Assembly: GCA_963555755.3 (NCBI GenBank)
Contig: OY820905.2
Span: forward strand, 2,208,001 to 2,272,000
DNA: 64,000 nt
From: Nitrospirales bacterium
GTDB taxonomy: Bacteria; Nitrospirota; Nitrospiria; Nitrospirales; UBA8639
Direction of reading: 5' to 3'
Part shown: piece by piece, positions 1 to 64,000 of the stretch
Layout of the letters: each line of letters starts with the position of its first letter
Position numbering within the stretch: the first letter of the stretch is position 1
Program-made: the position numbers and the translations under genes
The notes under the pieces: model-generated
Told to the model about the DNA's origin: nothing
Databases searched by the model: none
Seen by the model: the letters and a program-made list of their open reading frames with translations, nothing else

Positions 1-139
1 TTCACATTTGGGGGTGTTGAGACGCCTGTCTGGCAAGGCGCGAGGACTGCGCATACTCCTCGTATGGAAGGGACGAGCAACGCCGCCAGACGGGATGGAT
101 CGACGCCCAAAGATGTGAAGTTATTCTTGCGCGAACCCT
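1..139. mobile_element. MITE family A (about 160 bp), partial copy at window edge
   Basis: Near-identical to 35305-35463, 55548-55706 and the interrupted copy 31939-32260; terminal inverted repeat AGGGTTCGCGCAAGAATAACTT. Confidence 0.85.
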
Positions 140-162
140 AAGGAGGGAGGAGTGGAAATCCG

Positions 163-372
163 CTATTCGGAGCTTCCGAGCATATCATCCACCAAGGGCC
201 GGTTGAGATCCTCGCAACCTGGGCAAATGGTATCAAAGAGAGCTTCGTGGTCTTCCACGTAATTCTTGTCATCCACTAATTTTTCTTCGAGAACCTCTTG
301 GTAACATGACTCACACAACATCATGGGGCCTCGCATCAACGAAACAGTTTTCCGACCTTGACTTCCTGCCAT
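163..372 (-). CDS. Small hypothetical protein with two CxxC motifs (putative zinc ribbon)
   Basis: CESC and CPGC motifs; GAGG upstream of ATG. Confidence 0.6.
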   Translation of the reverse strand: MAGSQGRKTVSLMRGPMMLCESCYQEVLEEKLVDDKNYVEDHEALFDTICPGCEDLNRPLVDDMLGSSE

Positions 373-445
373 ACAACACCTCTAAAAATGGGTAACGAGT
401 GATGGATAAAGGGTAATAGCTCCTAGGCTTCACGCATTTACCAGC

Positions 446-640
446 TTATGACCACCCCCGCTGTTGGGCAAGCATAAAATCTTCGGTTTCCAGATCAATC
501 CCACAGTCTGGACATTCATATGGTTGATCAGGGGGAGGAACTGACAATGCGGAACTCTGGATACGACCCTGGCAAACGTGGTAATAATGGCCTCCGGATT
601 CCTCGGAATCCAAGGGTTCGTTTTCGTATTTTAAGATCAT
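446..640 (-). CDS. Small hypothetical protein, HxC...CPDC putative zinc ribbon
   Basis: YHVC...YECPDCG; AGAGGG RBS-like sequence upstream. Confidence 0.6.
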   Translation of the reverse strand: MILKYENEPLDSEESGGHYYHVCQGRIQSSALSVPPPDQPYECPDCGIDLETEDFMLAQQRGWS

Positions 641-692
641 AGGACATTCCCTCTGTAAAGATTAGACCCCGTTATAACAGGGCAAGGAAATC

Positions 693-2021
693 GTGCGCAA
701 TTCCGTGATGCCAGCCCCCTTCACACAAACCGGTACGACGACAAGAGTTTCCCATACCAACACATGTCGCAACTTATTGATTTCACAATGTTTTTTATTC
801 ACCAATCGACGATTTATTGACACAGCGTTGGCCCTGTTACTCATTTGGTCCCCATCCATTTCGGCTTTCGCCCTAGCGAAACCACCACCCAAAGCCAACA
901 TTTCACTTTTTCCTCTCGTGACCAAAGGTCTTGAACAACCTGTGTTTGTAACTCACTCAGGAGATCAGGGGCAACGACTGTTTATTGTGGAACAGGCCGG
1001 TCGAATTCGTATCCTGGAAAAGGGGAGACTTCTTCCCACCCCATTTTTAGACATCACCGACCGCGTCAACTTTGGTGGAGAGCAAGGGCTTCTCGGATTG
1101 GCGTTTCACCCACAATTTTCGAACAATGGCCGTTTTTTTGTGAACTACTCGCGGGCAACCGATGGAGCAACGGTGATCTCGGAGTTTCAGGTATCTGACA
1201 CGATCAATCTTGCACAACCCGCGGAAAAAATTCTCCTGGTCATTTCCCAGCCGTACGGTAACCACAATGGCGGGATGATCGCGTTTGGACCTGATGGATT
1301 CCTCTATATGGCCACCGGCGATGGCGGAGCCCGTGGAGATCCGGGTAATCGCGGGCAAAATCAAACAGAACTTCTGGGAAAAATTCTTCGGATCGATATC
1401 GACCATGGAGCCTCCTATTCCATACCAAAGGACAACCCCTTTGCGACGCAACAACACGGCCAAGAAATTTTTGCGTTTGGCTTTCGCAACCCATGGCGAT
1501 TTTCTTTTGACAACACCACCGGGGAGCTTTGGGCGGCGGACGTCGGACAGAATCGGTGGGAAGAAATTGACCGTGTGGAAAAGGGAAAAAACTACGGATG
1601 GCGGATCATGGAGGGGATGCATTGCTTCAAGCCTTCGACAGATTGCCCCCAAGTCGGCTTGACCCTGCCTATCGCGGAATATGCTAATGAATCCGGACGA
1701 TGCTCCATTACTGGCGGCTATGTATATCGAGGCCAGCAAATTCCTCACCTACAGGGTACCTATATTTTCGGCGATTACTGTAGCGGGGAAGTCATGGGAC
1801 TGGTGAATAATCGAGTCACCGTCTTTCTTTCGACGGGATTACGAATTGCGTCGTTTGGGGAAGATGCAACCGGAGAACTGTACGTCGTTGACCACGGAGG
1901 AGGGGTGTATCGGATTACGGGACCACTGGCAGCGAAGTTGGGGCAGGCCCAGTCAAGCCACAGGAGATCTGAATTACCCAAGACCACGCACGGAAGTGAG
2001 GAGCGCGACCTTTTTAAATAA
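693..2021 (+). CDS. PQQ-dependent sugar dehydrogenase (GSDH family, beta-propeller); true start probably downstream
   Basis: [39 protein letters not shown] motifs; hydrophobic signal-like segment. Confidence 0.9.
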
Positions 2022-3023
2022 CTCAATCTCATCCAAGACTTTCCCCACCCCCAAGACCACCGAGGTGAGAGGATCATCAACCGTGATAATCGGCAAATTG
2101 GTTTCTTCTTGAAACCTCGTAGCCAATCCCGGAAGCATGGACCCGCCCCCGGTCAGGACAACTCCACGATCAATAATATCTCCTGCTAATTCCGGTGGGG
2201 TCTTTTCCAAAGACGTTCGAAGCGCATTGATAATCGCATGAATCGGTTCTTCTAACGCCTCGCGAATTTCCGCATCGTTGACGACCACGGTTCGCGGGAT
2301 ACCAGAAATCATGTCGCGGCCTTTGACCATCATCGTTTTTTGTTCTTCGAGCGGATAGGCCGATCCCACCTCCATTTTGACTTTTTCAGACATGTGTTCG
2401 CCGATGAGTAAATTATATCGGCGTTTGACATAGCTCATGATGGCCTCATCCATCTGGTCGCCAGCGACTTTCACGGATTCGCTACAAACAATGCCACCCA
2501 AGGAAATAACCGCGATATCGGTCGTTCCTCCTCCGATATCGACCACCATATTGCCAGATGGTTCGGTAATCGGCAGTCCAGCACCAATCGCCGCGGCCAC
2601 AGGCTCTTCAATCAAATAGACTTCACGAGCACCTGCATGCGTCGCGGATTCTCGCACGGCTCGCTGTTCAACTTCGGTGATACGTGAGGGAACACCAATG
2701 ATGCATCGTGGCCGCACAAACGAATTGCGATTGTGCGCTTTGGTAATAAAATACTTGAGCATCTTCTCCGTCATCCCAAAGTCGGCAATCACCCCCTCCT
2801 TAATTGGGCGAATGGCGACAATGTTGCCCGGTGTTCGGCCAACCATGCGCTTGGCTTCCACCCCAACGGCTAAGACCGTATTTGACTGCGTTTCAATGGC
2901 AACGACCGACGGCTCATTCAAAACGATACCATGCCCACGGACATACACGAGTGTCGTCGCCGTTCCAAGATCAATGGCCAAATCACTCGAAAACCAGCCT
3001 AACAGGTCACCGGCAAAACCCAC
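1974..3023 (-). CDS. mreB: Rod shape-determining protein MreB
   Basis: [19 protein letters not shown] and LTGGGSML actin-like ATPase motifs. Confidence 0.97.
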
Positions 3024-3320
3024 GTGTGCTCCTTATAAAAATTGAGTGAGTCCTTCGCGTCAACATGAGAGTCGGGGAAACACAGCCACGAAAATGGCCC
3101 CACCCTTTCTCTCATACCTCCAGCTATCATGAATCCCATTCTCCCCGAAATGACGATTAAGTCAAGGATGAAATTACAATACCAATTGATTTGGCGCTTC
3201 CCCTTCCTAGCCGGGATATACGAATAGAAGCATTCTCAATCCGACCTTTCCTATAAATCAACCATAAAGAATTCGGGTTCCGGTTGACGGAATCGTCATA
3301 TCCTGATATTCCCCATACGC

Positions 3321-4760
3321 GTGAATAAAAAAACCGTGTTTTACCTGGTAGCGCTCGCTATCGTCACTGCCTACATTGTCCTTGTCGCCTCCATTCGTTG
3401 GGGTGACGATGCCCCTCCACGCATTTCCCTTGCACAGCCCTTCACGCAGGTTGGACCCACCACCCCTCTGTCCATTCGTATTGAAGATGAGGGTACCGGG
3501 CTTCAAGAGATTTCAGTCCGCCTGGTCCAAAACCTCGAGACGTACACTTTGGCCGAAGAACGCTTCCCCTCACACGGTGCAATCTCTTTAGAAGGCGGGA
3601 CACAACACCTCTATGAGCTTGACCTCATCCCTTTTGGGGACGACACCATCCCCAAACGCCGAGGGCCTGCCACGTTGATCATCTCGGCCCGAGACTTTTC
3701 CTGGCGTGGGTTTTTCGAAGGAAACTGGACACGTTTCAGTCAAGAATTCACTGTCAAATTCACTCCACCTCGATTGGAAACGTTATCCACGCCGTTGCCC
3801 ATTACCCAAGGAGGAACCAGTGTAATTTTCTACCGGACCTCCGACGATGCCAAACATTTTGGTGTTCAAATCGGCGAAGCTTTTTTCCCTGGCTACCCCA
3901 CACCTAACGAAAACCATAGTTATTTTTCCTTGATCGCCTTTCCTCACGACCTCTCAGCGAAAACACCCGTTCAGCTTGTCGCGGATGACGGGCTCGGCAA
4001 TAAGGCCGTCGAAACAGTGGACATCAAAGTCCTTCGAAAAAAATGGCGCGCACGAAATATTACAATCACGGACCGATTTATCACACGAATTGTGCGTCCC
4101 ATTATCGGACACACTGCAGGACTCGAAGACCAAGGCGATCCTCTCCGAAACTTTCTTGCCGTCAACCATGATTTGCGAGAAACCAATTCCAAGCAACTCA
4201 AGGACCTGGGGTCGACCAGCCAGTCCAAGTTCATGTGGGAAGGGGCCTTCGTCCAACTATCCAATTCCCAAGTGGAAGCGTTCTTTGCCGATCACCGCGA
4301 ATATGTCTATTCCGGAAAGGTCGTTGATACCCAGTATCATCTCGGGTTCGATCTCGCGGTCACCAAACACTACCCCGTCGAAGCGGCCAATAGTGGCGTG
4401 GTCGTCCTCGCAGAATACTTTGGAATTTATGGCAATACCATCGTGATCGACCACGGGTATGGGCTGCAATCGTTGTATGCTCATTTGTCGTCGTTTGCAG
4501 CCAAAAAGGGAGACTATGTGCGCAAAGGGCAAATGATTGCGAAATCAGGGATGACGGGTTTGGCTGGCGGAGATCATTTACACTTTAGTGTGCTGGTACA
4601 TGGGGTTCAGGTCAATCCGGTTGAATGGTGGGATCCGGATTGGGTGGAATCGCGCATCAGCGACCGACTTCGAAAAAATGAACCAGTCGATCCTGCGAGC
4701 CTACTCCCAGGGCAATTTCCTCCGCCGCCGTTTCCCTATGCTCCCCCACCCAAGTTCTAA
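3321..4760 (+). CDS. M23 family metallopeptidase with N-terminal anchor
   Basis: HLGFD, YAHL and HLHF zinc motifs; N-terminal transmembrane helix. Confidence 0.92.
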   Translation: MNKKTVFYLVALAIVTAYIVLVASIRWGDDAPPRISLAQPFTQVGPTTPLSIRIEDEGTGLQEISVRLVQNLETYTLAEERFPSHGAISLEGGTQHLYELDLIPFGDDTIPKRRGPATLIISARDFSWRGFFEGNWTRFSQEFTVKFTPPRLETLSTPLPITQGGTSVIFYRTSDDAKHFGVQIGEAFFPGYPTPNENHSYFSLIAFPHDLSAKTPVQLVADDGLGNKAVETVDIKVLRKKWRARNITITDRFITRIVRPIIGHTAGLEDQGDPLRNFLAVNHDLRETNSKQLKDLGSTSQSKFMWEGAFVQLSNSQVEAFFADHREYVYSGKVVDTQYHLGFDLAVTKHYPVEAANSGVVVLAEYFGIYGNTIVIDHGYGLQSLYAHLSSFAAKKGDYVRKGQMIAKSGMTGLAGGDHLHFSVLVHGVQVNPVEWWDPDWVESRISDRLRKNEPVDPASLLPGQFPPPPFPYAPPPKF

Positions 4761-4884
4761 GCAGGATGTTGCAAAAGTCCGCCAGCGGCGTTCTCGGCCC
4801 TTTGTCGTGCTCACGTACTGACGTACGCTCCGCGCGGCAAAGCGCCTGCGGCCTTGCTGGACGGGCCTTTTTCAACATCCTGCT
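4760..4884. mobile_element. MITE family C
   Basis: Inverted ends AGCAGGATGTTG.AAAAG / CTTTTTCAACATCCTGCT; core shared with copies at 30029, 35000, 35936, 38121, 45313 and 50840. Confidence 0.8.
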
Positions 4885-4942
4885 CGGCATTTAATCGTCT
4901 AGGATTTTTCAAATAGGATGAACAACTTCTAAGATTTTTTTA

Positions 4943-7378
4943 ATGGCACGATCCAAATCACGCACTCCTACTAATGGGAATACCGTTCGAGAGCACGTCA
5001 CCACGGTGCCGCTCGAGGAAACGACCCGGCAGCGGTATCTGAACTACGCGTTGTCCGTGATTACCTCTCGTGCCTTGCCTGATGTGCGGGACGGTCTTAA
5101 GCCCGTGCAACGGCGCATTTTGTTTTCAATGTTTCACAACCACCGGTTGACACCCGACCGCCCGCCCATCAAAAGCGCGAAAGTTGTGGGATCGGTGATT
5201 GGTGAATGGCATCCCCACGGCGATTCCGCGGTCTACGATGCCATGGCCCGAATGGCGCAATGGTGGTCCCTCCGAGCCCCTCTTGTTGATGGCCATGGCA
5301 ACTTCGGGAGCCTCGATGGCGACCGGCCCGCAGCCTATCGGTATACCGAAGTCAAACTCACGCCCATTGCAGTAGAGCTCCTCACCGAATTGAATAAAGA
5401 CACCGTCGATTTTCAGCCCAATTACGATGGCAAAGACAAAGAGCCAACGATACTGCCCGCGCGATTCCCAAACTTATTAGTCAATGGATCCACTGGCATT
5501 GCCGTGGGCATGGCCACGAACATTCCGCCGCATAATCTGAGCGAAGTGATCGAAGCCGCCATTGCCCTGATCAACGACCGCACGGCCACAGTGTCCGATC
5601 TCATGAAATCGATCAAAGGACCAGATTTCTCCACTGGCGGGGAAATACTGAACAACCGAGCCGAGCTGCGAGAAATTTATGAAACCGGCCAAGGATCGGT
5701 TCGCTTGCGCGGGGAATTTACGGTACTCCAACAATCATCTGGCCCATCAGAAATTTTGATCACCTCAATACCCTTTGCCGTGGACAAAGCCACGATTGTG
5801 GAACGCATTGGCGAACTCATCGGGGCCAGAAAGGTACCACAGTTAGTCGATGTCCGGGATGACTCTACCACCGATGTCCAAATTGTATTGGAGCTTCAGA
5901 AGGATGCCGATCCCAACCTGGCCATGGCCTATCTGTTTAAAAACACACCACTCCAAAATAATTTTTCCGTCAATCTCACGTGTCTCATTCCCACAACCGG
6001 CGCCGCCACGTCACGACCGCAATGCCTGAACCTCAAAGACATACTCGAACAGTTTATCGACTTTCGCTTTGAAACCGTCAAACGCCGCTTTTCCTATGAC
6101 CTGAGAATCTTAGAACAACGCATTCACATTCTGGCGGGTTTCAAAACCATTTTCGATGCACTCGACCAGGTGCTCAAAATAGTCAGGCAAAGTGATGGCA
6201 AGACCGACTCTGCTGAAAAACTGAAACACCGTTTTCAACTCGACGACCTCCAAACCAACGCGATTTTAGAAACACCGATCTATAAGCTCTCTCGCACCGA
6301 AATCAAAAAGATGCTCGATGAGCTGGCCGACAAAAAGAAGCAAGCCAAGGACCTACAAGTCCTCCTCGCTTCAAAAACAAAATTATGGAATACCGTGAAG
6401 AAAGAGCTCCAAGACATCGCCAAGACGTTCGGAGACAAACGCCGAACCAAAGTCGGTCGTCGCCAAACCGAAGAAATTGAATTCGATCCTGATGCCTATA
6501 TCGTCAAAGAAGACGCGGTCATCACCGTGTCCACCGATGGATGGATTCGCCGCGTCGGCATGGTCAAGGACTTGTCGAAAACCCGGCTACGAGAAGGCGA
6601 CAACCTGCTCACCGCCATGATCGCCAGCACTATCGACACCGTCGTGTTCTTCTCCAACTTCGGCAGCGCCTACACCATTCGCATAGGCGACATTCCAGCA
6701 GCTCGAAGTGGATACGGAGACCCCGCGCAAAAATTGTTCAAATTTAAAGATGGCGAACGCATTATCGCGGGGCTGAGCCTAGACCCAAGATTCTACGCTG
6801 TGCCACCAGAACCCAAGAAAAAAATAGCCCACGTGCTCCCGCTATTCGATGGACTCACAGCAGGAGGACACGAACCCGTCTCTTTGGGACAAGTCATGGC
6901 CGTGTCATCGGCTGGAATGGGAGTGCGCTTCGACCTAGTCTCCTTCAAAGAACCCTCAACTCGACTGGGCCGGAAATTCATGAAGGTTCGAGAAGGTGAA
7001 GAAGTCGTCACTATTGAAGCGTTGAGCTTCTCTTCAAAAACGCCCATCCTCGCAGTCGCCACTCAACGCGGCCGCGTGTTGCTCTGCAAGGCTGAAGAAG
7101 TTGGGGTTCTCTCCGGACCTGGGCGAGGCGTCACCGTGATAAAACTGGATTCAGCGGATCGTCTGTTAGCGGCTCGCCTGCTCTATCAAAAAGATGATCA
7201 ATTGGTGGCATTCAAACAAGAAGGCAGCAAATTGCCCATCACCATCCGAAGATACCAAACCGTTGGTCGCGGTGGTAAAGGCCATGCAATGTTTAAACGC
7301 GGTAGCCTCAAAGGCGTGCTAACCCCACCCGTCGAACTTCCCGTCCTCGATTCAGAAAATTCCAAAAACGGCAATTGA
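4943..7378 (+). CDS. parC: Type IIA topoisomerase subunit A (ParC-like, GyrA paralogue)
   Basis: RALPDVRDGLKPVQRR, HPHGD, catalytic AAYRYT, MATNIPPHN; no canonical GyrA-box at the start of the CTD. Confidence 0.8.
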   Translation: MARSKSRTPTNGNTVREHVTTVPLEETTRQRYLNYALSVITSRALPDVRDGLKPVQRRILFSMFHNHRLTPDRPPIKSAKVVGSVIGEWHPHGDSAVYDAMARMAQWWSLRAPLVDGHGNFGSLDGDRPAAYRYTEVKLTPIAVELLTELNKDTVDFQPNYDGKDKEPTILPARFPNLLVNGSTGIAVGMATNIPPHNLSEVIEAAIALINDRTATVSDLMKSIKGPDFSTGGEILNNRAELREIYETGQGSVRLRGEFTVLQQSSGPSEILITSIPFAVDKATIVERIGELIGARKVPQLVDVRDDSTTDVQIVLELQKDADPNLAMAYLFKNTPLQNNFSVNLTCLIPTTGAATSRPQCLNLKDILEQFIDFRFETVKRRFSYDLRILEQRIHILAGFKTIFDALDQVLKIVRQSDGKTDSAEKLKHRFQLDDLQTNAILETPIYKLSRTEIKKMLDELADKKKQAKDLQVLLASKTKLWNTVKKELQDIAKTFGDKRRTKVGRRQTEEIEFDPDAYIVKEDAVITVSTDGWIRRVGMVKDLSKTRLREGDNLLTAMIASTIDTVVFFSNFGSAYTIRIGDIPAARSGYGDPAQKLFKFKDGERIIAGLSLDPRFYAVPPEPKKKIAHVLPLFDGLTAGGHEPVSLGQVMAVSSAGMGVRFDLVSFKEPSTRLGRKFMKVREGEEVVTIEALSFSSKTPILAVATQRGRVLLCKAEEVGVLSGPGRGVTVIKLDSADRLLAARLLYQKDDQLVAFKQEGSKLPITIRRYQTVGRGGKGHAMFKRGSLKGVLTPPVELPVLDSENSKNGN

Positions 7379-7587
7379 GCTTAGGACCTGCGAGAAAATA
7401 ACTTGAACAATCTCGCATCCAATCTTCGGGCCATCTTTGAACGAGCCTCAATCGAAAAACCCTCAACATCGCTGTGCTATGCCTCAAGTTTTTCTCGATC
7501 GTTCCGTCCAAATCCGACCCAAATCTTGGCGCGATATTGATCAAGTTATTTTCTCGCAGGTCCTTAGGCCTGCTACAACTCAACCCC

Positions 7588-7790
7588 GTCATTCCCGATA
7601 TTTTTAATCGGGAATCCAGGTTTGTCCTTCTGTCATGTCGACCCCTGGGAGAAATCTGTAGTTCGGCCACCTATGAGATTTCTTGCTCTGCTCGAAATGA
7701 CAAAAGAAAAGCGTTGGGCGTGGCGGAGCCGGAGTCCAGAATCGACTTTTCGGCGAGGGCTGTTTGAGCCCTTCGACAAGACTCAGAATA
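7588..7790. repeat. Cluster of short REP-like palindromes
   Basis: GTCATTCCCGA..TCGGGAATCC, TGTCATGTCGA...TCGAAATGACA and CCCTTCGACAAGACTCAG; related motifs at 24912-24940 and 60365-60441. Confidence 0.6.
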
Positions 7791-8036
7791 GACTCCGCGA
7801 GTTCCCGAGCCATCTTGACCTGTCCTTGTATGATTCAAAGAAGGGTTGTGGCCCAAACCCCATGAGCCGCCTTTTGACTGAAGAGCGGGTAGCGAACGAG
7901 GGCAAAGACAACGAGGTTCCACCAATTCTTTTGATATTTGGGATTGACGGCTGCACACATGACGGCCATGCCGTCAATGTTGTTGAAAAACTTCCACACG
8001 GTGAGATAGTTCACGACCCCGCCTATGCAGGTACCT

Positions 8037-8177
8037 GGGTACCTCTAAAAACCAGGCATTTTATGTGAGGGCAAGGAAGCCGCGCGCGGAAAACCGGAAT
8101 GTATGGGCGAATACATGAGGATTTGAGCACGCGGCTGACGTCGCCATCACGGAAAAGGACGGTTTTTAGAGGTGCCC
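8037..8177. mobile_element. MITE family D (141 bp)
   Basis: TIR GGGCACCTCTAAAAACC; 7 copies in the window. Confidence 0.9.
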
Positions 8178-8310
8178 TTATAGTAGTGTCCGATGCCGTA
8201 TGCCACCTGGGTCCAGCCTTTCTCGGTAGGACTTCCCTTCGTCACCCGAAAAAAGGAAGGTCCACTAGCCGTGGCCAAGTGAGCCTTCCACAGGAGAGGA
8301 TGCAACATAA

Positions 8311-8451
8311 GGGCACCTCTAAAAACCAGGCATTTTTTGTGAGGGCAAGGAAGCCGCGCGCGGAAAACCGGAGTGTATGGGCGAATACATGAGGATTTGA
8401 GCACGCGGCTAACGCCGCCATCACGGAAAAGGACGGTTTTTAGAGGTGCCC
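8311..8451. mobile_element. MITE family D
   Basis: Same TIRs; flanked by ATAA/ATAA target duplication. Confidence 0.92.
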
Positions 8452-8566
8452 ATAAGGTTACTGTCCCATAGAACCGCTGACAGATCGATACGCCATTTAT
8501 CGCATAGCGCGACGGCCCGTTCCATGAGATTCTGCCAATTACTACGAAGAAAGGAGGTCAAGGTAA

Positions 8567-8749
8567 ATGAAAGCAGAAACGACGGTCAAAATTAAAGCCT
8601 TGCCAGAATGTATCCGATGCCAAGGCTCGTTAGTCTTGGATCGTGAGCAGGATTTGATCACCGGTTTAACTCTCACCGTGCTGTTGTGTATCAACTGCGG
8701 TTGTCGAACCCCAATAATGAAAAATCCCCTACCGCTCTATCAAAATTAA
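8567..8749 (+). CDS. Small CxxC...CxxC hypothetical protein
   Basis: AAGGAGG RBS; CIRC...CINCG; resembles 35494-35718. Confidence 0.7.
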   Translation: MKAETTVKIKALPECIRCQGSLVLDREQDLITGLTLTVLLCINCGCRTPIMKNPLPLYQN

Positions 8750-8894
8750 ATGCCCAGGGGAAGACTCTATTGTGCAAAAGGAGTCTTCGGTCTATCGATC
8801 CAGGTTCGTCTTTCTCATTGAAAAAAATTGGGGGAGATCTCAACGAGGCTTTCCTCGATCCCAAATACACAACTGCTACTATGAGGGGATGAGC

Positions 8895-8906
8895 TTGGGG
8901 TGAGTG
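8895..8906. other. Short att-like copy of the tRNA-His 3' end
   Basis: TTGGGGTGAGTG is identical to 28636-28647; reads on as WGEWVNDYRTFL, resembling recombinase C-termini at att junctions. Confidence 0.5.
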
Positions 8907-9103
8907 GGTGAACGATTATCGAACTTTTCTTCAAGCTCAACCTGATCTCTCAGGGATCGAGTTACTAGCCGCATAATAACCGAAGGTATTGTCAACTTAA
9001 GCCAGATGGGCTGACTGAACGTGTGAAGCGCACAGCGTAATCCCTGATAAATCAATGAATTATCTCAAGACGAATTGTGTGCTTAGGGCGGAATTTTCGT
9101 TAA

Positions 9104-9244
9104 GGGCACCTCTAAAAACCAGGCATTTTTTGTGAGGGCAAGGAAGCCACGCGCGGAAAACCGGAGTGTATGGGCGAATACATGAGGATTTGAGCACGCG
9201 GCTGACGCCGCCATCACGGAAAAGGACGGTTTTTAGAGGTGCCC
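9104..9244. mobile_element. MITE family D
   Basis: TIRs; TTAA/TTAA target duplication. Confidence 0.92.
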
Positions 9245-9264
9245 TTAAGTTGATAATACCCCTG

Positions 9265-9813
9265 CTAGGGTCTACTGATGCTCTTGAAAATGGCCGGCCG
9301 CTCGGAACCCTTTATCGATAGAACGCCCACCGCGCCTTTCGCCACATTAAAAATGGCGTTGTCAATGAGGAGTACCTGTCCAGGGGCATCGACTTTGAAT
9401 TCCGCAATGGCCGTTCCACCAACCGGAACGAGGATAGTCGCCACATTGCGATGGATGGTTCCATTGACATAGACCCTGTCGAATATCTCACCCAGGATGT
9501 GGAACGAGGATGGCCGGCTTGGCCCCATATTTCCAAAATAGAGCCTCACGGTTTCCCCCACATTGGCGGTGAGAGCTCGCTCACCCGTAAGCGCCCATTT
9601 CTCCCCGTTAAACACAACGTAGTCCGGCTGCCCGACCATTCCTTTTTGGATATACAACTCGAATTCACCTTCAATTTGAGTTGGTTTGATAAAGAATTCA
9701 CTCTGGACCACGAAATACTCTCTATCCACTTTGGACAAGCCTTTGGAAGGTTCAACCAAAATCAAGCCATACATGCCATTGGCCACGTGGGCCGGAATTC
9801 CAGGAATGGGTGA
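9265..9813 (-). pseudogene. nirK: Copper-containing nitrite reductase (NirK-like), 5'-truncated
   Basis: PAHVANGMYGLILVEP, DREYFVVQSEF, VVFNG, SSFHILGEIFD; frame ends upstream at the REP-like element. Confidence 0.8.
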
Positions 9814-9841
9814 AAAGAAAAGGGGTCAAAAAGGAAAAGAA

Positions 9842-9982
9842 AAGGGGTCAAATCTTTGGTTGAGAGTTTCGCTTCAAACTCCTCGCCGCTCTTGCATCCA
9901 CTGCTTTTTTCTGGGAGCGCCATCTTCTCTTCCGAGCAGGGGGCGTAATCTAAAGTTTTAGTCAACCAAAGATTTGACCCCT
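9842..9982. mobile_element. REPIN/MITE family E (141 bp) with stuttered extra ends at 9811-9841 and 9983-9996
   Basis: TIR AGGGGTCAAATCTTTGGTTGA; near-identical copies at 18061-18200 and 18343-18482. Confidence 0.85.
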
Positions 9983-10008
9983 TTTTGACCCCTTTTAAAA
10001 GAAAAGAA

Positions 10009-11110
10009 CGCGGATTCATATAATAAGTGCAATTTCTCTCACCACCCGAATTGGGTAGGATGAGGGGCTAAACCAATTCATGTTACCGGAGGAATTGCAC
10101 CTATGAAACACTACAAACACCTATGCAATGAAGAACGGTTTTACATCTGGCAAGCGCTGCGAGAAGGGAACACGCAACAGCAGATTGCTGAGACCCTTGG
10201 CCGGTCCCCCTCAACACTTAGTCGAGAACTCAAACGGAATACCTATCCGCAGTGTCATGTGTATACCTATCACTGGGCCAGGCAGATCGTGAAACATCGA
10301 AAACACGACGCGAATCGACAGAAGTCTCGCACGCTCACGGATGAACACGCGCAATTGATCACACAGCTCGTTCGGCAATACTTAAGCCCGGAGCAAGTCA
10401 GTGGGTATCTCAAACAGCATCATGCTCTGAGCCTCAGTCACGAAACGATTTATCGGTTCATCTACAGTGATGGCACCCGAAAAGCGGAATTGCAACCGTT
10501 TCTTCGTCAAGGGGGGCGCCATCGCCGCAAGCGATATGGCTCAGGCGCTCGCGCCTCCTGTATCCCCAATCGCAACTCGATCACGGAGCGTCCCCACGAA
10601 GTGGACAAGAAAGAACGCCTCGGGGATTGGGAGTGTGATACGGTAATTGGGAAAGATCGAAAAAGCGTGCTGGTGACGGTGGTAGACCGAGCCTCCTTGT
10701 ATACGGTCTGCTCTCGAGTCTTGAGTCGGTCCGCCCACGTATTGAGCCAAGCCATCATCCCACTCCTTCGCCCCTTCAAAGAGCGTGTGAAGACCCTCAC
10801 CTTTGATAATGGCTCAGAGTTTGTGAAACATGAACGAATTGCCTGCGCCCTTGAGGCCACCACCTTTTTTGCCCATCCCTATTCCTCCTGGGAACGAGGC
10901 ATCAATGAAAACACCCATGGACTTCTGCGACAGTTTTTCCCGAAGCGAACAGACTTTAGCAAGATATCATGGCACCAGGTACAGGAGGCGGTCGCCCATC
11001 TCAATAACCGTCCCAGAAAAACACGGGGGTATCGAACCCCCAACCAACTTTTCAACAATCACTTCGTCCCACTGATTAAGAAATGATTGCACTTACTACT
11101 TGAATTCAAG
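10009..11110 (+). mobile_element. IS30 family insertion sequence
   Basis: Imperfect 24-bp TIRs ending TAAGTGCAA flank the transposase. Confidence 0.85.
10103..11086 (+). CDS. IS30 family transposase
   Basis: HTH (LGRSPSTLSRELKRN), GDWECDT, DNGSEF, PYSSWERGINEN. Confidence 0.95.
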   Translation: MKHYKHLCNEERFYIWQALREGNTQQQIAETLGRSPSTLSRELKRNTYPQCHVYTYHWARQIVKHRKHDANRQKSRTLTDEHAQLITQLVRQYLSPEQVSGYLKQHHALSLSHETIYRFIYSDGTRKAELQPFLRQGGRHRRKRYGSGARASCIPNRNSITERPHEVDKKERLGDWECDTVIGKDRKSVLVTVVDRASLYTVCSRVLSRSAHVLSQAIIPLLRPFKERVKTLTFDNGSEFVKHERIACALEATTFFAHPYSSWERGINENTHGLLRQFFPKRTDFSKISWHQVQEAVAHLNNRPRKTRGYRTPNQLFNNHFVPLIKK

Positions 11111-11481
11111 TTCCTATTCGCCCAATTCACGAACGGGGATAATGCGGCCAAAAAGTTGATAGGCCCAATCATCGTTGAACGCACTCCTGGGATCCCGCTA
11201 GAAGGTCACCTCCCCACCCGCAAAGAACCCGTCGAAGCCCAGGTCCGACGCATTGTCGACCAATCGGCCCTGGCTGCCACGATCAACAAACTCGATGACC
11301 TCGACCACGTTGAACCAGTTCTGGAACTCGTAGCCGCCGCGGAGGCGAAACACCCACCCGTTCTCGGAGTCCCACTCCCACCCCGCACCGATCGCCGCTT
11401 CGAGGACTGGAACGATCACATTCCTCAAGTCGCGACTCATGTCGACATAGAGCCCATTCCCGCCCACATCGTTTTGTCTGA

Positions 11482-13326
11482 CGGATCTTCCCCCCATGTT
11501 TTCACCCTAAGCTGTTGGAATCCTTTAGGAAAAAGGTAGATTGCTCGCTATAATGTAGGCATGTAATTATTGAATTTGCATTGCTATAATGCGAAATATA
11601 TGCTACATATAAAGCATGTATATCGCCAGCGTCCCCAACCGCACGTCCCCGCCCGCCATTTTGTTGCGTGAAAGCTACCGGGAGGATGGCAAGGTCAAGA
11701 CCCGGACCCTGGCCAATCTCACCTCATGGCCCCCGGTCCGTGTGGACGCGCTCAAGCGCTGCCTCTGCGGGGATTTCGATGGAACGGGAGACGATGAGGC
11801 CCCAGTCAGCGATCGGATCTTTGGCGTGCTCTTCGCCCTCAAAGCGCTGGCCCAGCGAGTCGGGATTGTCTCGGCCTTGGGGCAGAAGGCTGTCGCAACG
11901 CTCGCGCTATTTCTCGTGCTGGCACGGGTCGCCCACCAGGGCTCGCGGCTGTCGGCGGTGCGGTGGGCGGCCGACCATGCGGTGGCTGAAGTCCTGGGCC
12001 TGCCCGCCTTTGACGAGGATGACCTGTACGAGGCCTTAGACTGGTTGGGCACCCAACAAGCAGCCATCGAGAAGAAACTGTATCGGGCCTCTGTCCAGCG
12101 GACCGGCCAGCCCCCAGTCTTGGTGCTCTATGACGTGACCTCCTCCTATTTTGAGGGGGACAAGAATGAACTGGCCGCCTATGGGGATAACCGGGACGGC
12201 AAGAAACACAAGAAGCAGATTGTCATTGGCTTGCTGACAGGGCCGGATGGTGAGCCGCTGGCCGTCACGGTGTTCAAGGGGAATACGGCGGATCCCCGCA
12301 CGGTCGCCGAGCAGATTGAACGGATCAAGACCCAGTTCAAGATCACCGACGTCGTGTGTGGGGGGGATCGGGGGATGGTGAAAGCCGCAGGCAAGGCGGC
12401 CCTCACCGAGCAGGGACTCAAGTACCTCACCGCCCTCACTGACCCGCAGATTCGCACCTTGCTGAAGAAAGATGTGCTCCAACTCAATTTGTTTGATGAG
12501 ACGATACAGGAAGTGGAGGAAGGCGCTCGTCGGCTGATTCTGCGGCGGAACGAGGCGTTGCGCCACACGGTGGCCACGCGACGGCAGGACAAGGTGGCCA
12601 CGCTGCAGCAGAAAGTCGCGGCGCGCAATGCGTTTGTCCAGACGGCCACGCGGGCCACCCCGGCGGCGGGACAGCGGCAGCTGACCCAGTGGGCCAAGAA
12701 GCACAAGCTCTCCACCTTCATCACGCTCGCCCTTCAGGATACTCAGCTCATAATCGAGATCGATGAGGCCAAGCAGGCCGATGCGGCCCTGTTGGATGGC
12801 TGCTCGGTGCTGGAGACGGATGTCGCCCGGGAGACGATGGAGCCCTCGACGGTGGATGCCCGGTACCGGGATCTGCAACGGGTGGAACGCGACTTCCGGA
12901 CAATGAAGACGGGCTTGCTCGAACTGCGCCCCATCTTTGTGCGGAAGGAGTGCCGCACCCGTGGTCATGTCTTCGCCTCGATGCTCGCCCTGAAAGTGGC
13001 ACGGGAAGGCGAGCGAGGCCTGAAGGAGGCGTTTGGGACGACGGAGCAGAGTGCCCAGGCACTCACGCTCGATGATGCTCTGGCGGCCCTGTCACGGTTG
13101 TGTTTCCAACGCCAGGAGATCGGCGGGCAAGAGGTGCTGCAACTGGCTCGACCCGATGCCCGACAGGCGGCCATCTTTACCGCATTGGGGATCACCCCTC
13201 CCACCACCACACGGCCAGCCAAGGGGCACATGTAGGCAGAAGCGCGGCCACGCCAAGACCGTGACTTCTTCAATGACATCAAGAGGTTAGAGCCAAAAAC
13301 TCGCCTAAAACTCGGGGGAAGATCCG
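11482..13326 (+). mobile_element. IS1634 family insertion sequence
   Basis: TIR CGGATCTTCCCCC / GGGGGAAGATCCG; 5-bp TSD TCTGA at 11477-11481 and 13327-13331. Confidence 0.9.
11616..13235 (+). CDS. IS1634 family transposase
   Basis: LLRESYREDGKVKTRTLANL, LYDVTSSYFEG, DRGM, VERDFRTMKT. Confidence 0.92.
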   Translation: MYIASVPNRTSPPAILLRESYREDGKVKTRTLANLTSWPPVRVDALKRCLCGDFDGTGDDEAPVSDRIFGVLFALKALAQRVGIVSALGQKAVATLALFLVLARVAHQGSRLSAVRWAADHAVAEVLGLPAFDEDDLYEALDWLGTQQAAIEKKLYRASVQRTGQPPVLVLYDVTSSYFEGDKNELAAYGDNRDGKKHKKQIVIGLLTGPDGEPLAVTVFKGNTADPRTVAEQIERIKTQFKITDVVCGGDRGMVKAAGKAALTEQGLKYLTALTDPQIRTLLKKDVLQLNLFDETIQEVEEGARRLILRRNEALRHTVATRRQDKVATLQQKVAARNAFVQTATRATPAAGQRQLTQWAKKHKLSTFITLALQDTQLIIEIDEAKQADAALLDGCSVLETDVARETMEPSTVDARYRDLQRVERDFRTMKTGLLELRPIFVRKECRTRGHVFASMLALKVAREGERGLKEAFGTTEQSAQALTLDDALAALSRLCFQRQEIGGQEVLQLARPDARQAAIFTALGITPPTTTRPAKGHM

Positions 13327-14364
13327 TCTGAGATCTGCCTCAATTTCCCCGGCCAGCAGTGAGGCTGCGCCCATCCCAAAGATACTGAACCCGTGTCCGG
13401 CCTCCCAGATCCCTTCGACCCCCCCGCGGACCCCATAGACGCTCATGTCCACTGAACTGTTGGAAATACCTGTGGTGAATTCGTCCCCGGTGTAGATCAC
13501 ATCGAAGGTCTGATCCAGGCTCGCATAGCGCAAGCCACCAAAGGTCCGCATGTCCAGTGTGTCGCTCACGACAAAGTTATACCCCGCTTCTATGTCGAAC
13601 ACGTCCAACTTGATTTGGGAAGTGGCCGACGCCGCGTCGGCATTATCCCGGCCATCAGGATGCCACAGCGTAGGTCTCAGGGTGTGACTATCTGCGGGCA
13701 CCATGACGCTATCTGATTCGTTGGCATCCAACCCGGTGTAACGCAGGATCACGTTCCCCCCGGTATTCGGGAAGCGATAGCCGAGTGCGGCCCGCAGGCC
13801 GACTTCGTAGTCATACTCCACCTCCTGGATGCCCCCAATCCCAACTGTTAGGGTGTCCGGGTTAGACCCGGTGGCGTAGTGCAACTGGTTGGTGCTGGGA
13901 CGCAAGAAGATGGCTTCTAAGGACGCATAGATGTTGCCCGTCTGATCGGCCGCGGTCCATGGCACTGGCGCGCTACCGGGCCCCATGCGGCCGCTCACGC
14001 CAGCGGTTTCCACGGCCCCGCCGCCGACTTCGAGCTGTTCGCGCGCAACGGCCAACTCGTCCTGGGTCTGGCGCAAGGCTTTCTCGGCCCTGCGCGCCCG
14101 CGCCACGGCCGCATTCGCTTGCACCGTTGCCACCTTCACCTTCAACTCTAGAATCATCTGGAAGAGCTCCGCATTGGACGGGCCCTCCGCTCCTGCCGGT
14201 AGGACAAACAGCATTCCCAACATCACGAACAGGGCACAGGCTGTTCCTTGACGCAATCCAGAATTCATGAGGTACCTCCTTCGTCTCCCACGGGCAATTT
14301 CGTCCCAGGCATACAGGGGCCCCTATCCGGCCGCGTTACAATGGTTACTATGAGTGAACCCCAT

Positions 14365-14679
14365 GGATAGGATTTTAATAGGGGCTTTTGACCTGCAATG
14401 AAAGTACTAAATAACTTATTTAGGGGTCAATCATCGGACTCCGTCGTTTGACATGTGGGAGTGCCTCTAGGGCGGAGGGTCTGACCGGCCCATTTTTCCA
14501 GGATCGGGCCAGACTGTCGCTCCATTGTGGGTGTGAGTGGGGGAATTGGGCAAAGGGGGAGTGTCGGTTCGGGCACGGAACCGGAAATTAGAGTGAGATT
14601 AGGCTGTTTGCATGAACGCGTCGAGACGGGCTGGGGCGCGTGGTGGCGCCCGAGTGGGCAAGCCCAGATGCGCGAGTAT
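14365..14679 (-). mobile_element. IS91-family remnant: transposase C-terminus plus oriIS-like end
   Basis: 14679-14599 translates ILAHLGLPTRAPPRAPARLDAFMQTA*; downstream AAAAGCCCCTATTAAAATCCTATCC resembles IS91/ISCR ori ends. Confidence 0.6.
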
Positions 14680-14682
14680 AGG

Positions 14683-15275
14683 GTAGAGTAGAACACTGGT
14701 GCTCACCTGGAGCTACTCTCGACCGCTTCGACGCACGCGTCTACCACGGACCACAGCAGTCAGCCATTCCCAGCGTCCCCTCATCAGTAGGGTCGAGGAC
14801 TGGCGCGCCAACGGTAGGGTTCGGTGGCTCCTCCACCCCTTTCGGAGTGGGCCTCAGTCCGACTCCCCTGGTCACGTTTCCAGTCCCCGCCACCTCAAAC
14901 CCGGCGTGCTGATTTCCAGCACCAGGCTTTCCTGGATGCTTCACCTCAAGGGTTATGTGACCTATCGGTCTGGAAAGGCTTTCACGCCGACCCGCTGTAC
15001 CGCACTCGGTAATCTCCAAACAAACCAAGCACCGTGTAGAGCCAGACCTTACTCCACCTCTTCCAGCCAAAGCCGCGACGGTGGCGCACTCGCATCATGT
15101 GACGCCGGACCTTCCGCTCCACCCAATCCTTCACGTAGGATAAACACCGACTCGCATGCCCAATCCGGAAGTAGTTCACCCAGCCCCGTACGATCGGATT
15201 GATCATGGCGATCATCCGTCCCACCGGCTGGGACTGCCCACGTCGGAACACCTCCTTGAGCTTCCGCAGCAACGC
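14683..15275 (-). mobile_element. Partial second copy of the group II twintron (3' end of RT, inner DV-DVI, outer DVI)
   Basis: Highly similar to 15301-15893; same nested junction at 14786/14787; cut off at 15275 by a REP-type end. Confidence 0.85.
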
Positions 15276-15404
15276 TGAAAAGGAAAAGAAAAGGAAAAGG
15301 GTAGAGTAGAGCACTGGTGCATACATGGAGCTGCTCTCGAACGCTTCGACGCACGCGTCTACCACGGACCATAGCAGTCAACAATTCCCAGCGCCCCCTC
15401 ATCA

Positions 15405-17398
15405 GTAGGGTCGAGGACTGGCGCGCCAACGGTAGGGGTCGGTGGCTCCTCCACCCCTTTCAGAGTGGGCCTCAATCCGACTCCCCTGGTCACGGTTCCA
15501 GTCCCCGCCACCTCAAACCCGGCGTGCTGATTTCCAGCACCGGGCTTTCCTGGATGCTTCACCTCAAGGGTTATGTGACCTATCAGCCTGGAAGGACTTT
15601 CATGCCGACCCGTTGTACCGCACTCGGTAATCTCCATATAAGCCAAGTACCGTGTAGAGCCAAACCTTACTCCACCTCTTCCAGCCAAAACCTCGACGGT
15701 GGCGCACTCGCATCATGTGCCGCCGGACCTTCCGCTCCACCCAATCCTTCACGTAGGATAAACACCGACTCGCATGCCCAATCCGGAAGTAGTTCACCCA
15801 GCCCCGTACGATCGGATTGATCATGGCGATCATCCGTCCCACCGGCTGGGATTGCCCGCGTCGGAACACTTCCTTGAGCTTCCGCAGCAACGCGGTGCGC
15901 CGCTTCACCTTCGGTATGTACTGCGGGCGCCACACTCCACGCCGCGACCGCACACGCCGAAAGTCAAAGCCCAGAAAGCCGAAGCTGCCTCCCTGACTCA
16001 GGTCCACGATCCGGCTCTTCTCCTCATTCACCTGAAGGTCTAATTGGGCCAACGCCTCTCGCAGCTTCCGCTCCGCAACCTGCGCCAGTCGTGCGTGGCG
16101 GCGATAGCCATCCACTAACACGACGAGGTCATCCGCAAACCGGACATACTCGAGATACGTATACTGGCCCTGCCGGGTTGTCTCCTTCAGCTGCTCCAGC
16201 CTCTCATCCACTTCCGTGAGATAGAGGTTGGCCAGCAGCGGGGAAATCACACCCCCTTGAGGCACCCCACGCGGGCCGGACGCCTTGACGATGAGTTTCA
16301 CCAGCCGCAGGATCGCGGGATCCTGGATGCGTCGGGCCACCTTCGCCAGCAGCCGGTCATGCCGCACCGTGTCGAAGAAGGCCGCCAGATCCACATCAAT
16401 CACTCGCGTCTTGTTCTGCACCATCGCCTGAGCCACCCGGCCAATCGCCTGATGGGCTGTCCGTTTCGGTCGATACCCATACGACCCGTCCCGAAAATCC
16501 GCCTCAAAGATCGGTTCCAGCAGGAGCTTGAGCGCTCCCTGTACCACGCGGTCCCGAATCGCGGGTATCCCTAAGACGCGGACTCGTCCACCGCCTTTCG
16601 AAATCTCCACGTGCCGGTTCCGCATCGGTCGGTAGGTCTGCGTGACCAGTTCGTCCCGTAGTCGTGCAAGAAAGGGCTCCACCCCCGTGGCCTCGATGAC
16701 CGCAAACGTCACCCCATCAATGCCGGGGGCTCCGTTGTTCTTCTTCGCCATCGAATAGGCCGCGCGTAGCGTCGCCTCTTTGCACACGTGGACGTACAGG
16801 CCCCACACCCGCCATCGCTTCTCAGCCTTCGCCTTGACGTAGAGCCGCTGTCGCAGGTCTTGCAGTGTAATGGACGCCGTTGTCATCTCGTCCCTGCCTC
16901 CCATGTTGATCACAGCCTACAGCCAGTAGGGCTCCTTTGCTCCACAGGCATTACCCTGCTTCCTCGCTCCTACGAGCCCCTCCGCCACCCTCTCGTCTTC
17001 GACTCACTTCCCAGAGAGCTGGTTATAGAGCCGATCTTCCTCCAGGGATTTCTCCCTGGGACGAGGAGGGCTTCTCCAGTTGCGTCGTCTGTCCTTGCTC
17101 CCGTGCTGTCGCTCTCACCCCGCCGGAGTGGCCAGGCGTCTCAGCCTTGGTTCGCCTGTCCATGCCGTCTTCGTCCTACGGACAGGGACTCGACCTCCGA
17201 GGTTTCATACTTTCGAGGCTACCTCTGCGTTCACTTGCGTTACGGCCCGGGAACTCGCTCACCATCCTCTACGATGGCTTTGTCGATGGGCTTCAGCGTC
17301 TCGGTTTCTCTCCACGCTGCCATCCAAGCTACAGGGCTCCGGCTCTTACCCTGGTGGGCTTGCTTCCCACTGAACAGTCTCGCCTTACCTGGACACAC
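15405..17398 (-). mobile_element. Inner group II intron (IIB-type DV), about 2.0 kb
   Basis: 5' GTGTG at 17398; DV GAAAGCCCGGTGCTGGAAATCAGCACGCCGGGTTTG; 3' end CCTCGACCCTAC at 15405. Confidence 0.88.
15600..16913 (-). CDS. ltrA: Group II intron reverse transcriptase/maturase, no endonuclease domain
   Basis: GAPGIDG, LGIPAIRDRVVQ, SYGYRP, GVPQGGVISPLLANLYL, RFADD, FLGFDF, INPIVRGWVNYF. Confidence 0.95.
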   Translation of the reverse strand: MINMGGRDEMTTASITLQDLRQRLYVKAKAEKRWRVWGLYVHVCKEATLRAAYSMAKKNNGAPGIDGVTFAVIEATGVEPFLARLRDELVTQTYRPMRNRHVEISKGGGRVRVLGIPAIRDRVVQGALKLLLEPIFEADFRDGSYGYRPKRTAHQAIGRVAQAMVQNKTRVIDVDLAAFFDTVRHDRLLAKVARRIQDPAILRLVKLIVKASGPRGVPQGGVISPLLANLYLTEVDERLEQLKETTRQGQYTYLEYVRFADDLVVLVDGYRRHARLAQVAERKLREALAQLDLQVNEEKSRIVDLSQGGSFGFLGFDFRRVRSRRGVWRPQYIPKVKRRTALLRKLKEVFRRGQSQPVGRMIAMINPIVRGWVNYFRIGHASRCLSYVKDWVERKVRRHMMRVRHRRGFGWKRWSKVWLYTVLGLYGDYRVRYNGSA

Positions 17399-18040
17399 AA
17401 CCGTGCGTATAGTTTTCCCATACACGGCTTTCCGATGTTCTTCTTCCAGAGGCATGCGTCTGTCATTAGCCAATAGCCAAATTCAGACTTGGCCTTCCGA
17501 GATAGTTTCCTCTGTAGTGTCCTGATCGTACTTGGGGTTGATAGCGCGATGGCAATCCCCGGATCCTCCACTCGTCGAAAACGCGAACAAAGTAGGGTCC
17601 CTTCCCTCGGGCCGGGTTGTGTTGTCCCAGGCCCTCCAACGGTACTATGAACCCCTCCGACTCCCACGACGGCCCCTGACGATTTCGGTATCCCTTATAC
17701 GTCGGGGTTGCTGGCTCTATCCCAGCACCGTCGCGGGTCTCCCGTCCTGCACGGTGTCTCTTCCACCACATGCCATCCCTGCTACCCCGGAAGATCCTGA
17801 GGGTGGGTGTTCGTTCTACTCCCTCAGACAGCGGCCTTCCCCTTCTGACCACAGGGTCGGCATCTCCAAATAAGTCACGAGGCTACGTCTAGGTTCGCTT
17901 GCGCTACGGCCTGCAGCTTTGCCCATGGGAAACTTCAACCCCTGATTACTCAGACGCTGCTTCCCGGTGCTAGAAAGGTGTACGAACAACTCCTTTCGCG
18001 GGACTTTAACCCGCTAGACACACCGCCGATGACGGCATGC

Positions 18041-18494
18041 GGTCAAATCTTTGGTTGAAAAGGGGTCAAATCTTTGGTTGAGAGTTTCGCTTCAAACTCC
18101 TCGCCGCTCTTGCACCCACTGCTTTTTTCTGGGAGCGCCATCTTCTCTTCCGAGCAGGGGGCGTAATCTAAAGTTTTAGTCAACCAAAGATTTGACCCCT
18201 TTTTCGCGTCGGAACACCTCCTTGAGCTTCCGCAGCAACGCTGAAAAGGGGTCAAAATCTTTGGTTGAGAGTTTCGCTTCAAACTCCTCGCCGCTCTTGC
18301 ATCCACTGCTTTTTTCTGGGAGCGCCATCTTCTCTTCCGAAAAGGGGTCAAATCTTTGGTTGAGAGTTTCGCTTCAAACTCCTCGCCGCTCTTGCATCCA
18401 CTGCTTTTTTCTGGGAGCGCCATCTTCTCTTCCGAGCAGGGGGCGTAATCTAAAGTTTTAGTCAACCAAAGATTTGACCCCTTTTTGACCCCTT
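18041..18494. mobile_element. Cluster of family E REPIN-like elements (full 18061-18200, partial 18247-18338, full 18343-18482)
   Basis: Repeated GGGGTCAAATCTTTGGTTGA ends and a shared ~100-bp core. Confidence 0.85.
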
Positions 18495-18533
18495 TTCACA
18501 AGCTTTGGCAATAGCCACATATTCTCACGACCC

Positions 18534-19586
18534 TGAAATGTGTTTCGTTTCAGCACATGTTGGACACATGAGGGGGGATTGTGAAGGTGATGTTTTTGGC
18601 TCATCGTAGTTCATGAAAGGAGCGATGATGAAGCCCAAACAGGACACCAAAGTTGAAGCGGACAAGCTGGTCCGAGACATCAAGCGAGCGACGCGGCGGA
18701 AGTTCACTGCCGAAGAGAAGATCCGGATCGTACTGGCCGGCTTACGTGGCGAAGAAAGTATCGCTGAGCTGTGCCGCCGTGAGGGCCTCCACCAGAATTT
18801 GTAGTACCGCTGGAGCAAGGAGTTTCTGGAAGCAGGGAAAACGCGCTTGGCCGGGAATGCTGAGCGTGACGCCAGCAGTGGCGATGTCAGCCGGCTGCGT
18901 AAGGAATCTGCTCAGCTCAAGGACGCCCTCGCCGAGATGCTGCTGGCGAACCGGCGGCTCCAAAAAAGCGTACTCGGGACTGGGGCGGACGCTTGATGAG
19001 ATATACGGCAGCGGAAAAGCTGGAGATCATCCGCACCGTCGAGGACAGGTCGCTCGGGAGCAAGCAGACGCTGGCGCCGCTGGGCATTCCCAAGGCCACG
19101 TGTTACCACTGGTACGACCGGTACCTGCCCGGCGGCGTGGCGGCTCTGGACGACCGGAAGCCTGTGCCCCACGCTATATGGAAGAAGGTGCCAGCGAATG
19201 TTCGGCAAGCCCTTGTCGAGATGGCATTTGATCTGTCTGAGCTCTCCCCGCGGGAGTTGGCTATCAGCTTTACTGACGAACGTCGCTCTTTCATCTCTGA
19301 AGCCACCGCCTACCGCATCCTCAAAGAGCATGATCTGGGCACCTCTCCAGCCTGGATCGGCATGAAGGCGGCAGGTTTAGCCAAAAAACAACGCCCCAAA
19401 CTGCTTAGTGATAATGGACCATGCTACATCTCAGCAGAATTGCAGGATTGGCTGAAGGAAAATGGGCTGAGTCACACTCGCCGCAAGCCCTACCATCCGA
19501 TGACGCAAGGCAAAATCGAGCGCTGGCACCGCTCGCTGAAAAAAGGCCAGGTTCGGGAAAGGCTGCATCCCACTACACGCCAATGA
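18534..19586 (+). pseudogene. IS3 family element, degraded (orfA stop at 18802-18804; orfB internally deleted)
   Basis: RRKFTAEEKIRIV..GEESIAELCRREG; LLSDNGPCY; PMTQGKIERWH. Confidence 0.85.
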
Positions 19587-19597
19587 CCTCACGGATT

Positions 19598-19972
19598 TTA
19601 AGGTTCAAGGCACACGCGACTCATTTGATCAAACACAGTTTGAAAATCATGAATCGCATCTTGTAATTCGGTTTCCACCTGGGCGAGGTCGCGTACCTTC
19701 CTGGGCACCTCAGACTGATAGGTCAGGCAGTCCTGTAGGGTTGTTTGATTCACAATCATATTATGTTTACAGACTTCCAAGGTGGCGAAGGCCACATTGG
19801 TGGTGGATTCTGCCTGTCCGACCTCTCGCTCTTTAGCCTGAACAGCGTCTTGTGCTCTCGTCAGTTTGGTCAGGGCTCCTCTACAAGCAAGGTCTCCTGG
19901 GGCAGCCCACAACAACCCACCCCCCATGAAGAGAAGACTGAAAAATGAAACAAATAAGATTGATAATTTCAT
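19598..19972 (-). CDS. Hypothetical secreted helical protein with four Cys
   Basis: Signal peptide MKLSILFV...LWA; coiled-coil-like body. Confidence 0.65.
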   Translation of the reverse strand: MKLSILFVSFFSLLFMGGGLLWAAPGDLACRGALTKLTRAQDAVQAKEREVGQAESTTNVAFATLEVCKHNMIVNQTTLQDCLTYQSEVPRKVRDLAQVETELQDAIHDFQTVFDQMSRVCLEP

Positions 19973-20620
19973 GGCAGTCCGTCGGAACATCCTAAATGAA
20001 TTGAACACGATTGGCCTCAATACTACTATCAGGGTTGGAGAAGGAAGGAAACAAGCCCCTCGAAAGAGGGGGGGGGCGCGACAGGAAGGGTGGCTGTTTG
20101 AAGCATCCTCGCCCTAGCCTCTCATCTGGCGGGCTGTCGTTCTCATAAGTCCTGTGAAGCCACCGCATGTCTCGACGGGTGGATACATGCTTTTTCCCCG
20201 TATGGTCAAAAAAACTTATCCAACCTTGCGGTATCTATAGTATTCAAATATTTCATTGGGAACGAATTTATAGAAGGGACAGGGGGTCGCGATTTTCCTC
20301 GTCTGATTTCCTCAATAAGGCCACTTACCTATGTTTTTATCCTTTACAATTTTAACGTAATGAAATACCTTATGTCTTCTCCGGTGAAGCCCAAATCTTT
20401 TGAACTCAACAACCATGTAATCTCAACTTGCGCGGGGCAGGTCTTATGATCTGCAGCGAAGAGGGCTCCTGCCAAGGAGGGCGGGGCCCTCTTTTTTTTT
20501 CTTCTTGTACAAGGGGCAAACACGCGACAAAGTAGACAAGGCGGCGGGGGTGGCGAGTAGGGCACCCGACGACTACGGCATCATCAAGGGCGCGGTGCAT
20601 TTTGCCGCGTTCAAATCAGA

Positions 20621-21015
20621 CTACTTGATTCGTTTTTGTCTACTGATCACGAAGTAGTCCAATGCTGATTTTACCGACTGGATGAATGTGTCACCAATCA
20701 TAAGAATTTCTACGGCATCCAGACCTGGTTGCCCAATGGCTCGAATGATCGGTTCCCCAATAAGCAGTGATCCTTGGGATGGATCAGACAAGAGTTGCCG
20801 CTGAATGTGATAAACAATGTCATCAGGTATGACTTGCTTTTTGTTGAGGTCGTACACCCTCGTCCGAGTGACGGTGTCTCCTTCAAGATAGTAAGTGATC
20901 TCGAATTGACCCTTTGAACGCTTCATCTCTCCATCCGCATAGACATAACTTTCCACTTCTTGGGTATTGGTCGTTTCCCCCCCAAAGATACCCTCACATA
21001 CAAAAAACATCAGGA
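20621..21015 (-). CDS. Hypothetical protein; start uncertain, possibly truncated
   Basis: Protein-like C-terminal ~115 aa of ORF 20621-21181. Confidence 0.4.
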
Positions 21016-21208
21016 ATACGATCAGGAAAGGTGGTTGGGTCGGGGGTTCCCTTACTTCCAGGAAGGGCCAAGGACAAAAGTGCTGATTGCCACTGAAGAC
21101 ATACGAACATTCCTGACACGGCGGCAGGGGCCGAAGTCTAGCTTGGATGTGATGGTGGAGGCGGTGGTTAAGGAACTCCAACCTTCAAAAAGAGAGCAAT
21201 CAGAATAG
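21015..21208 (+). pseudogene. Possible excisionase/HTH remnant
   Basis: TIRK then frameshift to WLGRGFPYFQEGPRTKVLIATEDIRTFL. Confidence 0.35.
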
Positions 21209-21234
21209 TGAAGGCGAGCAGTGCGACCCCATGA

Positions 21235-22041
21235 TTATTTTCCCTTCGCCTTCCACTCCCTGGCCAACCGTTGAGCCACGGCGATTTGTTGGGGAGTCAT
21301 AGACGTCGCAACCGCATTACGTATTTTCACTGCATCCCTACCGCCTTGAGAAGCCGCGAGATCGGCCCACTTATGGGCGAGCACGTCATCCTGGAGAACG
21401 CCTTGACCGAAATGGTACATCGAGGCCAGGTTGGACTGGGCCTTCTCCTCTCCCTGCTCCGCGGCCAAGCGATACCACCTCGCCGCCTCCCGATAATCCT
21501 GCGCCACCCCAAGGCCGTTGTCGTACATGACCCCTAGGTTGTACTGGGCTGACGCATACCCCTGCTCCGCAGCGAGGCGAGACCACTTCGCTGCCTTTTG
21601 ATAATCCCGCTGGACACCCTGGCCGTTGGCATACATCCTTCCCAGGAAAAACTGGGCCAACGCCTTCCCTTGCTCCGCGGCTTTCGTGTACCATTTCGCC
21701 GCCTTTTGATCATCCTCCGGCACGCCCCAGCCGTTGTCATACATGAGCCCCAGGTTGTACTGGGCCACCGCATCTCCCTGCTCCGCGGCCAAACGATACC
21801 ACTTCACCGCCTCCCGATCATCCTCCGACACCCCAAGGCCGAAGTCATACATGATACCCACGTTGTACTGGGCCACTGCATCTCCCTGCTCCGCCAATGG
21901 CCGAAATTCTGCCAGGGCAGTGTTGTAGTCGCCACGCTCGTAGGCATCTGCCCCTGTCTGAAAATCGGCCCAGGCAGGAAAGGCGAGCATGAGGCCCAAC
22001 CCCACCACAATATAAAAATATGTGAGTAACCTTTTGTTCAT
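21235..22041 (-). CDS. Sel1-repeat (TPR-like) secreted protein
   Basis: Repeated AAEQG.A.AQYNLG.MYD.G.GV..D; signal peptide. Confidence 0.95.
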   Translation of the reverse strand: MNKRLLTYFYIVVGLGLMLAFPAWADFQTGADAYERGDYNTALAEFRPLAEQGDAVAQYNVGIMYDFGLGVSEDDREAVKWYRLAAEQGDAVAQYNLGLMYDNGWGVPEDDQKAAKWYTKAAEQGKALAQFFLGRMYANGQGVQRDYQKAAKWSRLAAEQGYASAQYNLGVMYDNGLGVAQDYREAARWYRLAAEQGEEKAQSNLASMYHFGQGVLQDDVLAHKWADLAASQGGRDAVKIRNAVATSMTPQQIAVAQRLAREWKAKGK

Positions 22042-22060
22042 GTTTTTACTCTAGGTCATT

Positions 22061-22120
22061 TTGGTCTTGCCCCGGTTTCGTGGACAGGTTCGTAAAGAGT
22101 GTTTACCGATCATTAGAGGC
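22061..22120 (+). mobile_element. Isolated IS3-type terminal fragment
   Basis: TGGTCTTGCCCCGGTTTCGTGGACA resembles IS3-family ends; no transposase follows. Confidence 0.35.
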
Positions 22121-22150
22121 CATCAAAGTCGGAATCTTCCAGTTTACCTC

Positions 22151-22687
22151 TTATTTTTCCGGTGGATAGCTGTCAATTGGAAGCATCAAATGGGCGTAAG
22201 GGGTATCAGGCCACATGACCCATGGGCCTCCGCCTTTTGAATTAGTTGGAAAATGTTTCAATTGCGTCCGATCAGGGAGGAGCATCATTATGTGGGCCTT
22301 CAGCCCATCCACCCAATCATCGCCTGGCTTGGGTTGGGTGGCATAGGGATCAGTGTTGCTGACAGGAGTGTCTCCTTGGAGCATATAGGCTATTCCCACC
22401 TGCGTGTAGGTTGGGTTCTTTTTCTTTGTCAGGGCATCGAGAAAGTTTAACCAGGAATCATTCATGCACCACGGATCCGTTCCAGGGGTGCCTGGATTAT
22501 CCGGCAGGCAGGTCCAGCCATTCGTCCCTTTGCGGAGGATCTTCATATTCCAATCCTTAATCGTGGCATTCTTGGAAATGGAGGCGGGACCAGCGCTTTC
22601 GGCACTCGCAATACTTCCCTCTTCAGCGAAGGAGAGCGTGGGTATGAATAATAGTATCGACAATGTCAGATAACGCAGAAGTTTCAC
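22151..22687 (-). CDS. Conserved hypothetical secreted protein
   Basis: AAGGAGG RBS before GTG; signal peptide; LRKGTNGWTCLPD, YMLQGD, WVMWPDTPYAHLM. Confidence 0.8.
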   Translation of the reverse strand: MKLLRYLTLSILLFIPTLSFAEEGSIASAESAGPASISKNATIKDWNMKILRKGTNGWTCLPDNPGTPGTDPWCMNDSWLNFLDALTKKKNPTYTQVGIAYMLQGDTPVSNTDPYATQPKPGDDWVDGLKAHIMMLLPDRTQLKHFPTNSKGGGPWVMWPDTPYAHLMLPIDSYPPEK

Positions 22688-23172
22688 GGTAGCCTCCTTT
22701 GGGTGTAAGAGACACAACGTTAACAAAAATCAGCACTTCACAACAATACTGCAAGCCGCTTGAAAATCTCTATGGCCGTTTTTGTGCCTTTGTTGGATGA
22801 GACTCCCCAATCGACAAAACAAGTGGTGGCCTTTCCTAGGGAAAGGAAATTTCTCTCCTGGTGTGTTCGGGAACCGATGAACGCGAATCCATACTGAGGA
22901 ATTCCTTATTTTTCATGTGGCTGGGTTCTGTCGCAAACAATGTTTTTGAAGGCAATAAGGGGTTTTATCTCCGTGTCCCACAGACGAGAATTGTCAACTT
23001 TACTGGAGTTTTTCAACTTGATCCAACATGAAAACCAGTGGCGTAACTCACAATTCTATTATTTGCGACAGAACCAGTTATAGCGGGGGGAAGAGGTAGG
23101 ATGGGAACACGGACAAAACACGGACAAACTGGTGAATGGCCACCCCTGAAATTTATCCAACTTGTTGAAAAA

Positions 23173-23196
23173 TTGGGGTGAGTGACGGGAATTGAA
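23173..23196. other. att site: 24-bp direct repeat of the tRNA-His 3' end
   Basis: TTGGGGTGAGTGACGGGAATTGAA is identical to 28636-28659. Confidence 0.9.
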
Positions 23197-23567
23197 TTGC
23201 TTGAGGCATAAGCGAAACGCCTCTATTCATACATGTTTACTCAGTTTTACGCGGACAGCAATAGACCAAAGTGGGTCACCTGTCCGCAAATCCGCAACCC
23301 AGCCGCAACCCGGTTGGGCATACCCCATCCCGCCCTCCTACGATGATAGGTCCCAGCACCTCTCCCCACACGGAAAAACGAGACTACGTATAAATATGTA
23401 GTACGCCCAGACTGCGCCATCTTTTCTATATAAATCTTCGAGCCAAGAAGCTTACAATTCCTTTCAAGAGAGGATAGGTATGACCAAGTTCCTGCTGCAC
23501 TGAGGCAGCAATAATTTCTCTTTTAACTATTCTTTTCACAAAATTACCCAAAACTAAGAGGGTCAAC

Positions 23568-24098
23568 ATGACAACCGAATATTCAGAAACCGAGTTAGCA
23601 ATAATTAATCTTCTAGAAAAACATGTAAATGCTGAACTAGCGGGTGATTTAGATACAACGATGGCAACAATGTCTGAGAGCCCACATCTTTTTAATATTC
23701 CCAATATGATGGGTGGTAACGGATACGATGGAGTCAGAAGTTTTTACAAGAATCATCTTGTTGGAAAGTTTTTTCCACCCGATGTAACAATGAATCGGGT
23801 GTCACTAACAGTGGGAACCAATCAAATTGTAGAAGAGTTGGTAATTAGTTTTACACATACCACTGCCATTGATTGGTTACTTCCAGGCATTGCACCAACG
23901 GGTAAAAAAGTAGAAATTGGAGTTGTTGTGATTGCTGGTGTTAAAGACAAAAAGTTGACCCATGAACACATCTACTGGGACCAAGCGAGTGTTCTTGTAC
24001 AGATTGGTTTGCTTGACCGTACTGGTCTGCCAGTATGTGGTGCAGAGAGTGCCAAGAAATTACTTGACCCATCTATACCAAACAGAACTTTCAATTAA
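23568..24098 (+). CDS. SnoaL-like/ester cyclase (NTF2-like) protein
   Basis: DLDTTMATM, SFTHT..IDWLLPGIAPTGKKV, HEHIYWDQASVLVQIGLL; AT-rich. Confidence 0.88.
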   Translation: MTTEYSETELAIINLLEKHVNAELAGDLDTTMATMSESPHLFNIPNMMGGNGYDGVRSFYKNHLVGKFFPPDVTMNRVSLTVGTNQIVEELVISFTHTTAIDWLLPGIAPTGKKVEIGVVVIAGVKDKKLTHEHIYWDQASVLVQIGLLDRTGLPVCGAESAKKLLDPSIPNRTFN

Positions 24099-24252
24099 CT
24101 CACCCACATCAGATTTAAAAAAACAAAAATTGACGGTAAGCGTAAATTGGGTCAATTAAATCATTTCGTGAATTAAAATCGAAAATGCAACTCACCGGTT
24201 TGGTGAAGGAGGCGTAAACGAATAGTTGATACAAGCATGACACAAACAAAGA

Positions 24253-24285
24253 ACCTCATCGTTTCGGCGGTGGGGCTTTTTTGTT
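24253..24285 (+). terminator. Rho-independent terminator
   Basis: CCTCATCG-tttcgg-CGGTGGGG followed by a T-run; near-identical to 25967-25998. Confidence 0.65.
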
Positions 24286-24477
24286 TTCCTTGTGACGACC
24301 TCAGGACTCATGAGGACGAGAGGCTAGGTGAAGAGAGGGTGCTAGGGAGAGGATGCCTCAAACGGCCTCCCCCCCACCGGCGACTCCACTCCCCCTCTGC
24401 TTTTTTATCTGTTGGCCATGTCGCCTGACGTAGGCACTCCGCTTTCATCAACCCACCATTACCATTTCCTGACCCAC

Positions 24478-24804
24478 TGTCAGCCAATTTAACAGTGTCC
24501 AGAAGTCCTCGTTCCACCATGGACAGCAGCGATTGTCTGTTTTGTGTGAAGGGTTGTGGAAAAAGTGTCGGTAATATTAACAGTGTACTAAAACGACGAA
24601 TTGCCCCATGAACAGAGGCGTTTGCGACTTCTGCGGTGTGTGGGTCCCTGAAAAGTGTCAAAATTTCTTACAATTTTGTTGTAGACGGTCTGAGGCGTCT
24701 TGCTCCGAGGTGATACGCAACGAACAGAAGCTGAACGCAACATTTTTCAACGCGCCCGGATATGTCACATGACGTAGACCGCCACCATCTGGCCTGAAAC
24801 TTGC
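24478..24804 (+). promoter_or_regulatory. Sigma54 promoter with three TGT-N11-ACA enhancer-like sites
   Basis: TGGCCTGAAACTTGC at 24790-24804; TGT-N11-ACA at 24478, 24566 and 24656. Confidence 0.65.
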
Positions 24805-25022
24805 GAATGCTAAATTAATCGAAAATCGCTGCGGAGGCATTGGGTCCGTTTAGGCTCTCTAGCATTCTTACACGAATGTTTAATAAGAGAAGAACAATTA
24901 GATTTCCCAAATGTCATTTCGAGCGGAGCAAGAAATCTGACATCCAAGTGGAGATGAGTGTATTCAACAATACCCTTAACTCCTTTTTCATCAACCAAAA
25001 ACCAAAACATGGAGGTATCGCG

Positions 25023-25931
25023 ATGAATTTTCTTAAAAGTAGAAGGAACAAAAACAATCCTATTCAACATTTTTCTCTTGGACTGACAGCGCTGGTACTG
25101 CTCCTCACATTCGGGTGGGTCAGCATGGCAAGTGCTGCTAAATTCGTGTTGTCGACTCGAGCCAATAACGTCACCCTCGGCGGGGTAACTTTTAATGATG
25201 AGGATTTGGTGATCTACGACACGGTCACGAATACGGCAAACCTGCTCTTTGATGGAAGCATAAATTTCGGCGCCTCAAACAGGGACATTAACGCTGTACA
25301 CTTCCTGCCCAACGGGAACCTTGTGCTGTCGACCATCAACGGGGGGACCCTCGGAGGACAAGCTTTTGCGGATGAAGATTTGGTGGAGTACAACCCCACC
25401 ACGAATATGGGCTCCCTGTTCTTTGATGGAAGTGCGAAATTCACTGCGGGAGGTGCTGACCTTAATGCCATTCACGTCCTGTCCAACGGGAACCTTGTGC
25501 TGTCGACCACCAACGGGGGGACCCTCGGAGGACAAGCTTTTGCGGATGAAGATTTGGTGGAGTACAACCCCACCACGAATATGGGCTCCCTGTTCTTTGA
25601 TGGAAATGCGGTTTTCACAGGTGCCACCACAGGTCTTGGCGTTGATGCGGTCCTCATCCGGTCCAATGGCAACATTGTGCTGTCGACCAATCAGACAGCT
25701 ACGCTCGGAGGGGTAACTTTTCAGTTTAATGATTTGGTGGAGTACAACCCAAATACGAATATGGCAACCCTGGTGCTTGATGGGAAAACCCTATTCGGTC
25801 CGAGCTTCGCTGACGATTTTGCAAATATTAGTGCCGTCTCTGCCCCTATCCCCGAACCCAGCACGATGTTGCTTCTCGGATCAGGCTTAGTCGGACTCAT
25901 TGGCTACCGGATGAGGAAGGTGCAGGCGTAA
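25023..25931 (+). CDS. PEP-CTERM surface protein with four ~58-aa internal repeats
   Basis: GGAGG RBS; signal peptide; repeats with 174-nt period; IPEPSTMLLLGSGLVGLIGYRMRK tail. Confidence 0.92.
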   Translation: MNFLKSRRNKNNPIQHFSLGLTALVLLLTFGWVSMASAAKFVLSTRANNVTLGGVTFNDEDLVIYDTVTNTANLLFDGSINFGASNRDINAVHFLPNGNLVLSTINGGTLGGQAFADEDLVEYNPTTNMGSLFFDGSAKFTAGGADLNAIHVLSNGNLVLSTTNGGTLGGQAFADEDLVEYNPTTNMGSLFFDGNAVFTGATTGLGVDAVLIRSNGNIVLSTNQTATLGGVTFQFNDLVEYNPNTNMATLVLDGKTLFGPSFADDFANISAVSAPIPEPSTMLLLGSGLVGLIGYRMRKVQA

Positions 25932-25966
25932 ACGAGTAGTCGATAATAGAATCACACAAACAAAGA

Positions 25967-25998
25967 GCCTCATCGTTGCGGCGGTGGGGCTTTTTTGT
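25967..25998 (+). terminator. Rho-independent terminator
   Basis: GC hairpin plus T-run after the PEP-CTERM gene. Confidence 0.75.
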
Positions 25999-26144
25999 TC
26001 TCACTTATTTCTCATGTGAGACCACTAGAGAAACCTTGTGGTGCGCTCCGACGACTTCTGGACAATGCGGGCGAAGTGGCGTAGTATAAATAAGGAAGGT
26101 TTTGTACGTATGACGTTATCCCACTGTTACTATGGAGTCACACT

Positions 26145-26306
26145 ATGCAATCTTTGATGACCGCCCAGGAAGTCCGAGAATATCTGAAAGTTTCACGGTC
26201 AACCCTTACTCGTATGCTTGATGCCGGCCTGCCGCACATTGGATCAGGTCGTTTACGGCGTTTTCACAAGGAAACGTTGCTGCGATGGTTCGATGAAAAT
26301 ACCTAG
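26145..26306 (+). CDS. Excisionase-like HTH protein (53 aa; not in the ORF track)
   Basis: MQSLMTAQEVREYLKVSRSTLTRMLDAGLPHIGSGRLRRFHKETLLRWFDENT*; GGAG RBS. Confidence 0.8.
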   Translation: MQSLMTAQEVREYLKVSRSTLTRMLDAGLPHIGSGRLRRFHKETLLRWFDENT

Positions 26307-26493
26307 GTATAAATCGGGGTGGAAATACGCCAAAATTTTGAGTTTTTCTACTTTTATATCGCTTGTTCTGTAGCCCGCACTGACCCATTGGGGTGTATGC
26401 GGGTGCAGTCAGAAATACATACGGAAGGATGCGGGGAAAGAGGGGTACGGGTCTAGGGTTATTAGGTCGCGAAAAAAAATGATCAGGTAATTA

Positions 26494-28196
26494 GGGCTTG
26501 CTGAAAAAAGCATTTTCGAAAATTCCCTCACCAACCAGCGATCCATTTTGGACTCCAGCCCCATTGGGCTTCCACCCTACCAGCACGAGAAGCCGGACAA
26601 TTTGTCTGCTTCTTCAGCCAGCTGGCCCGTAGAAGGCGTGTCCCAGTCCTTCGCCAATTGAGGCACCACGCACACAACAACAAAGAAACCCGGAGGAGCA
26701 GGTGCTCCAAGTTCATTACCAGAAACGAGATCTGAATCATCGTTTCGGAGGTGATGGCAAGTTTGGCCATCATCCGGCCTAGCCCCAACCGTCGCTTCCC
26801 TTGCCCCAACTTGCCTTCAATGGCCATCCGAGCCGTGGCATCCTCACGGCCTTGGTGCTGGTCTTGCTTTATCTGCTCAGCGGTGGCCTCGGTGAGCACC
26901 CGTGGGCGACCCAAGGGCGGCCCCGAGAGGCGGATTCCTTTGCTGTGGCAGAACTGCCGATTGGCACGGGTGCGGTAGATTGGGTCCACGTGAACCGAGG
27001 CCGGATAATGGTCGAACCGCCGACGATACGCTTCGATCTGTCCGACTAAATCCAGGGATTCGTTGTAGGCATCCCAACTGATGCGATCGACAACGCTGAT
27101 TCCCTCCACCAGACTCACCGAGATTTTGGCACCAAATTCAACCGGGCATCCGGCTTTGCCGCGCACGATGGGACGGACGTGAGGTTGGCTGAGGCTGACC
27201 AACCGATCGGCGATCCGATGACAGCGGCGCGTAGACATCCAGAGCTGTTGCCGATACAGTTCCTGAATCACGAGGAGCTGGCGGTAGCGTGGCTTGGGTA
27301 AGGTGCCCAACCGCCCCTCTTGGGCCAGGCCGGCAATGGATCCGAGATTGCGTCGGAGATACCTCAGCTGGTTGCCAATCCCTCGTCGGAGTTTCTGGCT
27401 CCGTGGTTTTTTGCTCTTCGCAATGCGCAAATAATCCTGTCGGGCCTTCTGCCGATAGGTGCGAGGCTTCTTCTGGGCCGTGGTGCGTACGGCATGCATG
27501 AGGTCAATGAGCTCTTCGGTTTTCTCGCGGGCGTCATGCAGCAGGTAGCGGTCGGTGGGATATTTGATATCGGCCGGCACACAGGTGGCATCGACGAGCA
27601 GCTGCCCTTTCGGGGGAGCGGGCTCGCCTTCTCCTTTCGCCTTGCCAGGTTCCTCTCCCGTTGCCTGGGCGTCAGCAATGAGCCGGGCGATGGCTTCGTT
27701 GATCTGCTCAAGGCTCTCGTCGGGAAACCGTTTGCGGAACGTGGTCAGCAGGGAATGATGAAACGGCGCCTCCTCTTGATACGTCAGAAGACCCAAAAAA
27801 TATTGCAGATAGGGGTTTTCGGCAATCTGGGCCACGAGTTCACGATCCGTGACTCCCAGGCGTTCTTGTAAGATGAGGGCCCCCAACGCGAGCCGCGAGG
27901 ACTTGGCGGGCGCCCCGATGTCGTCTTGGGAAAACTGCTTCGCGTAGGCCGTTTCGACTTCCGCCCAGGGGATGTGTTTCGCGAGAATCACCCACCGGTT
28001 GTCACTGCGGAGTTTGCCGCCAAAGGGCAAGACGAACTCTTCAAAGGCCAGTTGATTCACATGAGGTGTCCGATACATGGGTTCTCCTGGTGCAAGCTTT
28101 TTGGGAAGAGGGGGGAACTTTCTGTGCACGTCTCCCCCTGTTCTTACATGCAGAAGGCTACTCAAATCAATGGGGTGTGCTTTTATCAGCAAGCCC
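26494..28196 (-). mobile_element. IS5 family insertion sequence
   Basis: TIR GGGCTTGCTGAAAAAAGCA / TGCTTTTATCAGCAAGCCC. Confidence 0.88.
26528..28078 (-). CDS. IS5 family transposase
   Basis: LPFGGKL..DNRWV, ENPYLQYFLG, VDATCVPADIKYPTD, VEFGAK, IEGKLG.GKR. Confidence 0.92.
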   Translation of the reverse strand: MYRTPHVNQLAFEEFVLPFGGKLRSDNRWVILAKHIPWAEVETAYAKQFSQDDIGAPAKSSRLALGALILQERLGVTDRELVAQIAENPYLQYFLGLLTYQEEAPFHHSLLTTFRKRFPDESLEQINEAIARLIADAQATGEEPGKAKGEGEPAPPKGQLLVDATCVPADIKYPTDRYLLHDAREKTEELIDLMHAVRTTAQKKPRTYRQKARQDYLRIAKSKKPRSQKLRRGIGNQLRYLRRNLGSIAGLAQEGRLGTLPKPRYRQLLVIQELYRQQLWMSTRRCHRIADRLVSLSQPHVRPIVRGKAGCPVEFGAKISVSLVEGISVVDRISWDAYNESLDLVGQIEAYRRRFDHYPASVHVDPIYRTRANRQFCHSKGIRLSGPPLGRPRVLTEATAEQIKQDQHQGREDATARMAIEGKLGQGKRRLGLGRMMAKLAITSETMIQISFLVMNLEHLLLRVSLLLCAWCLNWRRTGTRLLRASWLKKQTNCPASRAGRVEAQWGWSPKWIAGW

Positions 28197-28658
28197 TATC
28201 TAGACCGGCAACTAGAAGCAGCCACGAAAGGATGGGAAGAGGTTCCCTCTTGGGTGTTCTGTAGTGAGACAGGAGGACTTCTGCACCCTCACAACCTTCG
28301 GGATCGGGTGTTCTATCGTCTTCTGAAGGCCGCAGGATTGCGCCAGGTACGTTTTCACGACTTGCGCCATACCTTCGCTTCCCTGTTGCTTCAGCAAGGC
28401 GAAAGCATGGTCTACGTCAAAGAACAGATGGGCCATTCCTCTATCCAGGTGACCGTGGATCTCTATGGGAAACTCATTCCAGGCGGGAATAAGCAGGCAG
28501 TCGATCGACTCGATACTCCTGTGGATAAATCCGAAAATAACACCGAATCCGCAACCCTACCGCAACCCCTCACCGTTGGCGCAGTGCTGCCCACCACATT
28601 TTCTTTGGAATATTCACGAGTTAGAAGTGAAGGGTTTGGGGTGAGTGACGGGAATTGA
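28197..28658 (+). pseudogene. Tyrosine integrase C-terminal remnant reading into the tRNA att site
   Basis: RFHDLRHTFAS...MGHSSIQVTVDLY; N-terminus missing at the IS5 end. Confidence 0.88.
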
Positions 28659-28714
28659 ACCCGCGACCTCCGGGTCCACAACCCGGCGCTCTAACCAACT
28701 GAGCTACACCCACC
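28637..28714 (-). tRNA. tRNA-His (GTG)
   Basis: GGTGGGTGTAGCTCAGTTGGTTAGAGCGCCGGGTTGTGGACCCGG...GGTTCAATTCCCGTCACTCACCCCA; G-1:C73 pair; encoded CCA. Confidence 0.96.
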
Positions 28715-28859
28715 ATCCAGAACTGATACGGACTGAGAATTGAAGTGATCGATAGGGGAAAAGAATTTTATCAAATGACCCCGGTGCCCGCAAGATAAGG
28801 CCTTTGCGTTTTTCGGGCACCTCGAAAAATTTTTCGTTCCACCGTTGGGTCTCCGCTCC

Positions 28860-29579
28860 TCAGCTTGTTCGACGATCAAATGCCGCTTGCATTTCTGACA
28901 CAATTGCCTGCGCCGCAGCTTGGGGATCGTCCGCGTCACGGATAGGCCGACCCACGACTAAATAGTCCGAGCCCTGTTCAATCGCTTGAGTGGGCGTCGA
29001 AACCCGAGCCTGGTCATGAGTCTCTGCACCAGCGGGACGAACGCCTGGAGTCACAATCACCAGCGTCTGACCAACCGCCTGCCGAATGGCATGGGGTTCT
29101 TGGCCAGAGGCGACCACACCATCACAGCCCACATCTGCGGCCGCTTTTGCCCTTGCCACGACTAACTCTGAGACGCTCCAGGTGGAACCACTCTCTTGCA
29201 CATCCTGCAGGGTAAAACTCGTTAACACCGTCACGGCTAGAATCTTCAAGTCTGGTTGTGCCCGTTTACCTTCAACCGCCGCTTGCATGGTTTTTCGATG
29301 GGCATGAACGGTGAGAAATTGCACACCCAGGTCCGCCGCCCGAGCCGTCGCGCGCTTCACGGTTTGATCGATGTCAAAAAACTTCAGATCCAGAAAGATC
29401 TCCTTCCCTCGCTCCTGAACCAGTTTGAGGACGGCTGGGCCCGCACTCGTAAACAGCTCCAACCCGATTTTGACAATTCGCACGGAATCGTGAAGCTGAT
29501 CGAGCAAAATCTCTGCTGCCCGAGCATCAGGCACATCCAAGGCCACCATCAACCGATCCCGTGCGTCGATGTGTGCCAA
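28860..29579 (-). CDS. pyrF: Orotidine-5'-phosphate decarboxylase
   Basis: VALD, KIGLEL, FLDLKFFDI, VTPGVR, VVGRPI. Confidence 0.97.
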   Translation of the reverse strand: MAHIDARDRLMVALDVPDARAAEILLDQLHDSVRIVKIGLELFTSAGPAVLKLVQERGKEIFLDLKFFDIDQTVKRATARAADLGVQFLTVHAHRKTMQAAVEGKRAQPDLKILAVTVLTSFTLQDVQESGSTWSVSELVVARAKAAADVGCDGVVASGQEPHAIRQAVGQTLVIVTPGVRPAGAETHDQARVSTPTQAIEQGSDYLVVGRPIRDADDPQAAAQAIVSEMQAAFDRRTS

Positions 29580-29677
29580 CCCTTACTTCCCTTCTCCCAC
29601 GTTTTCCATTGACCCTTCGGGGTGACGTATGTTAGAAATTAAAGGTTCGCGACTAGAATTTCTAATGGAGGACGTAC

Positions 29678-29953
29678 ATGCCAGTTGTTCATAAATCTGC
29701 GATCAAACGAGCCCGGCAATCGATTAAACGGAACCAACGCAATAAAGCCATCCTGCACGGCACTAAAACCGTCACGAAAAAGGTTAAAGCAGCGGTGGCA
29801 GAAAAAAATCCTGCATTGGCTCAAACCTTGCTTCGCGAGGCGACTTCGGCCTTGTCTAAAGCCGTGACCAAAGGGGCGCTTCACCGGAAAACTGCTTCCC
29901 GCAAAATTTCCAGACTTTCCACCAGCGTGAATTCTACAACACCCAAGTCATAA
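29678..29953 (+). CDS. rpsT: 30S ribosomal protein S20
   Basis: KSAIKRARQ..KRNQRNK; KGALHRKTASRKISRL. Confidence 0.97.
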   Translation: MPVVHKSAIKRARQSIKRNQRNKAILHGTKTVTKKVKAAVAEKNPALAQTLLREATSALSKAVTKGALHRKTASRKISRLSTSVNSTTPKS

Positions 29954-30028
29954 CCGCTCATTGCACTTCTCCTTCCCCTGACTAATTTAGTCTAGAGAAA
30001 GATGTATGTCCTAAATTGCAGGAGGAAA

Positions 30029-30148
30029 GGGGCTGTTCAAAAAGGCCTCCAGCAAGGCCGCAGGGGATTTGGCACCCGCAGCGTACATGAGTACGTGAGG
30101 ACGGCAAAGCCCCGAGAACGCCGCTGGCGGACTTTTTCAACAGCCCCC
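30029..30148. mobile_element. MITE family C
   Basis: GGGGCTGTTCAAAAAG / CTTTTTCAACAGCCCC; abuts the holA stop codon. Confidence 0.8.
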
Positions 30149-30149
30149 T

Positions 30150-31199
30150 TCACACTCGCCTGGTCTGGCACAGTTCAAACACCAGCGCATGAAACACACG
30201 ATGTGGAGAACCCGCCGCGCCACCTTTCAGGGAAGAATCAGTTTCGGCAAGCACGGGCCACGCCTGCGCAAAATGCGACAATGAAAAGCGTGTGGCCAGC
30301 GCAAAAAACTCTCCCTGACGGTACGGGGACAGTCCGAGTGAGCGAGCGACTTTCGATTCATTGATCCCTTGCGCCAAACTGTCTTTCGCTTTCCACAACC
30401 GTCGATATTGCCACAGCAACGCCCCCAATATTCTGAGGGGCGCTTCTCCGGATTCCAAATTTTTCTCCACGATGGTCAGAGCCTGGCTCGGATTGTTGGC
30501 GGCAATTGCCCCAGCCAAATCAAACACCGAGGCCCCTGTGTCCGCTCCCTGTACCGCCGCCACATCTTCGCCTGTGATTGTTTGGCCAACCGGGACAAAC
30601 AAGGCGAGTTTATCCAACTCCCGCCGCACACGGTACAACCCTTCACCAGCGATATCCTTTAACAGCCATGCCGCCTCTTGATCTAACTTCACTCCCAATC
30701 GGGTCGCTTCCTGTTTCACCCAACCCAGCCGGTGATTATCATACAACGGCGCACAATCAATCACGGTGGCTTTCGCCTTGAGCGTCTGCACCCACTTGGT
30801 TCGGCCATCGAGCTTTAATGCCGCCACCACAAAGGTGCTCGATTCGCTGGGTGTCTGAAAATACGGAATCAAGGCTTCTCCATGTTTGGCGGAGAGCTTA
30901 TCCGCCCATTTCAGAATGACCACGCGATGATCGGAAAAAAACGGAATTTCCTGCACGCGAGACAGGATTTCTTGCGCATCAGCTTCGTCGCCGTACAACA
31001 GATCACAAGAAAAGGTATCGTCGTGATCTGAGTCATGGGCAGCACTTGCTTCTGCCCCAGCGCCAAGATCGCGGGGTTTCTTCCAAGCACGAATCGCAGC
31101 AATGGCTTCGTCACGGAGATAATCCTCCTCGCCGACAACAAGATACAGCGAGTCAAGACCATTTCGTTTCAGGGTCGATGGGAGTTCAGATGGTTTCAT
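30150..31199 (-). CDS. holA: DNA polymerase III delta subunit
   Basis: YLVVGEEDYL, PFFSDHRVV, ELDKLALF, SVFDL; leuS-lptE-holA-rpsT context. Confidence 0.93.
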   Translation of the reverse strand: MKPSELPSTLKRNGLDSLYLVVGEEDYLRDEAIAAIRAWKKPRDLGAGAEASAAHDSDHDDTFSCDLLYGDEADAQEILSRVQEIPFFSDHRVVILKWADKLSAKHGEALIPYFQTPSESSTFVVAALKLDGRTKWVQTLKAKATVIDCAPLYDNHRLGWVKQEATRLGVKLDQEAAWLLKDIAGEGLYRVRRELDKLALFVPVGQTITGEDVAAVQGADTGASVFDLAGAIAANNPSQALTIVEKNLESGEAPLRILGALLWQYRRLWKAKDSLAQGINESKVARSLGLSPYRQGEFFALATRFSLSHFAQAWPVLAETDSSLKGGAAGSPHRVFHALVFELCQTRRV

Positions 31200-31246
31200 C
31201 GTTTGGGCTCAAGATATTGAGAACATGGCTACCAATGGATGAATGC

Positions 31247-31921
31247 CTAATTAGTCGTACCGCTCATAGACAATTGACCGTCAGACTCCGAAGACGGCCT
31301 CACCGCCTTTTTTCCGCCTGGCGAAAACGTCCCTTGATCGCGAGCATCCCAGAAATCCGCGGCTAAGATTCCCGCCACGTCTTGCCCCGCTTGTTCCAGG
31401 GCTCGATCTTGGAGTACGCGGTTAAATTGAAGTTGGTCTTGACCGGTCTCGGTATCAGAAGATTGATTCACATAAAAAGCCGCGGTGCCGGTCGCCGTTT
31501 CGTTCCACACGATCCGTCCGGTCTTCCGATTTTCGACCGTCACCCTCACCACCACATTCACTCGACCTTCCCGCGCTTCCGTTCCAGAAAACGCGAGGCC
31601 CAGCCCAGTGACCGACACGATTTCACCTTTCATCACGAATTCGGCTTGCCCTTCATCGTAGAGCACCTTGGCCCCACTGGCGGCCGCGAATTCTTGGCGC
31701 ATATATTTGGTGTATTTAAATTCGAGATTACTGTGAAACGTTCGGTTGATGAAATCTCGAATGGTCAATGGAACGAGAGGTCCACTGGCCTCGACTCCCC
31801 CTCCACCAATACGCGGGCCCAACCCTTCAACGGTAAAACGGTACCCGCATCCCGAGACCAGGAGGCTTAGACTTAAAAGGAATAAACCGAACGGTCGAGA
31901 GTACCGACGTGCGTGTATCAT
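31247..31921 (-). CDS. lptE: LPS assembly lipoprotein LptE
   Basis: Lipobox VSGCGY; lies between leuS and holA. Confidence 0.85.
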   Translation of the reverse strand: MIHARRYSRPFGLFLLSLSLLVSGCGYRFTVEGLGPRIGGGGVEASGPLVPLTIRDFINRTFHSNLEFKYTKYMRQEFAAASGAKVLYDEGQAEFVMKGEIVSVTGLGLAFSGTEAREGRVNVVVRVTVENRKTGRIVWNETATGTAAFYVNQSSDTETGQDQLQFNRVLQDRALEQAGQDVAGILAADFWDARDQGTFSPGGKKAVRPSSESDGQLSMSGTTN

Positions 31922-31938
31922 CGCGCCACCAGGATTTC

Positions 31939-32260
31939 GGGTTCGCGCAAAAATAACTTTCCCTGTTTGGGCGTCGATCCATCCCATCTGGCGGCGTTGC
32001 TCGTCCTTTCCATACCAGGAGCCTGTCCCAGATTAGACGAATCTACTGCGGATGCGCTGGCTTTGGCCAGATCTTCCGATACTTTTCGTTGCATAGTCCA
32101 ACTATTCGCCTCAAACGATCGAAACATCTGACTCAAACCAGCACCTCCTCGTGACGATCGCTAATCTCGGACAGGCTCCTAGGAGTATGCGCAGTCCTCG
32201 CGCCTTGCCAGACGAGTGTCTCAGCACCCAAACAGGGAAAGTTTTTCTTGCACGAACCCT
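31939..32260. mobile_element. MITE family A interrupted by MITE family B (32019-32178)
   Basis: A halves rejoin to match intact copies; B TIR GAGCCTGTCC.AGATTAG, flanked by CCAG/CTAG. Confidence 0.88.
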
Positions 32261-34899
32261 TACACCACAAAATTGACCAGCTTTTTTTCCACATAAATGA
32301 TTTTGCGCGGGGTTGCCCCATTCAGCCACTCGAGTAATTTTCCATCTTGTTGAGCCATGGCAAGAATATCGTCCTTGCTCGAATCGGCAGGAACGACAAT
32401 TTTACTCCGCAGCTTCCCGTTCACTTGAAGAGGAATGATCATTTCCTCTTTGACAATTAAGGCCGGATCATACGTCGGCCAGGCCTGCAACGCGATACTC
32501 GGCGTATGTCCCATTCGCTCCCACAGTTCTTCGGCGAGATGCGGGGCAAAGGGCTGCAGCAGCAGCAAAAACGCCTCCGCCGAGGTGCGCGGCAACGGAG
32601 CATCTTTGCAAATATCTCGCACAAAAACCATCAATTTGGAAATGGCCGTATTGAATCCCATCTCCTCCAAGTCCTGCGTCACACCATGAATAGTTTCAGC
32701 AGTGAACCGCGCTTGTCCCGTGGTTCCCGACCCCTCGACCAATGAAATTGACTCACCATCCTCTCCTTCCCTGACAAACAGACGATGCGCCCGTTGCAAA
32801 AATCGAGAGACGCCTGGAATCGAATCCGTTGACCACGGCGCGCCTTTATCCAAGGGTCCCATGAACATTTCATACACCCGCAGGGCATCGGTTCCATATT
32901 CCGCAATAATGTCATCGGGATTCACGACGTTGCCACGGCTTTTGGACATTTTTTCGGTGACTTCCTCCAGCACCAGGCCTTCGAGAGTAGGATGCAAAGG
33001 CCTATCGTCTTCAGACCACTGCACATCTTTTGAGGCCACCCACCGCGCTTTTAATTCCTCGCCTGTTTTTTTATGCAGCGGGGTTTCATTATCAAATCGC
33101 ACCTCGGATGAGGGATAGGCTTTTGTCTGGAAGTTGGCATCATCAGACAAATTATTATCGAAGTATCGATAGCTGTACCCTAGGATCATTCCCGGATTGA
33201 GTAATTTCTGAAACGGCTCCTTCGTGTGCACGAGCCCAAGGTCAAACAACACCTTGTGCCAGAAGCGGGAATACAGCAGGTGGAGCACGGCATGCTCAGC
33301 ACCACCCACGTAGAGATCAACGGGCATCCAATGTTGCTCAGCCTCTTGGGACCATGGTTCGCTATCATTGGATGGATCGCAGAAACGCAGGTAGTACCAG
33401 CAACTGCCAGCCCATTGCGGCATGGTGTTCGTATCGCGTAAGGCTTTCTGCTTGGACTCCGGGTCTGTGACTTCAACCCAATCGCGCACGCGCGCCAACG
33501 GAGGTTCAAAATCGCCGCTTGGCCGAAAATCTTCCAGGTCCGGCAACAACACGGGCAAGTCGGCTTCCGGCACCACCTTCGTCGTCCCATCTTCAAGGTG
33601 AATGACCGGGAACGGTTCGCCCCAATACCGTTGACGACTGAACAGCCAATCATGCAGTTTGTAATTGACTGTCTTCTCGCCCTTGCCGTGTTCGACCAGC
33701 CATTCATTCATCCGCTGTGTGGCTTGCGAAGTGGCCAGGCCATCTAGAAAGTCTGAATTGACATTCTTCCCCTCACCCGTAAACGCCTCGACAGAAATAT
33801 CTCCTCCGGCAATAACCTCGACAATGGGCAAATCGAATTGCTTCGCAAATACATAATCGCGCGCATCATGCCCAGGGACGGCCATGATCGCTCCGGTTCC
33901 ATACGTCGCCAGGACGTAGTCGGCTATCCAAATCGGCACCTGACCGCCGGTGACGGGATGAATGGCATAAGCCCCGGTGAACACCCCCGTTTTATCTCCC
34001 ACATCCGCCATCCGTGCACGTTCACTCCGGCGTGATACCTCCTCCACATAGGCTTCAACCACTTGCCGATGATCCGCCGTGGTAATCGTTGGCACTGACG
34101 CATGCTCTGGCGCCAAGACCATGTAGGTCGCGCCAAAAAGGGTATCCGGTCGAGTCGTAAACACTTCAAGCGTTTGATCCGAATGGCCAGCCAATTCGAA
34201 GAAAATACGAGCGCCTTCCGACCGGCCCACCCAATCTCGCTGCATGCGTTTGATGGATTCAGGCCAATCAACGGAATCCAGGTCTTCGATCAGCCGATCG
34301 GCATATGCCGTGATGCGGAGCATCCACTGTCGCATCGGCATCCGGACAACAGGATGCCCCCCGCGTTCACTTTTGCCATCGATGACTTCTTCGTTAGCCA
34401 GCACCGTGCCCAACGCCGAGCACCAATTGACCGGCACCTCGGCTAAATACGCCAGCCCTTTCTCATAGAGCCTTCGGAAAATCCATTGGGTCCAGCGGAC
34501 ATACTTCGGATCGGTGGTATCGATCTCGCGCGACCAATCGTAATCCATGCCCAACGCTTGGAACTGGCGCTTAAAATTTTTAATGTTTTTCTTGGTGGTC
34601 TCACGAGGATGGGTCCCTGTTTCGATGGCATATTGTTCAGCCGGCAGGCCAAAGGCATCCCACCCCATGGGATGCAGGACGTTGAACCCACGCATCCGCT
34701 TGTAGCGAGATATGATATCGGTGGCAATGTACCCTTTGGGATGCCCAACATGAAGCCCCGTTCCAGAAGGGTAGGGAAACATATCGAGCACATAGAATTT
34801 GGGCTTGGTGGAATCTATTTGAGAAGAAAAGATGGCATGTTCACGCCAGTAGCGCTGCCATTTCGCCTCAATGGCTTGGTAGTCGTACGTGTTCGCCAT
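32260..34899 (-). CDS. leuS: Leucine--tRNA ligase
   Basis: MFPYPSG.GLHVGH (HIGH), KMSKS, editing domain FTTRPDT. Confidence 0.98.
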
Positions 34900-34999
34900 G
34901 AAATGGAAAGAAGGTGGTTTGTCAGCCTTGGGTCTAAGAGACTATCAACGGAGGGAAAATCTATCACAGACCCGATTGCACGACAAGGCGAACAGAAAC

Positions 35000-35147
35000 A
35001 GGGAATGTTGAAAAAAGCCGCCAGCGGCGTTCTCGCCCTTTTGTCGTGCTCACGTACTGAGAGTACGCTCCGCGCGTCAAAAGGGCTGCGGCCTTGCTGG
35101 ATAGACCCTTCGGAAAGACTCAGGGCATGCTTTTTTGAACATTCCCT
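35000..35147. mobile_element. MITE family C
   Basis: AGGGAATGTTGAAAAAAG / CTTTTTTGAACATTCCCT. Confidence 0.85.
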
Positions 35148-35304
35148 CCCACTGACGCGAGAAGGCTTACCTGGAGCATCTAAGGGTCATGGACCTGAAA
35201 TATTCAACAGACCCAAACAACATGTGCCTTGAGGCATAGATAACCGGATTGTTCTGGAAAGGTTAAGGAAAACAAGGAAGACGATAATCGAAGACCGTGG
35301 GCTT

Positions 35305-35463
35305 AGGGTTCGCGCAAGAATAACTTTCCCTGTTGGGGTGCTGAGACGCCTGTCTGGCAAGGCGCGAGGACTGCGCATACTCCTCGTATGGAAAGGACGA
35401 GCAACGCCGCTAGACGGGATGGATCGACGCCCAAACAGGGGAAGTTATTCTTGCGCGAATCCT
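35305..35463. mobile_element. MITE family A
   Basis: Full copy with TIRs and TTA-type flanks. Confidence 0.85.
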
Positions 35464-35493
35464 TAAGCTAAACCCACGGGGACATAAGACTGG

Positions 35494-35718
35494 CTAAGGC
35501 TTAGCAGCACCAACCGGAAGTGCTTTTCGTTTTTTGCGAGTGGCGGCTTCAGCGATTTCAGGCGTTTTCTCCTGAATCAGACGATGCTTCATAATCACCG
35601 GGTCAACCACTTCCCCGCAGGCCAAACAGCGCCAGCCTGGCATCCAGAGCTCGCCACTATTTTCCATGTCAATGAAATAGTCGGTCACCATTGTTCCCTG
35701 GCAGCGTACACAATGCAT
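35494..35718 (-). CDS. Small CxxC...CxxC hypothetical protein
   Basis: AAGGAGG RBS; MHCVRCQG...WRCLACGE. Confidence 0.8.
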   Translation of the reverse strand: MHCVRCQGTMVTDYFIDMENSGELWMPGWRCLACGEVVDPVIMKHRLIQEKTPEIAEAATRKKRKALPVGAAKP

Positions 35719-35867
35719 AACGACCTCCTTGGAAAAAACCCGCTGTCTCTTTTTTCGGTTGGGCAAAGGAGATCTTGAGGAGAAAGGGAGAGGAAAACTC
35801 TACGAACAAGCGCCGAATGAGACGAAGTGTACGCAACGGGGAAGAAGCCGGTTTGATTCGTTTCTAG

Positions 35868-36156
35868 GAACCTGTCCCAGATTAGACGAATCTACTGCGG
35901 ATGTGCTGGGTGTGGCCAGATCTTCCGATCCTTTTCGGGGAAGGTTGAAAAAGACCGCCAGCTGCGTTCTCGGGCTTTTGGCGTGCTCACGTACTGCGTG
36001 TACGCTCCGCGCGCCAAAAGCCCTGCGGCCTTGCTGGACGGCCTTTTTCAACCTTCCCCGTTTTCGTTGAATAGTCCCACTATTCGCCTCAAATGATCGA
36101 AACATCTGACTCAAACCAGCACAGCCTCGTGACGATCGCTAATCTCGGACTGGCTC
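35868..36156. mobile_element. MITE family B interrupted by MITE family C (35936-36060)
   Basis: B flanked by CTAG/TTAG; C has a perfect 18-bp TIR CGGGGAAGGTTGAAAAAG and a TTTT/TTTT duplication. Confidence 0.88.
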
Positions 36157-36172
36157 TTAGGTTCAAGGTTTC

Positions 36173-37690
36173 GTGTGGCTTAAACCCAATCTCTCCCAGG
36201 TTCAGCAGTTCTTTAGTGGAATCATTCGCGACATCTCCCAACGGAAAGATGCGGAAGAAGCCTTACGAGAATCAGAAGAAAAGTATCGATCGATTTTCAA
36301 TCAGGCAGTGGAAGGCATGTACCAAACCCCTCCACAAGGGACCTTTCTCAATGCCAATCCCGCTCTCAGTCAGTTATTGGGATATGACTCGACTCAAGCA
36401 CTCATGGAACAGGTGAACGACATCGGGGGCCAACTCTATGTGGACCCAGACCGACGAAAAGAGTTTTGTCAGCTCGTAGATGTTCAGATGATCATTAACG
36501 ATTTTGAATCGGAAGTGTATCGAAGAGATGGCCGTACCACTTGGATTTCCGAAAATGCTCGAGTGATTCGGAATGAGGAAGGCGCATCACAATGGTATGA
36601 AGGCTTCGTGGTGGATCTCAGCGCACGAAAAGAAGCCGAACAACTTCTGGAAGCCACGAACCGATTGCAGGCGGAAAACATGTTTTTGCAAGAAGAAGTC
36701 ATCGAAGCGCGTGCCTTCGGTGATTTGGTTGGGCAAAGTCCGGCACTCGCCAATGTGATTCGTCAAATCGATCTGGTCGCACCGACCGAAGCGACCGTGT
36801 GAATCCTTGGCGAATCAGGAACCGGAAAAGAACTCGTGGCCCGAGAAATACACAAACGAAGCCAACGAGCGGACAAGCCACTCATTCGAGTCAATTGCGC
36901 CTCGATTCCCAAGGAACTCTACGAGAGTGAATTCTTTGGTCATGTCAAAGGTGCGTTTACCGGAGCTGTCAAAGACAGTGCCGGTCGATTCGAAGCCGCG
37001 GACGGCGGAACATTATTTCTCGATGAAGTCGGAGAAATTTCCTTAGACCTCCAGAGTAAATTCTTGCGGGTATTGCAGGAGCAGCAATACGAACGAGTCG
37101 GAGAGGAACGAACCCGAAAGGTCGATGTACGCATCATTGCCGCGACCAATCGCGACCTAAAAAAAGAAGCGGAAGCGGGCCGTTTTCGGCAAGACCTCTA
37201 TTATCGCCTCAACGTGTTTCCCCTTGAAATTGTTCCACTCCACGAACGAAAAGAAGATATTCCCCTTCTCGCGGAACATCTCCTATCGTTGGCCGCCAAA
37301 AAATTCAACTGCCCCAAACCACGACTCACCAAAGCATTAGTGGCCAAACTCCAACGCTATGATTGGCCGGGAAACATCCGCGAGCTGCAAAACGTGATTG
37401 AGCGCAGCCTTATAGTCTCAGGAGGACAGGAGTTACAGTTTGATATTCCACAGCCAGAGGGAGGGCGATCCATGCCTCACCCAGCATCGGTTTCAAGGCA
37501 AGGTGCGAGCGAAGAAGAAGTCGTCACGGAAGATGAAATGCGCGCACGAGAACGAAACAACACCATTGCAGCCCTCATCAAATCGAATTGGAAAATTTAC
37601 GGATCAGGCGGAGCCGCCGAACTCCTCGGCATGAAGCCAACAACGTTGGTGGCTCGCATCAAAAAAATGGGAATTCAAGGGGTAGGTTAA
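36173..37690 (+). pseudogene. PAS-domain sigma54-dependent (Fis/FhlA-like) activator, 5'-truncated, with in-frame TGA at 36800-36802
   Basis: [48 protein letters not shown]-terminal HTH. Confidence 0.9.
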
Positions 37691-38120
37691 CCCTGGAAGA
37701 CTACCGAGATAAAACACACAGTGGTGTGCTCACTTTTCCTCTTGACGTGAAGATTATCGAAGAGTGAACGGAGTAACAGCCTTCAGACTAAACCCTTTCG
37801 TACGGCCTCGAACAATGTATACACGGTTTCCCTCCACCTATGAGAAAAAGGGAGATTCTCTTCCTGGAGAACTCTACTGATAACCTTGTGGCGCCTGCCA
37901 GGAAAGGGGGTCTGGACTAAATGGGTCTGTTGAATCTCGTTATTCCCCGGTGCCTTGCGACGGGGTTACCATTGAGGTTCCCCCTTTGGAAAAGGGGGTT
38001 AGGGGGATTTTCTAATCATGCGGTTTCCTTAAAATACCCCGTTGCTTGCGGCGGGGATCTTTTATTGTTGCAGGTCCATGACCCATAGCTGCTCCAGGTA
38101 AACCTGCTCGCATCAGTGGG

Positions 38121-38255
38121 AGGGAATGTTCAAAAAAGCATGCCCTGAGTCTTTCCGAAGGGTCTATCCAGCAAGGCCGCAGCCCTTTTGACGCGCGGAG
38201 CGTACACTTTGTACGTGAGCGCGAACGCCGCTGGCGGCTTTTTTCAACATTCCCT
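38121..38255. mobile_element. MITE family C
   Basis: TIRs as in other copies; small internal deletion. Confidence 0.82.
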
Positions 38256-38387
38256 TAATATCCTAACTTCCTTCTGGGCTGTCCTAGGACGTGGGATCAA
38301 TCGGTGTGGGGGGAAGTTGAGCCAGTCCCAGGAAAGCCAGCCACGGCTGGCTCGAGCGAAAAAAGGTATTATGTCAAGACCCGACCC
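38255..38387. repeat. REPIN-like family F, copy 1
   Basis: ~100-bp core repeated at 39112-39214; right end AAGGTATTATGTCAAGACCCGACCC. Confidence 0.7.
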
Positions 38388-38484
38388 ACAACTTTAATCA
38401 GCTGTGACGATGAAGTCCCGATAAGTACTGGATTTTCCGTCATATATAGGAGTAATATAGGTAAAAACATAAGGGGGATTTGTT

Positions 38485-38769
38485 ATGCCGACTCTTGAAA
38501 CAACTTTGATCCATTTAGCACCAGTGCAAAAGAAGAAATTGTTTCAACTTGCCAAACGGCGGCATACCAGTTTGGCGAGTGAGGTGCGCAGCGCGATTGA
38601 ATGTTATTTGGCTATTGGAGCTGAGGGGATCAATCCGGCTGAATTGGCAGATGCTGCCAAAGTGGCTAGGAAGGCGGTAGAGGATATGACGGCTCAAACC
38701 AAGCGGGCGAATCGTCAGTTAGAGTCAGCGTTGCGGGAACTTCGTAAGCCGAAACGGAAAGCTTCATGA
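38485..38769 (+). CDS. Hypothetical protein, possible ribbon-helix-helix DNA-binding N-terminus
   Basis: TTLIHL...KKKLFQLAKRRHTSLASEVRSAIECYL pattern; RBS. Confidence 0.65.
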   Translation: MPTLETTLIHLAPVQKKKLFQLAKRRHTSLASEVRSAIECYLAIGAEGINPAELADAAKVARKAVEDMTAQTKRANRQLESALRELRKPKRKAS

Positions 38770-38957
38770 GTGTTGCTGAAGATATTTATAAGACACTCAA
38801 AGGGCTTACGGGTCTACAAGATCAAATGAAACGAATCGAGAAAAACCTTGGTGAGGTCTCGACAGAACTTAAAAACCATCGTGACCGGCTTATCCGACTT
38901 GAGACCAAAATGGAAGTCTATGAAGGGTTGAGCCAACGACGATTCCCGAAGTCTTGA
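38766..38957 (+). CDS. Small coiled-coil hypothetical protein
   Basis: ATGA overlap with the upstream gene; heptad pattern. Confidence 0.65.
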   Translation: MSVAEDIYKTLKGLTGLQDQMKRIEKNLGEVSTELKNHRDRLIRLETKMEVYEGLSQRRFPKS

Positions 38958-39068
38958 GCAGGTCTAACATTAATCTCATCAGCAGGCCACTGGTTCGAGC
39001 CCTGTACGACCCCCCACATTGTTGACTGGTACTCTACGCCTGATCCACCCTTAAAAAAGTGTTAAGGA

Positions 39069-39305
39069 AGGGGGGCGAGCCTTGACTTAAGAAGGGGGGT
39101 CGAGGCTTGACTTAATACCTTAACTTCCTTCTGGGCTATCCTATGACGTGGGATCAATCTGTGTGGGGGAAAGTTGAGCCAGTCCCAGGAAAACCAGCCA
39201 CGGCTGGCTCGAGCCGCTATTTAGTCAACCAAAGATTTGACCCCTATTTGACCCCTATTTATTCTATTTGACCCCTATTCCTAGTCAACCAAAGATTTGA
39301 CCCCT
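39069..39305. repeat. REPIN-like family F copy 2 joined to stuttered family E ends
   Basis: Left end GGGGTCGAGGCTTGACTTAATACCTT; right side has tandem TTTGACCCCTATT units. Confidence 0.7.
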
Positions 39306-40410
39306 ATTCAAACCCCGAAATTTCTTTCCCGTCCAAACATACCGATTTCGAGTAAGACCCAACGAGTATCATTACCAGCCAGCTATTCTTATTCTTTCAG
39401 AAGAAACACCTTCCCAAGCTCCTTTAACTTCGGAAGAAATCGATCTCGCAAATCACCTTCGCCACACCATTTGGCCATTAGCCCTTGGGAGTTTGAATGA
39501 CTACAGTAAGGGGTTAAATCAAAAGGGTAGTACCTCCGGGACTTGGTATTCCACTTTCCAACCTGACAAGGTTTTCGGTCGTGCTTTACTATTCCCAAAT
39601 TTACCCCCATTGTATACGGTTCTGCCAGACAATCTCGTTGCGGACCCTACCCCTTATCAAGGAGATGAGCCGTATCGGTTTGATAAAGACCATAATCAAT
39701 GGCAACTACAAGATAGGCTGTTAGCAAACCTTGGTTCGATCTGTCCAAATAATCAAGAATCCCTTTTAGAAATTTCCCGCCTGTTCCTTCTTCACGAACA
39801 CGTACATGATCATCATTGCCTCACTGCTAATACCGCAAGAGAAGTTGGAAAGTTTCAAAATTGCCTTGAGCATTTAGATTATGCTGCGGATACCTATGCT
39901 TTGTTTCACGAGTTCAACTTCGTTCGAAATTTCGACCCAGGAGGTATTGCCGAAGAAAGGGACGATATTCAATCACTAGCTAATTTGATCGAGAATTTGA
40001 TTAAATCTTTTTGGGCATTCGAACGGGAAGGACAAAATAATGATTGGGAAGTTCGTCGGCTGCGGCGCTACTTAAACTGGTACTGGCGTCATATACAAAT
40101 GAAGCGTGCACAAAGTTTAGAGGAAGCCGTTGAAATTATTGCCACCTCCCCCAAAATTGAAATCGCAGGATTAAGACAAAGGTTGAGAGGAAGACGCGTT
40201 GTGATGGTTTTAGACAAACTAGACCCAAATACACAGCTCGAATTAGGGATCGTTTTAAAGGGCGAAAGGTTTTTTAGACTTTCCCAAAGTGCCAATTCTA
40301 ATTTGCAAGGTCTTCTGAATGCTTTTTGCAATAAAGAGCATGATAAAATCTGCGACTTCTTCCGCAGCTTTTACGATTTTGCAAAACAAACTGGAGGGCC
40401 AGAAACTTAA
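39301..40410 (+). pseudogene. 5'-truncated AT-rich gene with HExxH metallopeptidase-like motif
   Basis: Frame is open from 39301, directly after the REP ends; FLLHEHVHDHH and downstream EHLDYAADTYA. Confidence 0.6.
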
Positions 40411-40506
40411 CCCGCATTCACCATTAGACAGGCATGTCAGCCTAGCGCCACTGTTTCCTTGGGAAAACATTTCCTCCCCTTTCGCAACTTCAAAAGATCC
40501 ATCGAC

Positions 40507-41058
40507 CTAAATTAGACTCAGTTGTTGAGCGGCGGGTTCTAACCTTCGTGACAAGTTAATTTTTTTCTCAAACCCGCGCATTAACCCTGGAGGGCATTCC
40601 TTCAACAATGGTTTCAGGTCTTCCAATGACTGAAGGTCGTGGAAGGCTTTCTTAGGCGAGAAATAAACCGCCACTTGCTTTCCTTGTTCCAACAGATTGA
40701 GGATATTGTTCAACGTCCCTTTGCTCTTGCCATCCCATAGCATCAAGCCGGAATCAGCTTCTTCACTCATTACCGTATCTTTCGCGGCATAAAACTGAAA
40801 ATCTTTTTCCGCACGATCGGTGTTAATCTCCCGCGTCTCCCAACTACCAATATTATTCCGGCAATCTTTCCCAGAACAAAAGACCTGCACGTTTCTATAT
40901 TGGCGATCGGCCAAATAGGTTTGCATGGCTTTATCCGCTCCGTTCGCATCCCCCACGAAAACAAACAGTTCGCTACTAATCACATCGTTCAGGCGTTTAC
41001 GGATCACGGCATTCAATGCCCGCACGTGGCGCGAACCGCCTAAAAAAACCTTTTCCAT
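40507..41058 (-). CDS. SLOG-superfamily (YspA/DUF2493-like) nucleotide-binding protein
   Basis: KVFLGGSR, VGDANGADK, MLWDGKSKGT. Confidence 0.8.
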   Translation of the reverse strand: MEKVFLGGSRHVRALNAVIRKRLNDVISSELFVFVGDANGADKAMQTYLADRQYRNVQVFCSGKDCRNNIGSWETREINTDRAEKDFQFYAAKDTVMSEEADSGLMLWDGKSKGTLNNILNLLEQGKQVAVYFSPKKAFHDLQSLEDLKPLLKECPPGLMRGFEKKINLSRRLEPAAQQLSLI

Positions 41059-41669
41059 TATCGGTTTCTCCGTGTTTTCGTCATGGTTAACGCGTAAATG
41101 TTTTCAACCTGGCCACTTTCTGAAAGACAGTCTGCTATCTTGTGCAATGTCGCACCGGATCGATACAGGCCATCAAATAACAAGATAGTTTTACCTTTCA
41201 CCTTTGATTCAAAAACTTCAAAGGCTTCGTCCAGCATAGCCAGCCTTTCGTTGAGATCATGTATATTCTTTAATTCTGGAGTCTCTTTCACCTTCTCGAT
41301 ACAGTCTAAGCATACGTCCACTGTCAACAAATCGCCGAGCTTTTCCGCTAGGAGAATGACCGGCTGATATTTCCTTTGCTTCGAGGGAGGGACAGGCACG
41401 ATAAGGTCAATAACCCAGTCCTTTGAATTAATAAAATCTTGAGCGGTTTCCGCAAGCTCCGATACGACGGATTTATTAGAGCCATACTTTAGCTGGTGAA
41501 GACATTTTCCAACTTGGCTGTAGGTCGTGTCGAATTGCGGGTGTCCAGACGCGCTCTCCCCGATATACACCGCGCTGAGGGTGTGATAGTCCAGGGCAAA
41601 CCCTTCTACCCAATCACCTGGCAATTCCTTAGGGTTAATCTCCAGCATGATGGTCGCAGTGTAGCCCAT
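41058..41669 (-). CDS. ComF-like phosphoribosyltransferase
   Basis: LHQLKY, IVPVPPSK, ILLFDGLYRSGATL; TAATG coupling to the SLOG gene. Confidence 0.85.
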   Translation of the reverse strand: MGYTATIMLEINPKELPGDWVEGFALDYHTLSAVYIGESASGHPQFDTTYSQVGKCLHQLKYGSNKSVVSELAETAQDFINSKDWVIDLIVPVPPSKQRKYQPVILLAEKLGDLLTVDVCLDCIEKVKETPELKNIHDLNERLAMLDEAFEVFESKVKGKTILLFDGLYRSGATLHKIADCLSESGQVENIYALTMTKTRRNR

Positions 41670-41942
41670 TTTGGGTGATCCAGGGAAATCTTTTTACGAG
41701 GGAGATATAGGATCAGGCATGGGTATTGCCTTATTAAACAAGGATTGCACAAAATTTTATTCTAAACAACGAGGGGGAAGGGGCCACCTCAGTTTGACTC
41801 TTTTTCCCTTCTAAAAATTCAATCAAAACTCATGCCTGCCCCCACTGTTTCATGGATTCATGGAAGTTAAAATAGAATTTCCAATCTTTGCTTAATTCGA
41901 AAGTCATTTACTGCAAAGACTTTTGAGAGTAGAATAATTGTT

Positions 41943-42302
41943 ATGCGATCCTTCCCAAAATTGCTCGCGCTCTTCCTGATTGTTCTCTTCCTCGCGTTTA
42001 GCTTCAATGCCTATGCCTGTCTGGTTCCGATTTATGGCGGCATGAAAGTCAATCAGGGGAGTGATTGCACCATGCCTGGGGAAGAGCCAGCGTCTCAATT
42101 TTGTGATGGATTTAAAACACTCGCCGTCCAATCCGGCCCCGATATTTCGTCTGCAGGACTTTCTCATTTCTCTTTGGGCGGGAACACTCCTTCTTTCTTT
42201 CCCGAACCTGTGACAAGGAGTCACTTTCTCCCCCTCATGTCACGTGTGTTTCTTCCTCCCCCAGTGGATATCCTTGTCCTCATTTCAGTATTTCGAATTT
42301 GA
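41943..42302 (+). CDS. Small hypothetical protein preceding the heavy-metal efflux operon
   Basis: Signal-like N-terminus, three Cys, Pro-rich tail ending VFRI. Confidence 0.7.
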   Translation: MRSFPKLLALFLIVLFLAFSFNAYACLVPIYGGMKVNQGSDCTMPGEEPASQFCDGFKTLAVQSGPDISSAGLSHFSLGGNTPSFFPEPVTRSHFLPLMSRVFLPPPVDILVLISVFRI

Positions 42303-42457
42303 TACCCTTCCCTTGTTTAATTCTTCCACTTAATTTTCTGATTTAAGAAAACACAAACCCATCTTTCTGTTTTTTCTGGAAAGATGTTCGAGCCTGGATT
42401 TTTCTATCTCCCTATTTTTCAAAAGTGGAGAGGGGCCGGTTTGGATTGGAGATTGAT

Positions 42458-43732
42458 ATGCAACGAGGAAAAAGATTTTGCGGGCAATTACTATTGCTCA
42501 GCACTCTTTTGCTCAACGTGCCCGGTCTCATCTGGGCCGGGGACCCGAGCTTGGGGAAAGAGATCCTTAGCCTTGCTCCACTCATTCAAGAAGCGCTTCA
42601 AAATAATCCGGAATTGGGGGCTGAACAAGCCCGGGTAGAAGGCATGCAGGAGCGAGTTCCCCAACGTAAATCTTTGGATGATCCGGAATTGACCATTCGA
42701 CTGTGGAATACACCAGACTCGTTGAATGTGACGCGCTCGGACCGAGCCATCTTCGGACTCGTCCAACAGTTTCCTTATCCGGGCACCTTATCTCAGCAAG
42801 AACACATTGCTGAGAAAGTGGTGGAACAAGCCACACAACATTTGGCGGGGAAGAAACGTGAAATTATTGCAGCAGTAAAGACAGCGTATTATGAATTGTT
42901 TTATGCCCACCAAGCCCTTGAGATTCATCATGCGGAAGCCAAGCGCCTCAAGCAGTTTTTTAAGGCAGCCACAGCCAAGTTCCGTGTGGGGAAAGGGACC
43001 CAAGTCGATGTGCTGAAGGCACAGGTGGAACAGTCCAAGTGGTTTCAGCATCTCCCCATCCTTGAACAACAACAGGAGACGGCACGGGCTTTCCTCAACA
43101 CGATTTTAAATCGTGAGGTCCACGCTCCGTTGGGTGTTCCTGAAGAACCCCAGAGTAAGCCAAAGGTTCTCTCACTGGTGCATCTCCAAGAACAAGCCCT
43201 TCAGCAACGACCGGAAGTTCGAGAAGCCGCTTTGGCTGTTGAGCAATTTGATTCCACGATCAAGCTGGCCAAGCTCCAAGCGTATCCCCATCTTCGGGTA
43301 GAGGTGCAGCGCTGGCTGAACCGTAATGCGGATGATGGATTCGGGGGCGTGGTGTCCATCAACCTGCCCTTTGCCTTTTGGACGAAACCCAAATATGAGG
43401 CTGGGGTTCGAGAAGCCATGGCGCACCGGAAAGTCGCACAGTTTAAGAAAAGAACCTTGGAAAACCAGACACGCTTCCTGGTTCAAGATCTCGTGGCTCA
43501 ATTTGAGGCGAAGAGAAAAATTCTCGACCTGTATAAGACCACTGTGCTTCCTCAGGCCAAGCTCACCTTGAAGGCGGCCATGGCCGGGTATCGCACCGAT
43601 CGTACCGATTTTTTGGATCTGATTGATGCTGATCGTGCCTTGCTCGCCTATCAGTTGGAATTTGTCCGTACCTTGGTTGATGGGAAGCAGTTGCTGGCCA
43701 AACTGGAACGGGTCGTCGGTACGGAATTGTGA
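42458..43732 (+). CDS. cusC: TolC-family outer membrane efflux protein (CusC-like)
   Basis: ALQNNPEL, VKTAYYEL, GTQVDVLKAQVE, DFLDLIDA; operon context. Confidence 0.88.
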   Translation: MQRGKRFCGQLLLLSTLLLNVPGLIWAGDPSLGKEILSLAPLIQEALQNNPELGAEQARVEGMQERVPQRKSLDDPELTIRLWNTPDSLNVTRSDRAIFGLVQQFPYPGTLSQQEHIAEKVVEQATQHLAGKKREIIAAVKTAYYELFYAHQALEIHHAEAKRLKQFFKAATAKFRVGKGTQVDVLKAQVEQSKWFQHLPILEQQQETARAFLNTILNREVHAPLGVPEEPQSKPKVLSLVHLQEQALQQRPEVREAALAVEQFDSTIKLAKLQAYPHLRVEVQRWLNRNADDGFGGVVSINLPFAFWTKPKYEAGVREAMAHRKVAQFKKRTLENQTRFLVQDLVAQFEAKRKILDLYKTTVLPQAKLTLKAAMAGYRTDRTDFLDLIDADRALLAYQLEFVRTLVDGKQLLAKLERVVGTEL

Positions 43733-43887
43733 AGGGGAATGTTAAAAATGACAGCAAGCTGACGGGGTATGCAGATGGAAAATTATTTGAAAATCCCCCT
43801 AGCCCCCTTTTCCAAAGGGGGAACCTAATTGGTCGCACCGTAACAAGCTACGGGGAATAGTACGTTTAACAGCCTCGATAAGGAGGG

Positions 43888-45204
43888 ATGATGATGAAGA
43901 TACAACAACGCTCTTTGAGTCTAATCCGTTGGATTGGGATAGCCCTTGGGATGATCGTCCTTGTTGGAGGTGGATGGTGGGTGAACGAAAAGCTCGTGAC
44001 TCAACTCGGTTTAGCTGTGGCAGAGGTTTCTGATCCTGACATGCAGGACATGAAGGAGATGGGAGGCATGGACATGAAGTCCATGTCAGGGTCCTCTGAT
44101 ATGGCGCCTTCCCAGGTATCGCTGATGGTGTCACCTCTCAAACAACAGTTGATTGGCGTGCAAACAGCGCTGGTGGAGAAACGTCGCCTTTCAACGAAAG
44201 TTCGAGCAGTTGGGAGGATCACGTATAACGAACGGCGCATTGTCCATGTCAATCTTCGGATTTCAGGTTGGATTGAAGACCTTCTGGTTGATTTCACTGG
44301 GCAACCCGTCCAAAAAGGCCAGCCCCTCTTTACACTGTACAGCCCTGAGTTATTGGCCACTCAAGAGGAATATGTCCTGGCTTTGGAGGCGTTAGACAGC
44401 GTCCAGGAGAGCCCGCTCCCGAATATTCGTCAGGAGAGCCAACGGGTGGTTGATGCAGCACACGATCGACTACATCTCTGGACCTTTACGGAGGAACAAA
44501 TTGATCGATTGACACTCACCCGAACGCCGATGAAAGCCGTGACCATTTTTTCCCCGATAAGTGGGTATGTGATCGACAAAACCGCGTTTCAAGGCATGTT
44601 CGTTCAACCTCAGAACACGATGTACACGATAGCCGATCTTTCAACTATTTGGGTTCAGGCTGATGTCTTTGAATATGAACTTCCCTTTATCCAAAAAGGT
44701 CAGGCAGCGACGCTTACCCTGGAGGCTTTCCCAGGGGAAACATTTTCCGGACGTGTAGCCTATATCTACCCGTATCTCAAGAAAGAGACCCGCACCGTGC
44801 AGGTGCGCCTTGAATTCGCTAATCCTCAAGTGCGGCTGAAACCTGACATGTATGGAACGATCCTCATTCAAGTAGATCGAGGTCCTAGTCTGGCCGTTCC
44901 AGACCAAGCTGTGCTTGATTCCGGACTCCGACAAGTCGTGTTTGTCGCCAAAGAGAAAGGGATGTTTGAACCGAGGGAAATCACGCTCGGGCCAAAGGTC
45001 GGTTCCTTTTTCGAGGTAGTCAAGGGGTTGAAAGAAGGCGAACGCATCGTCACGTCGGGCACCTTTTTATTGGATTCGGAAAGCCGACTCATGGCCACGA
45101 GTAACATGATGGGGGCTTTGGGGATGGGCGGAATCAAAATGGAACAGGCTCAGATGGGCAAGATGGACATGGGAAGTATGGATATGAGTGGGATGAATGA
45201 ATGA
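43888..45204 (+). CDS. cusB: RND periplasmic adaptor (CusB-like) with Met-rich termini
   Basis: LYSPELLATQEEY, IADLSTIWV, LKPDMY, FLLDSES. Confidence 0.93.
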   Translation: MMMKIQQRSLSLIRWIGIALGMIVLVGGGWWVNEKLVTQLGLAVAEVSDPDMQDMKEMGGMDMKSMSGSSDMAPSQVSLMVSPLKQQLIGVQTALVEKRRLSTKVRAVGRITYNERRIVHVNLRISGWIEDLLVDFTGQPVQKGQPLFTLYSPELLATQEEYVLALEALDSVQESPLPNIRQESQRVVDAAHDRLHLWTFTEEQIDRLTLTRTPMKAVTIFSPISGYVIDKTAFQGMFVQPQNTMYTIADLSTIWVQADVFEYELPFIQKGQAATLTLEAFPGETFSGRVAYIYPYLKKETRTVQVRLEFANPQVRLKPDMYGTILIQVDRGPSLAVPDQAVLDSGLRQVVFVAKEKGMFEPREITLGPKVGSFFEVVKGLKEGERIVTSGTFLLDSESRLMATSNMMGALGMGGIKMEQAQMGKMDMGSMDMSGMNE

Positions 45205-45312
45205 GAGGGTCTCCCGAGTACTCAATGGCTACTACCATTGTGGCTTGTCGACGGTACCAAGACTCTACCTCACCTAACCTCTCCTTACAAAGGAGAGGGA
45301 TCTGAGGCAGGT

Positions 45313-45458
45313 AGGGAATGTTCAAAAAAGCATGCCCTGAGTCTTTCCGAAGGGTCTATCCAGCAAGGCCGCAGCCCTTTTGACGCGCGGAGCGTACTCT
45401 CGTACGTGAGCACGGCAAAAGGGCGAGAACGCCGCTGGCGGCTTTTTTCAACATTCCC
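45313..45458. mobile_element. MITE family C between cusB and cusA
   Basis: TIRs; near-identical to 35000-35147 in reverse. Confidence 0.85.
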
Positions 45459-45482
45459 GAATGGAAGAGGATCAAGACTCGA

Positions 45483-48400
45483 ATGATTGAACGAACCATT
45501 GCGTGGAGCGCCCGCAACGGATTTTTGGTGGGGGTGCTGGTTCTCTTTCTCATGGGCTGGGGAATCTGGGTGATTGCTCACACTTCGCTTGATGCGTTGC
45601 CAGATTTGTCGGACGTCCAGGTGATTGTGTTCACGGAATGGCCCGGGCGCAGTCCAGATTTGGTGGAGGATCAAATCACCTATCCCATTGTGACATCCAT
45701 GTTGGGAGCCCCGCGTATCAAGTATGTGCGGGGACAATCTTTCCTCGGCCTCTCCTTTGTCTACATCGTGTTTCAAGATGGGACCGACATGTACTGGGCG
45801 AGAAGCCGTGTTGTTGAGTATATGCAAGGTGTCGCGGACAAACTGCCCGAAGGCGTCTCGCCTACGCTTGGGCCCGATGCCACGGGAGTGGGCTGGGTCT
45901 TTCAGTATGCCTTGGTGAGTGAAAATGGCAAACAGAGTTTAGCTGACCTTCGATCGTTTCAGGATTGGTATCTGCGCTATTGGCTGCAAAGCGTGCCCGG
46001 TGTCTCAGAGGTGGCCTCTATTGGTGGGTTCGTGAAGCAATATCAGGTTCAGGTAGATCCTGTGAAACTGCAAGCGTCCCGTATTGGCCTTTCCGAGGTT
46101 ATCCGAGCGATTCGCCGCAGCAATAATGAAGTGGGTGGACGGGTGATTGAAGCCAGTGAACGGGAATACATGGTACGAGGCCGGGGTTATATCCGTTCCC
46201 TGGATGACCTCCGAAGCATACCAGTAGGAACGGATCAGCATGGGACGCCAATTATCATCCAGGATATTGCCCACGTCACCATCGGTCCGGATATGCGACG
46301 AGGCGTCGCGGAGCTGGATGGCATGGGAGAAGCCGTTGGAGGCATCGTGATTATGCGCTACGGCGAAAATGCCCTTAATGTCATCGATCGGGTGAAAAAG
46401 AAATTAAAAGAAATTGAACCATCTATTCCCGAAGGAATTCGCGTGGTCACCGTATATGATCGGTCTGACCTGATCCTTCGAGCCGTTGCCACATTAAAGG
46501 ACAAACTCATTGAAATCAGTGTGGTCGTCAGCCTTGTCTGTGTGGTCTTTCTCTTTCACATTCGGTCAGCCCTGGTTCCCATTCTTCTGCTACCGGTGGC
46601 CGTGATGCTCTCGTTCATTGCGATGTATTACCTTGGGATCAGTTCGAATGTGATGTCGCTTTCGGGCATCGCGATCGCGATTGGGGCCATGGTCGATGCT
46701 GTCATCGTCATGGTGGAAAATGCTCACCGACGATTAGAAGAGTGGGACCAACAGGGTCGAATAGGGTCCCGAAATGACGTGATTATTCGGGCAGCACAAG
46801 AGGTCGGCAAACCACTCTTTTTTTCCTTGCTGATTATCACGGTGTCTTTTCTACCCATTTTCACTCTGGAAGCGCAGGAAGGGCGGCTGTTTAAGCCACT
46901 CGCCTATACAAAGACGTTTGCCATGTTCTTTGCTGCGCTGGCCTCTATCCTGGTGGCTCCGCTGTTCATGCAGTGGTTCATTCGTGGTCGGATCACACCA
47001 GAAAGCCGAAATCCTTTGAACCGATTTCTTATTTGGATCTATACCCCCCTGTTAAAAATTGCGTTGCGTGTCAGATGGCTTGTGGTGGGATTAGCCATTG
47101 GGGGGATCATCTTGGTGTTGCCCATCTACGAAAAGCTAGGGTCCGAATTCATGCCCCCCTTGAACGAAGGCACGATTTTGTATATGCCCACATCTCTTCC
47201 CGGCCTGTCTGTTCAGAAAGCCAGCTACATTCTCCAGACCCAGGATCGATTGTTAAAGGAGTTTCCCGAGGTGGACCGTGTGTTTGGGAAAATGGGCCGA
47301 GCACGGACAGCCACGGACCCTGCCCCGCTGAACATGGCCGAGACGATTATTACGCTCAAGCCTCAGGAAGCCTGGCGGCCAGGGATGACATGGGACAAGT
47401 TGATTGCCGAAATGGATCAACGGGTCAAAATGCCTGGCATGCCGAACATTTGGTGGATGCCAATTCAAACCAGAACCGAAATGCTCGCCACGGGCATCCG
47501 AAGTAGCCTGGGAATTAAAATCTTAGGGCCTCGTTTAGAGGAATTGGAACGATTGGGTTTGCAAATTGAAGGCCTGCTTCAATCTCTTGAGGGAACACGA
47601 AGTGCGTATGCCGAGCGGGTCACCGGAGGATACTATTTGGACATCGATGTGAATCGCGTGGCCGCAGCCCGATACGGATTGACGGTGGGAGATGTTCAAG
47701 ATGTTATCGAATCCGCCATTGGAGGAAAAAACATTACATGGACTGTGGAAGGCCGTGAACGCTATCCCATAAATGTTCGGTACCCTCGCGAACTACGCCA
47801 GGATGTCGATGCCCTTAAACGCGTCCTTGTGATGACACCACAAGGAGAGCAAATCCCACTCGCACAACTTTCCAGCATCACGAAGACCACCGGTCCCCCA
47901 TCCATTCGAGATGAGAACGGCTCCCTTGCCAGTATTGTGTTTGTTGATGTGGCTGGCCAAGATCTGGGGACCTATGTTCAGAATGCCAAGGCGTTGGTTC
48001 AAGAACATGTGAAGCTCCCACCAGGATATTCGTTACAATGGGCAGGCCAATACGAATATCTTGAACGAGCACAGAAACAACTTCAGATTGTGATTCCCTT
48101 AACGCTCTTTATCATTTTTGTGTTGCTGTACCTTAACTTCCGCTCCGTCCCTCGCTGCCTGCTGGTTCTTCTCTCGGTTCCGTTTTCCTTGGTCGGAGCG
48201 ATTTGGTATCTGAATTTTCTGGGATACCATCTGAGCGTGGCCGTGTGGGTAGGACTTATTGCATTGGCAGGTGTGGCAGCTGAAACCGGAGTCATTATGA
48301 TCATATTCCTGGATGAAGCCTGTGCCAAGCGGCAAAAGGAAAACCGACTTCAGACATTGAGCGATCTTCGTGATGCGGTCGTCGAAGGGGCAGTGCTTCG

Positions 48401-48605
48401 AGTGCGGCCAAAAATTATGACGGCCGCTGCGATTTTCCTTGGATTACTGCCCATCATGTGGAGTCACGGGACTGGGGCAGATGTGATGAAGCGTATTGCT
48501 GCACCAATGATTGGGGGTATGGTTACGGCCGTGGTGCTCACTCTTCTGGTCATCCCGGGACTGTACATCATCTGGCGGCAATGGGATCTCAGGCTGAGAA
48601 AATAG
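45483..48605 (+). CDS. cusA: CusA/CzcA-family Cu/Ag efflux RND permease
   Basis: LDALPDLSDVQV, GPDATGVGWV, EFMPPLNEG, MPIQTRTEMLATG. Confidence 0.96.
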   Translation: MIERTIAWSARNGFLVGVLVLFLMGWGIWVIAHTSLDALPDLSDVQVIVFTEWPGRSPDLVEDQITYPIVTSMLGAPRIKYVRGQSFLGLSFVYIVFQDGTDMYWARSRVVEYMQGVADKLPEGVSPTLGPDATGVGWVFQYALVSENGKQSLADLRSFQDWYLRYWLQSVPGVSEVASIGGFVKQYQVQVDPVKLQASRIGLSEVIRAIRRSNNEVGGRVIEASEREYMVRGRGYIRSLDDLRSIPVGTDQHGTPIIIQDIAHVTIGPDMRRGVAELDGMGEAVGGIVIMRYGENALNVIDRVKKKLKEIEPSIPEGIRVVTVYDRSDLILRAVATLKDKLIEISVVVSLVCVVFLFHIRSALVPILLLPVAVMLSFIAMYYLGISSNVMSLSGIAIAIGAMVDAVIVMVENAHRRLEEWDQQGRIGSRNDVIIRAAQEVGKPLFFSLLIITVSFLPIFTLEAQEGRLFKPLAYTKTFAMFFAALASILVAPLFMQWFIRGRITPESRNPLNRFLIWIYTPLLKIALRVRWLVVGLAIGGIILVLPIYEKLGSEFMPPLNEGTILYMPTSLPGLSVQKASYILQTQDRLLKEFPEVDRVFGKMGRARTATDPAPLNMAETIITLKPQEAWRPGMTWDKLIAEMDQRVKMPGMPNIWWMPIQTRTEMLATGIRSSLGIKILGPRLEELERLGLQIEGLLQSLEGTRSAYAERVTGGYYLDIDVNRVAAARYGLTVGDVQDVIESAIGGKNITWTVEGRERYPINVRYPRELRQDVDALKRVLVMTPQGEQIPLAQLSSITKTTGPPSIRDENGSLASIVFVDVAGQDLGTYVQNAKALVQEHVKLPPGYSLQWAGQYEYLERAQKQLQIVIPLTLFIIFVLLYLNFRSVPRCLLVLLSVPFSLVGAIWYLNFLGYHLSVAVWVGLIALAGVAAETGVIMIIFLDEACAKRQKENRLQTLSDLRDAVVEGAVLRVRPKIMTAAAIFLGLLPIMWSHGTGADVMKRIAAPMIGGMVTAVVLTLLVIPGLYIIWRQWDLRLRK

Positions 48606-48630
48606 ACACCGAGCTAAAAGAAACCCTACA

Positions 48631-48770
48631 GGGCACCTCTAAAAACCAGGCATTTTGGTGAGGGCAAGGAAGCCACGCGCGGAAAACCGGAGTGTATGGG
48701 CGAATACATGAGGATTTGAGCACGCGGCTGACGCCGCCATCACGGAAAAGGACGGTTTGTAGAGGTGCCC
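48631..48770. mobile_element. MITE family D
   Basis: TIRs; TACA/TACA target duplication. Confidence 0.92.
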
Positions 48771-48789
48771 TACATGTTTAAATCACGGG

Positions 48790-49000
48790 CCCGTTGAAAG
48801 AGCATGCCCTGGGTATGGTCGAAAGGTCCGCAGCGGCGTTCTGGACCCATGGTCGTACTCACGTACTCCGAGTACACTCCGCGCGCCAAGCCTACTCCGC
48901 CGAAGTGGCTACGAAGGCCGGGCGGGCCTGCGGCCTTTCCTTCGACCGACTCAGGACAGGACGGACCTCCCGCCTCCGCGAGGGCATGCTTTGTGAACAG
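48790..49000. repeat. Divergent family C element carrying small REP-like inserts
   Basis: Core CAGCGGCGTTCT...CTCACGTAC...GCGGCCTT plus CCTTCGACCGACTCAGGACAGG. Confidence 0.55.
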
Positions 49001-49177
49001 CCCTCAAATGGATGGACATTGGGTGTGCCTTTCATCATTCCTTCTGGCATTCCCGGATCACTTCCCGTTTATAACCTTACGTTTACTTGCGAATCCACTT
49101 TCCACTCTTCTGAAATACCACGCTGGTCCTTCAGGTGGTGCTCTCCAGAAATCCTGTGACTATCTTCAACCATGGTC

Positions 49178-49209
49178 TTGACTCCGTACTATGGTACGGG
49201 GCATATGCT
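49178..49209 (+). promoter_or_regulatory. MerR-type promoter/operator
   Basis: TTGACT-CCGTAC-tatg-GTACGG-...TATGCT; dyad inside an elongated 19-20 bp spacer, like the mer PT promoter. Confidence 0.85.
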
Positions 49210-49215
49210 GTCTCC

Positions 49216-49629
49216 ATGAGAATAGGTCAAGTTGCCAAACGTGTGGGAGTTGGTATCGAAACCATTCGCTTTTATGAGCGAAAGGGATTGATCGTTCAAC
49301 CACCCCGGCCCACTGGAAGATACCGGGAGTATCACAAAGAAGCTGTGGCAAGAATTCGTTTCATAAAATGCGCCAAGGAACTGGGGTTCTCATTAACGGA
49401 AATATCAGAATTCCTCTCTTTGCAGGCCAATCCCAGGGCTACGTGTGCGGATGTTAAACAGCGCGCCGAAGCCAAAATTTCGACTATTCAGGAACGAGTC
49501 AAAGGTCTACAGACAATGAAACACGCACTTGGAAAGTTGGTTAAACCCTGTAGCGGACGCGGTCCCCTTACTGATTGTCCCATTATTGATTGCTTTGAAA
49601 CTCAGAAAGAAAAGGAGGAGTCCCTATGA
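49216..49629 (+). CDS. merR: Heavy-metal-responsive MerR-family regulator (Hg-type three-Cys pattern)
   Basis: ETIRFYERKGL, LGFSLTEI, TCADV...C.GRG...CPII. Confidence 0.85.
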   Translation: MRIGQVAKRVGVGIETIRFYERKGLIVQPPRPTGRYREYHKEAVARIRFIKCAKELGFSLTEISEFLSLQANPRATCADVKQRAEAKISTIQERVKGLQTMKHALGKLVKPCSGRGPLTDCPIIDCFETQKEKEESL

Positions 49630-49895
49630 GAACCATACGTCGTATCGAAATTTTCAGTGCTGGGTGTCAGGTCTGTGAAGACACGATCACCCTTGTCAAA
49701 CGCCTTGCGTGCTCCTCATGCGAGGTCATGGTCCTGGACATGAAAGATCAGACAGTATCCACCCGCGCAAGGGAGCTTGGCATTCATACGGTTCCTGCGG
49801 TGGTGATTGACAGTCAATTGGCACTGTGCTGTGTTGGCACTGGTCCCAGTGAGAGCGCCTTAAGGGCCGCCGGTATCGGCACTCCTTTGCCGTAA
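49626..49895 (+). CDS. Small thioredoxin/glutaredoxin-like protein
   Basis: IEIFSAGCQVC, VPAVVID, CC pair; ATGA coupling to merR. Confidence 0.85.
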   Translation: MRTIRRIEIFSAGCQVCEDTITLVKRLACSSCEVMVLDMKDQTVSTRARELGIHTVPAVVIDSQLALCCVGTGPSESALRAAGIGTPLP

Positions 49896-49907
49896 GGGGA
49901 ATGCTTC

Positions 49908-50050
49908 ATGGAGGATAATCTACCCAAAGGAAAGCCACCTAATTTTTGGATCACGACGGGAATTATAGGGGCTCTTGCCTCATCCCTTTGTTGTATCACG
50001 CCCCTGGCCGTCATTTTTCTCGGCGTGGCGGGACTGGGGGCCTGGACAAG
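49908..50050 (+). pseudogene. MerF/MerT-like mercuric transporter N-terminal fragment
   Basis: TGIIGALASSLCCITPLAVIFLGVAGL, then loss of similarity. Confidence 0.7.
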
Positions 50051-50388
50051 AGCGGGCTTAACCCCGTGTTCGTTTTCCCTGAACCACTACACAGTGCAAG
50101 CTTGGTGTGTGAGGGTGAGGGTATGGTTATCGTAAAATCCCCCCTCCCCCCCTTTTCCAAAGGGGGAGCCTCCCGAGTACCGCTTCCCAAGGGATGTTCT
50201 TCCATCACCTGCAGAGGAGAATCCGGCCAACCGACCGATACGGATTGATGAAGCCCCAGAAAAATCTAGAAACCCGGATGGCTCGCCCATGAGCTCCCTG
50301 GGGGTCTAGTGGCCACAGATGGGTCCTCTATTATTGGCACGGGGTTCCTACAAAATTCATAGAGAACCATAAATTCTGTATGATCCGG

Positions 50389-50820
50389 TTAATGGCGATG
50401 ACCAGAATGACCGTCGGAAGATTCAGGTTCCGTATCCTGTTTAATCGTTCCATAGGTTCTAAAGGGCGGAGCATTTCGAATAATCGAATGTCCAGGTTCT
50501 AATTTCGCAGCCTTCACAAAATGGGACCGTGATTCTGCATAACGGCCTTGTTGATGGAGAGACAGGCCAAGATTGTAGTGAGCCTCGCCTAATGATGATT
50601 GAGCTCGTATGGCTACTTCATATTTCTTAGATGCCTCTGTCCAATCCCGCAGAGCAAACAGGCGGTTTCCTTCTTTAATAGCAGTTGCCGCCACTGGGTC
50701 GGCATACGCAGGAGGAGGAAGAGGGTGATCCTTCTGGTGATGCGGTGGCCCACCACACCCAACCATGAGAACACTCAAAACTCCCATCATAGTAAAATGA
50801 AGAATACTGTGTCTCACCAT
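50389..50820 (-). CDS. TPR lipoprotein with His-rich ends
   Basis: Lipobox MVGC; EAHYNLG TPR; C-terminal GHSGHRH. Confidence 0.85.
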   Translation of the reverse strand: MVRHSILHFTMMGVLSVLMVGCGGPPHHQKDHPLPPPAYADPVAATAIKEGNRLFALRDWTEASKKYEVAIRAQSSLGEAHYNLGLSLHQQGRYAESRSHFVKAAKLEPGHSIIRNAPPFRTYGTIKQDTEPESSDGHSGHRH

Positions 50821-50839
50821 GCTTCGTATCTCCTTCTAT

Positions 50840-51039
50840 GGGAATGTTGAAAAAAGCCGCCAGCCTTTGCCAAGGGTACGGCAGACAAGCCAGCGGCGTT
50901 CTCGCCATTTTGCCGCGCTCACGTACTATGAGTACGCTCCGCGCGGCAAAATGGCTGCGGCCTTTCCTTCGACTCTGCTCAGGACAGGACTGGATAGACC
51001 CTTCGGAAAGACTCAGGGCATGCTTTTTTGAACATTCCC
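50840..51039. mobile_element. MITE family C with two extra small inserts
   Basis: TIRs intact; longer than other copies because of GCCTTTGCCAAGGGTACGGCAGAC and CTTCGACTCTGCTCAGGACAGG inserts. Confidence 0.82.
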
Positions 51040-51175
51040 TCCCGCCCATGATGTCCGTCTCATCTAGGGCATGTATTTGCCATTGGCGTGAAATATTCAA
51101 CAGTCCCCTACATGAAACAACCACGGTCACCTCTATGTGTGTATTGACTTATAAACGTAGGACAGAGATAGGAAT

Positions 51176-51546
51176 TTAATTCCGCAGAGTCGAGAGCAGG
51201 AGAAAAAGAAGCGGAGGGTTTGAGGAAAGGGGACTATCGAGGGAAGCAGGAAGGAACACTGAGGTACCCGAGGACCAACTCGGAACCTTGAGGTCGATCA
51301 TGGCCGGGTTAAAATCCCCGAGTGAGGCCGCAGAGGCTAAGGCGAGGTCCGGGCACCCATGTTGTTTTCCTCCGTGTTTTCGTGTGGTGCCGCCGGGTCT
51401 TCGTGTGATGCCGAATGATGGGAAACCTCTCCACCATAAGAATAGGCCATGGGGCAAAAAAGGTTCCCCCCACTGCACGCCAGAAAGGTGAGAAGAATCA
51501 CGAAGGAAAAAACAACTCGAAACCTGGAAGGGATTGGTGATGTCAT
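51176..51546 (-). pseudogene. Hypothetical metal-operon leader protein, apparently frameshifted
   Basis: Signal-like ORF 51337-51546 and tail ORF ending PPLLFLLLSTLRN resemble 41943-42302 in architecture. Confidence 0.4.
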
Positions 51547-51750
51547 ATTTTTTATTAAATGTATTCCTTATTTTGTTTTTGTCAACGTCAAAGATACGTG
51601 TACATTTTGGTTTTTTCCCACGCCTCCGTTCAAACTCAAAATACTATTTTCCTGAAGTTGAAAATTAGATATCATTTCTCAATACTTTCTGGCTCTAAAA
51701 GGGAAAGAAAAGATGGCCTGATGGAGCACAAACCCCAGCATCTCCCTTGA

Positions 51751-51891
51751 GGGCACCTCTAAAAACCGTCCTTTTCCGTGATGGCGGCGTCAGCCGCGTG
51801 CTCAAATCCTCATGTATTCGCCCATACACTCCGGTTTTCCGCGCGCGGCTTCCTTGCCCTCACAAAAAATGCCTGGTTTTTAGAGGTGCCC
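51751..51891. mobile_element. MITE family D
   Basis: TIRs; TTGA/TTGA target duplication. Confidence 0.92.
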
Positions 51892-51983
51892 TTGAATCAA
51901 TTGAGAGGGTAATTCCTCGCAGCTTGCTGCGTACCAATTAGAATCTTTGGAATGGGATACCCCGCAGTTTGCGGCGAGGATCT

Positions 51984-52364
51984 TTATTGAGCAGAAAGAA
52001 ACTTTCCCAAAAATCTTTCTGTGAAAACCCACAAGAACCCGCTACCGGCTACGATCATAAGGCCTAACCAAATCCATCCATTTGCACCAAGGTCTACGAT
52101 GTGGAATCCATGAAGCATTGTCATCAATGCCACCAGGAGGAAATACGGTCCCGTAAAATAACAGTGGGTTCGCCCACACCGAGTTGCATTGGCCAGGCAC
52201 GCGACACCTTTCCACACGAGGGCTCCGGCCCACATGAGGGTTCTGGTGGATGGGTCCAGAAAAATTCCAATAATCAGGATAACGCCCGGTAGCCCCCATG
52301 CGAGGGCATAAGTACGGAAATCACTCACCCAATCTTTTGATTCGCAAATTTCTATCTTTGGCAT
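51984..52364 (-). CDS. Cys-containing membrane protein under MerR-type control
   Basis: About four TM segments; ACLANATRCGRTHC. Confidence 0.75.
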   Translation of the reverse strand: MPKIEICESKDWVSDFRTYALAWGLPGVILIIGIFLDPSTRTLMWAGALVWKGVACLANATRCGRTHCYFTGPYFLLVALMTMLHGFHIVDLGANGWIWLGLMIVAGSGFLWVFTERFLGKFLSAQ

Positions 52365-52395
52365 TGGCGGTACAGTCTAATCATGTGTCTCACCT

Positions 52396-52426
52396 ATGAT
52401 AAACCCTGGATGGACTACAGATTCAA
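52396..52426 (-). promoter_or_regulatory. MerR-type promoter (19-bp spacer)
   Basis: TTGAAT-CTGTAGTCCATCCAGGGTT-TATCAT on the minus strand. Confidence 0.7.
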
Positions 52427-52450
52427 GAAGTTTTTTCGGGGAGGGCCAAA

Positions 52451-52525
52451 TTGGTCACCATAGGGGTATTGTCCAAGCAGACGGGTTGTCACATTGAGAC
52501 GATTCGGTATAACGAGCGGATATTT
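52451..52525 (+). pseudogene. MerR-family regulator N-terminal fragment
   Basis: TIGVLSKQTGCHIETIRYNERI, then unrelated sequence. Confidence 0.7.
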
Positions 52526-52664
52526 TGCCGTGCAATATTCCCTCCTCCTGAATTGGCACGGCAAAATGAGTCTGAGTTCACTGAAGGAAGGATTCTGCTC
52601 CCTCCTTTGTCCACCCCCTGCGGAGAGAGCTACCTTTCCTGCAGGGGTGGCCTCAACCCAGCCT

Positions 52665-53447
52665 TCACAACGGATGCTGCAGTCGATAGGCATACATCGC
52701 AATACTCGCCGCGACCACAGCATTTAATGAGTGCATACCCTTCATCATAGGAATGGCTGCCTTTTGAGAAAAGCCTTTCCCAGGCAGGCCTTGGCCTTCT
52801 TCCCCAATCAGGATTCGCACGTTCTTAGACCAAGGAAAACCCGACAGGTCATTTCCAGTAACATCCAACGCCACTATGGTGGATGCGAGGTTGTTATGGT
52901 TGAGTTCCTCTATTGAAGGACCGTAGACACAGTCAACATTAAACACCGCGCCGCTGGCCGCGCGAGTCGATTTTGGATGAAAGGGAGAAGCGGCTTCCTT
53001 CAATAAGATCACTTTCTGCACGCCAAACGCTTGGCACGTTCGAAGGAGAGCGCCCACATTACTCGGATCTCCAAGGGGGCATACTAATTCCAGTCCACGC
53101 GGAGCTTCAGTATGATCCCATTGTCGGATTGCGGGGATCTTGCACACTAACAAGGGGGCACCTGTTCCAAAGACATCTAATGTCTTAAAGAGTTGGCCTT
53201 CCAAAACGTAGTGAGAGACCATCGCAGGCGCCTGAAGAAGTTGTGGCCAAGAGGTGGGATAGATGAGTTCTAGGCAATGATCCGGTCGGCTTTGGAGAAT
53301 TTCCCGAACGATCCGTTCCCCAAAGAATAGGCAATGCTGATTCTTTCTTATGCCACGCGAATCTAATAGCTGTTGCCAGTGTTTGAGGCGGGGATTTTCC
53401 CTGCTTGTTATGGGGCGACCCACGACCTTACTCATCTGGTCCTCCAT
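52665..53447 (-). CDS. TrmH/SpoU family RNA methyltransferase
   Basis: DPSNVGALLRT, IGEEGQGL, IPM...SLNAVVA. Confidence 0.93.
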   Translation of the reverse strand: MEDQMSKVVGRPITSRENPRLKHWQQLLDSRGIRKNQHCLFFGERIVREILQSRPDHCLELIYPTSWPQLLQAPAMVSHYVLEGQLFKTLDVFGTGAPLLVCKIPAIRQWDHTEAPRGLELVCPLGDPSNVGALLRTCQAFGVQKVILLKEAASPFHPKSTRAASGAVFNVDCVYGPSIEELNHNNLASTIVALDVTGNDLSGFPWSKNVRILIGEEGQGLPGKGFSQKAAIPMMKGMHSLNAVVAASIAMYAYRLQHPL

Positions 53448-53468
53448 TTCCCATGATCTATTACCTTA

Positions 53469-53609
53469 GGGCACCTCTAAAAACCGTCCTTTTCCGTGAT
53501 GGCGGCGTCAGCCGCGTGCTCAAATCCTCATGTATTCGCCCATACACTCCGGTTTTCCGCGCGCGGCTTCCTTGCCCTCACAAAAAATGCCGGGTTTTTA
53601 GAGGTGCCC
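53469..53609. mobile_element. MITE family D
   Basis: TIRs; TTA flanks. Confidence 0.9.
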
Positions 53610-53728
53610 TTATACAACAATATCTCATCGCCACCGCGGCGACCTCGACTTTTTGTATTTCACCATGCACACCAATATCTTGCACGCCTTTTTTTGCGCC
53701 GCACTGCTGTTTCTAGGTTAATGATCAC

Positions 53729-55090
53729 CTATGATGTCGCTTCTTTCGTTTGAGCGCGATGCTCAAGAAAAAGAAACATCGACAATACCACAAACCCGAC
53801 AACGGCTACGTAGAGAAGGACGATCAGAAATTGATGCCAGCCATCCGCCTGGTCGGCAATCCTCCCGCCCATGAAGTCGAATGTCATGGCAGCCAGGTAT
53901 CCCATGGCGTCGATGATACCCACAAGCACACCGCAATGTTTTCCACCAAAATCGATGGAAAAAACGCTCATCGGAATGTAGTAGCACGGTGCGATGGCCA
54001 GGCCAAAAAGCATGATGGATAGCAGGGAGACTATTAGGCCAACATTTCCTGTCAATTCCAGGCTGGGTACGACGAGAAGCATCACGATGCATCCCACGGC
54101 CACCACCATCATGCCGCCCAGAACGAAAATACGCCTCTTCTTGTTCAGCACGTCGAAGACAAACCCTCCGAGCAGTACGGAAATCAAACAACCGATGGGA
54201 AAAGCTGACGATGTCATCACCGCTATCCCTGGCTTCAAACTAAACGTCTCTTTCAAATAGATACCGATGAAACTCTGAAATTCCATCAGGACGGTCAGAC
54301 TCATGATACTCGCGCAGATGAGCCAGACCCGAGGGGTTTTTGCAAAATCCAGAAGCGCTTCGCCCAGTGAGGCATTATCAAGGTGATGAGGTGTTGTCGG
54401 ATTATCACCATCGGAGGAAGGGCGGACCTCCAGACCCACATCGGTGGGAGACTGTTTGAGGATGAGAAACAGAAATATCAAAACAACACCTGCAATCGCG
54501 ACGGCGATGCCAATGACCGATTGCCATGACATCACCAGAAACATACTGCCCAAAACCAGCGTGGAGAACACGGAGCTAAACCTGGAGCTGGAGGAGAGGA
54601 TTCCCCAGATTCGCCCACGCCAGTTGGCCGGGTACCAAACCCCGATGAGGTTGGCCATCGAAGGCCAGCCAGCCGATTTTGCGAACAGCGCGATGAAGTA
54701 GGCTATCGAGAAGAACAACATGCCGGACATGGTGCCGAAGACTCCCGTCGCCAGCATGCAGAGAGCAAGGGACAGCATGAAAATTCGGCGCCCACCAAAT
54801 CTGTCCGCCAATACGCCGTTCGCCAACTTGCCAATCAGCGTACCGGCTGTACCCCAGCCCAGAACCGCTCCCCAGGCGGTTTTGGTGAGCCCAAGAGCCG
54901 GATCGTCAAGCATCGATGGTCCGGCGTTCACCACGGTTGCACGGCACATATACAGCGCGGCGTATCCTAGATACATGCACGCCAGAACCACCATTTCCCA
55001 CTTGAACCGCCGGTCATGGCATAACCGGTTCACCACATCCGAAAGCATAAAGGCCCCCGTAACAGAATTGTGGTTTCTCTCGCTTTCCAA
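53729..55090 (-). CDS. MFS transporter (GlpT/UhpC-like)
   Basis: YAALYMCR, GVLADRFGGR, W..WRGRIWG; 12-TM pattern. Confidence 0.9.
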   Translation of the reverse strand: MESERNHNSVTGAFMLSDVVNRLCHDRRFKWEMVVLACMYLGYAALYMCRATVVNAGPSMLDDPALGLTKTAWGAVLGWGTAGTLIGKLANGVLADRFGGRRIFMLSLALCMLATGVFGTMSGMLFFSIAYFIALFAKSAGWPSMANLIGVWYPANWRGRIWGILSSSSRFSSVFSTLVLGSMFLVMSWQSVIGIAVAIAGVVLIFLFLILKQSPTDVGLEVRPSSDGDNPTTPHHLDNASLGEALLDFAKTPRVWLICASIMSLTVLMEFQSFIGIYLKETFSLKPGIAVMTSSAFPIGCLISVLLGGFVFDVLNKKRRIFVLGGMMVVAVGCIVMLLVVPSLELTGNVGLIVSLLSIMLFGLAIAPCYYIPMSVFSIDFGGKHCGVLVGIIDAMGYLAAMTFDFMGGRIADQADGWHQFLIVLLYVAVVGFVVLSMFLFLEHRAQTKEATS

Positions 55091-55172
55091 TGTATCCCAA
55101 AAACAGTATTTCTAAATCAAAATGGGGTCAAACCTAATTTTTTAATGAAATGATGTACTGTATGCGTTCTCC

Positions 55173-55340
55173 CTGCCCAGGCCGACCCGCATTCAATATG
55201 CCCGGGCCGTGTATCATGTTATGAACTGTGGGAGAAGGCGTCAGAGTATCTTTCATGGGGAGGCCTATTATCAGGCCTTTCTGAATACCTTCGAAGAGTC
55301 TCACCTTTGGTTTGATACGGTGATTCATACTAATTGTTTA
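55173..55340 (+). pseudogene. REP-associated tyrosine transposase (RAYT/TnpA-REP) N-terminal remnant (not in the ORF track)
   Basis: PRPTRIQYARAVYHVMNCGRRRQSIFHGEAYYQAFL...VIHTNCL; cut by MITE D just before the expected HUH motif; GGGGTCAAA upstream at 55124. Confidence 0.75.
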
Positions 55341-55481
55341 GGGCACCTCTAAAAACCGTCCTTTTCCGTGATGGCGGCGTCAGCCGCGTGCTTACATCCT
55401 CATGTATTCGCCCATACATTCCGGTTTTCCGCGCGCGGCTTCTTTGCCCTCACATACAATGCCTGGTTTGTAGAGGTACCC
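55341..55481. mobile_element. MITE family D
   Basis: TIRs; flanks do not match, consistent with an adjacent deletion. Confidence 0.88.
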
Positions 55482-55547
55482 TAAAGTAACAATGACAAAA
55501 ACAGAATCACCTAGGAGGTTTCTCGGGCTATTTCTCGAACGGTCTTT

Positions 55548-55706
55548 AGGGCTCGCGCAAAAATAACTTCCCCTGTTTGGGCGTCGATCCATCCTGTCTG
55601 GCGGCGTTGCTCGTCCTTTCCATACGAGGAGTATGCGCAGTCCTCGCGCCTTGCCAGATAGGCGTCTCAGCACCCAAACTGGGGAAGTTATTCTTGCGCG
55701 AACCCT
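55548..55706. mobile_element. MITE family A
   Basis: Full copy; followed by a 21-bp tandem duplication at 55709-55749. Confidence 0.85.
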
Positions 55707-55796
55707 TAATACAGACACTGTAAACCAGAATACAGACACTGTAAACCAGGTTTACTCTCTTTTACTCGCGAGATACACGCGTTGAAGTTTCTCATC

Positions 55797-56810
55797 ATAT
55801 GCCTTCCCATTTAACTAAGGTTGCTTCAGTTTATTGAATCCCAAGGGTTTTGAGCTGCTGGTCAGGATTTTCAACAAACTCTGGAAGGTACTCATTGGAG
55901 TCTCACGGCGGTTATAGCGAAAGACAAACTCATCAAGATAGTGTTGCAGGTATTTTGAATCCACTCCATGGTGAATCCCGTTCAGCCAGGTCTGCAGATT
56001 GCCGAACGCTCTATGGATGTGTGGAGCGTGCTTCCCAGCACTTGCTGGGTCACCCTGGGTCCGTCTCAGGTGTTCGTATCCTGCCAAGGCTTTTGCCGAG
56101 TATCCCTTCCAACCATCGGACTTGATCTTACTGCCCTCAGCGACATGGCTATTGAGGAATGCTTTGATCTCGTTCTCTCCAGCGTCTTGAAGAATCGCTA
56201 ATCGTAAACGCCCTGCTTTCTCTCGAAAGTGATCCCCTTGTGTGTACGTGACAATTTCTACGGCTCCGGCTATTAACGTCTTGGTTTTCGCTTTCGCGAC
56301 GCCACGGCCCGTTTTGCCTTTTACCGGTCCACCGATATGGGTTTCATCGGCTTCAACTGTTCCTGCGAGCCGTTCACGGTTCTGTCGTACCATTCCTCGT
56401 CGCAATCTGTGGAGCAAATACCAGGCGCTATCCACCTTCTTGATACTGAGTTGACGCTGCAATTGCACAGCACTGATGCCAGGTGTGTGCGTGGAGACGA
56501 AATAGGCAGCCCAAAACCAAAGCCGTAGCGGCAAGTGCGATCTATGCATCACTGTGCCGCTTAGCGGTGATGTCTGTCTATGACACGACGAACACTCAAA
56601 CCGGAAATATTTTTTGAGCCACCAACCACCGCGATGACCGCAAGCTGGACACATAAACCCGTCTGGCCACCGAATCGCCCGCAAGTACTCGAAGCACGCT
56701 TCTTCGGTGTGGAACCTAACAGAAAAATCCAAGATATCAGCAGCATACCCTGTGTCCATAGTCCAGCAGACTAGTCTAGGGACTAACCTTAGTCAAATGG
56801 GAAGGCATAT
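55797..56810 (-). mobile_element. IS1595 family insertion sequence
   Basis: TIR ATATGCCTTCCCATTT.ACTAAGGT at both ends. Confidence 0.88.
55815..56759 (-). CDS. IS1595 family transposase
   Basis: RWPDGFMCPAC zinc ribbon, VEADET, SDGWKGY, YLDEFVFRYNRR. Confidence 0.95.
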   Translation of the reverse strand: MDTGYAADILDFSVRFHTEEACFEYLRAIRWPDGFMCPACGHRGGWWLKKYFRFECSSCHRQTSPLSGTVMHRSHLPLRLWFWAAYFVSTHTPGISAVQLQRQLSIKKVDSAWYLLHRLRRGMVRQNRERLAGTVEADETHIGGPVKGKTGRGVAKAKTKTLIAGAVEIVTYTQGDHFREKAGRLRLAILQDAGENEIKAFLNSHVAEGSKIKSDGWKGYSAKALAGYEHLRRTQGDPASAGKHAPHIHRAFGNLQTWLNGIHHGVDSKYLQHYLDEFVFRYNRRETPMSTFQSLLKILTSSSKPLGFNKLKQP

Positions 56811-56866
56811 CTTTTCTTTTACAGGTTCTCTGGCTATAAACCGTCGTCACCAGGACATTGGGGTTA

Positions 56867-57904
56867 TTAAGAGGTTCGGTCAATCATGTAATGGAGACTT
56901 TTCTGGATGAAGGCTTTGTCGTCGCTCTCCGGGGCATCTTGATAAGCTTCAACAAAAACTTGTTCGGCTGCATCACGGAGTTCACGCGCACCAGACCGCG
57001 CGTACTCAATGCTTCCATATGTGTTCAGCAACTCCATCACCCTGTCAATGTCCTCAGCATACTTGCCATTGCGCGACTTAGATAGAAAGCCCTTCAGTTT
57101 CTGGGTCTCCTGCGGTGATCCTTTCCCAAACAAGTGGGAAAGCATGAGCGTCCGCTTTCCCTCGTAGAGATCTCCGGCAATTTCTTTACCGTATTTCTGC
57201 CGACTCCCTGTAAGATTCAAAATGTCGTCCTGAATCTGAAATGCTGAGCCAAGGAGATTTCCAAATGAGTTGAATCGGTCAAGGTCGGTGTCTTCAGGAC
57301 GTGCAATGAGTGCACCGACTCGGCAGGGATTGATAAAACTATACCAGGCAGTTTTCTTTAAGGTCATGAGGAGATAGTCCTCATCTGAAATATCGCACCG
57401 ATTGTCCCGGTTCCACCCTAGCTCAATAGCTTGTCCCTCGTGCGTCACCCTGCTCATGGTGTGGAACTCCTCCTCTAATTGACGTACTAGGTTGGGACTC
57501 AGGGTAGAGCCATTCTTTCTAAAGATACTCCAGCCTAACGCTTGCATCGCATCACCGACATTTACAGCGATTGGAATCCCGTATTGGGCATGCATGGTCG
57601 GATGGCCCCGTCGAAACTCACTCCCGTCTTCGATGTCGTCATGAACGAGAAACGCGTTATGGAGCATTTCAATCGCCGCTGCCGAGACAAGGGCATCCTC
57701 GATGCGACCTCCAAAGGCGCCACAAGTGGCCAGACAGAGAGCCGGGCGTAGCCCCTTTCCCGAACGTTCCAGAAACTCTCGTATCGGGGTGTACAAATAA
57801 CGACGCGGCTCTTTGTCGGGGATTGATCTTTGCAAGACGTCCATTATCTGGCGACGATAGTCATTCAACCGTTCAAGGAATGCGTTGTAGTCTTGAGAAT
57901 CCAT
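56867..57904 (-). CDS. Polyprenyl (GGPP/FPP-type) diphosphate synthase
   Basis: GKGLRP, LVHDDIED..RRG, GQAIEL, KTAWY, FQIQDD, DLYEGK. Confidence 0.95.
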   Translation of the reverse strand: MDSQDYNAFLERLNDYRRQIMDVLQRSIPDKEPRRYLYTPIREFLERSGKGLRPALCLATCGAFGGRIEDALVSAAAIEMLHNAFLVHDDIEDGSEFRRGHPTMHAQYGIPIAVNVGDAMQALGWSIFRKNGSTLSPNLVRQLEEEFHTMSRVTHEGQAIELGWNRDNRCDISDEDYLLMTLKKTAWYSFINPCRVGALIARPEDTDLDRFNSFGNLLGSAFQIQDDILNLTGSRQKYGKEIAGDLYEGKRTLMLSHLFGKGSPQETQKLKGFLSKSRNGKYAEDIDRVMELLNTYGSIEYARSGARELRDAAEQVFVEAYQDAPESDDKAFIQKSLHYMIDRTS

Positions 57905-57929
57905 GGATCGATAAACCTATTGGGGGTTC

Positions 57930-59999
57930 CTAACGTTGTTGCACAATTCGAAGCCGGGCAGGCTGGCGTGTTTGACCTTTATCCTCCGAACCCTTCATTG
58001 TCTGGGCGAGATCTCCAGGGCTTCCGCCTACCTCTTTTTGACCACCTTCTGGTGGAACGATCTGCCTTACCTCCTCCAACATCGATTGCACGGGTTTTGG
58101 TATGTCCAAGAGGTTTTCCGCCTGTGGTATCGGACTTTCGCTAAACGGCTGGGTGAGGTTGCTCACCGCATCATAAGCCTCTGAAAAACTTTTCAACGAA
58201 CCACCGTCAATGTTGGAGAACTTACTGGCCTTTTGAAACACATCGAGTACCGGTTTCGCGATACTCATCAGGGCTAATGGGTCTTCCCAGGGTAGATGCT
58301 TTTCCCAACGGGCCCGGTCATATTCACGCCACGGTTGCAGAATCTCGGGCTCATGGAGCTCCCACACTCGGCAGGGGGTCGCGTCGGACCCAGACCGGTC
58401 GAGGATCCCATTGACGGCCCTTCGGGCGGCCTCATTCGCCGACTCCATCGTAGCCAGGTCAGTATGGGTTCGGACATAGTCGGAGGCAAGGAACAGGTTC
58501 GGAATGGCGGTGACGGCGTCGGGCCTCAGGCGCCACGCGTCTATCAGATTCACGAGAAGTGGCTCGACGTTCTCGTGTCGCCGCCTTTCTTCGGGATCCC
58601 GACGGATATCCGGATCCAAAAACCAGTAGTCCAAATCCTCATCCCGCAGGACCTCCCTTCCATGCATATCGTTCAAGCTGCGCTTAAGTTGTTCCCAGGT
58701 CTCGTTTGCGATTTCCTCACGGGTGCAGTCGCTGGCCCTTTTACCATAGAGCACCCCCTCGGTTTCCCAGTCGGAGATATCGACAGAGAGAATGTCCCTG
58801 GTATCACCGTCACTGAATTTGGAAAGATCGAAATCGGGCCAGAACTGAGCTTGCGACACTGAAGTGAGAGCCCAAGGGGTGTCGATGAAGATGACGTGGC
58901 CATGAGTAATCGGCACCAGGCGAGTGACGTAAAACATGATGCCGTTCATCCACGCGACGTGTGTCGCTAGTTCCGGCAAGTGGCTCAGCCGTGGATCGGC
59001 TTCGCGAAGGCTCAAGTTGACCAAGGGGGCCATCCGTTCTACGGGGAGGGCAGACACGTAATAATCGCCTTGTACCTCGGTTGTCATACCATCCTTTTCC
59101 ACCGTGACACTTCGCACCTCTCCGCCGGAGCAGTTGAACGACTGTACCACACAATTCATGTGGTATTTCACGCCCCGACTTTCTAAATAGTCCAACCACG
59201 GTCGAATCCAGACAACATTAGTTGGTCCGTTGAGCAAACGGTCGCTCGTCGCGACGGTCGGATCAATAATATCAAACACCAGTTGAAGGAAAATGTTCCC
59301 AATCGTCCGTGTGTTGGCACGCTGAGCCTGGGAGGCGACAAGGGAACGAGTAATTCCATGACCGAAGAATTTTTGATAGTCCTTGGATTGTTTGGCGGCT
59401 TCGATGAATTCCCACCACCCGATTTGTTCATATTCGTCCAGCCGGCGTTCTTGGGAGGAAGTCGCGATCTGCCAGACCCGCGACGCAAAGAGGTGGACCT
59501 CATGAAGGGGCACCCCGATATCCCCGGATAATAGTTTGAAGACCGCATCAAAAACGGATTTGAACCCTTGGGGGGTCCTCGGAAATCGGGCGGGAAGAAC
59601 GATTTCCTTGCCGCCCTCTCTTGCCAACAACATCTGAGTAGTGTTGACCATGTTGTCAGAGACCTTCCCGTTCCCGTATGGGATACGATCCATGGTATCG
59701 ACAACGTGTTTGTAGAAACCGGGAAAGAAGCGAAAGCCGTGCTCCCCCGGTAACCAAGGACGCTTTTCGTGCGGCGCCAACTCATGCCCTTTCATCCGAC
59801 GCCACTTCTCGATGGCTGGACCGTGAATGGCTTGGCTTCCTCGGTCATCCAATGATTCAAAAACGGGAATGCTGCGCGCCTTGCCTCCGGGGATGTATTG
59901 CTTTTCGTAGACTTCGACATCAAATCCACGCTCAGCCAGCTCGTGAGCAGCGCTCATTCCGCCGATACCCCCACCAAGTATAATTACCTTTTTGGGCAT
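57930..59999 (-). CDS. FAD-dependent oxidoreductase, carotenoid desaturase/HpnE-like, with long C-terminal extension
   Basis: ILGGGIGGMSAAHEL, GGKARS, EHGFRFFPGFY, NLFLASDYV..ATMESA. Confidence 0.88.
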   Translation of the reverse strand: MPKKVIILGGGIGGMSAAHELAERGFDVEVYEKQYIPGGKARSIPVFESLDDRGSQAIHGPAIEKWRRMKGHELAPHEKRPWLPGEHGFRFFPGFYKHVVDTMDRIPYGNGKVSDNMVNTTQMLLAREGGKEIVLPARFPRTPQGFKSVFDAVFKLLSGDIGVPLHEVHLFASRVWQIATSSQERRLDEYEQIGWWEFIEAAKQSKDYQKFFGHGITRSLVASQAQRANTRTIGNIFLQLVFDIIDPTVATSDRLLNGPTNVVWIRPWLDYLESRGVKYHMNCVVQSFNCSGGEVRSVTVEKDGMTTEVQGDYYVSALPVERMAPLVNLSLREADPRLSHLPELATHVAWMNGIMFYVTRLVPITHGHVIFIDTPWALTSVSQAQFWPDFDLSKFSDGDTRDILSVDISDWETEGVLYGKRASDCTREEIANETWEQLKRSLNDMHGREVLRDEDLDYWFLDPDIRRDPEERRRHENVEPLLVNLIDAWRLRPDAVTAIPNLFLASDYVRTHTDLATMESANEAARRAVNGILDRSGSDATPCRVWELHEPEILQPWREYDRARWEKHLPWEDPLALMSIAKPVLDVFQKASKFSNIDGGSLKSFSEAYDAVSNLTQPFSESPIPQAENLLDIPKPVQSMLEEVRQIVPPEGGQKEVGGSPGDLAQTMKGSEDKGQTRQPARLRIVQQR

Positions 60000-60364
60000 T
60001 TCTTTGCTCCTTGCTGAGTTTCCGTTGTCTGCTCTTGGCCGAGCCTCCCGGCTTGGTCTCTTCAGGGGTTTAGACTTAAGCCACGGACACTCACTTGATT
60101 TCCTTTCACTAAACTAAGACTTCACCTCCTGCCGGTATTCGCCAATGAAAGTTACCCTCCTTGTCGGATTCCTCTTTCTTGGCAATGCCAAGACTTTAGA
60201 AAAATAAAAATCCGTGTCTTCGCCTTTGTGTGCATTGAAACGGTTTTATCATCAGGCACTCTTCTCTATCGAGAATTACTGATCAGGTCACTAAATTGTT
60301 CGTGTCCACGTGTCAATATAAGAAACTGGCTTCCACGGAACTTCTGATCTTTCCACTTTTTTGC

Positions 60365-60441
60365 GTCATTCCCGCCTGTCGTAAGCGGGAATCCCTCTTG
60401 TTCCGTCCGGATGGATACCCGCCTCAAACCGCGGGTATGAC
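60365..60441. repeat. REP-like palindrome pair
   Basis: GTCATTCCCGC..GCGGGAATCC and GGATACCCGC..GCGGGTATGAC in inverted orientation. Confidence 0.7.
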
Positions 60442-60571
60442 GGCTAATGCCGGAGTTGGCTTGACCTCGTGCATAACACTATTGCGTGGCCATGCCACCA
60501 CCCGAGAGGCGCAGAAAAAATATGTCGGTCATGCCGCTTGATCGAATCGTACGCACTATTTACCGGTTTCC

Positions 60572-61168
60572 TCAGTAATTCCTTGGATCCTTAAGGTAGA
60601 GTCTTGTACTAGACTGCCATTCTTCCCCCTCATCAATAATGATTTCGATTGGGAATTCCGGATCGAAGGGGTGCTCGCCCTCACTTGGCATGTCAAATTT
60701 TAGCGGGTCTGGGCTTATATCATCATGCCCCAATGCATCTATTTTTTCTTTTTTTTGTGGTTCATCGGTTTTTTTATCGCCCCCAATATCACGGTAAAGG
60801 CCATCCATGAATCTTAGCGTCACCTTTATTTTATTATCCTTATCCATGTCTCCGCCTTCGTTCTTGATTTGTATGTGAATCTGCCACTTAGGTATATCTA
60901 TCCATTTTCCGTTTTCACGCGTTTTGTCCTTTCCAGAAAGGTATCCCCAAGAAGGTATGGGGACCAATTTAGGAGGCTTTGGGGTGGTATCTGAGAAAGC
61001 ATCTTTAAGAGCCTCAACGAGTTTATTTTGGTCTTCGCTCATTTTGCCACTCCTTTTCTTGGTGGTTGTCTTTTTACGAGGTGGTTTCTTTGTGCTGCTT
61101 GTTTTCTTAGTGATTGTCTTTTTACGAGACGATTTCTTTTTGACAGGTTTTTTCTTCATAATCGTCAA
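60572..61168 (-). CDS. Hypothetical protein with highly basic Lys-rich N-terminal tail
   Basis: KKKPVKKKSSRKKTITKK...; RBS; starts 25 bp after the encapsulin stop. Confidence 0.75.
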   Translation of the reverse strand: MTIMKKKPVKKKSSRKKTITKKTSSTKKPPRKKTTTKKRSGKMSEDQNKLVEALKDAFSDTTPKPPKLVPIPSWGYLSGKDKTRENGKWIDIPKWQIHIQIKNEGGDMDKDNKIKVTLRFMDGLYRDIGGDKKTDEPQKKEKIDALGHDDISPDPLKFDMPSEGEHPFDPEFPIEIIIDEGEEWQSSTRLYLKDPRNY

Positions 61169-61192
61169 TACACCCCCCTCTGTTTTCTAGAG

Positions 61193-62095
61193 TTAGGATG
61201 ACATAAGCCAAATAGCTTCCGGTTGCTTGATGCGGAGGGTTAAGCGCTGGGACACGCGGTAGATTTGACGAGTCTCCTCCGTGGCCTGGAGAAACTTAAC
61301 TGAGATATCGTTGGCTAATACAAGGTCAACATTTTCTCCGGCAAGCGATACCAGAACTCCTTCCATATTGGTTAGTGTGCTGGACCTTAGTAGGGGACCA
61401 TTCAATATGGGTTTGATGCGGTCAACAGGCATAACAAGTGAGCTAGTAGGTGTATGAGCCAAATCAAAGAGGTCTGGTCCTAGTACGAGGGCGAATGGAG
61501 ATAAATGCCCTTCTCTTTCGAGGTTTGTGATCATATTCGAGACCCGCCTCACTAACCAGTTTCCGGTGAGCCCAGCCACAGTGCCGGGAATGCTTGTAAA
61601 GTGTCGTGGGGTATTATCTAATCGAGCCGCTTGAGTGAGCCCATTCCATTGTTCTCCGCCCGTAACGTTAAAAACTGGAGGCATCGGAGCAAATGTACGG
61701 GCGCGAATAACGGTTCTCTGCCCTTGAAAAACCAGGTTGTCCTGGATCCGAGCAAGGATCAACGCCGCACGTCGAAACATGTTGAGAGCGCCGGAAAGGT
61801 CTGGATCTTTGGCCTGCGCGGTAGTGAGCGGAACATTCACTGAGACGGTTGTGAGCGCTCGAGTCGTTACGGTGTTAACAGCTAGGCGGCTGGTCGCGAT
61901 ACCAACAGCTCGGGGAAGAGGCTGATTATTAACAAGTCTGTTTATCTGCACTGATTCCGTTTCAGGAGGCAAAGGCCCATGGATTGGCAAAAACGTTGCG
62001 GCGACGCGGACTTTGCGTACTTCATCACGAACTGTCTGCTGCACGAGGTTCCATTGGTCATCCGTCCATTGATTTGGGTAATTTTCCTGTTCCAT
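61193..62095 (-). CDS. Encapsulin nanocompartment shell protein (Family 1/Linocin M18-like, HK97 fold)
   Basis: W..VQQTV..E....VAATFLPIHGP, AA..LARIQDNLVFQG, GHLSPFALVLG, GVLVSL....DLV..D, LRIKQPEAI; 300 aa. Confidence 0.85.
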   Translation of the reverse strand: MEQENYPNQWTDDQWNLVQQTVRDEVRKVRVAATFLPIHGPLPPETESVQINRLVNNQPLPRAVGIATSRLAVNTVTTRALTTVSVNVPLTTAQAKDPDLSGALNMFRRAALILARIQDNLVFQGQRTVIRARTFAPMPPVFNVTGGEQWNGLTQAARLDNTPRHFTSIPGTVAGLTGNWLVRRVSNMITNLEREGHLSPFALVLGPDLFDLAHTPTSSLVMPVDRIKPILNGPLLRSSTLTNMEGVLVSLAGENVDLVLANDISVKFLQATEETRQIYRVSQRLTLRIKQPEAIWLMSS

Positions 62096-62223
62096 AGCTT
62101 CTTCCCCTCTCTTTATTGATTCACAACTATAAATAATAAGATGGTTCTGGGTTCCTTATTAAAGGTCTTCAAGATATCTGAACTCGTATCAATCGTTTGG
62201 TATCGACATCTGCCCCTCGAATC

Positions 62224-63099
62224 CTAAAACAATCCATACAGGTCGTATTCATAAACAGGCTCTTTCATCACGACCCGACCGATTCCGATGCATTGTAGTC
62301 GGTTGACCCATAAGTACTTGGGGTGAGCGGTGATCATTCGTGGGGTTGTCCTTGTGGGTGGCGTCGGTGGCCACTTTTTCTTCAGAAAGTTTTCGTATCC
62401 GTTCTCACCCAATTCGAAGTAACCCGGGTAGTGGATAAAGATCATTGCCCCATCTCCGGTCTCCAGGGTGGCACGCACATCCATGAGCCCAACCCCGTCC
62501 CGCCGAATGGTCATCCAGTCACCGCCTTCGTGATTTATCTTTCCATTGAGCTTTGTTCCGGTAACCTCACCACTGCTTATGTACCAATTGACCTTAATGC
62601 CCTCCGGAGTCTCTCCGATGATCTCTGGGTCACCGCCGCCAAGATGAATCGTAAAATGGCAAAGGTATTCGAGGCTGAACGGCAAACGTCCTTCAAGCAG
62701 ATTTGGTTGAGATGCCGCGTCCAGGATAGGGGTAGGCGCGGCGGCCCGTGGGACTTCAAATTGACGGTTCAGACCCGTCACAGCACATGGGTCCGGAACT
62801 CGGCGCCCGCTATTTTCGCCGATGACGGTATACTCGACCTTCGACCCAGGAAGGAGCCTCGGAAAGGATACTTTGAAGTACTGTCGCCCGGCACCCTGTT
62901 CAGTTCGCAACAGGGTTGCGCGGACGGTGCGCTCGAAACCTCCATCGACACGATACAGTACACTTACCGTATTGCTTGGATTCGCAGGAGAGACACCTGC
63001 TATTACACTGAGGTTATCGGCGGAATCCACAACCCCATCGGGCGCGGGGGTGTCCTCTGTGCCATACCATAGTGTGAGCCCCTCGTGGGTGTAACGCAT
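62224..63099 (-). CDS. DUF3237-domain protein with N-terminal Ig-like domain
   Basis: IGETPEG, GGDWMTIRRDG..MDVRATLETGDGAMIF, YLWVNR. Confidence 0.8.
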   Translation of the reverse strand: MRYTHEGLTLWYGTEDTPAPDGVVDSADNLSVIAGVSPANPSNTVSVLYRVDGGFERTVRATLLRTEQGAGRQYFKVSFPRLLPGSKVEYTVIGENSGRRVPDPCAVTGLNRQFEVPRAAAPTPILDAASQPNLLEGRLPFSLEYLCHFTIHLGGGDPEIIGETPEGIKVNWYISSGEVTGTKLNGKINHEGGDWMTIRRDGVGLMDVRATLETGDGAMIFIHYPGYFELGENGYENFLKKKWPPTPPTRTTPRMITAHPKYLWVNRLQCIGIGRVVMKEPVYEYDLYGLF

Positions 63100-63188
63100 C
63101 GCCCTTTCCCCTCTCGGCTAAGGTCCGTTGACCCGCAAGACCCGCAGGCCCTCATTGCTTGATCACCCTGCCCTTTGGTTTTTGTGTA

Positions 63189-64000
63189 TCATGGCGATTC
63201 TCTCAACTCCTCGATCAGTGCGAGCGCATCAACAAGGTCAACCATTTTCTTTCCTTTTTCTTCTCTAACTTCTTGTTTAACTTCTTTTTTTAAGGAGTGG
63301 TAAAGCTTCTGAGCTTCTTGTTTAACTTCTTTTTTTAAGGAGTTGTAAAGCTTCTCGAGGATCTGGAGCGCCTCTTGCTGTTTCCTCTGCAGTTTCGACA
63401 GCCGGACTAAACCTACTGCCGCTCGGATCCCCAGCATGAGAGCTTTCTGATTACTTGCGGTTGACAACGCCCTTTTGAAATAGTCTTCGGCTTTGGTAAA
63501 ATCGGGAGCTGCATTCTCTGTTCGAGCCTCAGCTTCGGCACGTTGTTTTAAAATCTCTGCCTTGAGGCGATAGAGCTCAGGTTCCATGAAATGCTCGTTT
63601 CGGTCGGGGTCGGTGGCCTCGCGGATTCCTTCGTCCAGTGCATCGAGTGCGTCTTGGGTTCGACCCGCCATCCACAGAACCTCTCCACGCATTGTCATCA
63701 TGTCAGGCAGGCAAATCTTAGTACCGGTGGGTCGAAACTTTTCAAGCCCCCTTTCGATCTCGTCAATCCCTTCCTCGATTCGGCCCTTCTTGGCTATTGC
63801 CCAACCGTGGTAGATCAGGGCGATCGTATCCCAAAGTTGAAAAACCTCCTTTTCGGCAAGCTCCAGCACTTTGGCTGATGCATTCTCTACCCACTCAAAG
63901 TTACGGGCGGAATGGTAGGCAAAGCAGCCGATACCATATGCGAAGGCAATACTGGGCGGATGTCCGAGCTCTTCAGCGAGGGCTACAGCCTTTTCGATCT
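63189..64000 (-). CDS. C-terminal TPR region of a large STAND ATPase/adenylate cyclase-type signalling protein (runs off the window)
   Basis: ALAEELGHP, HGWA, EPELYRLKAEIL, AEDYFKRAL..A..QKA...IRAA; 15-aa tandem duplication near the end. Confidence 0.8.
   Translation of the reverse strand, partial: IEKAVALAEELGHPPSIAFAYGIGCFAYHSARNFEWVENASAKVLELAEKEVFQLWDTIALIYHGWAIAKKGRIEEGIDEIERGLEKFRPTGTKICLPDMMTMRGEVLWMAGRTQDALDALDEGIREATDPDRNEHFMEPELYRLKAEILKQRAEAEARTENAAPDFTKAEDYFKRALSTASNQKALMLGIRAAVGLVRLSKLQRKQQEALQILEKLYNSLKKEVKQEAQKLYHSLKKEVKQEVREEKGKKMVDLVDALALIEELRESP

Follow-up and report, generated by a model that had tools for sequence, protein, structure and literature searches.

What brings one group II intron to lie within domain V (DV) of another, and is it guided there? 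The window, that is, the whole 64,000-nt stretch of a Nitrospirales genome analysed here (genome G000), carries on its minus strand an inner group II intron nested in an ORF-deleted outer group II intron. A preliminary description had claimed an RT-encoding intron inside an ORF-deleted one, and this is borne out with exact coordinates (Table 1). From sequence comparison we propose that the inner one, an endonuclease-less IIB intron with EBS1 and EBS2 loops that match the DV 3′ strand of other introns, retrohomes there repeatedly and so probably lives as their parasite. We give this reading a probability of roughly 0.85.

Table 1. Coordinates of the nested introns, their surroundings and a transposon of the same genome
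Feature	Position	Strand	Basis or detail
Partial copy: last 98 codons of inner RT, inner DV-DVI, outer DVI	14683..15275	-	GIIM match
Outer intron	18040-15301	-	5′ end GCATG at 18040, 3′ end CTCTAC at 15301
Last nt of outer DV and outer DVI	15301..15404	-	copy comparison, fold, Rfam match of empty allele
Inner group II intron, 1,994 nt, GTGTG...CCCTAC	15405..17398	-	Rfam RF02003 and RF00029; ends identical in 13 intact G000 copies
Inner DV (15515-15547) and extended DVI	15405..15547	-	Rfam, fold
Inner RT/maturase, 428 aa, RFADD, no endonuclease domain	15600..16886	-	Pfam RVT_1 and GIIM; TIGR04416
Inner EBS1 GUCCGU	17178..17183	-	covariation with exon -1..-7
Inner EBS2 GUAU	17207..17210	-	covariation with exon -9..-12
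Outer intron 5′ part: D1-D4 without ORF and 32/33 nt of DV	17399..18040	-	Rfam RF02005 at 17775-18007; homology
Outer DV nt 1-32	17399..17430	-	3′ strand is inner IBS1 (-1 to -6) and IBS2 (-9 to -12)
N-terminal relic of outer RT, about 25 codons, start codon mutated	17470..17544	-	alignment to full-length copies, translation
Outer EBS1 GGUCAG	17845..17850	-	loop of Rfam-aligned d3 hairpin; complementary to 5′ exon YTGACC
Target of outer intron: end of 148-nt repeat, 24-nt terminal inverted repeats (TGACC/CC)	18041..18204		repeat comparison
DNA transposon copies in G000	C1 775534-777394, 1024327-1026940, 1251117-1252977, 3058592-3060450	both orientations	L152, L155, L157, L158

Structure of the nested introns

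The locus is a twintron, with a complete intron nested in another and the host restored by in-silico excision. The inner intron starts with GTGTG at 17398, preceded by ...ACGCACGGTT, and ends with CCCTAC at 15405, followed by TGATGAGGGGG. It is inserted between nt 32 and 33 of the outer DV, with 32 of the 33 DV nt upstream and the last one downstream. When 15405-17398 is excised in silico a DV-DVI fold results. The same junction exists naturally at C1 228423, in an outer-family allele without an invader that matches Rfam Intron_gpII at 42.8 bits (gathering score 40). Hence the fold and the natural allele agree with the earlier claim that the removal restores DV-DVI exactly.

The insertion had been placed in DV, and the site is indeed in DV, before its last nucleotide, but DV is not destroyed. 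With the invader present, DV nt 1-32 are predicted still to fold, at -12.6 kcal/mol as RNA, and 8 of the 9 base-stem pairs of the host DV remain. DV is thus detached from DVI but not itself split in the middle.

The homology of the outer copies in G000 starts at GCATG directly after TGACC, and each of the 17 listed 5′ ends of outer type has TGACC in front of it. Group II introns usually begin with GUGYG, from which the outer family's GCATG (18036-18040 in the window), GTATG of a relative in G002 and GTTCG of a sister family all depart. We ruled out GTGTG at 18023 as the outer 5′ end because the copies are homologous as far as 18040, where TGACC is the partner of EBS1. Aligned with full-length copies elsewhere in the genome, the outer ORF has lost 1,226 nt and is joined near 17468/17467, and its RT is a mere relic, as had been claimed.

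An Rfam D1 model matches each intron, and the DV-DVI model matches the inner one. The inner intron belongs to subgroup IIB by its GUGYG...AY ends, the AGC triad of its DV, the bulged A of its DVI and the pairing of EBS1 and EBS2 with the 5′ exon, established by covariation. Its RT scores 356.7 bits with TIGR04416 at a cutoff of 300. Class C (IIC) introns have a short EBS1 and no EBS2 and insert downstream of a hairpin. We rejected such a hairpin-homing intron here, since the inner intron has both an EBS1 of 6-7 nt and an EBS2, and what they bind is part of the hairpin stem itself. The RYADD-homing type of M.a.I5 was rejected too, the target being DV rather than the RT catalytic motif.

With FADD in RT5 and no En domain, the inner intron falls in g2 (class F sensu lato, Toro and Martinez-Abarca 2013), of which FADD is named as the mark (PMC3552965). 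The RT phylogeny suggested for the class assignment agrees: the inner RT is 49% identical to that of pBMB67 B.th.I3 and forms a 97% SH-aLRT clade with it, apart from g3 Ni.ha.I1, in a quick tree with one named g2 reference. The full-length outer-family RT is 47% identical to that of g3 Ni.ha.I1 and groups with it at 92% in a tree without g4 or basal-F reference.

The inner intron pairs with the DV 3′ strand

In 51 dereplicated homologues every intron column was scanned for covariation with the 5′ exon from -1 to -30. The 11 top-scoring pairings join intron nt 216-222 with -1..-7 (EBS1, z of 6.4-8.9) and nt 189-192 with -9..-12 (EBS2, z of 5.4-8.5). At the window site EBS1 makes 5 of 6 pairs with a mismatch at -2, and EBS2 makes 4 of 4 with the bulge and the upper stem of DV. 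Both loops therefore bind the host DV along its 3′ strand, the two-base bulge included. The EBS/IBS check put forward earlier thus came out in favour, both guides pairing with this strand and covarying with the 5′ exon.

The guides also follow their sites. All three G000 copies with the EBS1 variant GACCGU are at ACGGTT, and six of the eight DV-sited copies with GUCCGU are at ACGGAT, the exceptions being the window copy and copy e, both mismatched at -2. EBS1 of the DV-sited homologues makes all six pairs in 18, five in 4 and four in 2 (n = 24). A motif GGAAAA at -20..-15, present also at the fhs site described below, was considered as read by the IEP or an EBS and was dropped, as the scan backed it with no more than one weak column.

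The inner intron's own DV is a poor match, its 3′ strand CCGGGTT giving only 3 of 6 pairs with its own EBS1. Likewise, EBS1 pairs with the target at 5-6 of 6 positions in 22 of the 24 DV-sited homologues. The intron's own DV was located in 18, and in 17 of these EBS1 makes 2-4 of 6 pairs with it. The lineage's divergent own DV would keep the invader from hitting itself. However, the same divergent DV occurs in non-DV relatives, so that self-avoidance need not be an adaptation.

Insertions across the genome

Fourteen inner copies in G000 retain a 5′ end. Nine follow a DV of the outer family and two follow DVs of other families, making 11 of 14 DV-sited, while two follow another inner copy and one is off target in fhs. 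As to the occupancy of intact DVs, 9 of 10 are filled in the outer family, 0 of 10 in other families and 0 of 15 among the invader's own. A site at C1 775511 matches EBS1 and EBS2 fully yet is empty.

The fhs copy (C1 1560268-1562261, L082) lies in the formate-tetrahydrofolate ligase gene, where EBS1 makes 7 of 7 pairs and EBS2 pairs poorly. This invader is identical to two DV-sited copies, so the invader moves alone. Its removal restores the fhs frame, and a stop codon further downstream suggests that the gene is decaying.

The 12 non-tandem copies all point the same way relative to the GC skew, a count confounded by the host orientation. A lagging-strand bias is reported for F[g2-g5] introns (PMC8919778), and the orientation in G000 agrees with it. 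The strand as the reason for the empty matching allele at C1 228423 is suggestive only, because the 775511 site is empty on the favoured strand.

At C1 2160017-2165998 three tandem invaders occupy one DV, differing at 6-16 sites, and the EBS loops of copies 2 and 3 do not match what lies directly upstream. This array fits either re-insertion at the DV-intron junction or recombination.

In the window the outer intron's 3′ exon CC is at 15299-15300, and the 148-nt repeat recurs at 15276-15300 and in further copies reaching 18486. Many 3′ flanks of outer copies in G000 are short tandem-like pyrimidine repeats. The nesting is three levels deep, from the 148-nt repeat through the host intron to the invader. 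The neighbours at 10103-14268 and 18613-19586 include an integrase-type transposase, a decayed transposase and a DDE_Tnp_1 transposase, by which a porin gene of the Legionella_OMP family seems to have been truncated. A tRNA is at 28640-28713.

The partial copy beside the twintron, said to have the same junction, does have an identical 3′ junction. It differs from every one of the 13 intact inner copies at 20-31 positions in 489 nt, which rules out local tandem duplication as its origin. Its DVI differs from the window's own at 10 of 104 nt and from that of copy c at 2, and a 43-nt duplication around a small repeat flanks it. The partial copy is probably an older twintron broken by later insertions.

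Homologues beyond this genome

We took the best 80 of at least 600 matching stretches. Among them 18 had no usable 5′ end and 4 had too little flank, leaving 58 to be scored. Of these best matches, 28 of 58, in 21 genomes of at least eight labelled phyla, follow DVs of varied sequence. Chance is excluded, as a DV-like score of 9 or more arose at 99 of 18,600 random positions as against these 28 of 58 homologue 5′ exons.

The other 30 are at non-DV sites, most with a retargeted EBS1 that matches the site. By eye these sites include transposase genes, IS ends and other intron domains. L002, L003 and L005 are non-DV homologues keeping the DV-type EBS1. L015, L016, L022 and L034 have a changed EBS1 and seem, also by eye, to lie elsewhere in group II introns, either close to the 5′ end or in domain III.

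In a quick RT tree, with 7 of the 80 loci left out for frameshifts or length, the DV-sited rows spread over a 65-row clade (98%) in both its main branches, and 13 changes are needed. The DV and non-DV labels interleave, yet they are clustered beyond all 500 shuffles, a clustering inflated by near-copies. Given the 30 non-DV sites and the 13 changes, DV-siting is not a fixed trait of the lineage. The aim at other introns' DV posited earlier is thus upheld by the pairing, the covariation and the 28 of 58 sites, but it is not exclusive, with 30 of 58 and the fhs copy elsewhere. Unrelated sites among the homologues, named beforehand as the sign against it, are found for about half.

No RT was found upstream of 22 of the 28 DV hosts in up to 2 kb of flank (less than 800 nt for 3 of the 22), and 13 of the 20 DV hosts tested have a D1-D4 model match within about 800 nt. 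Hence the DV hosts are often ORF-less. High-copy ORF-less introns are seen in G001 (L084-L113), with at least 40 near-identical matches, and in G003 (L122-L150), where they form head-to-tail arrays. In G001 we scored 40 of 282 candidate hosts and compared 30. Of these near-identical ORF-less hosts 12 are empty and 18 are filled, 13 by one invader variant and 5 by another. In G003 4 of the 26 hosts reaching DV are filled and 22 are empty, and G002 has one empty ORF-less host. The empty hosts and the two variants in near-identical G001 hosts suggest that hosts spread empty and are filled later. The DV insertion is present in three of the five plasmid loci examined (L159, L160 and L162) and absent from two Bacillus loci.

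Competing explanations

Could the twintron instead move as a unit? An ORF-less host would have captured the inner intron as its RT source, would put up with it between DV and DVI, and would splice and home while still carrying it. All seven complete ORF-less hosts of G000 are filled, which speaks for it, as do hosts a and j, identical with invaders 1 nt apart, the DV predicted to fold around the invader, the 13 of 20 tested hosts that look ORF-less, and the unit-splicing 'zombie' twintrons of plant mitochondria (PMC8393795). However, the empty ORF-less hosts in G001, G002 and G003 rule out obligate unit mobility as the rule. Near-identical G001 hosts carry two invader variants, and the hosts of the window (W) and copy e are identical over 746 nt yet their invaders differ at 16 sites. 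The inner copies of G000 are mosaic, so gene conversion could also give such a mismatch and this test is blurred. Moreover, full-length outer-family RT genes occur in G000 and could act in trans. Overall, movement as a unit appears improbable.

Still less probable is a single ancient insertion spread by DNA-level duplication or recombination with the surrounding repeats, by which the DV targeting would not be ongoing. In its favour, 148-nt repeats crowd the locus and a 43-nt duplication lies on either side, the inner copies are mosaic, and elsewhere three invaders stand in tandem. Against this, the ends are exact in three different host families and fhs, EBS variants match site variants, and in 21 other genomes different hosts are entered at this very site. 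The other-genome DV sites and the empty and filled hosts largely refute the duplication, although the tandem array and the remnant may still be explained so. The two copies in the window had been taken to imply either repeated invasion or DNA duplication. Repeated site-specific invasion is favoured by the identical hosts with differing invaders and the empty hosts elsewhere, while the partial copy is an old remnant and not a twin.

A third possibility is that DV is one of many conserved mobile-element motifs sampled by EBS drift, with no special parasitism on introns. The relatives with a matching EBS1 in other elements and the interleaved labels suit this, but no other single target comes close to DV in frequency, DV-sited members occur on both sides of the deepest split of the 65-row clade, and the labels are clustered, even if near-copies add to it. 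We find the drift rather unlikely as the full account; it is compatible with the main mechanism and differs in emphasis only.

Mechanism and implications

RNA evidence comes from contigs of four runs, two of them metatranscriptomes. The contigs cross both inner junctions unspliced, and none of the contigs of the four runs has the spliced joint 15404-17399, although contigs cannot show the absence of splicing. A joint 15404-17412 in two runs of unrecorded type was rejected as a splice product, having the letters of another intron family's empty allele.

We suppose that the host moves empty by trans-mobilisation and is then invaded, and that the guided intron would land one base before the DV end, in multi-copy and often ORF-less introns. 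It may do so by reverse splicing into the single-stranded lagging-strand template at the replication fork. Since the invader's IBS1 and IBS2 are the host DV strand, the invader splicing and the host DV folding would be mutually exclusive. The host would regain a contiguous DV-DVI only once the invader has left. The earlier suggestion that the outer intron splices only after the inner one is therefore reasonable, though by way of this shared strand and not of a destroyed DV. Relatives would leave DV by changing EBS1.

Another element shares the hairpin in G000. It is a 1,861-nt DNA transposon with terminal inverted repeats, a 9-bp target duplication and a protein of about 600 aa. All four copies are in the apical loop of a group II DV, in DVs of three intron families. 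The protein has no Pfam match under E 0.001, and the Atlas gives 'putative transposase' with a weak IS1/IS1595 lead. Three distant relatives (48-49% identity; G130 and G291) have no intron model in their loci.

A broader reading joins these elements: a phylum-spanning lineage specialised on DV as the best-conserved portion of group II introns, which both its guide loops would read, its own DV changed for self-escape, its host inactive until the invader splices out, and an unrelated DNA transposon converged on the same hairpin in G000. Taken as a whole, we regard it as evenly balanced.

To our knowledge, DV is the sole sequence common to all group II introns, so that a DV-aimed guide can land in many classes and in ORF-less copies. 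Such landing would come at little cost to the cell. DV homing would also help explain why such twintrons go missed, as two published pipelines are stated to drop or mis-call nested introns (PMC4028801, PMC8919778). It further offers a natural test of how a ribozyme splices when the active-site helix of a second ribozyme ties up its exon-binding sites. Plasmids of cultured bacteria carry intact examples (L160 and L162).

Relation to known systems

Our full-text literature search, which mostly did not reach subscription journals and is weak to that extent, found no bacterial lineage guided to DV. Twintrons of bacteria and archaea and intron-targeting lineages are already known, and the novelty is best read as a new landing site, DV, for a known behaviour.

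Close systems include M.a.I5, UA.I3, P.l.I2 and the B. thuringiensis israelensis intron, which home to the RT motif RYADD (PMC2504315, PMC4424553). They too are En-less IIB introns with IBS1 and IBS2 in a conserved retroelement motif, repeated twintrons and nested arrays. However, they use the RT active-site codons in DIV, whereas the target here is the catalytic hairpin, present in ORF-less introns too.

The inner intron shares FADD, an RT-X-only protein and a length of about 1.97-2.0 kb with the g2 members Mx.xa.I1, pBMB67 B.th.I3, Ma.sp.I2, Sg.ce.I1 and W.e.I5 (PMC3552965). Their loci in Table S2 of that paper are given as transposase, hypothetical gene and non-coding, with no DV target named.

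In Thermosynechococcus elongatus TeI3 inserted independently into dispersed copies of TeI4, the inner and outer introns being mobilised separately (PMC2882425). The independent insertion into dispersed copies is alike, but there an ORF-less invader lands in DIV and here an RT-bearing invader lands in DV of an ORF-less host.

The Trichodesmium twintron Tr.e.I7/I8 splices sequentially in vivo (PMC4649490), with its inner intron in domain I at a single locus, unlike DV at many loci here. The Euglena gracilis psbF twintron does have a group II intron inside domain V of another (PMC8393795). That likeness is at the domain level only, between a single fixed chloroplast locus and a mobile bacterial lineage guided to DV.

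What the first reader, a model, noticed from the sequence alone, without database searches (positions are those of the whole stretch)
56867..64000. Family 1-type encapsulin with no classical cargo, in an isoprenoid gene cluster
Seen: six same-strand genes, in order STAND/TPR protein, DUF3237 fusion, Linocin-M18-like shell, Lys-rich protein, carotenoid/HpnE-like FAD oxidoreductase, polyprenyl synthase. No DyP, ferritin-like or hemerythrin gene and no phage genes lie nearby. Established: Family 1 encapsulins normally pair with DyP/ferritin-like cargo, while polyprenyl transferase and terpene cyclase links are typical of Family 2. Inference: this may be an undescribed signal-controlled nanocompartment for isoprenoid chemistry. 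A 570-bp gap with a REP lies between the shell pair and the two enzymes, so linkage is not proven.
Basis: partly seen in the sequence, partly recalled or inferred. Interest (0 to 1): 0.85.

Follow-up and report, generated by a model that had tools for sequence, protein, structure and literature searches.

The report
Isoprenoid-enzyme encapsulin operon with sensor cyclase
A virus-like protein shell gene sits, in scattered bacteria of eight phyla, in one conserved gene set with a sensor–cyclase and isoprenoid-processing enzymes instead of the usual iron or peroxidase cargo, so it likely builds an undescribed, likely signal-switched compartment for making a terpenoid.

Summary
The six genes are real. 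The shell is a divergent Family 1 encapsulin: PF04454, HK97 model, nearest solved folds are T=3/T=4 encapsulins, and no phage hit was found. All 80 relatives with at least 4.5 kb downstream carry the flavoenzyme and prenyl synthase. All 55 genome loci with 5 kb each side also carry the cyclase–STAND–TPR gene, and 49 carry the Ig–DUF3237 gene. In 69 loci the two enzymes are one fused protein. In the split clade (this window) the flavoenzyme ends in a conserved RLRIV tail, and an Ig-like gene, here just outside the window, appears; fused loci have neither. The flavoenzyme folds like phytoene desaturase and the synthase is closest to Thermus GGPP synthase; no phytoene synthase is nearby. The classical targeting peptide and a key pocket arginine are missing, so any loading would be non-canonical. 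The operon is rare (1 of 301 genomes sampled in its phylum) but reaches eight phyla. A 2021 catalogue lists some of these shells as 'Minor', without cargo; I found no text describing the operon. Assembly, cargo, product and signal control are untested. The Lys-rich gene is an accessory.

The parts
63189..64000 (-). C-terminal TPR part of a 1208-aa class III nucleotide cyclase-STAND(AAA_16)-TPR protein; the ORF runs on beyond the window (G000:C1:2271189-2274815). Two more parts lie wholly beyond the window on the same strand: a 259-aa Ig-like candidate adaptor (G000:C1:2275323-2276102) and a type 1 IPP isomerase (G000:C1:2276139-2276756)
   Evidence: TIGR03903 543 bits, under its cut-off of 706; Idi models above cut-off. 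In 74 aligned sequences the cyclase Asp121, Asp165 and Arg246 are 74/74 and Asn242 72/74; Walker A GxxGxGK and Walker B Asp are 74/74; the usual adenine-specifying Lys position is mostly Gln, 50/74 (residue roles recalled). Adaptor: 15 of 19 split loci, 0 of 69 fused loci; its Ig-like reading is by eye plus a weak fn3-like Atlas lead at 0.79.
62224..63099 (-). Two-domain protein: N-terminal Ig-like domain plus DUF3237 beta-barrel; candidate cofactor-free cyclase/lyase
   Evidence: PF11578; PDB 4pux E 2e-13, 3c5o. Atlas look-alikes of the N-domain are unnamed; an alpha-amylase-N cluster scores 0.89, a lead only. Present in 49 of 55 full genome loci.
61193..62095 (-). Encapsulin shell protein, divergent Family 1 clade, HK97 fold
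   Evidence: PF04454; NF041155 90.8 bits against a cut-off of 100; AF2 pLDDT 92.5; Foldseek best 9fy6/8vjo/6nj8 at E about 1e-21, best viral 6e-15; tree.
60572..61168 (-). Accessory Lys-rich ORF; probably a diverged relative of the small genes (CARDB in three scanned) that follow the shell in other Nitrospirales-like loci
   Evidence: No Pfam, NCBIfam or PHROG hit; 0 of 160 tblastn hits. Resemblance rests on a MAFFT alignment only (FDPxxxF motif) and on the same gene slot. Weak.
60364..60445 (.). REP-like palindromic repeat in the 572-bp spacer; a genome-wide repeat, not operon-specific
57930..59999 (-). FAD flavoenzyme with phytoene-desaturase fold (residues 1-~580), disordered linker and conserved C-terminal RLRIV tail
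   Evidence: Best structural match rice PDS 5mog, Z 32.5, rmsd 2.7 over 443 residues (Foldseek agrees). Residues 582-689 mostly pLDDT <50. Tail. HpnE model 84 bits against a cut-off of 283.
56867..57904 (-). trans-Prenyl diphosphate synthase, closest to Thermus-type GGPP synthase; fused to the flavoenzyme in 69 loci
   Evidence: PF00348; profile best hit 1wmw, E 1e-74; fusion; Family 2 cargo model NF041169 189 bits against a cut-off of 450.

Best explanation
This is a conserved, co-inherited operon in which a divergent Family 1 encapsulin likely forms a shell that likely encloses a prenyl-synthase/flavoenzyme pair making an unknown isoprenoid, likely under control of the adjacent STAND-cyclase. 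SHOWN: (a) the five genes co-occur across eight phyla; (b) flavoenzyme and synthase are either fused or, in the split clade, come with a conserved tail and an extra Ig-like gene; (c) the cyclase, P-loop and prenyl-synthase motifs are intact; (d) the classical targeting peptide and the pocket arginine are absent. INFERRED: (1) the TPR-STAND protein senses a cue and its cyclase makes a cyclic nucleotide, read by a CRP-like regulator or cNMP-gated kinase; (2) the synthase makes a short prenyl diphosphate, probably GGPP; (3) the PDS-fold flavoenzyme desaturates, isomerises or hydrates it or a derivative, not phytoene made by the cluster, since no phytoene/squalene synthase is nearby; (4) the DUF3237 barrel, or an ADC-like or P450 partner in some loci, cyclises or trims the product; (5) in the split clade the RLRIV tail likely docks as a beta-strand on the Ig-like adaptor, replacing the covalent fusion; (6) the enzymes are loaded by a non-canonical route, and the shell confines a hydrophobic or reactive intermediate.
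For: Co-occurrence: 80 of 80 loci with at least 4.5 kb downstream have both enzymes; 55 of 55 full genome loci have the cyclase-STAND and 49 of 55 DUF3237. Reciprocal test, not conditioned on the shell: in samples of 201, 151 and 151 genomes every flavoenzyme scoring above 620 bits, plus one split hit in G372, lies within 2 kb of a shell (7 genomes, 3 of them the seeds), while the 19 + 19 genomes with only lower-scoring sister enzymes have no such shell. The two best synthase hits in the third sample are the shell-linked ones. Pairwise distances of shell, flavoenzyme and synthase correlate at rho 0.77-0.89 over 74 sequences. Optional neighbours point to lipid or isoprenoid chemistry: Idi, FadL-type channels in 3 loci, ADC-like lyases in 28, DUF3237-P450 fusions. 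One MAG (L070) has an ADC-like domain fused to the shell N-terminus (E 0.004), the end that is internalised in known fusions (PMC8346489, section 7). DUF3237 relatives include the alkene hydroalkoxylase PhnH and the decarboxylases PhcF/G (passages of PMC11969235 and PMC9942872). cNMP-binding genes lie in 15 of 80 genome loci, against 2 in this 4.6-Mb genome. Terpene synthesis inside other encapsulin shells is a precedent (PMC12746231, passages).
Against: There is no direct evidence of encapsulation. No canonical targeting peptide occurs in any of this cluster's genes, and the Arg conserved in 26 of 27 other shells is Ala in 55 of 69 here. The tail is absent from all 69 fused linkers, so it cannot be the general loading signal. 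Split versus fused is one evolutionary event, so the tail-adaptor match is a single observation. A sister module in Polyangiales (another flavoenzyme clade, a 45%-identical synthase, ADC-like protein, cyclase-STAND) shows no shell hit in 6 of 6 loci examined, so similar chemistry may not need one. 65 of 80 loci lack a nearby cNMP receptor, and that HMM was seeded from these loci. Plant PDS needs a membrane quinone (recalled), which is awkward inside a shell.
Confidence: 0.55

Rival explanations
1. The shell belongs to the pathway but does not hold the enzymes. It stores, carries or displays the hydrophobic product, or scaffolds the enzymes on its outer face through Ig-like proteins.
For: The canonical pocket arginine is lost. 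The fused enzyme has no obvious targeting tail. Small CARDB or TIG-like genes often follow the shell, and TIG is fused to its C-terminus in P0085. A shell-less sister module exists.
Against: The Asp-Ile pair matching the second half of the known pocket is kept (D/E 69 of 69, I 55 of 69). There is one N-terminal enzyme-like fusion to the shell (L070). Known encapsulins are defined by enclosed enzymes (PMC12746231).
Confidence: 0.2
2. The operon is an inducible immune or conflict module. The TPR-STAND detects an invader, the cyclic nucleotide switches on a defensive isoprenoid, and the capsid-like shell acts as container or decoy.
For: STAND-TPR proteins sense phage proteins, including major capsid protein (10.64898/2026.01.04.697583, passages). 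The distribution is very patchy: 1 of 301, 3 of 201, 2 of 151 and 2 of 151 genomes. There is an IS1595 at the downstream edge. The nearest outside shell lies between Tc-like genes.
Against: Only 1 of 129 selected flanking proteins looked like a specific defence gene; the other PADLOC hits appear to be shared generic domains (my reading). The core genes match no PADLOC system beyond partial cyclase, NTPase and Rossmann hits. The proteins are conserved at 40-55% across phyla rather than diversifying.
Confidence: 0.2
3. The shell is a passenger or a stranded phage capsid, and its place among isoprenoid genes is chance.
For: The local 572-bp gap with a REP; a score under the NF041155 cut-off; it shares the HK97 fold with phage capsids.
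Against: 80 of 80 linkage, the reciprocal linkage and the correlated distances. No phage, PHROG or viral-contig match.
Confidence: 0.03

Closest known systems
Family 1 (classical) encapsulins, especially Myxococcus xanthus EncA (T=3) and Quasibacillus thermotolerans (T=4)
   Same: PF04454, HK97 fold without insertion domain, about 300 aa; best sequence and structure matches.
   Different: About 20% identity and a separate long-branch clade. No DyP, ferritin-like or hemerythrin gene, no LxIGSL-type peptide, pocket Arg replaced by Ala; linked instead to isoprenoid enzymes and a cyclase-STAND.
Family 1 'Minor' operons of Andreas & Giessen 2021 (PMC8346489)
   Same: Supplementary Data rows list members of this clade as 'Minor' with no cargo: Ruegeria D1823_20395 (my hit H1), Nitrospiraceae DD706_23625 (P0008) and Bradyrhizobium MOS001 with DUF3237 and PF00348 neighbours; also rows for Acaryochloris AM1_0834, Roseiarcus and B. 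jicamae, matched to my loci by organism only.
   Different: Section 7 of the paper describes no such operon type. Fig. S1C shows selected Minor operons but I could see only its legend, so the gene order may be drawn there.
Family 2B terpene encapsulins (2-MIB synthase, geosmin synthase, polyprenyl transferase cargo)
   Same: Works like them in the inferred sense: shell plus isoprenoid enzyme, with a cyclic-nucleotide theme.
   Different: Different shell family with no cNMP-binding insertion. No terpene cyclase of that class. The synthase scores 189 against a cut-off of 450 on NF041169 and has no long disordered N-terminal domain. Here the cyclic-nucleotide element is a cyclase gene.
TOMM kinase/cyclase fusion (TIGR03903) and SWACOS-type STAND proteins
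   Same: Cyclase-STAND-TPR architecture beside a biosynthetic cluster (543 bits); the SWACOS assignment is recalled.
   Different: No kinase domain, below cut-off, and the cluster is isoprenoid with a shell.
Phytoene desaturase / HpnE flavoenzymes
   Same: PDS fold, Z 32.5; NCBI auto-names close homologues 'hydroxysqualene dehydroxylase'.
   Different: 15-17% identity to PDS; far below the HpnE and PDS cut-offs; no squalene/phytoene synthase hit in 160 loci; fused or paired with the prenyl synthase.

Membership tests
Family 1 encapsulin | PF04454 match | tested here: met
   73.9 bits against a cut-off of 24.3
Family 1 encapsulin | NCBIfam NF041155 equivalog cut-off | tested here: not met
   90.8 against 100; NCBI nonetheless names the Ruegeria homologue a family 1 shell
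Family 1 encapsulin | HK97 fold closer to cellular encapsulins than to phage capsids | tested here: met
   The tree held no phage capsids.
Family 1 encapsulin | Non-phage genomic context | tested here: met
Family 1 encapsulin (classical cargo types) | Adjacent DyP, ferritin-like or hemerythrin cargo with an LxIGSL-type targeting peptide | tested here: not met
   No motif in the 8 cluster proteins; 1 hit among all core homologues and 1 among 1151 other ORFs; no DyP in the genome
Family 1 encapsulin (classical cargo types) | Conserved peptide-binding pocket (Arg34, Asp38, Asp229, Ile230 in Klebsiella; PMC10960027) | tested here: inconclusive
   By alignment the Arg position is Ala (55/69) and the Asp38 position Pro (66/69), while the Asp229/Ile230 positions are kept. 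The mapping to Klebsiella numbering is my inference.
Encapsulin (any) | Self-assembly into an icosahedral shell and cargo encapsulation | not testable with these tools
Family 2 encapsulin | Family 2 shell model or cNMP-binding insertion; Family 2 polyprenyl-transferase cargo model | tested here: not met
   The shell hits only the Family 1 model at E<=0.1; synthase 189 against 450 on NF041169
HpnE / phytoene desaturase | Equivalog cut-off and a squalene/phytoene synthase partner | tested here: not met
Pycsar or other known defence system | Full-length PADLOC match plus cognate effector | tested here: not met
   Only the cyclase domain matches PycC models; no Pycsar-type effector in the operon

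The most novel reading that the evidence does not exclude
A new class of encapsulin organelle: a Family 1 shell that has dropped the classical peptide pocket and loads a prenyl-synthase/desaturase/cyclase assembly line by a new route (beta-strand tail plus Ig-like adaptor, or gene fusion), making an unknown terpenoid on command from a STAND receptor's cyclic nucleotide, possibly as a chemical immune or stress response.
Probability: 0.3. Interest if true: 0.9.

Novelty: new variant of a known kind. Interest (0 to 1): 0.78.

Why it matters
In the 2021 catalogue, Family 1 encapsulin cargo classes are iron, peroxide and nitrogen-redox proteins, and isoprenoid cargo belongs to Family 2. This operon would be an independent arrival at compartmentalised isoprenoid chemistry, with a different loading mechanism and probably a new natural product. 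It gives a concrete operon and candidate cargo for part of the 90 unassigned 'Minor' Family 1 systems. It also offers a testable output for the poorly understood cyclase-STAND-TPR proteins. Culturable hosts carry it whole: Ruegeria sp. AD91A, Acaryochloris marina MBIC11017, Variovorax and Bradyrhizobium strains.

Tried and rejected
Complex prediction (shell + synthase + tail) was not available, so no binding was tested. The profile search of 50%-representatives never ran, so the clade size is a lower bound: 237 proteins at E<=1e-10, 101 GTDB and 288 metagenome stretches. Apparent DUF3237-shell fusions were rejected as out-of-frame ORF extensions. A search for shells of 602-2000 aa found none, which is weak evidence. 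'The tail is the universal loading peptide' was rejected because it is absent in 69 of 69 fused linkers. 'The DDxxN second motif marks a terpene cyclase' was rejected because Thermus GGPP synthase has the same DDVLN. RNA: one metatranscriptome holds short contigs at depth 2-4 over the flavoenzyme, spacer, shell and cyclase genes, but DNA could be in it and a second run showed none; no conclusion. The promoter/terminator scan was no better than shuffles. Rfam found nothing in the cluster. Nine of the 28 loci with separate enzyme ORFs were left out of the 'true split' set as probably frameshifted or fragmented (L021, L029, L038, L049, L062, L066, L072, L076, L081). L196 was dropped from the shell tree for low score. 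Paper searches with no hit: encapsulin+DUF3237 (22); encapsulin+adenylate cyclase+STAND+operon (23); polyprenyl synthetase+acetoacetate decarboxylase+cyclase+gene cluster (70). Searches with only irrelevant hits by listing: AM1_0834 (125); encapsulin+phytoene desaturase+geranylgeranyl (126). Two look-ups of earlier scan findings returned nothing.
Full report
OBSERVATION. The six minus-strand ORFs are at the stated places and carry the stated families. The first is cut by the window; in the genome it is a 1208-aa class III cyclase-AAA_16-TPR protein. Further upstream on the same strand, beyond the window, lie a 259-aa protein with an Ig-like C-terminal domain (G000:C1:2275323-2276102) and a type 1 IPP isomerase (G000:C1:2276139-2276756). 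An IS1595 transposase bounds the cluster downstream. In two sequencing runs a single 9852-bp contig spans synthase to cyclase, so the assembly is sound. The 572-bp spacer holds an ordinary genome-wide REP-like repeat. Close relatives are named Nitrospirales, so the host is probably of that order.

THE SHELL. It passes PF04454 and falls just under NF041155. The AF2 model (pLDDT 92.5) matches Family 1 encapsulins best (9fy6, M. xanthus EncA, Q. thermotolerans; E about 1e-21, about 20% identity) and phage capsids less well (best 6e-15). No phage record, PHROG or viral contig matched. In a FastTree tree of 57 shells (midpoint root, no phage capsids, one third of the genome loci sampled) the clade is monophyletic (support 0.88) on a long branch. 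Its sister is a shell from a Nitrosospira plasmid (0.92), then myxobacterial shells. It is the genome's only PF04454 gene and no DyP was found.

LINKAGE. I examined the best 80 of 101 GTDB hits and the best 80 of 288 metagenome hits. By tblastn, 130 of 160 had the flavoenzyme, 125 the DUF3237 fusion, 99 the synthase, 98 the cyclase-STAND and none the Lys-rich gene; the misses are mostly short contigs. Restricting to loci with room, 80 of 80 with at least 4.5 kb downstream had both enzymes. All 55 genome loci and all 10 metagenome loci with 5 kb each side had both enzymes and the cyclase-STAND; DUF3237 was in 49 of 55 and 10 of 10. Record titles span Nitrospirota, Pseudomonadota, Actinomycetota, Cyanobacteriota, Acidobacteriota, Gemmatimonadota, Myxococcota and Armatimonadota. 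An annotated Ruegeria plasmid shows the five genes in a row.

RECIPROCAL TEST AND RARITY. In three genome samples searched with the flavoenzyme, the best-scoring copies were the ones beside a shell (G301, G336, G372; G302, G606; G305, G760; three of these were seeds). The 19 and 19 genomes with only lower-scoring sister enzymes had no shell of this clade. Most of the eight sister enzymes I read have twin-arginine-like N-termini by eye, and none has the tail. The operon is rare: 1 of 301 genomes in the host phylum. Pairwise distances of shell, flavoenzyme and synthase correlate (rho 0.77-0.89), as expected for a unit moving together; related sequences are not independent, so this is descriptive.

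TWO ARCHITECTURES. In 69 loci flavoenzyme and synthase are one ORF, mostly about 986 aa; 28 have separate ORFs, of which I judged 19 true splits. The two forms are separate clades (16 split, support 0.99; 58 fused, 1.0). Split flavoenzymes end, after a disordered linker, in a basic-hydrophobic motif like RLRIV. A pattern defined after seeing it matched 18 of 19 split tails, 83 of the 120 best homologues, 7 of 585 background ORF ends and 0 of 69 fused linkers. The Ig-like 259-aa gene follows the same split: 15 of 19 split loci, the other four cut by contig ends, and 0 of 69 fused loci, 48 of which have at least 1.2 kb free on both sides. The HMM was built from the window's protein and 19 homologues from these loci, none fused, but it also found 7 unseeded loci, including an opposite-strand gene in Rhodobacteraceae. 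The simplest reading is that tail and adaptor replace the covalent link. This is one evolutionary event and binding is untested.

THE ENZYMES. The synthase profile is closest to Thermus thermophilus GGPP synthase (1wmw, E 1e-74), with both aspartate-rich motifs kept, so C20 is the likely product. The flavoenzyme's best structural match is rice phytoene desaturase (Z 32.5, next 25.1), then oleate hydratases by Foldseek. It is far below HpnE and PDS cut-offs, and this genome's two squalene/phytoene synthases hit none of 160 loci. DUF3237 includes PhnH, which cyclises by alkene hydroalkoxylation, and the PhcF/G decarboxylases (passages of PMC11969235 and PMC9942872). Optional neighbours are ADC-like proteins (28 loci), DUF3237-P450 fusions (L040, L046, L155), FadL-type channels (3 loci) and Idi. 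This looks like a small-molecule pathway with variable tailoring.

THE SENSOR. Catalytic and P-loop residues are essentially invariant in 74 sequences, but the base-specifying position is mostly Gln, so the nucleotide made is uncertain. CRP-like or cNMP-kinase genes lie in 15 of 80 genome loci. That is suggestive, but the model was seeded from these loci and the only baseline was one genome. Control of the operon is inferred.

LOADING. No LxIGSL-type peptide occurs in the cluster. The pocket Arg that PMC10960027 (passages) shows to be crucial is Ala in 55 of 69 shells, against Arg in 26 of 27 other shells, while the Asp-Ile pair is kept. Any cargo loading must therefore differ from the classical mode. 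One MAG has an ADC-like domain fused to the shell N-terminus (L070).

AGAINST AND OPEN. There is no direct evidence of assembly, cargo, product or expression. A shell-less sister module (different flavoenzyme clade, synthase, ADC-like protein, cyclase-STAND) exists in Polyangiales, so the shell may be an add-on. A defence role is possible, but only 1 of 129 selected flanking proteins looked defence-specific.

LITERATURE. From Andreas & Giessen 2021 I read section 7, passages, supplement legends and searched rows of the data table (cells cut at 400 characters; figures and the zip file unseen). It lists members of this clade as 'Minor' with no cargo and describes no such operon in that section. 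From PMC12746231, 10.64898/2026.01.04.697583 and PMC8195603 I saw passages only. Searches returned nothing, and 125 and 126 nothing relevant; most subscription journals are not covered.

VERDICT. A real, conserved operon type of Family 1-like encapsulins, not described in the text I could search and tied to isoprenoid enzymes and a STAND-cyclase. New variant of a known kind. Linkage is near certain; the enzyme-loaded, signal-controlled compartment is about 0.55 likely; interest 0.78.

Noticed in passing
L227 (NZ_AP024516.1, Nitrosospira plasmid) 8977-9900: A distant shell (25% identity), sister to this clade in the tree, lies between genes annotated SpvB/TcaC and neuraminidase-like domain (Tc-toxin-like): possibly another unassigned encapsulin operon type.
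   Followed up: partly
L213-L218 (Polyangiales genomes G785, G765, G752, G692, G657, G674): Shell-less sister module around a 45-48% identical prenyl synthase, with (variably) a 720-770-aa flavoenzyme of another clade, a large ADC-like protein, a cyclase-STAND-TPR gene, a cNMP-kinase, and in L216 mevalonate-pathway genes.
   Followed up: partly
L070:895-3003; P0085; L122: Shell fusions: an N-terminal ADC-like domain (one MAG), a C-terminal TIG domain (P0085) and a similar C-terminal extension in L122.
   Followed up: partly
L040, L046, L155, L044: Second DUF3237 proteins beside the operon, fused to P450-like or globin domains.
   Followed up: partly
L171-L186 (Pseudonocardiaceae): Most sister flavoenzymes carry twin-arginine-like signal peptides and sit by TetR-like or MpaB-like genes (read by eye); a large family (at least 7945 proteins at E<=1e-50) auto-named hydroxysqualene dehydroxylase.
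   Followed up: no
G000:C1:2274889-2275224 (L001, beyond the window): A 112-residue, 67% identical duplicate of the cyclase-STAND N-terminus lies just upstream of that gene.
   Followed up: no
window 55815-56759: IS1595-family transposase right after the operon; read depth is about 75-90 times that of the operon in two runs, so it is highly repeated in those samples.
   Followed up: no
window 15432-18007 and 28640-28713: Group II intron domains and a tRNA, both on the minus strand.
   Followed up: no
window 43888-49895: By eye, a CusB/CusA-like heavy-metal efflux pair followed by a MerR-like regulator (names recalled, not scanned).
   Followed up: no
L043: Titled Chitinophaga pinensis, but gene order and neighbours match the cyanobacterial loci L033 and L060; probably misbinned, so not counted as a phylum.
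   Followed up: no
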